DNA from: Podarcis gaigeae
Taxonomy: Eukaryota
Length of the DNA stretch: 64,000 nt
Reading direction: 5' to 3' (one strand)
Assembly (NCBI GenBank): GCA_964106915.2
Contig: OZ066916.1
Shown here: positions 1 to 64,000 of the stretch, piece after piece
Position numbering within the stretch: the stretch's first letter is position 1
Layout of the letters: every line of letters starts with the position of its first letter
Program-made: the position numbers and the translations under genes
The notes under the pieces: model-generated
Told to the model about the DNA's origin: nothing
Database searches by the model: none
The model's input: only the letters and a program-made list of their open reading frames with translations

Positions 1-162
1 CCGAAACAGGTTGTAACCCAAGGTACGCTTTCGCCAATGGGGTCTTCCCCCCCCCATTGGCTATAATCCAAAAAAAGGGACACACACTTCAGGGTTTGAC
101 GTGGTTGTAATCCAAAACGGTTGCACTGTAATCCAAAACGGTTGCAAACCAAGGTACCACTG
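1..162. mobile_element. Partial non-autonomous Tc1/mariner (Tigger-like) MITE, cut by the window edge
   Basis: Ends in AGGTACCACTG followed by TA, the same terminal inverted repeat as the complete copies at 18645 and 35918. Confidence 0.7.
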
Positions 163-1050
163 TATTTGCAATTTGCTGCTCCAGGAAAGTTCCCCAGTAG
201 CATGAGGAGAGCACCTAAGTACCACTGTCTCTTAGAGCTGGTTTTGGGAGTGGAAAGCGAGAGGATCCCTCACAATAGCAATCAAAGGTTCTCCTGCTCA
301 GCATCTTATTGAAAAACTGCCACAACATCCTTGCTAAAGAATGAAGAGATGCAGTTTGACATTCATTGCACACAATTCAATGTAAGCTGGCAAATCTCTC
401 TATATATTCCATGCCAGGTTTCCTTCTGTGTTTTGTAATGATCCTTAAATGGCTTCATTACTCCATTAAAAATGACGGTTCAACATATAACCAGAATACC
501 TTGTGTTGTGTTGCGTTTTAACTTTGGCTGCTGCTCTGAGGCTTTCTGTAGGAATAGCTTTGAGTTGGGTAAAGAGGTCAAGATGGAATGTGAAAAACAC
601 AAAATCCCATTGATTGTTTTTGCCATCCTTCTAAAATTCATTCTGCATGAATGCTAGTCTAAATAATACTTTCTTGTTTGTCACATTCCTCGTGAAGAAT
701 TCAAAGTCTTGTGAATGTTCATGTGAATGTGCTTGTGCAACTGTTTTGGAAAGAATCTTTTGCATCTTCCTAACTACCTTATTTCCCGTCGCCTATTTAT
801 AGACGTTGCTTGCTTTCCAAAATCCATTAAGCTGCTAGATAAACAAAAAAGCATGTCAAGTTCAATACAGCATAAGAATTACTGTAACAGACAGATTTGG
901 AGGGGTGCAGGGAGAATGGGGCGTAGCTGAGTGTCAGAGCATCACTTTGCATGAAGAAGCTCCCTATTCAATCCCTGCCATCTCCAAGTAGGGCTGGTAG
1001 AAAACTGCTGCCTGAAATCCTGGGGATTTGAACCCGCCTCTCTCTAACCC

Positions 1051-1406
1051 AGGGATGCAGGTGGCACTGTGGGTTAAACCACAGAGCCTAGCACTTACCC
1101 ATCAGAAGGTCGGCGGTACAGAGTGCAAGTAGATAAATAGGTACCGCTCCAGTGGGAAGGTAAACGGCGTTTCTGTGCGCTGCTCTGGTTTGCCAGAAGC
1201 GGCTTAGTCATGCTGGCCACATGACCCGGAAGCTGTACGCCGACACCCTCAGCCAATAAAGCAAGATGAGCACCGCCACCACAGAATCGTCTGCAACGAC
1301 TTAACTTTCAAGGGTCCTTTACCTTTACCTTTAAAATTATTGATAGCAATGGAGCTCATCTGAATTAAATGCAAGTCTAACGGTCAGGGGTCCCTTTACC
1401 TTTACC
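1051..1406 (+). mobile_element. Sauria SINE with an internal foreign patch and two (ACCTTT)n tails
   Basis: Head GGGATGCAGGTGGCACTGTGGGTTAAACCACAGAGCC, core GTGCAAGTAGATAAATAGGTACCGC, tail GGGGTCCCTTTACCTTTACC. Flanked by CTCTCTAACCCA/CTCACTAACCCA (probable TSD). Confidence 0.9.
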
Positions 1407-1868
1407 TCACTAACCCAACACCAACTTAGTTCTTTGTTAGTCACATTTTCTCCTTACCTAATAGGTAATAATGTTTAAAATGAACCCACCTTTTACTCGT
1501 TTGCATTTTAACCGCTTTTCAAACCAATCTAATTTCATGTAAGGCTGCCCCTACTAGTCTGCTTCATGCAATGGGGCATGATCTAGTAAACTCTTAGTTA
1601 AAACCCAGTTATGTGTTTAGTCTAATTACAACCTTTATCTCCTTTCCTCAAAGGTGCATTGGGCAGCATTCAAAGTCCCCTTTAGCCTCACAGTAACTCA
1701 GAAAAGTAGAGATGGCTGAGAGAGAGACTGGCCCAAGGGACACCCAGTCAGCTCTGTGGTTGAGTAGGGATTTGAACCCGCCTCTCTCTAACCCAGCACC
1801 AGCTTAGTTGTTTGTTAGTCACATTTCTCCTTACCTAATAGGTTTTTGCCACTGAATATAGCAAGGGA

Positions 1869-2068
1869 NNNNNNNNNNNNNNNNNNNNNNNNNNNNNNNN
1901 NNNNNNNNNNNNNNNNNNNNNNNNNNNNNNNNNNNNNNNNNNNNNNNNNNNNNNNNNNNNNNNNNNNNNNNNNNNNNNNNNNNNNNNNNNNNNNNNNNNN
2001 NNNNNNNNNNNNNNNNNNNNNNNNNNNNNNNNNNNNNNNNNNNNNNNNNNNNNNNNNNNNNNNNNNNN
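1869..2068. other. Assembly gap (200 N)
   Basis: Run of N. Confidence 1.
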
Positions 2069-2291
2069 GATATAGGGTTTTTTTAAAAAATTATTATTAG
2101 GTTTTTTCTGGAAACTGAATAATTTCTGAGTTGTATATTTGACTGTTTCATGCATTACAGAAAGACACATACAGTACATGATTTAGCAGCTCATTCAAAA
2201 TTTAGTTTAAATCAGCCTTCATCAGTCACATGCCCTCAAAAATGTTTTTCTTTCCCTGCTTGGTTTTAATGTATCTTTGTGGGCATTTTTT

Positions 2292-2329
<38 letters not shown>
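2292..2329. repeat. (TTAG)n microsatellite
   Basis: About 9 tandem TTAG units. Confidence 0.95.
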
Positions 2330-4131
2330 AGCTTGCTTTGGGCAGGAAAAAGCAACTAGCAAATTTAATAAATAATAATAATAATTTTGGACTATAACTC
2401 CCACGAGTTGCAGCCAGCACTGCTACTGAATTCCAAAATATCTGGTCCATGGCGGCAAAGGCTCCTATAGATGGAGTTTTGCAGAATATGCTGTTGGGAA
2501 GGAGGTCGCAGATCGAAGTCAGCTGAAGCTCATAAGCATTTTGAGATAAACACACGTATTATTTTTGATGGTGACAGCTAGTGGGTGAAGGATTTCTATG
2601 TGCAGCAGAGTTTGTGGACGGGGGCATGTGCATGAGGCATGCTGAGGTGCAAGTATGCTACATGGATCCCCTCACACATTCTCCTCATGGTGTCTGAATC
2701 TCTGTTGGATGAGTTGGCACAGACTTGTGAAATGAGTGCAGAGACTGAAAAGGTCATATGAAAGCTTTTATTTGCGGTGGCTGCAATGGTCCCCTCCACT
2801 ATCGAAGCCATCACTAGATATTGTGGTCATAAGCTAGTTTTTGAAAGCTGTAATGGGAAGACTTTGCCCTGAAAGGTTGGCAAAAAATACATTCACCCTC
2901 TGCACTCCCTCCATCAAGGTTAAGGTGTATATATGTGTAAGTAAAACCATATTATCTAAAAGACTCCGCTGTGCCTCATTTTTCCAATGGAAACATGAAC
3001 CCTGGATAAGGGCAAAGACTCCTGGAACCTCACACCACTTGGGAGAGATTGGGGTGGCCCTTAACAAGATGTTCTCTTCACATCATGTGAATGGTAGAGA
3101 AAGGATTCTGTCTTATTTTCTGTTGTTCACCCTCCGGAGCAGATCTGTGGAGCAGGCACAAGGAGAGAAGCAGCCAGGGTTGTTCTGTACACAAACAGAA
3201 GTTCTAGTGCTAGTGGAACTACTTCTCTGGACACCACCCTTTCTTTTAATCCTTCTTTCAAGGTGCTCAGGACAACTTTGTGTCCAGAGCTGACAACAAA
3301 CCGGCAGTGCAATCCTATAGACGTCTACTGAAATGTAAGGCTAGATGACTTCATTGTGACTTACTTTCAGGTAATTGTGTGTAGGAATACAGCCTAGATC
3401 AATAATTTGACCAAGTGAGTGCAGATGCTACTTAATAGTTTTCACTGAGGCCATGAAACCTTGAGCGCATGGCTATCAAGGTTTGGGGGTGGAGGAGGGA
3501 GAGAACTTGAACGTTGAGACCCACGGAATCATAAGCTTGGGAGTGTCCGGAACCATATTCCCGATCACTTCCACCCATTTTGTCTTGTCTGAAAATCTGC
3601 TATTGAGCACAGAGTTTGCACCAACAAGGGTGTCAGGACTGGACAGCCTTCTCGCCCTCCCCACGTCTTACTACTCTAGGGATTGCTATGCTGTGGAATG
3701 GCAGGCGACCCCACCAACATTTTCTTTTGGATGCACATTTCAATTCACCTTTTACAATGTCAAGATAATAACTCTACAGTGTTGAAGAGAGCATACCACG
3801 AGTATCAAGACTAGATGCTAGAAAGTGACTTATTTGTGGCTAAAACAGAATCCACTTTTGCTCTGACCCTTACCTGTCCTTCAGTCACAAATCCACTGAT
3901 ATAAATTCACAAGCTGTTTCATGTTACTTTAGGTAACACATTACCTATTGTGGATAAAGGCCTGTGAATAAAATACCTACTTCTTGTTAAAAAAGAAGAC
4001 TGCTATGGCTTCTAAACCTTGACTTATATAGTATTCACTGGCTGTAGGTCATGATGTCTGCATCTTGCACTGGTTTGTTGACTGATTATGAATGCCTGAA
4101 AACCACACTGCTTTCCTCCTCCATCTTTCAG

Positions 4132-4425
4132 GCATCCTGACAGTTCTGGGAAATTCAGCTGTCCTGGCAGTAGCTGTGAAGCGCTCCTCCCATCTCAGGT
4201 CACCTGAGCTCCTGACGGTTAATTTGGCCGTAACCGATCTTGGAATGGCCATCAGCATGTATCCCCTGGCTATTGCTTCTGCTTGGAACCATGCCTGGCT
4301 GGGGGGCGATGCAACTTGCATTTATTATGCCCTGATGGGTTTCCTGTTTGGTGTCGCCAGCATGATGACCTTGTCTGTGATGGCTGTAATCCGCTTTCTT
4401 GTAACCCACTCTTCAAAGTCCAATA
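4132..4425 (+). CDS. OPN5L2: OPN5L2 coding exon (TM1-TM3)
   Basis: ctttcag|GC ... CAATA|gtgagt, 294 nt, phase 1-1; ILTVLGNSAVLAVAVKRSSHLRSPELLTVNLAVTD...VIRFLVTHSSKSN. Confidence 0.93.
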
Positions 4426-6648
4426 GTGAGTAACAAAGCACAGAAGGGTGGCAAAGGTGAAACAATTTCAAAGCTTTAGACTTCATGTCAAGGCCAAGGG
4501 AATAATATTTTAAAGAGCCTATTAGACCTTTTCTGTGTGTTTATAGATTAGATATATTCAGCATTACTGCAGTAAACAATGGGGGCGGATATACAGTCTG
4601 GCCGTAAACATGTTTTGAGCTGTAAACTGAAATGCATAATACCTTGTAGGAGTTGGCACTGTGGTGCTGGTGTGAAAAACACTGTTCTTCTTTACATTGG
4701 CTGTGTACCTCTGCTACTAGCCAAAGATAGTTAACCACATCTGGTGACCAATGGAAATGTCCTAAGCTTCCCTGAGAATGCTTTAAGGAGGCCTGTAAAT
4801 GTTGCCAGGCAATATACACAAAAGTATCACACTAGACAAGTGCGTTCTAAAGTATGTCTATATAGCCATAACTCAAACAGTTATTTTTGACGGAGATCAT
4901 GTACATAATGTCTCCACAGCCCGAGCGAAGGGTCATGGCTTACAGGGCATGCAGAAGATCCCATGCTCAGTCCTTGCCATCTCCAAATAGAACCTGGGGA
5001 GTCTGAAACCCAGGAAAGCTGGACAACAGAACGACAGGGATAATTGCCTGGCAGATTTCTATGTTATTCAAATAGTGTTGGTGTCTATAGTCTACTTTCT
5101 TTTCTTTTCCTAGGTAATACAATCAACAGAAAAGTCATCCATGTTTCTATTGCCTTGATCTGGCTGTATGCAGCCCTCTGGGCCATGTTGCCTCTGCTAG
5201 GCTGGGGGCATTACGGCCCAGAACCATTTGGCACTTCCTGCACCATAGCCTGGAGCCAGTTCCACAACTCGGCTAATGGGCTTTCCTTTATTCTGAGCAT
5301 GTTTATTCTGTGTACAATTCTGCCAGCAATTACCATCACCATCTGTTACTTGGGTATAGCCTGGAAGGTTCATAAAACCTATCAAAAGATGCAGAACTTC
5401 AACAGGACTTCAAATGCAGCAAAGCTGGAGAAGAAATTGACATTGGTGGGTATGTGTTGTTGTGAGCAGAGTATTTTTGTATTTTAAAGAGCAATAGGAA
5501 CACAGTGTTCCTTTGACTCAGACATTGATTCTGTCCCTACAGATTGAAAATTATTGTCAAAATATTGGGGAAATGCCAAAGCACTTATGGATGCTGTGGA
5601 CTGGGCTGTTTGTGTGTGTTTGCCTTCATGTATGGTTTGTGTTCCATTTGAGTTGCAGACATTGAGCAACTCCTCTGTTTTTCAGTTGTTAGATTCATTG
5701 GTATGAAATCTTATTGTATTAATGCGAAATAATATTAATATTCAAAATATTTATACCCCACACATCTGGTTGGGTTTTCGCAGCCACATACATACTGGGG
5801 ACTAACTTAATGATGAACCTGTATACTGTAAGACTCTCAGATCTTGCAATACATGGGCTCATAGAGGAACCATGTGGTATATATATTGCTATTGTATGAG
5901 ATGTTGAGGTCCTGCCATATTTTCTTCTATAGGACTATAATTTGAAACAGGTGACATTCCATTATGATGTAAAGCATCTGATAAACACAAAGGATGCTGT
6001 TCTTAATTTCTTATCCTGATCTTGTGTTATTTTATTCTGCTGGAGGGCTGCTGTAGTGCAGAGGATACTGCTTTTGGGTCTTAGGATAAAATGGACAGCC
6101 TAAAATGAATGCAAGAGCCAATTGTTTAAATATCTCTTAAATGTTAAAGCACTAATCCTTCATTTCTCTCTCACCGATTCAAAATAACAGATAGAGAAGG
6201 AGAAAATATAAAAAGCCAGCCAGTAACTAACTATAAGTGGTTGTTTTTACAGATGGCTGTACTGATCAGTGTGGGATTCCTCAGCGCATGGACACCATAT
6301 GCCGCAGTCAGCTTCTGGTCAATATTTCACTCCAGTGAATCAATACCACCCATCGTTACCTTGTTGCCATGTCTTTTTGCTAAATCCTCAACAGCCTACA
6401 ACCCTTTCATTTACTATGCTTTCAGCAAAACTTTCCGGCGTGAAATTAAGCGCCTCCAGTGCTGCTGTAGTCAGAAAGTTTACTTTAGCACCAAGCATAC
6501 CAATAGCCATGTGTCAGTGATTTGGTCAGGAAGGGATAACGCGCACATTTCTTCATTCAGAAAGACAGATAGTGGAGAAGTTCCAAATCCATCCGCTGCA
6601 GCTGCAGAAGTCTTATTTGAAAACGTTGCTCTAAAGTCCAGATCATGA
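4132..6648 (+). CDS. OPN5L2: Opsin 5-like 2 (Opn5L2 / opn8 group neuropsin), coding exons 4132-4425, 5114-5445, 6253-6648; first coding exon not located
   Basis: Three AG/GT-bounded exons with compatible phases give an uninterrupted 7TM opsin: GNSAVLA, NLAVTDLG, YGPEPFGTSC (counterion Glu181, Cys187, Thr188), AWTPYA, FAKSSTAYNPFIYY (Schiff-base Lys, NPxxY). Closely resembles chicken Opn5L2 as I recall it. Confidence 0.92.
5114..5445 (+). CDS. OPN5L2: OPN5L2 coding exon (TM4-TM5, ICL3)
   Basis: ttcctag|GT ... ACATTG|gtgggt, 332 nt, phase 1-0; contains WGHYGPEPFGTSCTIAW. Confidence 0.93.
6253..6648 (+). CDS. OPN5L2: OPN5L2 last coding exon (TM6-TM7, C-tail)
   Basis: ttttacag|ATGGCT to TGA at 6646-6648; contains AKSSTAYNPFIYY. 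AATAAA at 6697-6702. Confidence 0.93.
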   Translation: MAVLISVGFLSAWTPYAAVSFWSIFHSSESIPPIVTLLPCLFAKSSTAYNPFIYYAFSKTFRREIKRLQCCCSQKVYFSTKHTNSHVSVIWSGRDNAHISSFRKTDSGEVPNPSAAAAEVLFENVALKSRS

Positions 6649-7203
6649 AATCTCCCAGGGAAACACTGCAAGGGCAGTAATTCCTAGGAAGTTTATAATA
6701 AACTGCTTGCAGGATAATTCCGAGGTCTCTGTTCTTTAAAAAAAAGGACCTGCCGGCAAGAACTGAGGAATCTCAATGAATTTTGAGCACATGGACTAAG
6801 TTAGAGTTTACTATACTGTATTAATAGCTGGCAGAGGAGGTATTTAGGCAGTTAAAAAGAGATTGTAATGTCAGTGAACTTGGCATTTGTTTTTGTGCTT
6901 TTGTTGGACTGTATGGGATGCTGAGCTCAGGTGTCAATGATGGAGTCTCAAGAGGCACAGGCGTCTTGAAGAATAATAAGAAAAGACCTTTGCTTAACGG
7001 GCTGTTAACACCTCCCCCTTCGATACTTCTATTAAGGCTGTTGAGCAAGAACCTTACAAAAAATGGACTTTTCATAAAAGGGTCGCTCTATCCGTCTTGT
7101 GCATGTCATCTCAGTACTGGATTTGTGAGGTCACAGAACTGGAAACCGCCCACCAACTTCAGACTCTACAGAGGCTATTGAGAAGGAAAAGAAAAAGGTA
7201 GAC

Positions 7204-7338
7204 CAGGCATAGGCAACCTTCGCCCTCCAGATGTTTTGGACTACAATTCCCATCATCCTTGACCACTGGTCCTGTTAGCTAGGGATCATGGGAGTTGTAG
7301 GCCAAAACATCTGGAGGGCCAAAGGTTGCCCGTGCCCG
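7204..7338. mobile_element. Short hAT-type MITE
   Basis: Terminal inverted repeats CAGGCATAGGCAACCTT / AAGGTTGCCCGTGCCCG around a palindromic core (GGACTACAATTCCCATC...GGGAGTTGTAG). Same family as 23756-23891. Confidence 0.75.
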
Positions 7339-7772
7339 TCTGGAGGCAGACCACCAGGGGTAGGAAATGCATATTTGTCAATCTGACAAGCAAACAAAGC
7401 TAGGACAACGAGACTGAACTGAACTGAAAGGGCAAGAGGCATGTGAATAAACAGTATGAAACAGCAGGACATAATTTCACCACCTTTCTGTATCAGTAAC
7501 ATTTATTTTAAATTGTAATTTGCATTTCCAAAGATCTGAAATGTATTTCAGATATAATGCCGTCTTATATGCAAAAATTTTAAATTTACTCATTTCATTT
7601 AGATTCTTTGATAGATCTTACATACATATGTAATAATATTGCAGATGATTTCCCACTTTCTTAGAAAGCATAAGGCAACACCAGAAATTGTAGATGATTT
7701 AAATTTTTTATCAACAAATCACAATGCATCAACACAAACTATAAGATATAAGGTTTGTTATGAGACAGAGGT

Positions 7773-9069
7773 TTACAGAGATTGCTGCCTCATTTCCAAG
7801 CATTTCTCGATATCATCAAGAACTTGGACAGCTGCCTTTGGGATTCGGGTTCCAGGGCCAAATATATTGGAAACACCAGAGGCATACAAGAAGTCATAAT
7901 CCTGTGCAGGAGAAAAACAGACATAAAACATACCGTACATGCAAACTTTGTAAAGTAAAATTCTGCAGAACATATGCTAAAAGAGCAGAGTTTAGCGATG
8001 GCAGGTCAGGAGGTAGCACACATGGAGAAGGGAAAATAACTTGGTATGCTAGCTATGGGGGAAAACAGTGATGCTCTCACCTACGCAAACCCCGCCATGT
8101 GTGCAAAGTCCTAGTGACTACAAGTTCAAGCAATCTCTGCTCTAGGTGTTATCCTATGTAACATAAAGAATGAAATCATCAAAAGTGGTGAACATTTTCA
8201 CCTCTGCTCCAAGACAACCAGAGACTTGTGGCTCTATACAAATCTTTTGCCAGGTGCAACAATTATACCAAGGTCAAGAGATTCAAAGCAGAAAAGCAAA
8301 TTCTACCAGCCCTTTCTTCCCTTCTTCTTCCTAACTATTTAAACCAATTCATGAACTAAGAACTTCTACACTGACCACTAATAATGAAACATATGTTGTA
8401 GATATTTCTCCACATTTATTATGCTATTTTTGTGATATACAAATGACATAAGAATACTTGGTACAGTATACTTATTTGTATAACAATATTCTTGTTTATA
8501 ACCCCACCCCACCCCACCCCACCCCCCAGAAAAAAACAAATTCTGGAAGAAGAAAAATTATATAGTTTCTATTTCAGTAAAGGAAACTGGTCCCTTTTTT
8601 CTTCATTTCTTAAAATGTTTATGAATATTTTTAAATTTAAAAAGTGATATTTACATTATTTGATTATATTGGCAGTTTTCGAAAGCTTTTGGGAGACTGC
8701 TTCTCAACTGCATTGTTCTGTGAACCTTAAACCTAGAAACTACAGCGCTTTCCCAAATTTGCTGAAGGATTTCCACATTTCAAAAGCTAGATTCTATTTT
8801 AAAAGCCTTTCAATGGTGTTCATTTGCCTGGAGGAGGAGGAGGAAAAAGTAGATGGAGACCCCACCTCACTGGGAACAATTTAATCATCTCACAACAAGC
8901 CATCTTGTGATGGTGGTGCACAGTACCTGGGGAGGAATGGCGCCTCCACACATGAGGAGAATGTCTGGGCGGCCAAGGGACAAGCCCTTCTGTGGCCAGC
9001 AGCCAAGGTGCTCGCCCCCACGCAATGCACATCCGCATCTACCGCCTGCTGGGCCACTTCACGGGGTGC
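7773..9069 (-). pseudogene. MMUT: Methylmalonyl-CoA mutase relic: only the last two exons (8927-9069 frameshifted; 7773-7901 intact)
   Basis: Exon 7901-7773 (gcacag|GAT, 129 nt) encodes [42 protein letters not shown], the MMUT C-terminus. Exon 9069-8927 (cctag|GCA..CAG|gtactg) encodes [26 protein letters not shown] and, in another frame, [17 protein letters not shown]. It is 143 nt, and the conserved 39-nt KTLVPELIKELNS segment is replaced by 14 nt (25-nt loss). No upstream MMUT exons were found by eye. Minus-strand AATAAA at 7502-7507. Confidence 0.88.
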
Positions 9070-9904
9070 CTAGGAAGAGAAAGCAAAGGAAGTGTCAAAC
9101 AATATGGGAAAGAAGAATGCATAAAACCTAACACTGCATGCAGACCCAGGCTTCTTTTTTCACAGAGAAGAGCGACAAGAAAACACTAGGCACCAGCATG
9201 CACCGCTCAAGGCTGCTACTGGCATTTAGGTTAGACAATATGGGCGCCCAGAAAGTAGAGTACAGAGAGGAACATTGCCACCTATCGATGACATCTTCCA
9301 ACTCGGGAATCTGTAAAATCATCCTAGTACAATATATTCTGATAGTTACCTTTTGTGTGAACAGTAAATTGAAACAATAGGTGCAAATATTTTTTTTAAA
9401 ATTTATTTTACAAATTTATAAATTGCTTAAAAGCCTGAGGCCCACAAAGCTGTGTACCAAAATCTAAAATACCAAAAAAAAAAAAAAATGTTGTGGCTGC
9501 TTCTGGGTTCCCTCCTGCCTTGGATATATATTCAGGTTTTATTTAAAGAACGGTTTTCCTTAGCTTCCTAATCCCCACCCCTTTGCCCCCCAGTGAAGGA
9601 AATCAGGCTGAGAGACTGACTTCCCATAGCGAGGTTCACAGCTGAATGCCTTTCCCCCATCCCAAACATCCCTCTAGTCCCACACCTGGACCCCCAGGAG
9701 CCGGGGAGAGATGCTCTGGACCACAGCCTCCCCCCCCCCCAATACCTGGCAGGGGCTGCTTCCAGGGCTGGGCCCAGCAACGGCCTGGGGCGGCGCCTGC
9801 TGAGAGGCAGCGGGACAAGGCTGCGCTTCCACCTCATCTCCGCAACCTTCAAGGAAAGACACAGAAGCCCAACTGGACAAGAGCCAAGAACCCTTAACGA
9901 TTGA

Positions 9905-10333
9905 TTAAGGTGCCCCGAGGCCGCCCCTCTCTTCCTCCTCTTCCTCCAGGTCTTCCAGGATGAGCTCTTCTGAAAGGGAAAGAAGAGAAGGCTGCCAGTT
10001 AGAGGGGCTTCTTACACACACACACACACACAGAGAGAGAGAGGGACTTTCTGAAGACATCCCTAGAAACAGACATTACCTTCTGGGGGACTCTCCTTCG
10101 TTTTTGCCTGAGCCTGCAGGGAAAGAAAGAGCCACATGGGATGTGATGCTCTACAGCTCAAAACAGGCCTCAGACAGAGACCTTTCCTGAGAAATCTGAG
10201 GGACTGGAATCAGCTTCTATGGGCTGAAAGGTTTTACCTTGGAGGTCCTTTCAAAAAGGGTCCTGCAGGGGGGGCGGGCGGGGGGCGGAGAGGGGGACTC
10301 GGGGACGGGGCAAACTTTATTTTTCTTTGCCAT
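9905..10333 (-). CDS. Putative unannotated small spliced ORF (64 aa from the internal ATG; exons 10364/10333-10238, 10113-10080, 9969-9905)
   Basis: Three pyrimidine-rich acceptors (ctctttcttttctag, ctttctttccctgcag, ctctttccctttcag) and two strong donors (AAG|gtaaaa, AAG|gtaatg), with phases 0 and 1 matching. Product MAKKNKVCPVPESPSPPPARPPCRTLFERTSKAQAKTKESPPEEELILEDLEEEEEERGGLGAP*. Minus-strand AATAAA at 9538-9543. No family recognised. Confidence 0.45.
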
Positions 10334-10672
10334 CCGCGAAATGGCTTTTCGCAATCTGGTAAACCTAGAAAAGAAAGAGCAAAATGTGAGAAATGGGGCT
10401 CACAGTTCATCCTCTCCGGATCTACTTCCCAAAACTGCTTTTTGCATTCATGCCTCTGAGCTCCCTATCACCCCAGAATTCAGTTGCACATCAAGGCACC
10501 CCAAGAAGAAGGAGAACACATTGAGACAGAATTTGACTCTGAAGGTTAATGGGCAAAATTTAGGCCACAACTTTATTGAGGACAGCAATGTGAGTGGTAT
10601 TGGGTTTCATTGTTGAGGGTTTTTTCAGTGATTTTACCTCAGGAAATAGGCCCCTGAAACGGACTTTGGGCA

Positions 10673-11592
10673 CACATACAACAAAAACCATAATAACACT
10701 AATAACACAGTTTGACAATTCAGATTTGGATACACTGATATACCTATGACTACACCTTTTTAACAATATTTTCCTGCCTATCTCTCCTCCCCCTACTTCC
10801 CACCGTTATCCGCCTTATCGCTTAAATATTCCTTCCAGATTTCTTCATATTTATCCATTCTTAATTTGTGTCCACATGCAATTTGTTTGTATGTAGCTAG
10901 TCTGTCCATATTATCAATTCATGTGCTCAATGGAATCTTTTTGCGGCTCTTCCAAATCATCAAAACAAGTTTTTTTGCTTCTAATATAGCACGGTACACC
11001 CATTTGTTTTGACCCCTTGTAATCTCCCATGTTTCCAAAATATAATTTAGAATTAAATTTAATTCCGCTAAATAACAATTTCTTTTTATTACTCTTGCTA
11101 TAAATATCCTCACCTCACTCCAAAATGATCTTATTATCGGGCATTTAATCATCATATGTACTAAGTTCGCATTTTTACTCCCACATCTGCAGCAGTTGTC
11201 CGCGCTTGTTATTTTCTTCTGGTATAGTTTTGCTGGAGTCCAGTGGACTCTGAATATTATTTTCTGTTGAAGAAGTCTTAGTCTTAGATCCACAGAGGCT
11301 ATTTCTGTTGATTTTATACTTGACTCCCATATATTATTTGTTATCTGTACCCCTAACTCTTCACTCCATTCTTGTCTATCATATTCTAAATCATATTTCT
11401 TCCTGTTGAGTAGAGTTTTATATAGTGCAAGTGTAGAGTTTTTTGTTTTTGCTGCAGAGATTAAATCTTGTAGCAGCATGGGTGTTTCCGATGCTGCTAT
11501 AGCGTCAGGGCCAAACTGCCTTTCCAACATATGTTTCAATTGGATGTATTGCCATTGTGTTTCACTGGTTAATCCATACTTTACTTGCAAAT
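10673..11592 (-). mobile_element. 5'-truncated L1/Tx1-clade LINE (ORF2 C-terminal region)
   Basis: ORF 10919-11590 contains RVHWTPAKL and the Cys-rich CxRC..HMMIKCP..FW motif typical of the vertebrate L1 ORF2 end. Bounded by the exact 26-bp direct repeat TAGGCCCCTGAAACGGACTTTGGGCA (10647-10672, 11593-11618). Confidence 0.85.
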
Positions 11593-13503
11593 TAGGCCCC
11601 TGAAACGGACTTTGGGCATGCCTGGCTTAGGCATTGCCAATAACTATATCTGACTCCTGCCCACCTTGCAGGAAGTCTGGAAGAGTAAACCACCAACAGA
11701 GGGAGCTCCATCAATGGCGACCAACTGAAACTCACCCCGGGGTTCCCGCTGGGTCCTGGCATGGCCCTAGCCTCCCAAGCAGACTTTGGACAAGATCCGG
11801 ACCCGCAGATTCCTTTACCGGAATACCCTTGTACCTGGAGGGGCAGGTGATGGCCGCTCCTCCCCCCCCCCACATTTCACTAAGCCAATGCCTAACCGCC
11901 AAACCTTACAAAGTTGTGACAATTGCTAAGAGGTAGACAAAAACCAAGAGGCCAATACCAATTTGCCAAATGGAAAAAATTCCTACCCGGCCCCTGTTCC
12001 AAAACAGGCGACCAACCGAAGTCCAGAGCAAGGCCAAAGCACAAACCCAAATCGAGGGTGGGTGGGCAGGTGTTTGGCAGCGCAATCCCAGGTAAACCCC
12101 CCCCAACGCTGCGCCGCTGTCTTTTAAAGGCCCCCCCTCGATCACACCACCACTCCCAAGGAAGGGGGGGCTGCACCTATGGCCTGTGCGCAACGCGGAC
12201 CCTCAATTAAGAGGGTCCGATATGCTGAAAGAAATCCTACTTACATGCTCTCTCTACTCTCACAAGCACAGAATGATCCAAGCATAGGAGATCCCAGACC
12301 TTCTAGAGCTCTGGCGACCGATGAGCCAACAGAGGGAGATGTCACAATGAACCTTGTGATGCAGCACCCCTGGGCCCTGAGAAAACCAGCAGCCACAAGC
12401 CCTGCTCCTCTTAAGGGACGCGACTAAGTTTTCTTAGTCAAATTTATCCGTAGAAACTATTATGATGATAGCAAAATATTATTGCTTTCTTTAACACATT
12501 ATAAAACCAAACCACATTATAAAACCAGTTCATAAAACGAAAGAAAATGAATATTGAGGATTGCTTTCTTGAAAGCATCACCACACCCAAGACGATGTGT
12601 CAGGCTCCTGGCATGGGCGTAGCCAGGGAGGCGGGGGGGGGAGCTGCCCCCTCTAAATCAAGTAAATCAATAAAAATACTGAACTAACTGACCAATTGTG
12701 TCACAGATAACTCGGCTCTGCCCTTAGCCTCCAAAATAAAGCCTGCCCCACAATAAATGCTGTTTGCACCCATGGCTCCAAATCCAGGATGGTGCTTTCA
12801 AGGACGCAATTTCAGCCCCATTTATTCTGATCCTTATGAAGAACTGCTCCCTTTTCCCCATCCTCTTAACAAATAAATTGCCACGGTGGCAGGTTTGATC
12901 CCCAGATGGGCCAGCCATATATTCCTGCATTGCAGGGGGTTGGACTAGATGATCGGCTGGGTCCCTTCCAGCTCTACAATTCTGTGATTCTTATGTTCTC
13001 AAGCTCCCCTGGTGCCAGCCAGGTGTGGCCACTCAGTTTCCTCAAGTACTTGAGGAATGGCAGCCTGTCATAAGAGGATGACAGCGGATGGGCGGCAACA
13101 AGCCTCTCCTATCTGCTGGGATTGCCAGCCGGCATATGCTGTGCCTGCTCAAAGATGCCTGTTGCTTACAGCTACAGCCATCTCATTCTAGTTTGTGTAA
13201 AGGAGTTTCTAGCCCAAGTATCTGCCACGGAAATAAAAGGTCTGGAAAGGTTAACCTCGCTCAGAGCGGCCAAGGCGGCATCACTTGGGAAGAGAATACT
13301 CTTTAGTATTTCATATCCATCTCTGACTAAACAACACAACAGGGTGGCCTTTCAACCAACTTTAGATGATAGAAGCCAAGTTTTCACCATTTATTTAGCC
13401 ACTTTTGATTTTCACAAATTTAAGCATGTGTGTTAAGCCTAAGGCCTCAATTCTGTGTTCATTTGATTGCAAGTGGGTTCCACACTGAATTCAGCAGAAT
13501 TTA

Positions 13504-13867
13504 AAGGTAAAGGTAAAGGTACCCCTGCCCATACGGGCCAGTCTTGACAGACTCTGGGGTTGTGCGCCCATCTCACTTAAGAGGCCAGGGGCCAGCGCTG
13601 TCCGGAGACACTTCCGGGTCACGTGGCCAGCGGGACAAAGCTGCATCTGGCGAGCCAGAGCTGCACACGGAAACGCCGTTTACCTTCCCGCCGGTAAGCG
13701 GTCCCTATTTATCTACTTGCACCTGGAGGTGCTTTCGAACTGCTAGGTTGGCAGGCGCTGGGACCGAGCAGCGGGAGCGCACCCCGCCGCAGGGATTCGA
13801 ACCGCCGACCTTTCAATCGGCAAGTCCTAGGCGCTGAGGCTTTAACCCACAGCGCCACCTGCGTCCC
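13504..13867 (-). mobile_element. Full-length Sauria SINE
   Basis: (AAAGGT)n tail at left, reverse head CACAGCGCCACCTGCGTCCC at right; perfect 13-bp TSD TCAGCAGAATTTA (13491-13503, 13868-13880). Confidence 0.95.
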
Positions 13868-14975
13868 TCAGCAGAATTTACTTTTGAGTAAAAGCTTGTG
13901 TCGTATGGTCCATGATCCTTCTAACTTTTCATAACTCAAAAAGCTGACTGCTTTTTCAAAAGTTTGGTGGGTCAAAAGTGTCAGAGCCTCCCCTACTGCA
14001 TCTTCTGCATCTTATTACAGGAGCCCTGAAAATCAATAGTGCCTCTGAGGGCACCACACCTTCCTTCAGCAGTGCTTGGGAGAGCAAGCAGAAAGTCAGA
14101 ACTCCTCCTTCCACCATAGAGCAGACAGACAAAGAGCTCTAGACAACTGCACACTTCCGGTTCTGATCAGAAATTTCCACATGCAGGTTAAGAATGGTGG
14201 GGAAACATGGGGGAACTGTCAATAAATCAGGGCAGGTTTGCAGATGCTTCTGCATTGCTCTGCATTGTGCTTTTGACTATGATGATATACCGATGGACGT
14301 TCAGTGCAAGATCCTGCTTCCGCTCTGGTTGCATGAATAGAAATGGGCGATTTTTGTTTTTTATAAATGATTTTATATGTTTCCTTCCCTGCCGCCCAAG
14401 GGTTTTAATATGATTTTTCAGGATAGAAGGATTTCTCCTTCTATCCTGAAGAGAGATTAAGATTAGGGATAAATCTTTTTAAAAGATAGTAAGGGAGGTA
14501 TGTTAAAAGGGAACTGTGTGAATAGCTTTGTTAAAGGCATTTAAAACAGGCAGAAATTCAAGCCAATTATGTATAAACGCTGTATTTTAAAGCACATTGG
14601 AAGCACATTCTTGGCCTCAAAGAATTCTGGGCATTGTGATTTTCCCCTCACAGAACTACAATTCCCAGCAGCAGTGCCCGGAATTCTTTAAGCGGGAGAA
14701 ATGGACTGGAAATGTGCTTCAAAGATATTGTTTGTACATAGCCTGAGTCTCCTCCATGGAGGGTTGAAGCTGTTCATTTTCTGTTAAACAGCCTTTAAAG
14801 GCACAAAACCTTTTCCACCAACAAAATACTAATGGAGTTTTTGCTTTCACCATTTTGGGGCTCCCAAAGTCGGTCTTGTCACTCACCCCACACCCCAACT
14901 CTCTTGAAACCAGGCTGAAAATTGGAATGGGTTCCCAGCTCAGTCAGTAGAGCCTGAGACTCTTAATCTGAGGGT

Positions 14976-15280
14976 CATGCTGATGGCCATTCCAAGATCG
15001 GTCAGGAGCTCAGGTGACCTGAGATGGGAGGAGCGCTTCACAGCTGCTGCCAGGAAGGGCTGAATTCCCCAGAACTGTCAGGATGCCTGAAAGATGGAGG
15101 AGGAAAGCAGTGTGGTTTTCAGGCATTCACAATCAGTCAACAAACCGGTGCAAGATGCAGACATCATGACCCACAGCCAGTGAATACTCTATAAGTCAAG
15201 GTTTAGAAGCCGTAGCAGTCTTCTTTTTTAATGAGAAGTAGGTATTTTATTCACAGGCCTTTATCCACAATAGGTAATGT
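14976..15280 (-). pseudogene. OPN5L2: Inverted duplicate of the OPN5L2 intron end plus the first ~130 nt of the exon (copy of 3938-4259)
   Basis: The reverse complement aligns to 3938-4259 with 9 point substitutions, one small +1 complex change and an 18-nt deletion. Confidence 0.95.
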
Positions 15281-15524
15281 TGTCTACTGAAGTTCTCCCC
15301 CTGGGCCAGCAGGGGGTACTGTAAATAGTTTTCACTCAGGTCCACATATGCAAATAAGGGATTGAAAGTGACCTTCAGTGATTGGATAGTGGTTACTGTT
15401 GCATTGTAGTGGAGCTCTATATAAGCAGGTTGGCTGAACCCTTCAGTTCAGTTCTGGCCTGTGAATAAACAAGAGCTGTTTGAAGAATCGCTGTGCCTCT
15501 GATATGTTCACCCACAGCTTAACA
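15278..15524 (+). mobile_element. Solo LTR
   Basis: TGTT...AACA termini, TATATAA near 15418, AATAAA near 15464, ~250 bp; no matching TSD. Confidence 0.65.
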
Positions 15525-15769
15525 GTTCCTGCCTTGCAGGGGCTGGACTAGATGACCCTAGGGTCCCTTCCAACTCTACAATTCTGTGATCCATTGCTGC
15601 ATCTTCACTTATTGCGAGGTATTTCAAGGGAAAGAGTGATACAGGCAGGCTTTCCCCTGAGAGGCTCATCTGGTACCTCCACGAGGCTCCTTAAGGGGAA
15701 AACCTTTCTCTTCATTTCTGCCTTCCGCTCTTGTGTTCCTTATGCATTTTCTGTTTTAATCTTGTGTTT

Positions 15770-16350
15770 TGACGCGGCTCCCTCCAAGCCTTTAAAACAA
15801 AGCGGCGCCCAGGGCGGGCTCCTTCGGCTCCTCCTCCACGCCTGTCGGAAACTGCGCTCGGGAGCCGCTGGTGTCGGCGGAAAACCCTTCGCCCGCATCC
15901 CTTTGGCGCCGCCCCCGCCACTGCAACGCGCATGCGTGGTCGGGGCAGGGCCGAAGGAAGAGTCCGGCTCTCCGGGAGGGAGGCGGAGGGGCGGGGCCGG
16001 GCTCCGTCCGAGGGGGGCTTTCCGGCAGAGGCGCCCCCCCCCCGAGACCGCGGACGAGAAGCTCCGGAGGTTTCCTTGGGGTCCCTTTGGCCAGGGTCCC
16101 CCCCCCCGGCAGCGGCAGGATTCTTTCCCGGAGGCGCCCCGAGGAGACGCGGCCAGTTGGGCCGCCCGCCTCTCGCCCGCCCTTGCAGCTCCCGGGGGGG
16201 GGGGGGTCTGCACCCCCCTGGTCCCGATCTGGCCAACTTCTCCGTAGACCCGGCTGTGTGGAGGGAGGGGCTGCTTTCCAGGCCGTGGCTCCCGGGAGGG
16301 GAGGGCGGTGCTTTGGCTCGGGAGAGGGGAGGGGGGGGCAGCTCCGGATT
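15770..16350. promoter_or_regulatory. CpG island with promoter-like motifs and no identifiable downstream gene
   Basis: Dense CpG; NRF1-type palindrome ACGCGCATGCGT near 15926; GC boxes (GGGGCGGGGC near 15988; CCGCCC). Confidence 0.75.
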
Positions 16351-18644
16351 TAGGATGCTTCAGGCAGTTGCCCCACACAGAGCGCCAGCAAAGGGGTTGC
16401 AAAATTGAGAGGATTCATTTTGGGGGCACCAAGTTTTGGCCTTGCACAGGGCACCACATTTAGGAAAGATTCTGGTCTTGGCTGACCTCTTCCTTTCTTG
16501 ATATGGATCCAAGGAAAGTTGAAAGGCTTGCAAGTTCTCCCCAGAGGTGCAGCACGGTATTGAAGGAAATGTATTGGTTTACCTGTTTGGTGTATCTTCT
16601 CTTCTAGCACAGCAAGAATACTCCTCTCCCCAGAAGCCTGCCATTAGCTGGCTGGTCCAGCTCAGTAGGTGACAGTTCAGCTCACCACCCTCGCCCACTG
16701 TCTGCATGGCCCCGTCTAGGGTGCTGAGCACTGCAGTTTCAGGAGAAGCCACACCAGGCAAACTTCCTTTCCTGCATTACTGTTCATTGTAGTTTTGTTA
16801 GAATCAAGTTACCATTGCATGTGGATACATTCACTGCTTCTTTAAAATGGGGGGGGGGACCAGCTTGAGGGGGCCCAGTTTAGGTAAAAGCAGCAGTGTG
16901 AGGGCTGCTTTAGCCTTTCTCTGCCTGCCACTTCTCCATTCCTATCTACCCCCAACTGCTGCTCCCTCTGTGTGGTGCTCAATCCATGTTTGTGAGGGTG
17001 GAGTGTGAAAACAAACTGGAAATAGCTTGAGAGAAAGAAATCTTTCAGTTGAGAAGCAGGGTATGGGGGGGGGGGCTTTCCCTGCTCATTCTCTACTTAA
17101 ACCACCCTCTTCCAACAGTGTGCTTTTGAAATAAGTAGTAGATGACAGCTCTTACTTTCATGCATCTGCTTGCATTGTTGATGAGACAGGCGCTTGCAAA
17201 GCCTGTTATTCTGTGAGGTTTGGTCCCATTTGCGCTTTTTCCTCCAGCTCCAGCAGTCACTGTTTCTTCAGAACTCTGTTATGCATCCTAGTTCCCCCCC
17301 CCCCCCGATAGGATAAATGTATGTGTCAGCTAAGTGGAAACTTGGAGATTGCAACTTGAAATGTTGTCTGTGGTACGGTGGGATATTTATCCCTGGAACC
17401 TTCTTCCCATTTCTCTGCTTTTTCTCAAGTCTCACTTCCCAGCTGTTTTCCCAGGTTCCTTTTTCTTCCTTCCATTGCCTTGCTGCATGCTTCCACCTGC
17501 CACCTTGCCCTGGTCTCTCCATCCCTTAGTTTTACTATCTCCTGTGATCTCTTTCTAATCCTCAGCCTTCCCCATAAAGCTCTGCCTCTTCCTAGGGCCT
17601 GTGTGGTGTTTTAATCTTAGCCAAAATGACGACGTTCCTTTTTAACCTACAAGTTGAACTGAAATATTCTGGCAACTGTGCTCACTCAGCTCTTTGATAA
17701 TAATCTGTCAGAAGTGCAGTACGATATACTGAGTACCCCCCCCCCTTAATTTTATTTATATATATATATATATAGGCATAGTTCCTATTTGCATTTCACT
17801 GTCTTTTTTCAGTGCAGCAATGTGCTTGAGTTGTGTTACCATTAAATACTTGGGCAGCCCAGTGACTGGTGATGTGGCAACTGCTAAACACATTATTATG
17901 CTGTTACCATTATTGTGGTGTTAACATTGTAATCTTCTCAGGTATTTAATTACTTTTCCAAAGGCATCTATAAATTATCTTTCTAAGCAGCGTGCCAGCT
18001 GAGACATTAAAATACAGCTTTTCATTTAGAAAGGTTGCTGAAAAATAATTCATTCTTGTGGTTGGCTTTCTTATTTTAGTCTATTACCCCATCTTGTCTA
18101 AAACCAACATCAGTTTATTTTTAATCTGCATTAGCTATGGAGGTGTGTCGTGAATTTCAAAAAAAACATACCACTTACTCAGGATAATAAATATTTTGGG
18201 TTTACGAGCACAGTATTTCAAAATAATGTGTAGGTAGTTTTCAGCCGCAGTTGCAGGTGTAAAAGCTCAGTTGCAAATGGCATGTGCTAGTTTTCTGTCA
18301 TTGTACTAATGCTTCACACGGTACCTTGCTAATGCACAAAGGTTTAAAATAGTCCACATTTCTCTGGCAGATCAGGGGTTAGTTTGGGTCCCATAGGCTG
18401 CCTGTTCTGTCTGATGATACACTCACACCTTTGTAGTGCAGCAGCTGTTCTGCCTTTGGGCAGTCAGTTCTTGGATGTGCAGATCCAGGAAACCCCATCC
18501 ACTGAGAGCATCCTGCTCTGTTTTCATAATGTTAATTTAAAGCCTTGTTCTCGGATGGTTAAATAACAAGATGCCATATCATAATGACTACTTTTTGCAC
18601 AGCTGTGCAGTCAAGTTTGGATTTGTAGCCAGCTATTTCAGTTA

Positions 18645-18869
18645 CAGTGGTATCTCTAGTTACGAACTTAATTTCTTCCGGAGGTCCGTTCTTAACCTGA
18701 AAGTGTTCTTAACTAGAGACGTGCTTTCGCTAATGGGGCCTCTTGTTGCCGCTGCGCTGCCGGCACACGATTTCTGTTCTCATCCTGGGGCAAAGTTCTC
18801 AACTCGAGGTAACTCTTCCAAGTTACCGGAGTTTGTAACCTGAAGCATTTGTAACTTGAGGTACCACTG
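18645..18869. mobile_element. Tc1/mariner (Tigger-like) MITE
   Basis: TA|CAGTGGTATCTC ... GAGGTACCACTG|TA terminal inverted repeats with TA duplication. Confidence 0.85.
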
Positions 18870-19456
18870 TACAAAGAATGTGGGCTTTAGAATCACATGA
18901 TTCTGAAGCATCTTCCTTGGAAAGATTTTATTTTGCTAGACTAATAAGATACCTAAGGACCACATTTATGTAAACTTATTACAGTGTGGGAAACAGGGAC
19001 AGATGGGATGGGAAGATGGGAATCTAGTGCATGTGATGAAAAACATGGGCTACTTTCACACACATAATATCTTAAGTGTGTTTTAAATAATTATTTGCAG
19101 TGTGAACAACAAAACACAAGAAAAAGTAACAATGAACTAATCTGCTGGGAAGGCCATAGATACATATTACTCCACAGTGAACAAAATAGGTGTGTGTCAT
19201 TTATTTCAACCATAATGTGTACAAGTTGTCTGTGTATGAGAAAACAAGATGATAATCTTGCATCTTTTCACATTTTGAATTCTTCCTTGGCAACAGCAGC
19301 ACAGATGCCTCCATAGAATGTTTCAGATTCCCTCCCTATAATCACTTTTTAGTGTAAACAAGAGATGTGCAGTAACAACAGCAAGAACAACAGATGGCAG
19401 CAAAGTCATGGCCCTGAGGAAAGCGATTTGCTAGTAGTGTTTGACTTGGTGCTCAT

Positions 19457-20560
19457 TTGGCTGAGAAAATATTTTTTATGAAACCAAATCGGCAACAGTG
19501 GCAGAATATTGAAAATCCCGTATTAAGAAATATAATTGAGATATGGGCGAAATATAAATGAATAATTCTGGTGGTGATGATAGAAGACTTCCTAGTAAAT
19601 TTAAATAAGGAAGTTGAAAAAGAAGCAAAAGAAAAGAAAATATTCAAAATAAAGGAATGGCTGGAAAAAATGAGAAGCAAAAAACAAGAGCTCTAACATG
19701 AAGTAAAATAACTTGGTTTAACTGTGTACAACTGGAGCAATGGACAAAGCAGTGGTTAAGGGAAAACAAGAAATGCAAAGAGCTTACAATTTTTTAAAAA
19801 AAGATTTTAAAAGGGAGGTGAAGAAAGGGGAAACCAGTAAAATTTATAAAAAATATTAGTAGAATCGGAGGATTAACAAGATCAACTAAAAGAGGTGTGG
19901 AAAAGGAGGTAACAGGTTAGGTAAATCGTCACAGCTAGGGGAAAATATGGGAGAAATGCATTCTGAAAATGATGTCTGTAAGGTTAAAAGAAAATTACAA
20001 TGAGTTAATATGGGGGTGGTATTTAACACCAGCAAGATTAAATCAAATAAACAAGAAATATTCAGTGTTATGTTGCAGGGGATGGAAGGAAACTGAGACT
20101 TATGTTCACATGTGGTGGGGGTATAAATACATACAAAAATTTTGGCACAGGGTGTTTAAGGAGATAAGACAAATCACAGGGTTAAAGCTGAAAGTCCATT
20201 CATTATCAATTTTTGACAGGGTGGAATGTACATAGGCTACGAAGGACTTGCTCACAAATTTATTAACAGTGGCATGAGTTGTTATAGCCAGGAAGTGGAA
20301 GGGGCAAGGTAGAATGGTATAATGAGGTGGGGGATATAGCTATTAATGATAAATTAAGGTAAGATGGGGAATATGGAGAAATGATTTTGAGGAGATAATG
20401 AACTTATTTGTAGAATTTGTACTGTTAAAACAGAAAGGAATCAAACCATCTCAAAAAGTGTTAAAATTTTGGGAGGTTGGATCGTTACGATGGGTTGTGG
20501 TCTTGGGGGTGGGGTGCACAATTTTTACTTTTATTATTACTTCGTTTAGAATATTTTTTT
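19457..20560 (+). mobile_element. Decayed L1-clade LINE 3' fragment
   Basis: Purine-rich strand; the remnant ORF WYLTPARL...CCRG..ETYVHMWW..IQKFW is a degenerate L1 ORF2 Cys-rich end with many stops. Confidence 0.75.
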
Positions 20561-21745
20561 AAAAGTCTACAGAAAATTTGTCAGTATTTGCACTGGTATC
20601 CAGGTCTCTTGTATGTAATCTGGTGTGAATGCTGTGGCAGCTTATTTGCATCTGTATTTGTCAACAGCAATCACAACTGAGCAACTCCATATGCTGTTAG
20701 AAGCTTAAGCTGCATCTTCTTCCGTATGTACCTTTACAGCCAGAGGAGTGGACCTATTATCCACATCCGTGTTTTTCCATGTGTTGCAAGATCCCACACT
20801 GGAATGATGCATATGCAAATGCACAGGAATGCTTGTGGGCTTCCCATCTGGTTGGCCAGAGAACAAAATGGTGGCTTAGATGGGCCTTTGGTGTGACCCA
20901 GCAAGGCCCCTGCTATGTTTCCATTGTTGCTATGAAAATACTTAGTTCTTTAAATAAAGTAAGTATTAAACAAAACCAACTCAAAGAACAGCCATGCTTT
21001 TTAAGAATGCACATAGGCTTGTGCCCCAAATGTAAAAGTCCCAACAAATCTGATTCTGGGGTTAGCTTAAAATATTACTTGATGGATTTAACAAAAGCCT
21101 CCTACCATTGAGCATTCATGTCTACTCAGAAGTGGGTTCCACTGGCTTCAGTGGGGCTTACTTCCAGGTAAGTGTGTTGGTTGCAGCTCTACAGTGCAAT
21201 TTTATGCCCACTTACCTGGACATGGTGAGACAGATTTCTGAGTGAACATGCATAGGTTCACACTGCACATTAGTCATACAACACAATCTTATGTATGTTT
21301 ACTTAGAAGTACGGTAAGTCCTACTACTGTATGTCCGATAGAACTCACATCCCAATAAAATCTGTTTAGGATTGCAGCCTACAGCGGATAATTTTATTCT
21401 TTGTCAATCTACCATTTGTTCTGGCATCTCTTATTGTAACCTCAAACCCATGAACTGAAAACCTATGGTCCTATTAGACATTTACAAGACTGTAGAGGAA
21501 ACAACCAATACTTTTTTTTTTACAAGTATTCTTATCAAAATCACTATTTTTTTCTGAAATAAATGAAGGGTGATATGCAATGAAGGTCATGAGGACCTAA
21601 TGAAACCAACGAGGCTACTTCAAGGGTGACTGGTGCTGACCCAAAAAATGTAACTGTCCCAAATCCTAGAGATCAGTAGCCTACCTGTCTGTTTGTGTAT
21701 GTCACACCAATAATCCAAACATTTTATAGAAAACCTTTTTCTGTG

Positions 21746-21751
21746 TTTATT
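21746..21751 (-). terminator. Candidate distal poly(A) signal of LGALSL (implies a ~3.5-kb 3'UTR)
   Basis: AATAAA on the minus strand next to AU-rich, UTR-like sequence. Inference only. Confidence 0.35.
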
Positions 21752-23755
21752 TTCAAGAATATTGTTTTTGTACTGTATAGAAATATTGTAGGATTTCTTA
21801 AGACACTATGAAGTGACACAATCAGCTCAACAATTTATACATCATGTAAATTCATCCTGACAGATTCCTACACTGAATCTAAACTGCAGTACAAAGAGTA
21901 CAATACTCATATAAAGCTACTCTTAGAGGAAAGGGAGGGGAGGCAGAATGATCACCTGAAAACAACCTTTTGCGTTCTGATACAAACTTGAGAAGGAAGA
22001 GGGGTGGAATCGAGGAAACCGTCAAAGGTTTCCCGTTTAAATTTTTGAATTGCCTCATTCTAATTACTTCTCATGGGTGTTTGCAACAGTAGCACAGCAG
22101 AACAATATTGCAAAATCACAGGGGACATTAATTATCTTGATGTCTGAGGAGTGGTAATAACATATGCAGCAGAGACAGAAATATAGCTATGCCCACAATG
22201 ATAGAGGTGAAGAAGATTGAGACATCTGGGGATGTGTTTCATGCAGGCTCTGTTCTGTTCATCTCCACAGTGCAAGTGAGATTCAGTCAGGTACTTGGCC
22301 TGACATTGATTTCAAGGTGAATACTTGCATGCTTAAAAGTCTAGTCACACATTCATGCAGTTCCAGGAATTCTGATTCAGTTACCCCAAGTTTTTAGTGT
22401 ACAAAGTGTCTAATCCACAAACTCTGTAAGGGCTGGGAGGTTTGTATCATAATCACAACATATACTACTCAATTAAAGATGCAGAACACTTTTGAATTGC
22501 TGTAAGAGTATGCAATCACAAACCCAAATACAGCTACTCTGTGCATATTCTTACATTAACTCAGATGGGGTATGTTGTTTATCAACACAGTATTTACTGC
22601 ATACAGGAGAAAGAGATATAAAATTCAATGGATATTATGATTTAAATATATGCAGCCTGATCCTAGCCTTGTTTACCCAGAAGTAATTCTGATTTACTGC
22701 AACAGGGTCTGCTCCCAAAAAGACTGCAGTGTATTGTGCCCTGCTCCTATTCATGTTGGAAGTACGTACCACTGAACACTGAAGGGCTGAACCCATAGTA
22801 AATCTGCATAGGATTGTAGTCTTAAAACACAATTCTAATCATGCTGACTCGGAAATTATTCTCATAACATTCAGTGGGACCTATTACTGCTCTTGATTAC
22901 TCAGTGGCTCCTTTCTGCTGTGATCCTTGCTTGAGGGGGTTCTTTGTATCCCTTTCTTATGTCCATTAAAACACAAGCAGAAAACTTATTCCATGCTATC
23001 CACTGCTGTTTCTTATAAGCCCCACCTAACTCTGCAATGCAAGGTGCCCCAGGACGGGAAAGGTGATGCTGCCAACCTTAGTAGGTGAAGTAGGCAGATC
23101 TGGGGATAATGTAATGGCTTTTTTAACTAGCCAATCTGTCACTTGTAATAGAGCAGAACTTCAGAATATGGCACTGTAAACTTTTGCAGGGCCTGAGCAG
23201 AGGCTACACACAGGTGAATTAGCAGAATCTTCTTAGCACCACTCCAGTTTTACAGTGTGTATGAAAAATTTTGGCCCCCTCTCCTCACTAAAATGAATTC
23301 AATGTGAACTGACTAAACCTAGAACTTCTAGTAGTTCACCTACTAAGATGATGGAGTGATGCAGAGGAGTGGTTAATCTTTTTTAAAAAATTATCTCAAA
23401 CAAGAAGGTCCCAGCTTTGATTGATTGATTTAAGCACAAGTTCATTTTGTTACCTCTTTTGGTGTTTTAAAAAATGTTACGCTACAAAAAGTCTCCATAA
23501 TAAACATCTTTAAAAGTCACTATAATACATGTGTTAAAAATAAGACATGTCCATTCCTCAGATTGTAACACCCAAACAAGGCCTCGGAAACCCACTGTGA
23601 AACATTGACAGAGGGGTACATTTCATTGGGCCGTGTAATCATATGGACAATGCAGTTATATGGTAAAGGTAAAGGACCCCTGGATGGTTAAGTTCAGTCA
23701 AAGATGACTATGGGGTGCAGCGCTCATCTCTACCACTAGGAGCTATTGCCTAGGT

Positions 23756-23891
23756 CAGTGGTGGCCAAACTTGACCCTCCAGCTGTTTTTGGACTACAAC
23801 TCCCACCATCCCTAGCTAACAGGACCAGTGGTCAGGGATGATGGGAATTGTAGTCTCAAAACAGCTGGAGGGCCAAGTTTGACCACCACTG
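23756..23891. mobile_element. hAT-type MITE
   Basis: TIR CAGTGGTGGCCAAACTT / AAGTTTGACCACCACTG; 8-bp TSD GCCTAGGT/GCCTAAGT. Adjacent to a Sauria SINE tail fragment at 23664-23730. Confidence 0.85.
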
Positions 23892-24053
23892 GCCTAAGTG
23901 AAGGTATCTGATACATTATTAACTGAGCCATTTTAAAAGGCTATTTTTTGTCCTTAGATGTGCTGAGAATTCTATTCTCTCCCACACCCATGACAGTAGC
24001 CACGAAAAGTTACTAGTCTGCAGAAGACAGTTGTATCCTCAAGGTCTAACAAC

Positions 24054-24143
24054 GCAACCCTATACATGTCAATTTAGAAATAAGTCCCACTGAGTTCAGT
24101 GGGCCTTACTCCCACCCACATAAGTGGGTACAAAACTGCAACT
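24054..24143. repeat. Old ~90-bp palindromic interspersed repeat (representative copy; others near 3306-3395, 21110-21380, 22690-22822, 26910-26970)
   Basis: GCAA(T/C)CCTAT...TAAGTCCCACTGAGTTCAGTGGG..TTAC...GGATTGCAG pattern with self-complementary arms. Confidence 0.55.
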
Positions 24144-25304
24144 GAGACACACCAATAAACCTAGAAACTTCTGTTCCTGTGTGTGCATGGGACCTTCGTC
24201 CCCTCAAAAAATCCCATCAGCTCTGACCTTATCATTTACAGCAGATTTAACAACATATTGAAAGTAGTTTCCAGTGAAGACATGTACAAACCAAGGTTCT
24301 GTGAACAATGATTCCACCAAGTGCCCAAAGACAAAGAGGACATATTTCCGAAATGATATGTTCATATTTGCCCAAAGAACACTTGTACATTCAGAAATAC
24401 TTTGCCGCTCTTAAATCTCAGTTATATTGTTCAGTTTTGCAGTTAGAACATTAACACAATGGGTATCAATAAATAAACTAGAAGCTTTAAAAAATTGTAT
24501 TAATATTATATTGTGCAAAAACATTTAATGACCTACATTCTATGCACATACCCTGACTATCATATGAAAGCCAAATCCAGAAGCCATTACTCAGTTTTGA
24601 CCTTTCCCTGGACAACAAACTCCCCCAAAGTAGAAACCACAATGGTAACTGGCTGCAATCCAATGCACAATTAAACACACCCAAGTCCACTTGATTCAAT
24701 GGGATGTGTGTGTTGAGACAGGACCAGAGCCATTGTGTCTAGCTGATCACATGCCATTAGAGTCCACAGGACTTTTTGTCATTGGTGTTAAGGAGACCAG
24801 CATTAGGCACTGAATAATGACTTCCACATTTAACCCTCTTTGTGATCTGTGTTACACTTACATTAACCCACTTAAGTGCAGGAGAAATATTTCCAAAAGA
24901 AAACGATTCCCTTGTCATTTAATAATACATTTAGCACTTTAAACTGCCCTGTCAATAGCTTCTGCAGTTTATAGACAATGAAGTAACTCTTTCAGGATCC
25001 ACTATAATTTGATTATCCAGCAGGCGTAGGCTATTTAGTGCCAAAGAAAAATGGGGCACGGCTCAGTCTCAAGTAATCATCAATTGCTTTCTTCATTAGG
25101 ATAAACAGTATTTCAGTCCGTCAGTATGTTCTTTGCTGCTTATGGGAGCAAAACGGTGGTGCCAGCCCTAGAGGGAAGTTGCTCAAGGGTTGCTTGTCTC
25201 TGCTCCTTCAGACAGATGTGGACGGCATCTGAGCCAATTTGGAATCTAAAATTTTGGTTTTTATCTTTATCTGATTGTTTTTGCTTTTGAATATGAAAAC
25301 AAGG

Positions 25305-34181
<8,877 letters not shown>

Positions 34182-35917
34182 CTTGTGGGAAGCCCGGCTG
34201 TGCCCGAGGAGGGAGACGCGGCGCCGGGCGCCTCCGACGTGCCTGGCCGAGCGCGGGCAAAGCGGCGCCGGAGCCGACCTGGCAGGAGGAGGGGCGAGGC
34301 CGGGCCGGACGGCAGGAGCTCCTCGGCGAGGCTCGACGGCGCGGCGCGCGGAGATGGAGCTGCGGCGGCGGCGGCGGCGGCGAGGAGGAGGAGGAGGAGG
34401 AGGAGGAAGGCGGGCGGGCGGGCGGGCGAAGCGAGGCTGCTGCTGGGTGCCAGGCGGGAGGCGGCCCGGCAAGCCCTGCCCGGCGGCGCAGGGCATGGAC
34501 CGGGAGGCGACGCGCCCAGGCTGGTGGCCTGGCCGGGCGGGCGGGCGGGGGGCGGGATGGAGAGAGAGCGGGGTCTTCAGCCCGGAGTGTTTTGCCCCTG
34601 GGGGAGGCCAGAGGCCAGGGAGCGGGCCGGGGGTGGCGCCCCACGGAGTCCAGATGCAGAGCGGGCCACGGCGAGGGGGATTGCCAAAGGTGGTTTTCCT
34701 CGGCTACTCGCTGCCTTACAAAAAAGAAATTTTTGCCCAGCTTGTAAAGCTAAGTTGCAAGCGCGTAAGTTGCGGGCTGACTGTAACATATCCCCTGCTT
34801 GTTTGTTAGTTTGTCCTGTATTTGTTCCTTTTTAATTCCGTGGCTGGCGCAGCACCCAGAAATAATCAAGAAATTGTTGTGCTTTCTAGTTTCTTATTTC
34901 TGTCCCATTTAAAAAAATAAAAGGCAACCCATGTTCCTTAGGCTTCCAAAAAAATCATGCTAGCAGTGGCGCCTCTGTATGAGGTTTGTTTGTACACTTG
35001 GGAGATTTGAGAAACTGGGCCTGTTGTCTGAGTTTTCCATCCTTGGAGCAGCTTTCTGTGTCATGATTATCATTTTCACTCCAGAATCCAGGGGGCTCAA
35101 GGATTTCCCACCGTAAACAATTAGCATACACCACTGCAGGTGTTCCTACAGACTTGGGCCGGCCCTACCATTAGGGAGAATGAGACTACTGTCACTTTAC
35201 CCCACATAAGCTCACTTGGCAGCTTGGATCTGCCACATAATATTCACTGCGCACTTGTAAGAAATCAGTCTTTTTGTGTGGAAGCACCTATACATTGGAA
35301 CTCCCTGCAGGTGTTTTCACTGTACTGTTTTCAGTGCCCATTAAAACATGGTGCCTTCTTACATAATTCTAGGCACCAGGAAAAAACATTTCTCTCCCCC
35401 CAGGCAGTTAGTTGGCTGATTAAACTATCTATGGCCTTTTAAATGTGTTGCGGCGTTCAGTGGTTTTGAACTCATTTCAGCTTCGCTGGGGAGGGCAGGA
35501 TAGAAATAAAATGTTGTTGTTATTATTATTATTATTACTGAAGTGTTTGATTCCACTCTCAACGACTGAGACAAAATTAAGGGCCTCAGTTTCACTCCTG
35601 ACTAAAGAAGCTGAAGTACATTTTTGTGAGTACCCCTGCCCTATGTATAGCCATATAGGGCTTTTTTTCAGACAAAACTCACCGGAACTCAATTCCAGCA
35701 CCTCTCAATTGGGTGCCATTGCCATTATAACAGAACAAGGGGGAAATAGTCCTGGCTACCCCCAGAGCGAAGACCACTCTCGCAGATACTCAGTCACAGA
35801 AAGAAAAAAAGAAAACACTTTAATAAGTAGCATTTTGAACAGAAAAATCAAAAATATTTTCACATTCTTTTATCTATGTCACAAAGACCTACTTAGACAG
35901 CAAATGGATTGTCTATA

Positions 35918-36142
35918 CAGTGGTACCTCAGGTTACAGACGCTTCGGGTTCAAACTCCGCTAACCAAAAAGTGGTTGCTCCAGGTTAAGAACTTTGCCCC
36001 AGGATAAGAATGGAAATTGTGCACCAGCGGCACAGCGGCAGCAGGAGGCCCCATTAGCGTAAGCGCGCCTCAGGTTAAGAACTGTTTCAGGTTAAGAATG
36101 GACCTCTGGAAGGAATTAAATTCTTAACCCAAGGTACCACCA
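35918..36142. mobile_element. Tc1/mariner (Tigger-like) MITE
   Basis: TA|CAGTGGTACCTC ... AAGGTACCAC; same family as 18645 in the opposite orientation. Confidence 0.8.
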
Positions 36143-38804
36143 TACTAGTATTCTGTTTGATCATTTCAAGAGTTTGGTTTAGTTTCTGGCTGCCATTTAT
36201 GAAAAAGGAATGTAGCCTGATCAGGATTTTGGTGTGGCATAATTACACTGGGTGTATTACACCATAGCAGTCTGATATTGTGTGTTATGCTTAGACTCAT
36301 TTGCATTGCCTATCATGTCCTTTGTTGTAATGATGTGACAGTTTGCAGGTTCCACAATGAGTCCCTTTAGTTTCAGGGTGGAAAGATGTAACAGCAATCT
36401 GGAAAAGATGAGCAACAAGTAAGAAGAAAGTCTGGCAAGAGTTTGAGTCATCCGAACAAACAAGTGCCAAGCCAAAATTTCTTGAATATGGAAAATTCTA
36501 GAGAAATAAACATTTACAAAAGCATCTCCTGGCATTTAGTGAATTACCGCACACTATTCCTGTTTTGATGGCAATTAATAATTCAAACAGTAACAGTACC
36601 ATAGTTGGACCTGAAAACCAGTGCCAAATTAAGGATGAACAACCAATTAAAATTTTGTGTGAGTACATAAGGTCAAAGATTGTCTAGGCCCTTTTGGTTA
36701 TGCTGAAAGTTCGGGAGTGGCCCACGGCCATTTCTCCCTTATGACCATGGCCAGGCACTATTCAATCTCTTGTATTCAATGAAAGAAACACTGTAAATCT
36801 CAACAGGTTTTTTAGAACTGCCACAACTAAGCTTCCCAGCTCAGGTCCCTTAATGACAGTATGGCAGAGAAAACTTTAGAAGTGAGGAAAGTGTAGAAAA
36901 CATTGGCAATGTCCACATTTGTTTTTTCTCAAGTTAAGCAGAGCTCAGTCTGGCTGCTTAGCAAATAAATAATGTTCTTACTAAGGCTTCCTGATCTTTA
37001 AGGTAATTAGCAGAGGCCAAGGAAGAATCAAATGGTGATGTTTCATGAAGTTCCATAATAACAAAGGAGATATAGCAATGCCTCATCACAAATACGAAAC
37101 TGGAGGTGTTGTCTGGCCCAGGAGAGTTGGCACCTGAACTTGTGGACCACATACCATCTGATGTGCTCACAGAAACACACCCGCTGCACAACCACCCACT
37201 CACTCTTGATCATAGTGCGCATGGCGTAGCATCAGCACAACTGAAGCAAGAAGGCAATTAACATGTCTGTGCAATGTGACAGGAGTTCTGTGAAGGGAAA
37301 TATGAACTTTACCTAGGGACAGGTGTGGCCCTACTGTGATGTGATCTCAATAATGCCTCTCCCAGTGAAGCTCTGAAACAGGTTTGTCTCATTGTTGATT
37401 TCTCTTGATCCAGAAACACTTAGCCCACCTTCTTTTCTTCCCCTTGCCCAAATTAAATTTATTACAAAACATACAAGAAGATAAAAGGAAGAAACCGCTT
37501 TCCAAAACTTCAGTGCAGTTTACAGACTTGAAAGAGACCTTCAGCAGAAAACAGATCAATATAAGCAAATGAGAAAAATGAACAAGCATGGTCTGGAAAC
37601 CAAAGCTTATGAGGAACGGTTGAAGGAGCTTGGTATGTTATTTATGTGTACATTATTTATATATAAATTCCATTCCCACCCTTCCTCCCAAAGGAGCTCA
37701 AAGTGACAATAAAAACAGGAAAATAAAGCAATAAAATAAACAGGTTTTATAGCATCTGAAAACATTTTAAAATGTTTTAACATCTGGACACATTCATAGA
37801 CAATTTACTCAAACAAAATTTAAAAACCAGCCTATTTGCTTTCAGTCTCATAAGACTTTGAGTCATGACTTCTCTATTTGCAACCACCGCCAACAAGTAT
37901 TTAAATCTCCTGTCATTACAAAAGGTTTCATTTACATTTTTATAGTGTGCATTTGCTCCTTACAAACTATGTCAACCACAAAGTCACAAACAATTGCCCC
38001 ATTTTTGGATAGTATACAGAGCAGGCTTCATTTTTTACATAAACATGCAGCTGAAGTGATGACAGCCATTTTGAGCAGATCCCAAAGCAGGCAGCTCCAG
38101 AAGGAGTTTTGTTAGCGCACAGCAATGGCCCACTGTGATTTTGCAGTGGCAGCTGGGGATTTGCTTGCACCTATTACTTGGCTTTTGTATTCTCCTAATT
38201 TCCTTCCTAATTTCTAGATGCCCAAAGTTTTTACTAGTGCATTGGGTCTTTCCTTCACAGGTGGTCAACAGCTTAGCTTGCACTTTATACAGAATATTCA
38301 TGCCTACCTATTCACAGCTATATTTGAATTTTAGAAGTACAATTAATAATTGACCTAATTACTAGTAGACTATGCTCAGAACCAATTACATGTCCTTTAT
38401 CTTTTGGTGATGTAACCTGAATGGGTGTGTCCAGTCTGGTTTGCATTTAATAAGATGTTCATTTCTAACTTGATCATAGTTGCATTTCAGTTAATAAGTG
38501 CACTAAACTTAATAACAGTGAATAATAACATGTTTCTGAAAATGGTTGTTTACCCCTGCTGAAGCTCATTCTCCTGTGTAATGTTCTTCTGTTTCTAATT
38601 GGTACTTAGTCCTATCCAACAATCTTACCTTATAACCAAAGGATCCTGTGCCATCTCATTACCTTTGTGGGTGTGACGGAGGAAAAATGCATTTTAACAG
38701 GTTAATAACTTGAACACAAATGATTCTTATACATGGGAAATACCTAGACTGCAATCCACAAATACAACCAACTTGCATTTATACCTAATTAAAACTATTG
38801 ATAG

Positions 38805-39166
38805 TGACGTGGGTGGCTCTGTGGTCTAAAGCACTGAGCCTCTTGGGCTTGCCGATCAGAAGGTCAGCGGTTTGAATCCCCGCGACGGGGTGAGCTCCCG
38901 TTGCTCTGTCCTGGCTTCTGCCAACGTAGTAGTTCGAAAGCACGTCAATGTGCAAGTAGATAAACAGGTACCGCTCCGGCAGGAAGGTAAACTGTGTTTC
39001 TGTGCGCCGCTCTGGCTTCTCCAGAAGCGGCTTAGTCATGCTGACCACATGACCCAGAAAAACTGCAGACAAATGTCTGCTCCCTCGGCCAGTAAAGCGA
39101 GATGAGCGCTGCAACCCGAGTCGTTTGCAACAACTTAACTTTCAGGGGTCCTTTACCTTTACCTTT
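38805..39166 (+). mobile_element. Full-length Sauria SINE
   Basis: Typical head, core and (ACCTTT)n tail; degenerate TSD TTAAAACTATTGATAG / TTAAAATTATCAGTAG. Confidence 0.92.
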
Positions 39167-39985
39167 AAAATTATCAGTAGCAACGGAGGCCTTCTGAATT
39201 AAATACAAGTCTGCACATTTAAGAGGTTTGTTGCTAGCAACCAGTTCTTAGTGGTTCACAGTTTGCATGGCTTTCTAAATATCTAGAGCAAGGCCCGAAA
39301 CAGATGCAACATGTTTTCTTAAAAGCAAGTAGCAGTCAGCTGGGTCCCTGTTGCAATGCAGGACAGTGGTGCAGGACAGTGGACCTATAACCCTTTGCTG
39401 CCACCAAGATTCCACACCAGAAATTCTAGTTGACAGTGGTGGTAGGAGGGGAGGAAACAGAAATCGTGTGTGCAAATACACACCAGCTGGAGACAAGGTT
39501 GCTGATTGCATGTACAGAGGCTAGGTGTGTACAGTTTTGTTTTAATATCCTGCTCTTCAGGAAACACTTTCAGTGTGGTTCACAACAAGCTGAATCCGGA
39601 CTTCATCCTGCTTTAGGTGGAACCATTGAAAACCACAAGCCAATAGTTATTATTTCAGGGAGTCTGCTGCTCTAAGCATGACCCACTTTTGATACAAACC
39701 ACTATTTAAAATTATGAAAAATACAAATCTAAATAAAATACAATTTACTGCAGCCATAGCAACAGAGCATAAAACCTTCATGGTACCTCAGTAACAAATA
39801 ACTGGGTGAACAAAGGGGTCTTCAAAGAAAAGCAAAAATCTTATGGGTTTTATCCAATGCCATCATTATGCTTGAACAGTAGTCTTCTCCCTCCTCATCT
39901 CTCCTCTCCCACATATCCCAGACCCTCCAAATTCACTCCAGAGGGTTCAGGGACTTTCCAGTACAGATTTTGGAATTGTGTGGGG

Positions 39986-40517
39986 CAGGGTTGGATTTAG
40001 GTTTGATGAGGACCTAAGCTACTGAAGGTAATGGGGCCCTTTATATGTCCAGCTGTCCTTCGTCAACAACAAATTGTCTCTGTTTTTTGTGTTGAATATA
40101 TGCTATATGGTAATTTCTGGACCTAATAGGTATCAAGATTCCACCTAAACATTAGGAAGAACTTCCTGACAGTAAGAGCTGTTTGACAGTGGAATTGCTG
40201 CCAAGGAGTGTGGTGGAGTCTCCTTCTTTGGAGGTCTTGAAGCAGAGGCTTGACAACCATATGTCAGGAGTGCTCTGATGGTGTTTCCTGCTTGGCAGGG
40301 GGTAGGACTCGATGGCCCTTGTGGTCTCTTCCAACTCTATGATTCTATGAAACCCATTTGCATATAACACAATATGTATTTTATCAAAGTAATTGTTTTT
40401 TATCTTATATTTTGGAAATGTACATCCAGGTCTTTTCCCTTTAAATTTTTTGGGGGCCCCCAAGAGAGTGGGACCCTAAACTATAGCTTGTTTAGCCTGT
40501 ATGTAAATCTGGCACTG
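39986..40517. mobile_element. hAT-type non-autonomous element with a nested CR1 3' fragment (~40141-40349, +)
   Basis: TIR CAGGGTTGGATTTA / TAAATCTGGCACTG; perfect 8-bp TSD GTGTGGGG (39978-39985, 40518-40525). The inner segment is nearly identical to the 3' end of the CR1 at 43.3 kb and ends in ATGATTCTATGA. Confidence 0.8.
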
Positions 40518-43281
40518 GTGTGGGGAGAAGGGAAGTTCTGTTGCATAAGTGGAACTGTACATGCAGCATTGGATATAACCCTATGAACTGGCCCCTTGTA
40601 CATATACTGTATGCAGATCAATCTTCCACCCTTTGTGTCCTCCCTGCATAGCATTAAATAATGTGTGACTCTTGTTTATGCATTGTATATGTGGTGGATT
40701 GACTATCTTTAGAGAACCGTGTCTTTTATTAAAAATTCAAATTTTACTGCCAGTGTGATAGAAACTGTCCTATGAGGTCAGTTGCTGGTGAAAACCCCAT
40801 AATTGAACCTGAAGAGTCCTGCTTCTCTTTTTATTGAAAACTTTAGGCTTTTAAATGTTAAATATGCTCTTAAAATGTAAAGAGACCTTTCAAATATTGC
40901 CGATGTTGGCCTTTACAAAAATGTGTTTGAAAGTTATTCTCCTACTTTCGGGGACTCCTAAGTTGAGCAAATGTTTCAGCTAATTCTGTTCCTCTCCTTT
41001 AAAATGCAAACATTCTTGTGCAATGAGCAATGCAGATTCCATTCTGCATCTTTAGCTGGAATTTAGCAATGGCTGAGGACAGTGCTTTTTTCTAGAAAAA
41101 GATGCCGTTACTCACCATGAAGTTGTTACAGTAAGTGCCACACTTTTTAACAACAACACACAAGAGGTGCCGGTACTGCGCATCCTTAAGTACCCCCAGA
41201 AAAAAGCACTGGTTGAGGGTAATGACTGTTCCAGTAAAAGACACCCACTGACTATGCTTTGAAAGAACAACCTCATGCCTCAGGGTGCAGGTGAACCAAG
41301 AATAATGACTGCCCTTGGGGACCAAAACAAAATTAAAATCATGTGAAGAAGGAGGCTGGGTCAAAAGCTATTAATGCAATACAGGACCATTGTTGTGTTG
41401 CACCTCATTCGAGAAACTTGCATTGAGGTTTTTATTAATGAAGCAGCATATAAATATTATGAAGCAAGCATGCAAATAATAAAGCAACCAGCTATCTTCT
41501 CAGTGAGTTAAGAAGTTGAGCAAACATGTCTACACTACAAAATGAAGCTGAACCAGTTGTCATGGTTTGCCCTCCAAGAAAGCATCTCAATCAATCAATC
41601 AATCAATCAAGGACTTGTAATTCTGTAATAATCTAACACCACAATAATGTTGTGCAGAACCTCCTGCCTCATTGCTGATTATGCACGCTTGCCAGGCACC
41701 TTCCATGCCAATGACAAGGCAAGTCAAAGATACATAGTGGACCTGCCACAGAATGCTGCAGCATGGAGCGCTTTTTCAGAAAACTCCATTCCATTGCCCG
41801 CCTGTTCCCTACCTTAACCGTCAGGAAGCACTTTGTGGCACTGAGCATGTTCAGACCAGTGTGAAATGACATGGAGTTGAGTATGAACTGCATGCCCCCT
41901 AATGTCATTGGAATAGATGGATTTGACATCGTAGCTAAGTCTGTCATTTAGTGTTTGCCGTTTCAAAAATAGAAGCTCATACCTTGAGGGTATGTTCTGT
42001 AGCCAATATGAATAAAGTGATGCACTGAGAGAGAGAGAAAACAAACCACATACTGTACGATATATCAATATTCATCAAACTGTGTGTTCAGCCATATATG
42101 TTTGCTTTGTCATGGGTAATCATATTTAAAACTGCAGTCCTGGGCACAAGGCCACTGAACACAGTAGGACTTAGGGAACACGGTACAGTTGCACTGCATT
42201 TTGGCAGATACGGCCGTCAAGTGAAAATGCCTCCTTATAGATTTCAGTGTGGCACATAAAAAATTCATTAGTCACACTTGGACTAGTCCATCAGTTTGGG
42301 GGGGGGGGGTTAGTTTCTCATTTTTCCAATCTTAAATTTGATTTGTCCCATTTCTGCATAATTTTGCATTTTTATAGAAAAAGGCCTTGTGAAAATGTGT
42401 ACACCTTTTGCATGCACTTTATACCAATATGCACATTTTTATTCATTCTTGTATTGCAGAACTGCATTGCAAAAGTCAGAGAAACACAAAGTTCAGGAGA
42501 GCTGTGTTTGGGGTTCATATATTGGTTCAGATTTGTTAGGCTCACATTAAAATGCAGACCAAATAATTTTTTGTCCTATGTCTACCCTGAGTATGACTTA
42601 CGAGTAGTAGGATATCACCAAAGTCTTTACATTTTTCAGAGCTACATCCTCCAGGTATATCCTTTCTTACCAATTTAAATGAAAGAAGTATGCCTGCCTT
42701 TTGAAAATGATAACTGATTTCAGAGTATTTGTCTTCACAAAGTGTCCTTCCAGAACTCCTGAGATTTCTAGACTTAATTTCCAGTTTACATCTGTATAAT
42801 TCAATCCAGATTTGACAGCTGTTATCCACAGGGAACGGCCTTTGTTTATGTCTCTTTGTTAAAAAAGGAAGTAGTAACAACTTCTTAACTCTACTGAAGG
42901 TCGAATTTTACCCTTTGCTTTAAAAATTATTAAATATATAAAAAGAGTAGATTACCACAAAAGGCAACACCAATAGCAAATAATTGTTACTTATAAATAT
43001 ATTTTGGTAGTGAAATGGTACAAGGACATATCAGAATTAAGCTTTTATTTATTTTTTGTTTCATACAATTTGAGCACTGCTTGATTGTAAAAAAAAGTTC
43101 AAAGTGGTTTACAGAAAGATAAGACAATAAAATCAAGAAAAATGTTCAGCCCTACTTTGGCAGTGTGAATGCACTAAATTGTCACACCTTTCTTGCAGCA
43201 TACGTCTTACATCCTTTTTTCATTATTTGGAAATGTTTTGAAGAGATTATATTTTCCATATTTGAAGGTTGAAAGGAGAAG

Positions 43282-46200
43282 ATAGAATCATAGAATCATA
43301 GAGTTGGAAGAGACCACAAGGGCCATCGAGTCCAACCCCCTGCCAAGCAGGAAACACCATCAGAGCACTCCTGACATATGGTTGTCAAGCCTCTGCTTAA
43401 AGATCTCCAAAGAAGGAGACTCCACCACACTCCTTGGCAGCAAATCCCACTGTCGAACAGCTCTTACTGTCAGGAAGTTCTTCCTAATGTTTAGGTGGAA
43501 TCTTCTTTCTTATAGTTTGGATCCATTGCTCCGTGTCCGCTTCTCTGGAGCAGCAGAAAACAACCTTTCTCCCTCCTCTATGTGACATCCTTTTATATAT
43601 TTGAACATGGCTATCATATCACCCCTTAACCTCCTCTTCTCCAGGCTAAACATGCCCAGCTCCCTTAGCCGTTCCTCATAAGGCATCATTTCCAGGCCTT
43701 TGACCATTTTGGTTGCCCTCCTCTGGACACATTCCAGTTTGTCAGTGTCCTTCTTGAACTGTGGTGCCCAGAACTGGACACAGTACTCCAGGTGAGGTCT
43801 GACCAGAGCAGAATACAGTGGCACTATTACTTCCCTTGATCTAGATGCTATACTCCTATTGATGCACCCCAGAATTGCATTGGCTTTTGTAGCTGCCGCA
43901 TCACACTGTTGGCTCATGTCAAGTTTGTGGTCAACCAAGACTCCTAGATCCTTTTCACATGTACTGCTCTCAAGCCAGGTGTCACCCATCTTGTATTTGT
44001 GCCTCTCATTTTTTTTTTTTGCCCAAGTGCAATACTTTATATTTCTCCCTGTTAAAATTCATCTTGTTTGTTTTGGCCCAGTTCTCTAATCTGTCAAGGT
44101 CGTTTTGATGTGTGATCCTGTCCTCTGGGGTGTTAGCCACCCCTCCCAGTTTGGTGTCATCTGCAAATTTGATCAGGATGCCCTTGAGTCCATCATCCAA
44201 GTCGTTGATAAAGATGTTGAATAAGACCGGGCCCAAGACAGAACCCTGTGGCACCCCACTAGTCACTCTTCTCCAGGATGAAGAGGAACCATTGATGAGC
44301 ACCCTTTGGGTTCGGTCAGTCAGCCAGTTACAAATCCACTGAGTGGTAGCATAGTCAAGACCGCATTTTACCAGCTTCTTTACAAGAATATCATGGGGTA
44401 CCTTGTCAAATGCCTTGCTGGAATCAAGGTAGGCTACATCCACTGCATTCCCTTCATCTACCAGGCTTGTAATTCTGTCAAAAAACGAGATCAGGTTAGT
44501 CTGACATGACTTATTTTTCAGAAATCCATGCTGACTATTGGTGATCACAGCATTCCTTTCTAGGTGCTCACAGACTGTTTGCTTAATGATCTGCTCCAGA
44601 ATCTTCCCTGGTATTGATGTCAGACTGACTGGGCGGTAATTATTTGGGTCCTCTCTTTTCCCCTTTTTGAAAATAGGGACAACATTTGCCCTCCTCCAGT
44701 CTGCCGGGACTTCGCCTGTTCTCCAGGAATTCTCAAAGATGACTGCCAGTGGTTCTGAGATCACATCTGCCAGTTCTTTTAATACTCTTGGATGCAGTTC
44801 ATCTGGCCCTGGAGACTTGAATACATCTGGACTAGCCAAGTATTCTTGTACTATCTCCTTAGTTATTCTGGGCTGTGTTTCCTCTGCTGAATCATTTGCT
44901 CCAAATTCTTCAGGTCGGGCATTGTTTTCTTTATCGGAGAAGACTGAGGCAAAGAAGGCATTGAGGAGTTCAGCCCTTTCTGTGTCCCCTGTTTGCATTT
45001 CACCATCTTCTCCTCTGAGTGACCCCACTGTTTCTGTGTTCTTCCTTTTGCTACGAACATACCCATGAAAGCCTTTTTTGTTGCTTTTAACCTCTCTAGA
45101 AAGCCTGAGTTCATTCTGTGCTTTAGCTTTTCTAACTTTGTGTCTACACCTGCTGGCTATTTGTTTGAATTCCTCTTTGGTGGTTTCCCCCCTTTTCCAT
45201 TTTTTGTACACATCCTTTTTTAATCTTAACTCAGTTAAAAGTTCTTTAGATAGCCACTCTGGCTTCTTTAGGCACCTTCCATGTTTCCGTCTCATTGGTA
45301 TTGCCTGAAATTGTGCTTTTACTATCTCCCTCTTAACAAACTCCCAGCCATCATGAACTCCCTTTCCTTTTAGTATTACTGTCCATGGGATCTCACCCAG
45401 CACTTCCCTAAGTTTTATGAAGTCGGCTTTCTTAAAGTCAATAAACTGAGTCCTAGTATGCTTGGCTGCTCCTTTCCGCTGTATAGTAAACTTCATAAGA
45501 GCATGATCACTCGTGCCTAATGATCCTTCCACTTCTACCCCACTAACCAGGTCATCAACATTGGTTAGGACCAGATCTAAAATGGCTGTTCCTCTTGTTG
45601 CTTCTCCCACTTTCTGGACAATGAAGTTATCTGCAAGGCCAGTGAGGAATCTGTTTGACCTTATGCTCTTGGCTGAGTTTGACATCCAACAAATATCCGG
45701 GTAATTGAAGTCCCCCATTACTACTATCTTCCTTCCTTTTGCATGCTTGGCCATCTGTTCCAGGAAGGCATCATCTATGTCCTCCGTTTGGCTTGGGGAT
45801 CTATAGTAAACTCCCACAATGAGGTCCCTGTTATTCATCTCTCCCTTAATTTTGACCCAAATGCTCTCACTTTGGCTTCGAGGTTCTAAATCTTGGATCT
45901 CTTCACAGGTATACACATCCCTGACGTATAACGCCACTCCTCCTCCTTTCTTGTCTGGTCTGTTTCTCTGAAATAGATTGTATCCCTCCATTTTTACATT
46001 CCAATCTTGGGACTTATCCCACCAGGTTTCAGTGATGCCTATTATGTCATATTTAGTTTGCTGTACCAAGAGCTCAAGCTCATCTTGTTTATTTCCCATG
46101 CTTTGCGCATTAGTGTACAGACATTGAAGTCCATTAATCATTCCCCCGTGTCTCTTATTTAAGGATTTTTTCCTCCCACCACTAGGTCTGCGTGCTGTTT

Positions 46201-46594
46201 GCTCCATTTGGTCTATGACATTTGGATGATCATCTTCATCAATTGATAGACTCCTACCTTCAGGAGCACTGTCTCCCTCCCCCACATTAGTCAGTTTAAA
46301 GCCCTCCTGATGAGGTTTCTGAGATTTTTGGCAAAAAACATTCCTCCCAACCATTGTGAGGTGCAGCCCATCGCTTGCCAGAAGTCCATCTTCAAGAAAC
46401 TGCAGTCCGTGATCTAAGAATCCAAACCGTTCCTGTTTACACCATTTGCGAAGCCAGTTGTTCACTTCCACTATTTTCCCCTCTCTCCCTGGGCCACGTC
46501 GTTCAACTGGGAGGACAGATGAGATGACAATTTGTGCATTTAATTGCTTCAATTTCCTGCCCAGAGCCTCATAATCTCTTTTGATCTTCTGGAG
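43282..46594 (-). mobile_element. Young CR1 LINE, 5'-truncated within ORF1 (esterase end plus ORF2 APE endonuclease and reverse transcriptase)
   Basis: ORF1 remnant with DGLHL; ORF2 motifs YTNAQSM, GITETWW, MGDFN, SDH, SGVPQGSVLGP, KFADDTKL; (ATTCTATG)n 3' tail at 43282-43302. Only two frame breaks, both in homopolymers. Confidence 0.97.
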
Positions 46595-48454
46595 ATAGGA
46601 TTCTGGAAATTTATAAATCACTAGTGCTAATTGCAGTTGTTCTGAGGGTCTCCAGTGGTGATTAGCTAAGATTCTGGGATATCATGGAATGTTCACAAGC
46701 ATTAGCTTAAAAATAATTGCAATTAAAATGTTTCGTACTCCAAAGTGACCACAAAAATGTGTACTATGAAGGCTCCTTAACTGCACTCTCAGAAAAGTGT
46801 CTCCATTCGTTTTTATGTTAGCTATCTTTCATTTTTCTTTGCAATAAAAGTCAACATGTCATGATAGAGGACATATAAAGGAAAGAATAACAAAGTATTA
46901 GAAATAGCACAATCTAAATTCTGAATCTGAAATTACATAATATGTAGATTTTGATCACTCATTCTGTTTCTGCTTCTATCGGCATATTAAGCACAAAACA
47001 AAAATATTTCCTTCCTGGCTGGATTACGAATCCTTCGCTCTCCTATCTCAGGCCAAAAGCAGTAACTAATTTAAACAACCTACTGTATTTTCTTGCTCTT
47101 GCAAAGTATATAGCTGGCAACATGTCATTGCTTTTTCCACAGGAAAACAGGAAGAAGAATTATGTCTTATTGCTACATTTTAGTCAACACACTCAATTCA
47201 GAATATGAACACAAGGTTTGGTAGAGCAAATCCAGGCATCCTTTTAGAAAGTGGGCCCTGGATTTTGTTGGGTTGTATTTTATTTCCTTCAGATTTCTTT
47301 CCATGTGCCCAGAAGACAGAATACATTCACACCCAGCCATGATAAATATAAACCAGCTCCTGTTTTATGCCACCAAAACTAAATCTAACAGGATCTAGGT
47401 AACCTAGATTCACTAAACTCCGCATCCTGCCCTTGCCAGCAAGCCAACTCAAATCTAATCTCATGCAGCCAACAAAGATGTTAATCTGCGTCACTAAAAG
47501 CACCAAGATTAACTGAGTGCAGGATTAATGCTGAGCTGTTTTTAGAGGCTAAGGCCATGGAATTTTGAACTTGCTGTGAAAATTATTGGAGGCTAGATCA
47601 CTAACATGAGGACTTATCACCCTTTGTTGATGTTTGTGCAATGACTTAACAATTAGCAAACCTATTCATCCTCACAGGTCTTCTAAAATTAGTCCCTGGA
47701 ACTGAATGCCTTGCTGAGTTTATGCTGCTGTGCTGGGTTTTAAGTGGCTAACTGAATGGACAGTAATGTTTTATCATTTAATGAAGAGATGTAGAAACTT
47801 TTTCAGCCAAAGGGCAACTTGTGGGGGATCCTCATGCCAGTGGTGGGCATGCCAGAGGCAAATATAATTGGAGCGACAGACGTGGTGTCTAGCTTTGCAC
47901 TGTAGGCCGCATCCCACCCACACAAAAGCCAGAGGTTTCTACACACAGAGAGACACCGTCTCTCCATCGGCCATGTGAGCAAGCAAGAGGCATTATTACA
48001 GTCCAAGGAGACCTTCCAGACAGACAATGCACGTGAGGAGGGGGCATGGCTGTATCCAGGGTAATGGGGTGTGGCCTAGGGAGAGTCCCAAGGGCCACAC
48101 TGAGAGCCCTGGGGGCTGCATTTGCCCCCTGGGCCTGAGGTTCCCCATCTCTGTTTTATTCTTTGTTGATGGACATTGAATAGTGTTTAACGTAAGTACA
48201 TTTCCACAGCAGACTCCCATGACTGCCCATCTGGAATGCATAATTTTTTAAGAAATTAAAGTTATCTGAGGCAGTAAGCTATATGAACTAGTTTCTTTTG
48301 AAAGGCAAGCTTGCTGGCAGATTAAGTCAGATTACGAATTCTGAACAGTGATTCTATCTCACAATGAGCAGCTGATATTTCTTCCTTCTCCTCCTGGTCC
48401 AAGGGCTTGAAAGAAAGGGGGGGTTAAAAAGCTGGAACTAAGTGGTTTAGACCA

Positions 48455-48800
48455 GGGACACAAGTGGCGCTGTGGTCTAAACCACAGAGCCTAGGTCTTG
48501 CTGATTAGAAGGTCGTCGGTTCAAATCCCCTCGACGGGGTGAGCTCCCGTTGCTCGGTCCCTGCTCCTGCCAACCTAGCAGTTCGAAACCACGTCAAAGT
48601 GCAAGTAGATAAATAGGTACTGCTCTGGCGGGAAGGTAACTGGCATTTCCGTGCGCTGCTCTGGTTCGCCAGAAGCGGCTTAGTCATGCTGGCAACATGA
48701 CCTGGAAGCGCTACGCCGGCTCCCTCGGCCAATAAAGTGAGATAAACCCCCGAGTCGGCCACGACTGGACCTAACAGTCAGGGGTCCCTTTACCTTTTCC
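48455..48800 (+). mobile_element. Sauria SINE
   Basis: Head GGGACACAAGTGGCGCTGTGGTCTAAACCAC; tail GGGGTCCCTTTACCTTT. Confidence 0.92.
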
Positions 48801-49267
48801 TTAAGACTGTTTCATAACTCATATGGGTCTTATCTCAGATGCTTGGCTTGTGCTGAGGAACTGACCTTTTAAAACTCTTAACACTGAACGTAAAAGCACC
48901 ATTCATAGGAAGAGCTTGTGGAATATGGGCTATGTAGACTGAGTTCCTCAGGAAGGGAAATGATTCTGAGAGAGACTATTACTGTCACTATTCTTTATTT
49001 CTGTATCTTTATACAGTCAAATAAAAAAACCAGAGAATTTTAACACCGAAGATATGTGAGATGTTCTTGTTGATGCCTGATTGTTGTTAAATTTTGAAAT
49101 CAAACTTCATGTTTAAAGATAGTAATAAAAATATTGTCTTTGCGGAACAGGAACCCTGTGGCTGAACTTTATTAAATATTTTCTTTGGTTACAAAACAAC
49201 ATGCTTTGTCTCTTTTTCAAGTCATAGAATCTTCTGCATGTCTTCTATGTGAGACATTCATGTTGTA

Positions 49268-49501
49268 CAGTCAAACCTCGGTTGTCGAATGTAATCTGTT
49301 CTGGAAACCCGTTCAGCTTCCAAAATGTTCAGCAAACTGAGGCGCGGTTTCCAGTTGGCTGCAGGAGCCTCCTGCACTCAAGCGGAAGCCGCGTTGGATA
49401 TTTGGCTTCCAGAAAACATTTGAAAAACGGAACACTTACTTTTGGGGTTTGGGAGCCAAAACATTCCAAAACAGAGATGTTTGGGAACCGGAGTTTGACT
49501 G
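49268..49501. mobile_element. Tc1/mariner MITE (second family)
   Basis: TA|CAGTCAAAC ... GTTTGACTG|TA. Confidence 0.8.
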
Positions 49502-52500
49502 TATACAGCATAAGGTAGGGGGAGAGGGGGTTGGGTTGGTAAAACTTACATTATTTTACTCAGTGTCTGTGTGGGGTTTGTGTGTCAGCGTCCCTTGGGT
49601 AGGTTCTCTTTCTATTCCTTTATTATTTCTCCTTGGCGGGGGGTGGCAGGGGCATGCTTGGTTGTCTGAGGATGATTCAGCAGCAGGCTGCAGGTAGCTC
49701 CGGAAGCATCAAGGTCCATGATATGAACTGATGTAAGATATTCAAAGCTGAAAATGATAACAGGTGAAGATGGATGGCTTAGTACATTTCCATGCCATGT
49801 CATTGTCATATTTCTTTCCATCCTGTTTCTGTGATTTACAAAAAGATGTCTGTATGGAGAAAAAAATAACAAAATACATACCTGAATGCATATTTTGCCT
49901 CAACACATTTTTAAATACATCTTATTCTAAAATATGCATTTCAGTGCACTATGTTTTTGTTTTTTTAACCAAGAACTGCATTGAAAATTTTGACAACTGT
50001 GAAATCCAAAGGATAATTAAGTATTCACTTAAAAGCCAGATCGACTTTCCCACTCTCTCTCCCCACCTGTCTTCTCCCCCAACTTTAAAGTGTACAACAC
50101 TGAAATCTCACATCAAATACAGCTGATCTGTATAAAGGACTTTGTAATCTGAATGTGGAGACGTTGTATGTACTTCTGTAACCCAAGAAAACCTTTAATA
50201 AAAACAATTTTTAAAAAAATCAAATCAACTTAAATCTGTATTAAGTGGGTTTGCTTGAAAATCAATCACTTAAACATCAGATCAAGTGGAATTCACAGTA
50301 GTTCATGATCTCAATCCGGAAACTAAGAGAACACCAAAGGCTTAAAGGCCTGGAATCCCAGCCAAAATCCAGGATCAGAAATCAAGGCCAAGTAGAAAGA
50401 ATGAAAGACTCAGATTAGGCAGTTTATCCCATGAGGGCAAAAGAACAATAAGGCTTAAAGAATATGCAGCAAGGCAAAGTCATCAAGGAGACACGCTGAA
50501 GCACAGATTCCTTATGTGGGTAGACCATGGTTTCCACAAGTGCTTCAGTCCTAAAATAATTTAAGGAGGTTGACGCAAGGAAAGTTCCCCATCCTTTCCT
50601 GTCTATGTCAAGCACTTGCTTCCCTTGAGAAGTCCATCTAGAGTATTGCGGCACCTGACTGAACAGTGTGGGATTGGGCACAGGGAGTTGCTGAGGGAGT
50701 GAAGAACCATCCACAGCCAGTCTTGGGCCCTAAAGTAAATTAACTAAGGAAGTTAGCAGAAGAAGAGGCAATGCCATCCCTTCCTCCCCACTGCAGCCCT
50801 CTGCACCCCACAGATTAACAGTAATAGGTGCAGCAGGTAACTAAGGAAAACTGGCTAGATATCAATCAAATACCATTAAACACACAAGAAAAGGATTTAG
50901 TTAACCTGCTGTCTCACAGACAGTAAACAAGGTGCCAGGAGAACATGCCAAGGGTTGGAGTTCCACAGTTGGTGGGCCACCACTGAGGTGGTCTGCTCTC
51001 TTTAGCAGAAAACCCAGCATGGCAAGTGATACCCACAAACAGCTGACTCCATGCAGCTGGAATTTAAGTTCATTTGGTTGGATGAATCACAGACAAGCAT
51101 GGAAAATTGATAGATTAAGGAGGAGCATTTTGCTTCCATGATGGAGCAGCTTTATGATTCTACAAAAATCAGCAGAAATGGTTTTTCCCAAATGGGATTT
51201 CCTGGGGTGGGTGGGTGTGTTACTACCCTATAAAAGACATAATCAGCTGCACAAAAAGGAATAGGAATGGGCTCTGGCAAAATCTATTTGCAGCAAGAAC
51301 ATAATGTTCCTTTCAATATTTTTATAGGAACAAAAATGCAGAATGCCACTAGGGAAATGACAAATAAAATGCTTAAAAACAGGATTTTGGAATAAAACAT
51401 AAAAACACAGATGTTGACAATAATTCAGGTCGTCCTTTTTTATCTTTTCCTATAAAAGTCAGCTGGTCAAAAGTGATCGGATCCTAGTTCCTTTCACAGC
51501 AGCATTTAACTTTGACAACCATAAAAGAAGAGACATTCTGCACACTGTGTGCTCCTGGCTACTATCCCTGCTTGCGACAGGATTTCAGAAGCTGTGGGCT
51601 GAATAAGCTGTTGCTTCCCAGTTGCTCCAGCCAATCAGAGGCTCCAATAAATACAGTGTGCTGAACGAGCTATTTAATAACAAATAACTATCTAAGGAAT
51701 GGGTTTCCATCACTGCATACATTCTTCTATGTGCAAAATTCTAAGAAGCACATCTTCTAGAGTTCAAATGCAAAGTCAATCTGGAAAATAATTCAATCAA
51801 TGCAGAAAGATATTTCTGAAAGATATTAGGCGTTAAAGAAATAGTGTAAGTAACATTTAAAGCTCTGGTAAATGTTGGAATATATGTTTTTTTGGTAGAA
51901 AAAATCCTAGGAGAGGAGTGGGGATATTGTTCAATGAAGTTTCATTTGCGATAGGAAATCATATTTATTTTCATTTTCCACATTTACTGACTTCCTCAGC
52001 GTGTTTTTGTGAAAAACAACAACAAACCCTTTCATATATGCTGCAGCCAAGTTTGGGCAGGTCAGGGATCCCCATCCCAGATTCACGGTTGTAGATTCAT
52101 GCAGAATATCTTTGCTGGAGTGACATGAATGACAGCAAATTAGAGTCTTTGACTTGGAGTGAAGGGGACCGAACATAAAAGGGCATTTCACATTAAGGAA
52201 CGATTTAACAAAACCACACTGTTGTTGCATTGAGGCGGAAAACCAGCCCTCCTCTCCATTTTCCTATGTTGTTAAATCCAGGAACAAAGCACAGAGACAC
52301 CATTCATTGATGTGTAAACAACAGGCATTTATTCTTTCAGGCCAGATCAGTTCACAAACGGCTCCATCAATTTGTTGCAGATAAATTAAGCTTTGTTCAG
52401 TATTCATTTTTTTAAATGATTTTCAGAGGAAATTTAAGTTCTTTAAGAATTTCTGGAGCAATTTAATTTATTTCATTAAAATATCTCACTTCCACAGGAG

Positions 52501-52816
52501 AGTCTACAAGATGTTTGTGTGTGTTTATTTACATGTATTCATTCACAAATTTATTCCATCTCATTTCTGTATCAATCTGAAACCAAAAAAGCATGAAAAT
52601 TCACAATTTATGTACACATTTTGTTCTGAAATATTCATTGTTGCAGTGACAGCTTATAAAAAACTGAGATAAGTGCAAAAATGGGGCTGGGTGGAATCCA
52701 AAATTAATATGAATCAGGTCAAGTGGCTGAATAATTGTAGATCAAATGAAATCTTTGGGTATCCCAAATATACATACATATACAATAGCCATACTTATGC
52801 ATATGTGTGTGCGTAT

Positions 52817-55575
52817 CTCCTTCATGGATCACTGCCTTGTCGTTGCGAAGGGGCTTGAATAACTCAGAGAAGCTATGAGCTATGCCATGCAGGGCCACCC
52901 AAGATGGGCATGTCATAGTGGAGAGTTTTGACTAAATGTGATCCACCTGGAGCAGGAACTGGCAAGCCACTCCAGTATCCCTGCCAAGAAAACTCCATGG
53001 ACAAAGACAAGAGGCATATAAAAGTTATGACGCTGGAAGATAAGCCCCTCAGGTTGGAAGGTGTCCAACATGTTACTGGGGAAGAGCGGAGGGCAAGTAC
53101 AAGTAGATCCAGAGCTGATGAAGCGGCTGGGCCAAAGCCGAAAGGTCGCTCAGTTGCGGATATGCCTGGAAGCGAGAGGAAAGTCCAATGCTGTAAAGAA
53201 AAATATTGCATAGGAACCAGGAATGTAAGAACCACGAACCTTGGTGAACTGGATTTGATCAAAAATGAGGTGGCAAGAATAAATATTGACATCCCAGGCA
53301 TCAGTGAACTAAAATGGATGGGAATGGGCGAATTCAGTTTGGATGACCATCATATCTAGTACTGTGGGCAAGAATCCCGTAAAAGAAATGGAGTGGCCCT
53401 CATAGTCAACAAAAGAGTGGCAAAAGCTGTACTGGAATACAATCTCAAAAATGATAGAATGAACTCGATACGAATCCAAGGCAGACCTTTTAACATCACA
53501 GTAATCCAAATTTATGCACCAACTACCAGTGCTGAAGAAACTGAAATTGACCACCAAATGACACCAAAGAAGGATGTTCTTCTCATTATAGGGGATTGGA
53601 ATGCTAAAGTAGGGAATCAAGAGATAAAAGGAACAACTGGCAAGTTTGGCCTTGGAGTTCAAAATGAAGCAGGGCAAAGGGTAATAGAGTTCTGCCAAGA
53701 GAAAAAGCTGGTCATCACAAACACTCTTTTCCAACAACACAAGAGACAACTCTACACATGGACATCACCAGATGGGCAGCATCGAAATCAGATTGATTAT
53801 ATTCTCTGCAGCCAAAGATGGAGAAGCTCTATACAGTCAGTAAAAACAAGACCTGGAACTGACTGTGGCTCAGATCATCAGCTTCTTATAGCAAAATTCA
53901 AGCTTAAACTGAATAAAGTAGGAAAAACCGCTGGGCCAGTAAGACACAATCTAAATCAAATCCCTTATGAATACACAGTGGAAGTGAGGAACAGTTTTTA
54001 GGATTTAGATTTAGTGGACAGAGTGCCTGAAGAAATATGGATGGAGGCTTGTAACATTATACAGGAGGCAGCAATGAAAACCATCCCAGTTAAAAGGAAA
54101 TGCAAGAAAGCAAAGTGGCTGTCCAACGAGGCCTTACAAATAGCAGGGGAGAGAAGGCAAGCAAAATGCGAGGGAGATGGTGAAAGATACAGGAAATTGA
54201 ATGCAGATTTCCAAAGAATAGCAAGGAGAGAGAAGAGCAATGCAAAGAAATAGAGCAATGCAAAGAAATAGAGGAAAGCAATAGAATGGGAAAAACCAGA
54301 GATCTGTTCAAGAAAATTGGAGATATGAAAGGAACATTTTGTGCAAAGATTACCATAATAAAGCACAAAAGTAGTAAGGACCTAACAGAAGCAGAAGACA
54401 TCAAAAAGATGTGACAAGAATACACAGAGGAATTATACCAGAAAGATAGGGAGGTAGTATGGTTGCTGACCTTGAGCCAGACATCCTGGAGAGTGAAGTC
54501 AAAAGGGCCTTAGAAAGCACTGCTAATAACAAGGCCAGTGGAAGTGATGGTATTCCAGCTGAACTATTTTAAATTTTAAAAGATGATGCTGTTAAGCTGC
54601 TACACTCAATATGCCAGCAAGTTTGGAAAACTCAGCAGTGGCCAGAGGATTGGAGAAGATCAGTCTACATCCCAATCCCAAAGAAGGGAAGTGCCAAAGA
54701 ATGCTCCAACTACCGCACAATTGCACTCATTTCACACGCTTGCAAGGTTATGCTTAAAATTCTACAAGGCAGGCTCAAGCAGTATGTGGACCGAGAACTC
54801 CCAGAAGCTGGATTTCGAAGGGGCAGAGGAACCAGAGACCAAATTGCAAACATGCCCTGGATTATGGAAAAAGCTAGAGAGTTCCAGAAAGACATCTACT
54901 TCTGCTTCATTGACTATGCAAAAACCTTTGATTGTGTCGACCACAGCAAACTATGGCAAGTTCTTAAAGAAATGGGAGTGCCTGATCACTTCATCTGTCT
55001 CCTGAGAAATCTCTATGTGGGACAAGAAGCTACAGTTAGAACTGGATATGGAACAACTGATTGGTTGAAAATTGGGAAAGGAGTATGACAAGGCTTTATA
55101 TTGTCTCCCTGCTTATTTAACTTATATGCAGAATTATTCATCATGTGAAAGGCTGGACTGGATGAATCCCAAACTGGAATTAAGCGAGGAGGAATTAAAG
55201 AACCTTTTAATGAGGGTGAAAGAGGAGAGCGCAAAATATGGTTTGAAGCTCAACATTTAAAAAAAACAAAGATCAGGGCCACTGGGCCCATCACCTCCTG
55301 GCAAATAGAAGGGGACGAAATGGAGGCAGTGAGAGATTTTACTTTCTTGGGCTCCATGATCACTGCAGAAGGTGACAGCAGTCACGAAATTAAAAGATGC
55401 CTGGGAAAGCAATGACAAACCTAGACAGCATCTTAAAAAGCAGAGACATCACCTTGCCAACAAAGGTCTTGTATAGTTCAAGCTATGGTTTTCCCAGTAG
55501 TGATGTATGGAAGTGAGAGCTGGACCATAAAGAAGGCTGATGGGTCATGAAGAGTCGGACACGACTAAACAACAA
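52817..55575 (+). mobile_element. RTE-BovB LINE, near full length but decayed
   Basis: BovB-type 5' end (TTCATGGATCACTGCCTTGTCG); ORF pieces GISELKW, QIYAPT, GDWNAKVG, DCGSDH, GFRRGRGTRDQIAN, CFIDYAK; 3' end GAGTCGGACACGACTAAACAACAA. Many stops, frameshifts and internal deletions. Confidence 0.95.
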
Positions 55576-58041
55576 ATGTGTGTCTGTGTGCATAGTTATT
55601 ATATTATTGAATGTAAGCATCATATATATTTTAATTTAAGCTATTTTAATATGTTCATACATTACAAACAGGTTAAATGCAATTGTAATTTTTTTTAATC
55701 CTGAAATGATAAATGTGTTAAGCCCAACAGGAGGCCAAATGTTTTAAAATAACTCTTTTTATCCCAAGGTTTTAAATTATATTTCCACATTAAAAAATGA
55801 AAAAGCTGATAGAGACTTGATAGAGGTTTATAAAATTATGTATGGTGTGCAGAAAGTGGAAAGAGAGAATTTCTCTTAGCACGAGTACACAGATCAGCTG
55901 GTGAGACATTCAAAACAAATAAAAGGAAGAACTTAACAAAACACAGGTTTAATCCAGCCCCTGTGGCAGTTTATTTCCTGGGATAAAATCCCAATAAAAC
56001 CTCAATAACTTCAATCCTAAAAAAGCTCAACAAAACAACTTGGGGTAAAACCATAAAAGAAGCTCAACAACTTCAATCCTTAAAAAAGGTTAACGACTTT
56101 GGTTGTCCCTCACGGCCCTTCACTTCATCAAACCTGGCCCTCTTTGAAAAAAGTTTGGACACCACTAGGAGTTCACTGCTCAAAAGGATATAGTGACTGC
56201 CATTAACTCAGATGGTTTTAAAAGTGGATTCGATAATTGCCAGCTATGGGGGGGGGGGGGACCAACAACAGGAAACAGCTATTGCATTCATGTTGGAACT
56301 AGATTGGTCTTTGGTCTCATCCACAGTGCTCTACTTACATGATCCCAGAAAAATCTGTGTTGGCTCCAGCGGCAGCATGTCCTGTTTCGCCACCTGAAGC
56401 AAAACAAGAATTGCCACAGCCTCCCCACTGCCCCACCCACCCACTGCCACCATCGCCAGCTCACCCTGCCCCCCACTTCTTCCGCCACTGGAATGCTCTG
56501 GCTCCCACTGAACTTGGCAGGAGCCGGGCATTCTGTGTATGCCGTTGCCATTCATCTTCTCTGCCACAGGAGCAGGGAAGACGGGTGGCTATTCCGCACA
56601 CCAATACGACTCCCTCTTGGCAGTGAGGGGAGGGCTTTCTGGCAGCAGTGGAAGCAGTGTGGTGGGTGGAATGCCACCTCTTGCACTTCCGTCACCTGAG
56701 GTAGATGCCTCACCCTGCCTCATGGGTAGGGCAGCTCTGGTTCGCTCATTCACACATGCAATTCTCTCCTTGAGAAATGTAAACGACTGAATAGCACACA
56801 TATGTAAATCAGTCCTAATGAACTGCCTTCTTGCAAAAATGTTAATGTTTCCAACATTGCCAGGGGATCTGTTTTCTGCTGAGATAACACTCTTCAATGT
56901 GTTTTGAGTCCTTGGTTTGCTACCACATTGAAGGGGTGAATCACAGGGTTGAAGTGAAAGGGAAGAATGTCAACAACCTTGACAAAATGAGAGGACTCAC
57001 TTCACTTTCATCGCATGATAAGTGATCATGTGAACAATAGATTAGGTTGCAGGTCTAGGCATCTTGCTCCCCCGTCCCCAACATGCAGACAGATAAAGGA
57101 CAAAATAGACTGGTTTGGATCAAAACAGGCCACAACTTTATTGAATACAGATGAAAGAGGTTTGACTTGGGCATGGGGCAATCTAAATACTTTGGCCCGC
57201 CCACCAGAAGTGACACGTGAGTCAATCCAGGCAGGGGGTTCCTAAGACTTACATCAAATAGGGACTGCCATTTGGGGGAGTGCCTTTGGCCCTGGCCCCC
57301 CCTGGGCATGTGGACATGACCACTCCCCCCGATCCCGATACCCCAGTGTTTGGAGGGGCAGGCAGAGACTACAACCTCCCCTCCATCCAAGACAAAGGAT
57401 TGCCCCAATGCCCAATCAGTTGTGACCATTGCTATGAGGTAGACAAAACCATCAGCTTGAGCCAATTAGCCCAGTGGACAAATTCCTACCCAGCCCCATG
57501 AAACAGTGACCATTGTAGCCACAGCAAAGTCCTTAACCATCAGCTTGAACCAAGAGAGGGAGAGTGGAAAACCTGACGAGGGAAAAGTAGGTAGAGCCTC
57601 AGGTGAGGTCTGCTTAAAAGGCCAGGAAGTGGACCCAAGGGAAGCCTTCCTGCTCTGTCAGCTCCACCCCATGGCCCAGCCCGTGCCCTAGCCTGCATCC
57701 CCATGCCTCTGCACAGAACATGCTGGGGCTCAAGAGTGGGAGTGGACTATTGCAACCACAAACTGGGGTCACCTGTGTGGAAGCACTTGGTTCACACCCC
57801 CTCAAAAATTGTGTGCCTGGGGCTCCAGCCCCCCGGCACCCCCACGCTACACCCCTGCCCAGCCAGCATAGCTCAGAAGCATGGAAGGTTGGAGCTTTAG
57901 TCATTTGGAGTACCACAGCTTAGCCCTCCATTATGTGAAGAATCATGGCCTTTGTGTGTTAAAATGTCCTTGCTGAAGTCTTGGAGAATTACTATAGCAG
58001 GGCACTTCTAACCAGAGACTCCTGCCTGCTTCCTCTTCCAG

Positions 58042-58604
58042 GCATTGCAGCCTTGTGTGTCCTGCTGCTTCTCACTCCCACCAGTTCTGTTGCTCTCCTC
58101 ACGTCACGCCGAGCTTTGTACCCTCACATACTTTGGTTACTGAAGTATAGCAGAGCAGACCTCTGGCTTATCCGGATTTTGGTATGATTTTAAAATATAT
58201 TAATTATGAAAGTTTGAATCTAGGGAGACAGAAATGAGGTTTAATATGACATGCCCAATAATGAACAAAGTTATTAAGTCATAATTGACATTCATTTCAC
58301 TTCTACATTTGGACAGATTTTCAGTTGCCTGGGCAGTCAGTGGACTTGCAAACTAATTTTCCTTAAGAAGAAAATGCTTGACTTGGGCTTTAATCAATGT
58401 GCTATGGTTGCTTCTCTTCACTTTTATTTTCCACATTAACTTCTATGTATGGCAGGTGCAAAATGGAATCACAGTTTATGCCACATGGACCACAATAGCC
58501 ACCCTCCTGAACTTTACATTTGTGTTGATCTACAATATGAATGTGCCCAATATGACGGCAACAGTAACCTCTCTATGCATCCTTTTCTTTGCGCTAATAG
58601 TATA
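58042..58604 (+). pseudogene. Two exons (58042-58181, 58456-58604) of an uncharacterised multi-pass membrane protein gene (QNGxxxYATWTTIA family), probably disabled
   Basis: Hydrophobic exons join in frame at DLWLIRIL|VQNGITVYATWTTIATLLNF (TTG|gtatga, ggcag|GTG). The second exon ends TA|gtgagt where a split Trp codon is expected. Other exons were not found intact. Confidence 0.6.
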
Positions 58605-61600
58605 GTGAGTGGCGCTGCCAAGCTAGGCCCATGTGATCCATTATATTCCTATTCCTAATGAACTGATATCATGTAACAACCTGGAAAATTAATCCGTCCT
58701 GCATTTTGCTCCTGCCTTGCAACGGGAACAACAAAAATAGTGACTGCACTAACACAATTTTCAGATATTAACATATCTCCAGATATAACAACATTTAGAG
58801 CACTGGGATCCTAAAGCACAAACAGCACTGAGGTTGTCAGGGACCAAAACATGAAGACAAGACTTAGCTAAGTGAGAGACCATGAACGATGTAGGTTTCA
58901 AGGCCTTATTCAGGTTCAGGAAACAGCCGTGTGCAACTTGCTTCCACACAGGTGAAGGGCTTATCTGTTCTTGACATATTCTGCAATGGTTTCCCATTAT
59001 TGCTCAGTGTCTCTTCATAATAAATGGGCACTGTCAAGGGATATCTTTTTCTTTAACCCATGCTAAATACAAATCTGTATTTCTGGGTAGTATTTTTATA
59101 TAGAGATAGAGCCCTCAGCCTCTCCCAATTAGTCTGTGGCCCATTCATGGCAAAAGGAAGTGATCCAGGGATTTGAATGGAATGAAGCCAAAACTCGGAG
59201 CCTCTTTTGATGGTACTTCTGCTCAGATACAGGGCTGAGACATTTGAGTAGCACATAAGCTCCAGGGAACTTTGCCAGAGTCATGTCTCTTGGAAGATGT
59301 CTGTGCCTGTAGCCAATTTTCTCTCTCATTCCTTAAAACTGGGCTTCCAGGAAGCAAAATTAGAAATGTGATTTCATAAGTTGCCATTATTCCTTACAGG
59401 TTCAGAGTTTATAGCTTGGTGGTCTTATAGAAGTTTTGATTGCACACTAAACTCACCCTTTTCTCTAGAATGCCGTTTTTGTTCATTCCCTTTTTAACAG
59501 AGAAACTAGCTGATGGAGTTGTTAAATCACTAGATCTCCTAGGATCTTAGATACAATTGCTCACAAGTGAAAACAAAGACCATAACCCTGTTTCCCACAG
59601 TGCCCCATCAATTGCCTGTGGGAAGCCCCGGGGGGGGGGGGGGAGAGAGAAAGCTTGCCTAGTTTTTATGACCTTCTAGTGAGTTGGTGGAAAATCAAAT
59701 GAAAAAGTCCGTCACTGTCCTCCCCCGCAAAATATCACTATATGTAACTATGTTGTTTATTAAGAAGTCTTCAGGCACAACAAGGATGGCAGGGCAAGGG
59801 ATCCTGTGATGTGAATGAGGTTCTGAGGCCCAGACCAAGCACTTCAGAACATGGTGTACCAGGTGGCCGTATCTGACTTAACCTACCTGCATATATAACA
59901 TAACATACCTGTTTATTAACAAACCAGCAGAAACAAGACTGCTTCAGCTTAACATGAATCAGAAGAAAAACAACACTTTGCAAATGACTGGAAACAAGCA
60001 CACCCACTTTACCTAATTGATATAAGTAATGCATGTAGCAGCTTACACAAGATAGCATCTAGCTTTCATAAACAAGAATGTCTTGTTTAACAGCAAGTCT
60101 CCAACAAAACTCTCTAAATGATGACGGAATGTAGTTGACAAGGCTGAGAAAATATCTGGAGAAAACAGAAGAGGAACAAATAAATGCTAGATGTACACAT
60201 TGGATGATTGCCAGCACCATAAATATCTTCAATTCAAATTGTGTTTCAGTAGTTTCTCCCCCCACCATGTGCTGTTCATTCAATGTGCAACATCTTCTTT
60301 GTGAACTGATGATAAATGTATAGGTTTTTGGGGGTTTTTACAGTGGTCACTCTGCTTCCTGGCACCAGGTGCTGAGAGAAGGAAAATCCACTTCCAAGAT
60401 GCTAAGAGATCAAATGGTCGGTTCCAATGACCTGACCCAAACCAGAAGCCTGACCAAGGTTCCCATGGCTTGCAATGGGAGAGGATGTCAGGGGCTGTCA
60501 GGAAGGCAGGTTCATCCACAGGTCAAAAGGAAGACTCGAGACTCAAAGTACAACCAGCCTGTCCTGGGTGTCTGGCCTCTGGACTCTTCCCAAGCAGACG
60601 TAAGTTACAGCAAGAAGGAGTAACACCCTCTCTGGGACTGTCTGGCCCATTGCTCAGCAATGTGCAAGGATCTTCGTGATCTTGGTGTGAGGAGGGCAGT
60701 AGAGCTCACTCTAGAGGAGCCAGCCCGCTGCTGTGAAACTGAAGCAGCGTCCAGCTCCCCCTGTCCTCTCTTTCAGATTCTGTGCTCAAACTGAGACCCT
60801 TAGCACCCAGCCCTGTCCTGGAATGGCTGCCCACCGGGTCCAGCGGTGGGTGGCATTTGCAGCAGGGTGCGCAGCTTCCCCGTCCTCCTGAAGCCACACT
60901 GTTCCACCAGCCATTGCTCTGCCTGTCCACGGCAGCCTGGGGGGCAGGGCAAGAGAAGCGGACTGTGTTGGAGCAGGCTTCACTCCAGTCTGCTCCAGAA
61001 GCATTAAAAGGGGGCCAGAGTTGATGCTGGTAGCACAGTCAGCCCCAGAGCCAACATCAAGGGACATCATCAGAAGAAGACCCAGAGAAAGGATCTTTGC
61101 TGTACCATCAGCCTTTTTCCATCTGGCTTTTCCGGGCAGAACATGCAATCTGCCTGAGCAGTGCGCCAGAGCCAGTTATAGAAGAGCTGAAGGCACTGAG
61201 TTGGCTTAGCCTTTCAAGCTCCTACCACAGCTGTAGCCAAAAGCTCTGATAGATAGGGCTCCCACCTCGGGCCTTAACTTGAAAACCAGCTGTTGTTTTT
61301 TGGAGGAGTGCCCAGATAGGCAACCAAGATCGCTGGATCTTGGTTGAGGGGGTAAGTATAGCACCTTTAATGGAAACAATCTGTGTTCAGCACCATAATT
61401 TGGCAATTGGGTCTGCCTTAATTGTCAAAATGGTTCTGACAATCCATAACTCTTTATTAGTACCTGAAAAGGCATATTAATGGGCTAACTGCCCCATGTT
61501 TGAACTAGCATTCAGTCCTCAGAGAGGGCAAAGACTTTTAGGTGGGGCATTTAAGGCATGGATGGTGGAGACGGTTTGAGCATGTTGCCGATAATACCAA

Positions 61601-62999
61601 GGTTGCAGGTTTTGGTCCCCATACAGGACTGGTGCCCATCCCTGCATGCCGGGGGGTTGGGCTAGATGGCCCAGGCTCTTTCCCAGCTCTGATGCTGGAC
61701 TCCTTTGGTACATCAGTTCGTATTGTCATGGTTTATTATATATGCTTACGTGCATGGTGGGCATGTGGTTTGCATATATGCATACATGTGTGCGTGCATG
61801 TGTATGCATGTGCTGTGTATGTGTATGCAGTATGCACATTCATAGCTGTGTGTGAGAGTGTATATGTGATCATAAATACAAGAAATAATAATAATAATAC
61901 CTTTTAAAAATCCTTTGCATATATATTCTGAATGAATTAAGTAATGTGAGTTAAACTTTGTGTTTGCACACAATGAATTCTGAGCTATTTAATTGTTCAT
62001 GGGGTGATAATTAGCCAAAGAGGGCTCTTGAGCATGGCCTCGGTACTGTATATCCCGACTGCATTTCTCCCCATGCGGGGCCAGGTTGACTACCGAAGGT
62101 GCCTCAAACTCCCTTGGCAACCTGATTGTGGGATCATGCATTGGTAGCAGCATTCTGTTTTATTTTGCAGCTTTCCTTAAGTGCATGCTTATCCTTTGTG
62201 GCTCTGTGGTTTCTCCTTGTAACTATTTGCTATATCACTCCCTAGTTATTTACAGTTCTGTCCAGTAATAATATAATTAGCCAATAATAATAACAAAAGC
62301 AAACAAACAAAGAGAAACCCAATATCAACCTCACACGCTCCCTAAAGTGGCAGCATGCCACCTGCCAGCACAACTGAACCCAGGAAATTGTTTTCTCCAC
62401 CCCACATGAGTAAGGGCACAGCAAGGGGAGCTCCCAGCCAAACTGTGCAGGTGGCAAAAAAGATCAAGAATGGGGCACTATGGGTGGGGAGGAAGCGCAT
62501 CACCACCCCCAGTAGCTGGAGGCAAGAACTCGGCAGTGGGGCATCTCCCCACTTCTAGAAGCCTGACGGCCACCAAGCATTGCACAACCAAGCGACCTGC
62601 ACTTTCTTCCAGGCGCTGGGTGAGTCCTCCCCCCGCCTTTCCCCTGATTACTCTTCTTCAAGTGAATATTGATCCTGCTCAGTCTCTAGGGACAGTAGGG
62701 ACAGAACTGTCGCCCACCTGCGGCAGCATCTGAAATGGGCCGAGGCTTGCATGGCGAGATCACGTTCTCCCTACCACCATTCATGGATGGCTAGGCACAA
62801 TAGTAGGTCTCCTTCCCCCCGTAACCTATCAGGCTGTTCTTTGAGCCCTGAACCGCATAGGTTGCAGCACAAGAGAAAAAGATCCCGCAGAACCAGGAGA
62901 AGAGGACCTAAGTGCAGACGGGACTCTTGGGATTCACTGGATTCCTCAGGCAGGTCTGACTCCTCAGATAATGACTATGAGGACCAGATTTGTGGGATG

Positions 63000-63450
63000 T
63001 GTTACATCAGTACAGTCAATTACAACATGCTTTACTTCCTGTAGTGGACAGAGACAGGGGTGTGTAACTTTCTGTTCCTGCTGTAAGTGACTCAACAGGT
63101 GAGTGTGACTCTATAAAAGCAGAGTCACGCAGCCATTTTGTCTCTGTTCGATTCAACTCTCAGTTAAGTCTCATCCATTTTGTTGTCTGCTGGCTCTCAG
63201 CCAGCAGCACTTGGGTCCATCCTCACAAAGGATGTGAGCCATGTTATATGCTTGTAACCTGAAGCGTAAAGCCTGCCTTCTAGGATGTGTACTGTGAACA
63301 ACTTCTGAGCAAACTTATTGTTGTACTTTTAAAGACAGACTCATGAGTCTTTATTGTATTTTAAGAGGCAGAAAAGGGGGCACCAGAGATAATCCATCTG
63401 GGCAAGCCAGATTGGATTAGTCACTTTGTAGAGAGTCAAACAAATCTATC
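63000..63450 (+). mobile_element. Possible solo LTR
   Basis: TGTT start, CTATAAAAG at 63111 followed by CAGCCATTTTGT; right end uncertain. Confidence 0.3.
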
Positions 63451-63769
63451 AACTAGCTTCCATGAATATAGAGGGGATTTGCTCTGCTACATCACTCACT
63501 AGCGTGAGTGAAGGAAGGATAATACTTACCGGTAACAAATATTTCCTTGCCTATTATCCTGAACATCCCCACAAGATTAATGGGTACTAGGTCACAACAG
63601 CTAAATCGCCTGGACTCCCAAAATGGGTCTGGAGAAGGAGAAGGAAGAGGCACAGGAGTGGCAATGTGTGCTGGTCCCGGGGGGAAGGTTACTGCTACCG
63701 TAGTCAAGGTTCAGTCCTGAGTCACTAGCCTGGAGATAGTCCACAAGATGAGAGGCGAGGTCCGAAACA

Positions 63770-63892
63770 GGGAGCCGGGCGGGGACAGGAACACTCGAAG
63801 ATCAGAGGCAGGAAGCCGGGCGGGGAACAGGAATGCTGGAAGGTCAGAAGCAGGAAGCCGGGCAGGGAACAGGAACACTGGAGGAACAGGAC
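63770..63892. repeat. Three imperfect ~42-bp tandem units, probably inside an LTR-type element running off the window
   Basis: GGAAGCCGGGC(G/A)GGGAACAGGAA repeated three times. Confidence 0.7.
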
Positions 63893-64000
63893 TGGATGCT
63901 GGCCGATACAGCTCTTCAATGACGACGTTGCTCCCGCAACCTGGGACCGGGCTGACTGGCCTTTATCTTCTCTGAGGCCAGGGGCGGTCCCGGCCCCCAG

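Follow-up and report, generated by a model that had tools for sequence, protein, structure and literature searches.

A predicted four-exon lacertid gene beside an apparent partial duplicate of MMUT in Podarcis gaigeae

The minus strand of the 64,000-nucleotide stretch of Podarcis gaigeae DNA analysed here (the window; contig OZ066916.1 of assembly GCA_964106915.2) carries remnants of the gene for the vitamin-B12 enzyme methylmalonyl-CoA mutase (MMUT) at 7.8-9.9 kb and candidate exons of a small gene at 9.9-12.3 kb. The question raised by this arrangement is whether the two are spliced into a translated chimera, in which dead MMUT exons and their poly(A) site serve as the 3' end of a new gene. 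Such a product was put forward in the original prediction, along the path 10333-10238 > 10113-10080 > 9846-9746 > 9069-8927 > 7901. The path is open over 161 codons, ending at a TGA (7792-7790) in the last exon, and its exon coordinates, AG/GT ends and phases were all verified. The exons 9069-8927 and 7901 are of MMUT origin as claimed, matching residues 644-677 and 699-739, respectively, of human MMUT in PDB chains (MMUT structures 2XIJ and 8GJU); the second match covers 7901-7776. The 25-nt deletion in exon 12 is also real, since a contig of sequencing run X1 with an intact exon 12 aligns to the window with 25 gap letters. Exon numbers follow the 13-exon human gene; coordinates are collected in Table 1.

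Table 1. Coordinates of the features discussed in the text.
Feature	Position	Strand	Remarks
Opsin, three in-phase exons	4132..6648	+	Pfam 7tm_1, open frames; tail to tail with MMUT relic
AATAAA downstream of exon 13, putative poly(A) signal inherited from MMUT	7502..7507	-	from sequence only
MMUT exon 13 relic, coding part to original TAA	7773..7901	-	MMUT frame intact; shifted-frame TGA 7792-7790
MMUT exon 12 relic	8927..9069	-	25-nt frameshifting deletion; matches human MMUT 644-677
Intronic stretch joined to exon 12 in a likely processed copy elsewhere	9286..9382	-	GT donor lost in window
AATAAA, candidate small-gene poly(A) signal	9538..9543	-	from sequence only
Decayed MMUT exon 9	9746..9853	-	carries deletions and a frameshift; of its original splice sites, only the donor survives
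Small gene, likely terminal exon, coding part	9905..9969	-	acidic tail; TAA 9907-9905
Small gene, predicted coding exon 3	10080..10113	-	34 nt; identity 10/11 to P0173, 9/10 to P0130
Small gene, predicted coding exon 2	10238..10364	-	acceptor 0.85 pyrimidines
5'-truncated LINE-like insertion, small-gene intron 1	10647..11618	-	zf-RVT below cut-off
Small gene, predicted coding exon 1	12245..12285	-	ATG at 12285; phase-2 donor GTAAGT; overlooked by original prediction
Inverted partial opsin intron and exon, copy of 3938-4259	14976..15280	-	90.7% identity, 323 columns
CpG island	15650..16450	.	GC 0.66, CpG o/e 0.68; upstream of small gene
Galectin-related gene, last exon	25448-25308	-	likely CpG-island promoter at 33500-34800

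The small gene is predicted to have four coding exons. The first was located by tblastn of the module proteins P0128 and P0129 against the window, and its phase-2 donor fits the acceptor at 10364; that acceptor and the homologous first exon make the previously proposed start at ATG 10333 unlikely. The path 12285>10364>10113>9969 is open for 88 codons to the TAA of the last exon, with matching phases throughout, and the acceptor at 9969 is the strongest of the region by pyrimidine content (0.95, vs 0.75 at 9846). Exon 2 encodes a basic amphipathic stretch followed by a proline-rich part, and is homologous to the records P0126-P0130, P0170, P0172 and P0173. The sequence features of the family are seen in the window: an MLGSF-C N-terminal exon in phase 2 and, in one open frame, an exon with the basic helix, NKVCP and the proline-rich part, a 34-nt-type exon and an acidic exon.

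Clusters and a profile search gave nine gene models that bear this module: four are from P. lilfordi, and five are isoforms of the P. muralis gene LOC114593548. The remaining 44 of 50 matches in the profile search, like P0171, had been drawn in by the MMUT tail of the alignment. The 9969-type acidic exon is present in eight of the nine, the ninth ending earlier, and the 9846 frame or exon 12 continues the module in none of them. The module paralogues are 60-70% identical, and their four canonical-site exons keep one open frame with matching phases; in view of such in-frame paralogous models, plain MMUT intron sequence was rejected as the nature of the module. With exon 10363-10238 as query, a word-index search matched none of five candidates, and a full HMMER scan gave two matches, both from Podarcis. 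Module copies occur at a minimum of three loci in P. lilfordi (at least three, the paralogues there being CAI5769198.1/CAI5769199.1 and CAI7935452.1) and twice within one P. muralis model, and run X18 carries a second copy of 10111-10565.

The likely orthologue of the small gene is P. lilfordi CAI5769090.1 (P0173), judging by its sequence. The first 25 residues are the same, identities amount to 13/13 in exon 1, 10/11 in exon 3 and 13/15 in exon 4, and the model ends in a 9969-type exon without MMUT sequence, as is predicted here. It differs in having a shorter exon 2, a third intron retained in frame (where the window has two stops) and an end that lies a few codons later in another frame, the end of the last exon being shifted by an indel. 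Given these structural and C-terminal differences, constraint on the protein may be weak.

No Pfam family scored above the cut-off for the five module proteins tried. The ESM Atlas gave no usable match for P0128, which is modelled there as disordered (pLDDT 0.46), and the 88-residue protein of the small gene is probably disordered as well. The hydrophobic moment of its basic stretch is high (0.76-0.99). The combination of a basic amphipathic N-terminal helix, nearby cysteines and an acidic tail suggests a disordered peptide that binds a membrane or a partner protein.

The MMUT exons found in the window are 9, 12 and 13 only. The segment 9846-9746, which had been taken for a fourth novel exon, turned out to be the decayed MMUT exon 9: the exon-9 peptide of P. 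muralis P0141 aligns to 9853-9745 with a frameshift-aware score of 62, compared with a mean of 23.5 and a maximum of 34 among 188 control tiles. This exon ends at the donor at 9746, which is 676 nt from exon 12, and the AG proposed as acceptor lies a few bases inside the exon. Homology of the 9846 exon to the module was considered and rejected, as only low-complexity proline matches were obtained. Exons 7, 8, 10 and 11 were not found in 7300-16500, where their scores (25-34) fall in the null range.

The relic differs from the P. muralis MMUT-like protein P0141 at 11 of 87 codons. Seven of these differences are residues that occur in none of 12 full-length lepidosaur MMUTs (a comparison that left out the squamate records P0132, P0133 and P0137), five fall at columns invariant in all 12, and two of the five lie inside the 26 MMUT-frame residues of the proposed chimera; compared with these 12 proteins, the relic bears no sign of constraint in the MMUT frame. 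It has diverged by 6-8% from a second copy in run X18, across exon 13, its 3' UTR and intron 12. X18 holds the window form with 0 differences at 7587-7845 and 8605-8830, and the second copy with 17 differences plus 23 gap letters, and with 18 differences in 225. At a divergence of 4-8%, all eight splice-site letters survive with a probability of 0.5-0.7, and the relic has in fact lost two sites, one being the acceptor of exon 9 and the other the donor that followed 9286. The intact splice sites of exons 12 and 13, for which recruitment had been offered as the reason, can therefore be explained by the youth of the copy, and recruitment is not needed.

The cobalt-binding motif of MMUT is DxHxxG; it is seen as GQDGHDRG in P0001, and this exon-11 motif is absent from the window. 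Complete TIM-barrel and B12-binding domains in one frame are missing from the window and exon 12 is frameshifted; lacking exons 1-8, 10 and 11, the relic could not make the enzyme or the B12-binding domain of MMUT (Pfam PF01642, PF02310). It has kept its introns, a copy intact at least in its 3' part exists elsewhere, and it carries disabling lesions and changes at conserved residues. By these characters it is to be classed as an unprocessed partial duplicate (pseudogene) of MMUT, which is likely to be decaying without a coding function.

Contigs of four out of 23 sequencing runs (X1, X3, X18 and X20; 17 of the 23 are presumed to be RNA) were examined over 7400-10650; blanks in them carry no weight on expression. 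Among the joints listed, ten in number, none is 9746>9069, 10080>9846, 10080>9969 or 10238>10113, the contigs being informative on presence and not on absence; the same holds for the lack of X1 depth at 9798-9906 and 10234-10342. In X3, unspliced contigs extend over exons and introns alike. The X1 depth at 9907-10015 was considered as expression and rejected, as the contigs that give it are GA-rich, unrelated and loose at both ends. Both forms of exon 12, with and without the deletion, occur in X18. Contigs in which exon 12 is spliced to exon 13 are present in X1 and X3; they are of the intact type, and the one in X1 continues into exon 11 (loose ends read by hand), so that another locus transcribes an intact 3' part of MMUT. 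X1 also has relic-like unspliced contigs at 7418-8442 (depth 47-75); they take in exon 13, the sequence on its 3' side and 540 nt of intron 12, and would belong either to a long 3' UTR of the opsin or to an RNA that begins within intron 12.

Taken together, these results are best accounted for by a stand-alone orphan gene whose 3' UTR would extend over the decayed exon 9, followed by a non-coding relic, and we hold this reading to be probable. Through segmental duplications at an ancestral opsin-MMUT junction, copies of the module would have come to lie beside partial 3' ends of MMUT. Splicing of the transcript would use the strong acceptor at 9969, and its end would lie near the AATAAA at 9543, so that the exon-9 remnant 9853-9746 would be transcribed as 3' UTR, and the four coding exons would make the 88-residue protein ending at its own stop. 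MMUT exons 12-13 would have kept their splice sites since the copy is young. Low-level read-through splicing into MMUT exons probably occurs in the cluster, but the path of 161 or 185 aa would be unselected. The idea that dead MMUT exons form the 3' end of a new gene finds support in the models of a sister copy in P. muralis; for the copy in the window, with its conserved last exon at 9969, the specific claim lacks support.

In that P. muralis locus, LOC114593548, the acidic exon leads, in three of the five RefSeq isoforms (isoforms X1-X3), in frame into 28 residues encoded by MMUT exon 10, with non-MMUT sequence following; a fourth (isoform X4) appears, from its peptide tail, to share this junction but out of frame. 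Partial models named 'MMUT-like', 142-299 aa in length (XP_028577832-45), have accessions that adjoin those of LOC114593548 (XP_028577824-30), and the accession order hints at a tandem cluster made up of the module and fragments of MMUT. Further partial models of this kind are XP_077782661 and, in P. raffonei, XP_053236430. The module of LOC114593548 would lie among partial MMUT 3' copies, as in the window, but its fusion joins the acidic exon to exon 10, whereas the window has lost exons 10 and 11 and carries a frameshift in exon 12. Another P. muralis model, P0146, starts with exon 12 in the shifted frame (12/12 identical, read through without a stop) joined to exon 10 of another copy. A full-length lacertid MMUT was not seen among the 105 matches or the clusters read, only partial Podarcis models; as most clusters were left unopened, this is not evidence of loss.

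A second line of precedent comes from the sequencing runs. The joints 9068-9292 in X18 and 9068-9285 in X20 bring an intronic stretch directly onto exon 12, another X18 contig, equal in depth (53.3), links exons 12 and 13, and a T>C change at 9285 is found in X3, X18 and X20. X18 and X20 are DNA-sized sets, and their joints are likely to represent a processed copy of an RNA in which the intronic exon had been spliced to exons 12-13. The intronic stretch has an in-frame ATG at 9294, and P0009 begins with M-P-S ahead of the exon-12 peptide. The P. lilfordi protein CAI5794014.1 (101 aa) consists of three extra residues followed by exons 12-13, with nine differences from P0141 and a Pfam B12-binding score of 33 bits, and may be a model of such a processed (retro)copy. 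MMUT 3' exons are thus used behind foreign exons in this lineage, though on present evidence not by the proposed path.

It is possible, if somewhat doubtful, that RNAs which read through into the relic exist as a heterogeneous, unselected set, in mixed frames and partly targets of NMD, as is seen where a duplication is young and incomplete. This account is compatible with the stand-alone gene, and is favoured by the P. muralis junction with exon 10, in frame in three isoforms and apparently out of frame in a fourth, and by the mixed-copy joint of P0146. Direct 10080>9069 splicing, which gives a stop after three codons, is also of the kind expected. The AATAAA at 9543, however, precedes exon 12.

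The small gene might itself be dead or non-coding, a passenger of the duplication. The LINE-like insertion in intron 1, the indel-shifted end of the last exon compared with CAI5769090.1 and the lack of a Pfam family above the cut-off agree with this, but a single open frame held by four canonical-site exons across paralogues of 60-70% identity makes it improbable. As to the insertion itself, it is young, flanked by a perfect 26-bp direct repeat, and has an open frame of 235 codons.

The chimera, real and translated from the module through the exon-9 remnant into exons 12 and 13 and the MMUT poly(A) site, would be 161 aa long from ATG 10333 and 185 aa from ATG 12285. In its favour are the open path with its stop in the last exon, the intact exon-9 donor and exon-12/13 sites, the splicing of a sister module onto MMUT in the P. 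muralis models, and the processed copy, which points to exons 12-13 having once been spliced behind a non-canonical exon. Yet openness is weak evidence. A phase-fitting, open, pyrimidine-rich AG exon arose in 29% of shuffles of 9904-9746, and the part of exon 12 after the deletion was open in 82% (5000 dinucleotide shuffles each), so that a path of the proposed kind is open by chance at about 0.24, roughly one in four, and the observation stands barely above chance. Moreover, the strongest acceptor (9969) would have to be skipped for a cryptic AAG site inside the decayed exon 9, and the path is used by none of the nine relatives' models. The recruited part, which lacks the cobalt-binding motif of exon 11, has changes at invariant MMUT residues (two of the 26); neither a conserved fused frame nor constraint on this part is seen. 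In X20, two contigs (361 of 433 depth) have a 1-nt insertion behind 9014 and one contig skips 9723-9844 (its short side being 24 letters); both would break the frame of the chimera if the contigs come from the orthologous relic. The variant with a GC donor after 9925 is open as had been suggested (200 aa with the upstream exon), but its donor, GGG/GCGGCC, is far from consensus. We therefore consider a translated chimera very unlikely; the fused protein probably amounts to no more than a minor product of read-through.

That the relic is an assembly artefact, a collapsed or mis-joined MMUT, is scarcely credible and already largely refuted: the region is duplicated and a 200-N gap lies at 1869-2068, but X18, which may be the source sample, has contigs that match the window nearly letter for letter, one of them 954 nt long across 9015-9964, beside distinct intact copies, and X3, from another organism, shows the same arrangement across 9003-9734 in a contig of 726 nt.

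The surroundings of the predicted gene bear on its origin. The galectin-like gene of the window is one that we take to be LGALSL; in human, AFTPH follows LGALSL. By synteny, the opsin would be OPN5L2. The neighbours of OPN5L2 in sauropsids are CDC5L and MUT according to 10.1101/127654, and those of LGALSL are given as UGP2, VPS54 and PELI1 in PMC10343441. Since genes with such different flanks lie near each other here, the window is likely to span a lineage-specific rearrangement adjoining the ancestral 3' end of MMUT. The inverted opsin copy appears to be a footprint of it. This copy has an 18-nt deletion and a preserved acceptor, shares the orientation of the small gene, and could become part of that gene's 5' UTR. 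The CpG island at 15650-16450, a possible promoter of the small gene, has no assigned gene and lies about 9 kb beyond the end of the galectin-like gene; it may be a promoter stranded by the rearrangement.

Other features of the window were noted. A CR1-type LINE and a decayed RTE-type element lie at 44006-46681 (with an open endonuclease/reverse-transcriptase frame of 891 codons) and 52900-55500. On the plus strand, 58456-58602 is exon-like, with 49 hydrophobic codons open between AG and GT and a weak Pfam hint of DUF4534 (E 0.013). Near the end of the window, a 42-bp unit is repeated three times in tandem at 63764-63889.

The annotation of this locus is thereby corrected: the real candidate would be an orphan gene of lacertids with four exons, the pieces of MMUT being a decaying partial duplicate. 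In the wider cluster, at a rearrangement specific to the lineage, an orphan module would lie in between partial copies of an essential metabolic gene. The cluster's pieces are already in databases as uncharacterised or MMUT-like models; the literature searches found no paper on MMUT in Podarcis or in lizards at large, nor on five of the accessions, broader ones returned general papers only, and PMC6381762 does not mention these subjects; the loci may yet figure in tables of lacertid genome papers. As a non-primate system, the cluster could serve for testing how new genes arise from incomplete duplications and for selection on fusion isoforms. A fusion protein, if shown to exist, would clearly exemplify the reuse of pseudogene exons in another frame.

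The locus resembles two known classes, fusion genes and core duplicons, by analogy, with membership in either not established. HYDIN2 (PMC5345166) is an incomplete segmental duplication placed next to other exons, with fusion transcripts, varied splicing and relaxed selection. The present locus seems to work like such a young incomplete duplication, but its fusion is seen in a relative's gene models only. The repeated module, for its part, resembles NPIP/LCR16a, described in PMC7419210 as a small, fast-changing gene repeated with flanking duplications. Both HYDIN2 and NPIP are backed by cDNA, mapped copy numbers and selection tests; the copies here seem clustered rather than interspersed. We judge it distinctly unlikely that lacertids have a core-duplicon-like family at the opsin-MMUT breakpoint whose copies have time and again taken up 3' exons of MMUT as new ends (10 in P. 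muralis; 9-12-13 here), with the present copy making a translated fusion that escapes NMD.

What the first reader, a model, noticed from the sequence alone, without database searches (positions are those of the whole stretch)
9515..10364. Unannotated compact multi-exon gene candidate where upstream MMUT exons should be
Seen: on the minus strand, three short exons (10364-10238, 10113-10080, 9969-9905) have strong polypyrimidine-AG acceptors, two AAG|gta donors and ~110-125-nt introns. Their phases match and give MAKKNKVCPVPESPSPPPARPPCRTLFERTSK-AQAKTKESPPE-EELILEDLEEEEEERGGLGAP* (basic start, Pro-rich middle, acidic end). The frame is also open upstream of the ATG (FTRLRKAISR). An AATAAA (9538-9543) and a downstream T15 tract follow. 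The ORF track misses this because it is spliced. Inference: a lineage-specific or newly arrived small gene at a rearrangement junction. I recognise no family.
Basis: partly seen in the sequence, partly recalled or inferred. Interest (0 to 1): 0.8.

Follow-up and report, generated by a model that had tools for sequence, protein, structure and literature searches.

The report
Small lacertid-specific orphan gene
The three short exons are real and belong to a small, fast-evolving gene of unknown function. Automatic annotation already lists its relatives as "uncharacterized protein" in wall lizards (Podarcis).

Summary
The coordinates, splice signals, exon phases, stop codon and AATAAA are as described. 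The three acceptors rank among the 11 best of 4312 AG sites on that strand. No such cluster occurs elsewhere in the window or in 80 shuffled strands.

A search of 1.84 billion proteins with the exon-1 peptide hit only Podarcis. The hits are P. muralis LOC114593548 (several isoforms) and two P. lilfordi hypothetical proteins.

The models also revealed an upstream coding exon (12285-12245). Its ATG and donor are in phase with the 10364 acceptor, which gives an 88-residue product.

Two P. lilfordi loci are colinear with the window. One of them also carries the MMUT relic and the OPN5L2 end, so the gene did not arrive recently.

Against this, both P. lilfordi copies carry disabling changes, and the exons diverge faster than their introns.

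There is no Pfam family. The model predicts one helix and is otherwise disordered.

RNA contigs from relatives showed no junctions, but this test had little power.

Verdict: a real, lineage-restricted small gene that is probably protein-coding. Relatives are already annotated, and the function is unknown.

The parts
12245..12285 (-). Upstream coding exon A (41 nt). It has an ATG at 12285-12283 and encodes 13 codons plus 2 nt. The donor GT is at 12244-12243. The frame stays open a further 46 codons upstream, so the true 5' end is unknown.
Evidence: tblastn shows that the N-termini of P0004 (P. muralis X3) and P0001/P0003 (P. lilfordi) match here. Alignment to L001/L002 is; coordinates are.
10365..12244 (-). 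Intron between exon A and exon B (1880 nt). It holds an L1-type LINE fragment at 10607-11644 (ORF2 tail 10919-11590).
   Evidence: There is a weak zf-RVT hit. The stretch 10607-11644 is absent from both P. lilfordi loci.
10238..10364 (-). It holds an internal ATG at 10333-10331 in a good Kozak context (G at -3 and at +4).
   Evidence: Sequence. The best hits are P0001 (E 3.6e-7) and P0002 (E 7e-5). It is 78% identical to P0005 residues 1-29. The acceptor AG is conserved in L001 and L002; the donor is conserved in L002 and lost in L001.
10114..10237 (-). Mini-intron 1 (124 nt).
   Evidence: It is 85-88% identical to the P. lilfordi copies, which is more conserved than the exons beside it.
10080..10113 (-).
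   Evidence: It matches P0005 residues 38-50. It is 21 nt (7 codons, in frame) shorter than in both P. lilfordi copies. The acceptor and the GTAATG donor are conserved in all three.
9970..10079 (-). Mini-intron 2 (110 nt), with a (CT)n(GT)n microsatellite.
9905..9969 (-). It encodes the acidic tail and ends at stop TAA 9907-9905.
   Evidence: It matches P0005 residues 48-64 and P0002 residues 112-122 (91%). It has an in-frame 9-nt indel against P. lilfordi, where the stop lies 8 codons earlier.
9515..9904 (-). 3' UTR, with poly(A) signal AATAAA at 9543-9538. A T15 run follows at 9488-9474.
   Evidence: The AATAAA and the about 45 nt around it are conserved in L001.
7773..9069 (-). Context: an MMUT relic just downstream. 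Exon 12 (9069-8927) is frameshifted by a deletion of about 28 nt. Exon 13 is 7901-7773.
   Evidence: Exon 13 matches human MMUT residues 699-739 at E 5e-18. In L002 the same exon 12 is broken by an insertion of about 1.1 kb.

Best explanation
This is the single-copy counterpart, in a lizard about 10% diverged from Podarcis (inferred to be another lacertid), of the Podarcis gene annotated as 'uncharacterized protein LOC114593548'.

Gene model (minus strand). There are at least four exons: A 12285-12245, B 10364-10238, C 10113-10080 and D 9969 to about 9515. A 1.9-kb first intron carries a lineage-specific L1 fragment, and two mini-introns of 124 and 110 nt follow. The stop is at 9907-9905 and the poly(A) signal at 9543-9538.

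Product. From the ATG at 12285 the product has 88 residues. From the internal, better-context ATG at 10333 it has 64; P. muralis isoforms of both kinds exist.

Shown here: homology, shared exon structure and phases, shared genomic context, and a frame-specific excess of synonymous change.

Inferred: the protein is mostly disordered. It has one basic helix across the A/B junction, a Pro/Ser-rich linker, and a conserved hydrophobic-acidic tail motif (L-[IV]-[IL]-x-D-[LI]-E...). It probably acts through short linear motifs, as a small binding or adaptor protein that evolves fast, rather than through a fold or an enzymatic activity. The tissue of expression and the binding partner are unknown.
For: 1. 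Homology. phmmer of the exon-B peptide against 1.84 billion representatives gave only two hits, both Podarcis (names).
2. Structure. Acceptors are top-ranked. 16 of 18 splice dinucleotides are kept across the window, L001 and L002. The poly(A) signal is conserved.
3. Indels. In exons C and D they are 21 and 9 nt. The net in exon B against L001 is 9 nt. Intron indels are mostly not multiples of 3.
4. Coding signal. In a spectrum-preserving randomisation, 26 synonymous changes were observed against 16.5 expected (P=0.0024) versus L001, and 22 against 14.9 (P=0.019) versus L002. The other frames show no excess. The two comparisons share a branch, so they are not independent.
5. Context. L002 is colinear with window 12318-6455, including the MMUT relic and the OPN5L2 end. 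P. muralis models continue into a segment matching human MMUT 544-577 at E 2e-12.
6. Fold. AlphaFold2 on the family alignment gives one helix (residues 8-27, pLDDT 73-84); the rest scores 56-64. No Pfam family was found.
Against: 1. Both P. lilfordi copies are disabled relative to this model. L001 has lost the donors of exons A and B (GT>TC, GT>GA). L002 has ATG>ATA in exon A, the internal ATG changed to AGG, and +5/-2 nt indels that shift the frame through the most conserved part of exon B. Both P. lilfordi copies share a 2-nt insertion in exon A.
2. The exons are less conserved than their introns (73-83% against 85-91%). The apparent synonymous divergence (about 0.49) far exceeds the intron divergence (about 0.14). 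This is unexplained.
3. A second frame is open through all the exons, and the sequence is low-complexity (C-rich and purine-rich tracts).
4. No spliced contig across 10238/10113 or 10080/9969 was seen in four probable RNA contig sets from three related organisms. This is weak evidence, for four reasons: the threshold was 90% likeness, the exons diverge fast, the tissues are unknown, and no RNA run of the window's own species exists.
5. The coding-signal statistics rest on about 70 codons and on comparisons that share a branch.
Confidence: 0.6

Rival explanations
1. It is a transcribed and spliced locus that is not (or is no longer) protein-coding. It would be a lineage-specific long non-coding RNA, or a decaying orphan gene whose open frames persist because of C-rich and purine-rich low-complexity sequence.
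For: Both P. lilfordi copies carry start-codon, donor or frameshift lesions. The exons evolve faster than the introns. Two of three frames are open through all the exons. There is no domain and the model is mostly disordered.
Against: The excess of synonymous change is frame-specific. Indels in exons C and D are in frame. The window copy is intact from ATG to stop across four exons. P. muralis models keep the same frame in two tandem modules.
Confidence: 0.3
2. The main product in this species is a chimeric transcript that runs from these exons into the MMUT relic exons 12 and 13, as the P. muralis models run into an MMUT exon-10-like segment. On this reading the small ORF is only its 5' part.
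For: P. muralis isoforms X1-X3 join module exon D to an MMUT-derived exon. The relic acceptor at 9069 is strong (10.2). The exon B donor (phase 0) and the exon-12 acceptor (phase 0) would be in frame. A probable RNA contig of a relative runs unspliced from 9042 to 9463 and onwards.
Against: Exon D here has its own stop, has no GT donor after the acidic tract, and has a conserved AATAAA upstream of the relic. Relic exon 12 is frameshifted. No joint from the module to 9069 was seen.
Confidence: 0.05
3. It is a chance arrangement of splice-like signals in low-complexity DNA, with no gene.
For: The exons are short. The pyrimidine tracts ending in AG resemble each other. No junctions were seen in the runs laid.
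Against: The acceptor cluster is unique in the window and absent from 80 shuffled strands. Independent gene models with the same exon boundaries exist in two Podarcis species.
Confidence: 0.02
4. The exons are the 3' end of a larger known gene: the OPN5L2 tail, MMUT itself, or a neighbour of LGALSL.
For: Exon B has an acceptor. The start of the peptide loosely recalls an opsin helix 8. An inverted opsin exon copy lies upstream at 15086.
Against: OPN5L2 is complete on the + strand, with its own NPxxY motif and tail in exon ~6240-6645. The copy at 15086 is a fragment of the exon that spans the first transmembrane helices (TM1-3). There is no similarity to MMUT or to any Pfam family. The upstream exon supplies an ATG that matches the start of the Podarcis proteins.
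Confidence: 0.03

Closest known systems
Podarcis muralis LOC114593548, 'uncharacterized protein', isoforms X1/X2/X3/X5 (XP_028577824-7; P0005, P0002, P0004, P0007)
   Same: It has the same peptide modules in the same exon phases. Exon B is 78% identical from the internal Met. Exon C and exon D motifs are shared. The N-terminus of X3 matches exon A. It is associated with MMUT-derived sequence.
   Different: P. muralis has two tandem modules, and its models read on into an MMUT exon-10-like segment and an intron. The window has one module with its own stop and poly(A) signal, and only MMUT exons 12-13 downstream. I could not fetch P. muralis DNA.
Podarcis lilfordi hypothetical proteins CAI5769198/CAI5769199 (locus L001) and the partial model on contig CANTUW010000667.1 (locus L002, P0006)
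   Same: Both loci are colinear: L001 with window 14720-9246, and L002 with window 12318-6455. Flank identity is about 90-92%. The exons, acceptors and poly(A) signal are the same.
   Different: Both copies carry lesions: lost donors in L001, and a lost ATG plus frameshifting indels in L002. L001 sits next to a serpin gene and lacks the MMUT relic. The L1 fragment in the first intron is absent from both.
Lineage-restricted orphan (taxonomically restricted) genes that encode short disordered proteins (general class; from established knowledge, not tested as a family)
   Same: It is short, with few small exons and no domain. It is predicted to be disordered, evolves fast, has variable copy number between close species, and has a narrow taxonomic range.
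   Different: Its origin (de novo, or from a diverged parent gene) is not established here. Expression and translation are not shown.

Membership tests
Podarcis LOC114593548-like small-protein family | Significant sequence similarity of the encoded peptide | tested here: met
   The exon-B peptide scores E 3.6e-7 (66% identity) against P0001 and E 7e-5 (70%) against P0002, the only hits among 1.84 billion representatives. It is 78% identical to P0005 residues 1-29.
Podarcis LOC114593548-like small-protein family | Same exon structure and phases (exon A with ATG, then B, C, D) | tested here: met
Splice sites align with the L001 and L002 gene models.
Podarcis LOC114593548-like small-protein family | Same genomic neighbourhood (beside MMUT-derived exons and OPN5L2) | tested here: met
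   L002 is colinear with window 12318-6455. The P. muralis models include a segment matching human MMUT 544-577.
Podarcis LOC114593548-like small-protein family | Intact open reading frame under purifying selection | tested here: inconclusive
   The window copy is intact, and the synonymous excess is frame-specific. However, both P. lilfordi copies are disrupted and the exons diverge faster than the introns.
Podarcis LOC114593548-like small-protein family | Transcribed and spliced at these junctions | tested here: inconclusive
   No joints at 10238/10113 or 10080/9969 were seen in X1, X2, X5 and X14. These are contigs of related organisms laid at 90% likeness or more, and no RNA run of this species was found.
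MMUT (methylmalonyl-CoA mutase) exons | Similarity to the MMUT protein | tested here: not met
   The candidate exons give no Pfam hit. They do not overlap the MMUT-like part of the Podarcis models. MMUT similarity is confined to 7773-9069.
OPN5L2 opsin C-terminal tail | The exons follow the seventh transmembrane helix (TM7) of an opsin that lacks its own tail | tested here: not met
   OPN5L2 has its own last exon, with NPxxY and a tail, on the + strand. The opsin copy at 15086 is a fragment of the exon spanning the first transmembrane helices (TM1-3).
Interspersed repeat / transposable element | Multiple copies, or high repeat-like depth | tested here: not met
   There is no second copy in the window. 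Contig depth over 9570-10357 is about 0-26, against thousands over the SINE at 12919-13115. The adjacent L1 fragment is a separate, later insertion.

The most novel reading that the evidence does not exclude
The gene was born within lacertid lizards from sequence lying just upstream of a truncated, dead duplicate of the essential MMUT gene. The relic's surviving splice acceptors first captured new upstream exons; P. muralis still shows this state, where the module is spliced into an MMUT exon. An open frame then came under selection, gained its own stop and poly(A) site (this window), and duplicated in tandem (Podarcis). That would be a dated, stepwise example of new-gene birth seeded by the leftover splicing signals of a broken gene.
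Probability: 0.2. Interest if true: 0.6.

Novelty: new member of a known kind. Interest (0 to 1): 0.35.

Why it matters
It adds a probably intact, single-module copy to a small gene family so far known only as automatic 'uncharacterized' models in Podarcis. It also corrects the gene model by adding an upstream exon and start codon.

Copies with one or two modules, with or without a fused MMUT exon, and intact or disabled, now exist in close relatives. Together they could serve as a small natural series for studying how a short lineage-specific gene arises, duplicates and decays next to a gene relic. It has no obvious medical or applied importance.

Tried and rejected
1. Opsin-tail idea. The start of the exon-B peptide recalls helix 8, and an opsin exon copy lies upstream at 15086. 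I rejected it because OPN5L2 is complete on the + strand and the copy is a fragment of the exon spanning the first transmembrane helices (TM1-3).
2. Divergent transcript from the LGALSL promoter. Rejected: LGALSL is on the minus strand and its promoter lies at about 34-35 kb.
3. snoRNA or other RNA hosted in the mini-introns. Rfam gave nothing relevant.
4. Repeat origin. There are no copies in the window and depth is low.
5. Word-index protein searches with the alternative-frame ORF (window:9571-9969:-) and with the exon-B peptide were blank.
6. Pfam scans on all exon peptides and on the Podarcis proteins were blank. The protein-atlas feature search gave no usable hit.
7. I could not fetch P. 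muralis DNA; the products are not on record.
8. A literature search for LOC114593548 found 0 papers. A findings search by sequence was blank, which means nothing.
9. The protein-guided dN/dS of 0.18 is biased by the alignment method. I replaced it with fixed-alignment three-frame controls.
10. The joined spliced protein was never sent to any search.
The N run at 1869-2068 was left alone.

Full report
**1. The observation**

- Exon at 10364-10238: 127 nt, acceptor ttttctag|, donor AAG|gtaaaa.
- Exon at 10113-10080: 34 nt, acceptor ccctgcag|, donor AAG|gtaatg.
- Exon starting at 9969: acceptor cctttcag|, TAA at 9907-9905.
- AATAAA at 9543-9538 and a T15 run at 9488-9474.

The phases fit. I scored every AG and GT in the window with a simple splice-site weight matrix whose frequencies I wrote from memory, so it serves only for ranking. 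The three acceptors are among the 11 best of 4312 AG sites on this strand. The same top set contains exons that are certainly real: the two MMUT exons at 7901 and 9069, and an opsin exon copy. A cluster of three such acceptors within 400 nt occurs nowhere else on either strand, and in none of 80 dinucleotide-shuffled strands. The pattern is therefore far beyond chance.

Two caveats apply. A second reading frame is also open through all three exons and runs on to 9568. The sequence is also low-complexity: a C-rich tract in the first exon and a purine-rich tract in the last.

**2. Homologues**

Pfam found nothing in any exon peptide. The word-index search was blank for the exon peptide and for the alternative-frame ORF.

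Among 1.84 billion representatives there were two hits: P0001 (E 3.6e-7) and P0002 (E 7e-5). Their clusters are Podarcis lilfordi 'hypothetical predicted protein' (CAI5769199 and CAI5769198) and Podarcis muralis 'uncharacterized protein LOC114593548' isoforms X1-X3. A further word search added isoform X5 and a second P. lilfordi model.

The hits end at the exon edges, and exon 1 is 78% identical from its Met.

The N-terminus of isoform X3 and of the P. lilfordi proteins (MLGSF..) matches 12285-12245. There, an ATG is followed 41 nt later by a good donor (CAT|GTAAGT, score 8.6) that is in phase with the 10364 acceptor.

The exon lengths are 41+127+34+65 = 267 nt, which gives 88 residues. P. muralis isoforms that start at the internal Met also exist (X1, X5), and that ATG has the better Kozak context.

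**3. Orthologous DNA**

Two P. lilfordi loci could be fetched.
- L002, an 8.6-kb unplaced contig, is colinear with window 12318 down to 6455. It therefore carries exon A, the module, the MMUT exon-12 relic and the end of OPN5L2. Flanks are 90-92% identical.
- L001, on chromosome OX395128.1, is colinear with window 14720-9246. It then holds 40 nt of the OPN5L2 last exon, a partial repeat of the upstream region and a serpin gene. It is a second, displaced copy.

L001 and L002 are 94% identical in their flanks. By peptide, L001 resembles P. muralis module 1 and L002 resembles module 2. The window's module looks equidistant from both. I read this as a single-copy state that predates the Podarcis duplication; that is an inference.

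The gene's position beside the MMUT relic is therefore shared with Podarcis and is not a recent arrival. The L1 fragment at 10607-11644 in the first intron is missing from both Podarcis loci, so it is a later insertion in the window's lineage.

**4. Gene structure across copies**

All four acceptors are AG in all three DNA copies. The exon C donor is GTAATG in all three, and AATAAA is conserved in L001.
- In L001 the donors of exon A (GT>TC) and exon B (GT>GA) are lost.
- In L002 the exon A start is ATA and the internal ATG is AGG. A +5 nt and a -2 nt indel put the best-conserved part of exon B into another frame, although the total exon length keeps the phase.
- Both P. lilfordi copies also have 2 extra nt in exon A.

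**5. Coding signal**

Indels inside exons C and D are 21 and 9 nt, and the net in exon B against L001 is 9 nt. Intron indels are mostly not multiples of three.

In the two other frames it is 0.9-1.85.

In a randomisation that keeps each change's base, target and CpG status, the window-L001 pair shows 26 synonymous changes against 16.5 expected (P=0.0024). The window-L002 pair shows 22 against 14.9 (P=0.019). The other frames show no excess. However, it rests on about 70 codons, and the comparisons share a branch.

One point remains unexplained. The exons are less conserved than their own introns (73-83% against 85-91%). Synonymous divergence (about 0.49) is several times the intron divergence (about 0.14), and CpG context covers only 13 of 53 exon differences. 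Possible causes are hypermutable low-complexity sequence, or gene conversion from older paralogous modules. I could not separate them.

**6. RNA**

No RNA run of the window's own species was found. I laid four contig sets that are probably RNA, from three related organisms, on 7600-13500 at 90% likeness or more. One of them contains a canonical spliced joint at 7900/8926, which is MMUT exon 12/13.

There was no joint at 10238/10113 or 10080/9969, and almost no depth on 10161-10357. This is only a weak negative, for four reasons: the flanks of these organisms are 91-97% identical to the window, the module's exons diverge two to three times faster, contigs drop rare forms, and the tissues are unknown.

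The P. muralis models have several isoforms. In NCBI's annotation pipeline this normally reflects transcript evidence; that is my background knowledge and was not checked here.

**7. The protein**

There is no Pfam family in the window peptides or the Podarcis proteins, and no usable protein-atlas hit.

AlphaFold2 on the six-row family alignment (first row P0004:1-86) predicts one helix at residues 8-27. This spans the A/B junction and the basic stretch, with block pLDDT of 73-84. The rest scores 56-64, mean pLDDT is 62.8 and pTM is 0.26.

The conserved elements are the basic helix, the K-N-K-V-C-P-x-P-E-S motif, a Pro/Ser-rich linker, and the tail L-[IV]-[IL]-x-D-[LI]-E-E. The tail resembles hydrophobic-acidic short linear motifs such as SUMO-interaction motifs. 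That is a resemblance from memory, not a test.

My working mechanism is a small disordered protein that acts through these motifs. I consider this inferred, with modest confidence.

**8. Context**

Positions 7773-9069 are a dead MMUT 3' fragment.
- Exon 13 matches human MMUT residues 699-739.
- Exon 12 has lost about 28 nt and is frameshifted.
- In L002 the same exon is split at the same place by an insertion of about 1.1 kb, and most of exon 13 is deleted. The relic was therefore already broken in the common ancestor.
- P. muralis isoforms X1-X3 continue from module 2 into a segment that matches human MMUT residues 544-577 (E 2e-12). The module thus lies where an MMUT intron once was, upstream of that exon.

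The most novel reading is that the relic's splice sites seeded the new gene. The evidence allows this reading but does not show it.

**9. Verdict**

The feature is real and reproducible. It is best filed as the counterpart of an already annotated but uncharacterised lacertid-restricted small gene, with a corrected four-exon model.

My estimates are: coding and functional in this species, about 0.6; spliced but non-coding or decaying, about 0.3.

It is of moderate-to-low general interest. It would be of some interest to people who study the birth and decay of young genes.

Noticed in passing
window 8927-9069 (-) and L002 5842-7098: MMUT relic exon 12 lacks about 28 nt after ..AAGH in the window, which causes a frameshift. 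In the P. lilfordi orthologous contig the same spot carries an insertion of about 1.1 kb, and most of exon 13 (window 7183-7878) is missing. The relic seems to have been broken before the two lineages split.
   Followed up: partly
window 9905-10364 versus L001 and L002 (alignment A3): The exons diverge faster than their own introns and flanks (73-83% against 85-92%). Synonymous divergence (about 0.49) is several times the intron divergence (about 0.14). CpG context explains only a quarter of the differences.
   Followed up: partly
window 10607-11644 (-): An L1-type LINE fragment (ORF2 tail 10919-11590, weak zf-RVT hit) lies in sense orientation inside the first intron of the small gene. It is absent from both P. 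lilfordi loci. A probable RNA contig of organism A spans its 3' boundary.
   Followed up: partly
window 3938-4159 (+) and 15059-15280 (-): A 222-nt inverted duplicate at 96% identity. It covers the end of OPN5L2 intron 1 and the start of exon 2 (the start of the exon that spans the first transmembrane helices, TM1-3). The copy at about 15 kb is truncated and has internal deletions. It lies close to where colinearity with L001 ends (window ~14720).
   Followed up: partly
L001 12585-15130: In P. lilfordi the displaced copy is followed by 40 nt of the OPN5L2 last exon (window 6451-6412, 95%). After that comes a partial second copy of the gene's upstream region (window 14525-12440), next to a serpin gene. 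This looks like a segmental duplication with an internal deletion.
   Followed up: no
window 7900/8926 (-): One contig of run X5 joins 7900 to 8926 with GT..AG ends on the minus strand, which is MMUT exon 12 to exon 13 splicing. I could not tell whether it comes from the relic or from an intact MMUT elsewhere.
   Followed up: no
window 9568-10362 (-), alternative frame: A second frame is open through all three exons and continues to 9568 (about 190 codons, very basic). It shows no excess of synonymous change (pN/pS 0.9-1.0) and found no homologues.
   Followed up: yes
window 15501-16500: A CpG-island-like stretch (GC 0.58-0.67, CpG obs/exp 0.54-0.73) with open frames on both strands and no Pfam hit. 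It lies about 3 kb upstream of exon A on the minus strand. Whether it is a promoter for this gene is unknown.
   Followed up: no
window 44006-46621 (-): An 871-residue LINE ORF with reverse-transcriptase and endonuclease domains and a weak GDSL-lipase-like N-terminus.
   Followed up: no
window 25305-25450 and ~33310-33421 (-): LGALSL exons lie on the minus strand. The GC-rich region at 33.5-35 kb is probably its promoter or first exon.
   Followed up: partly
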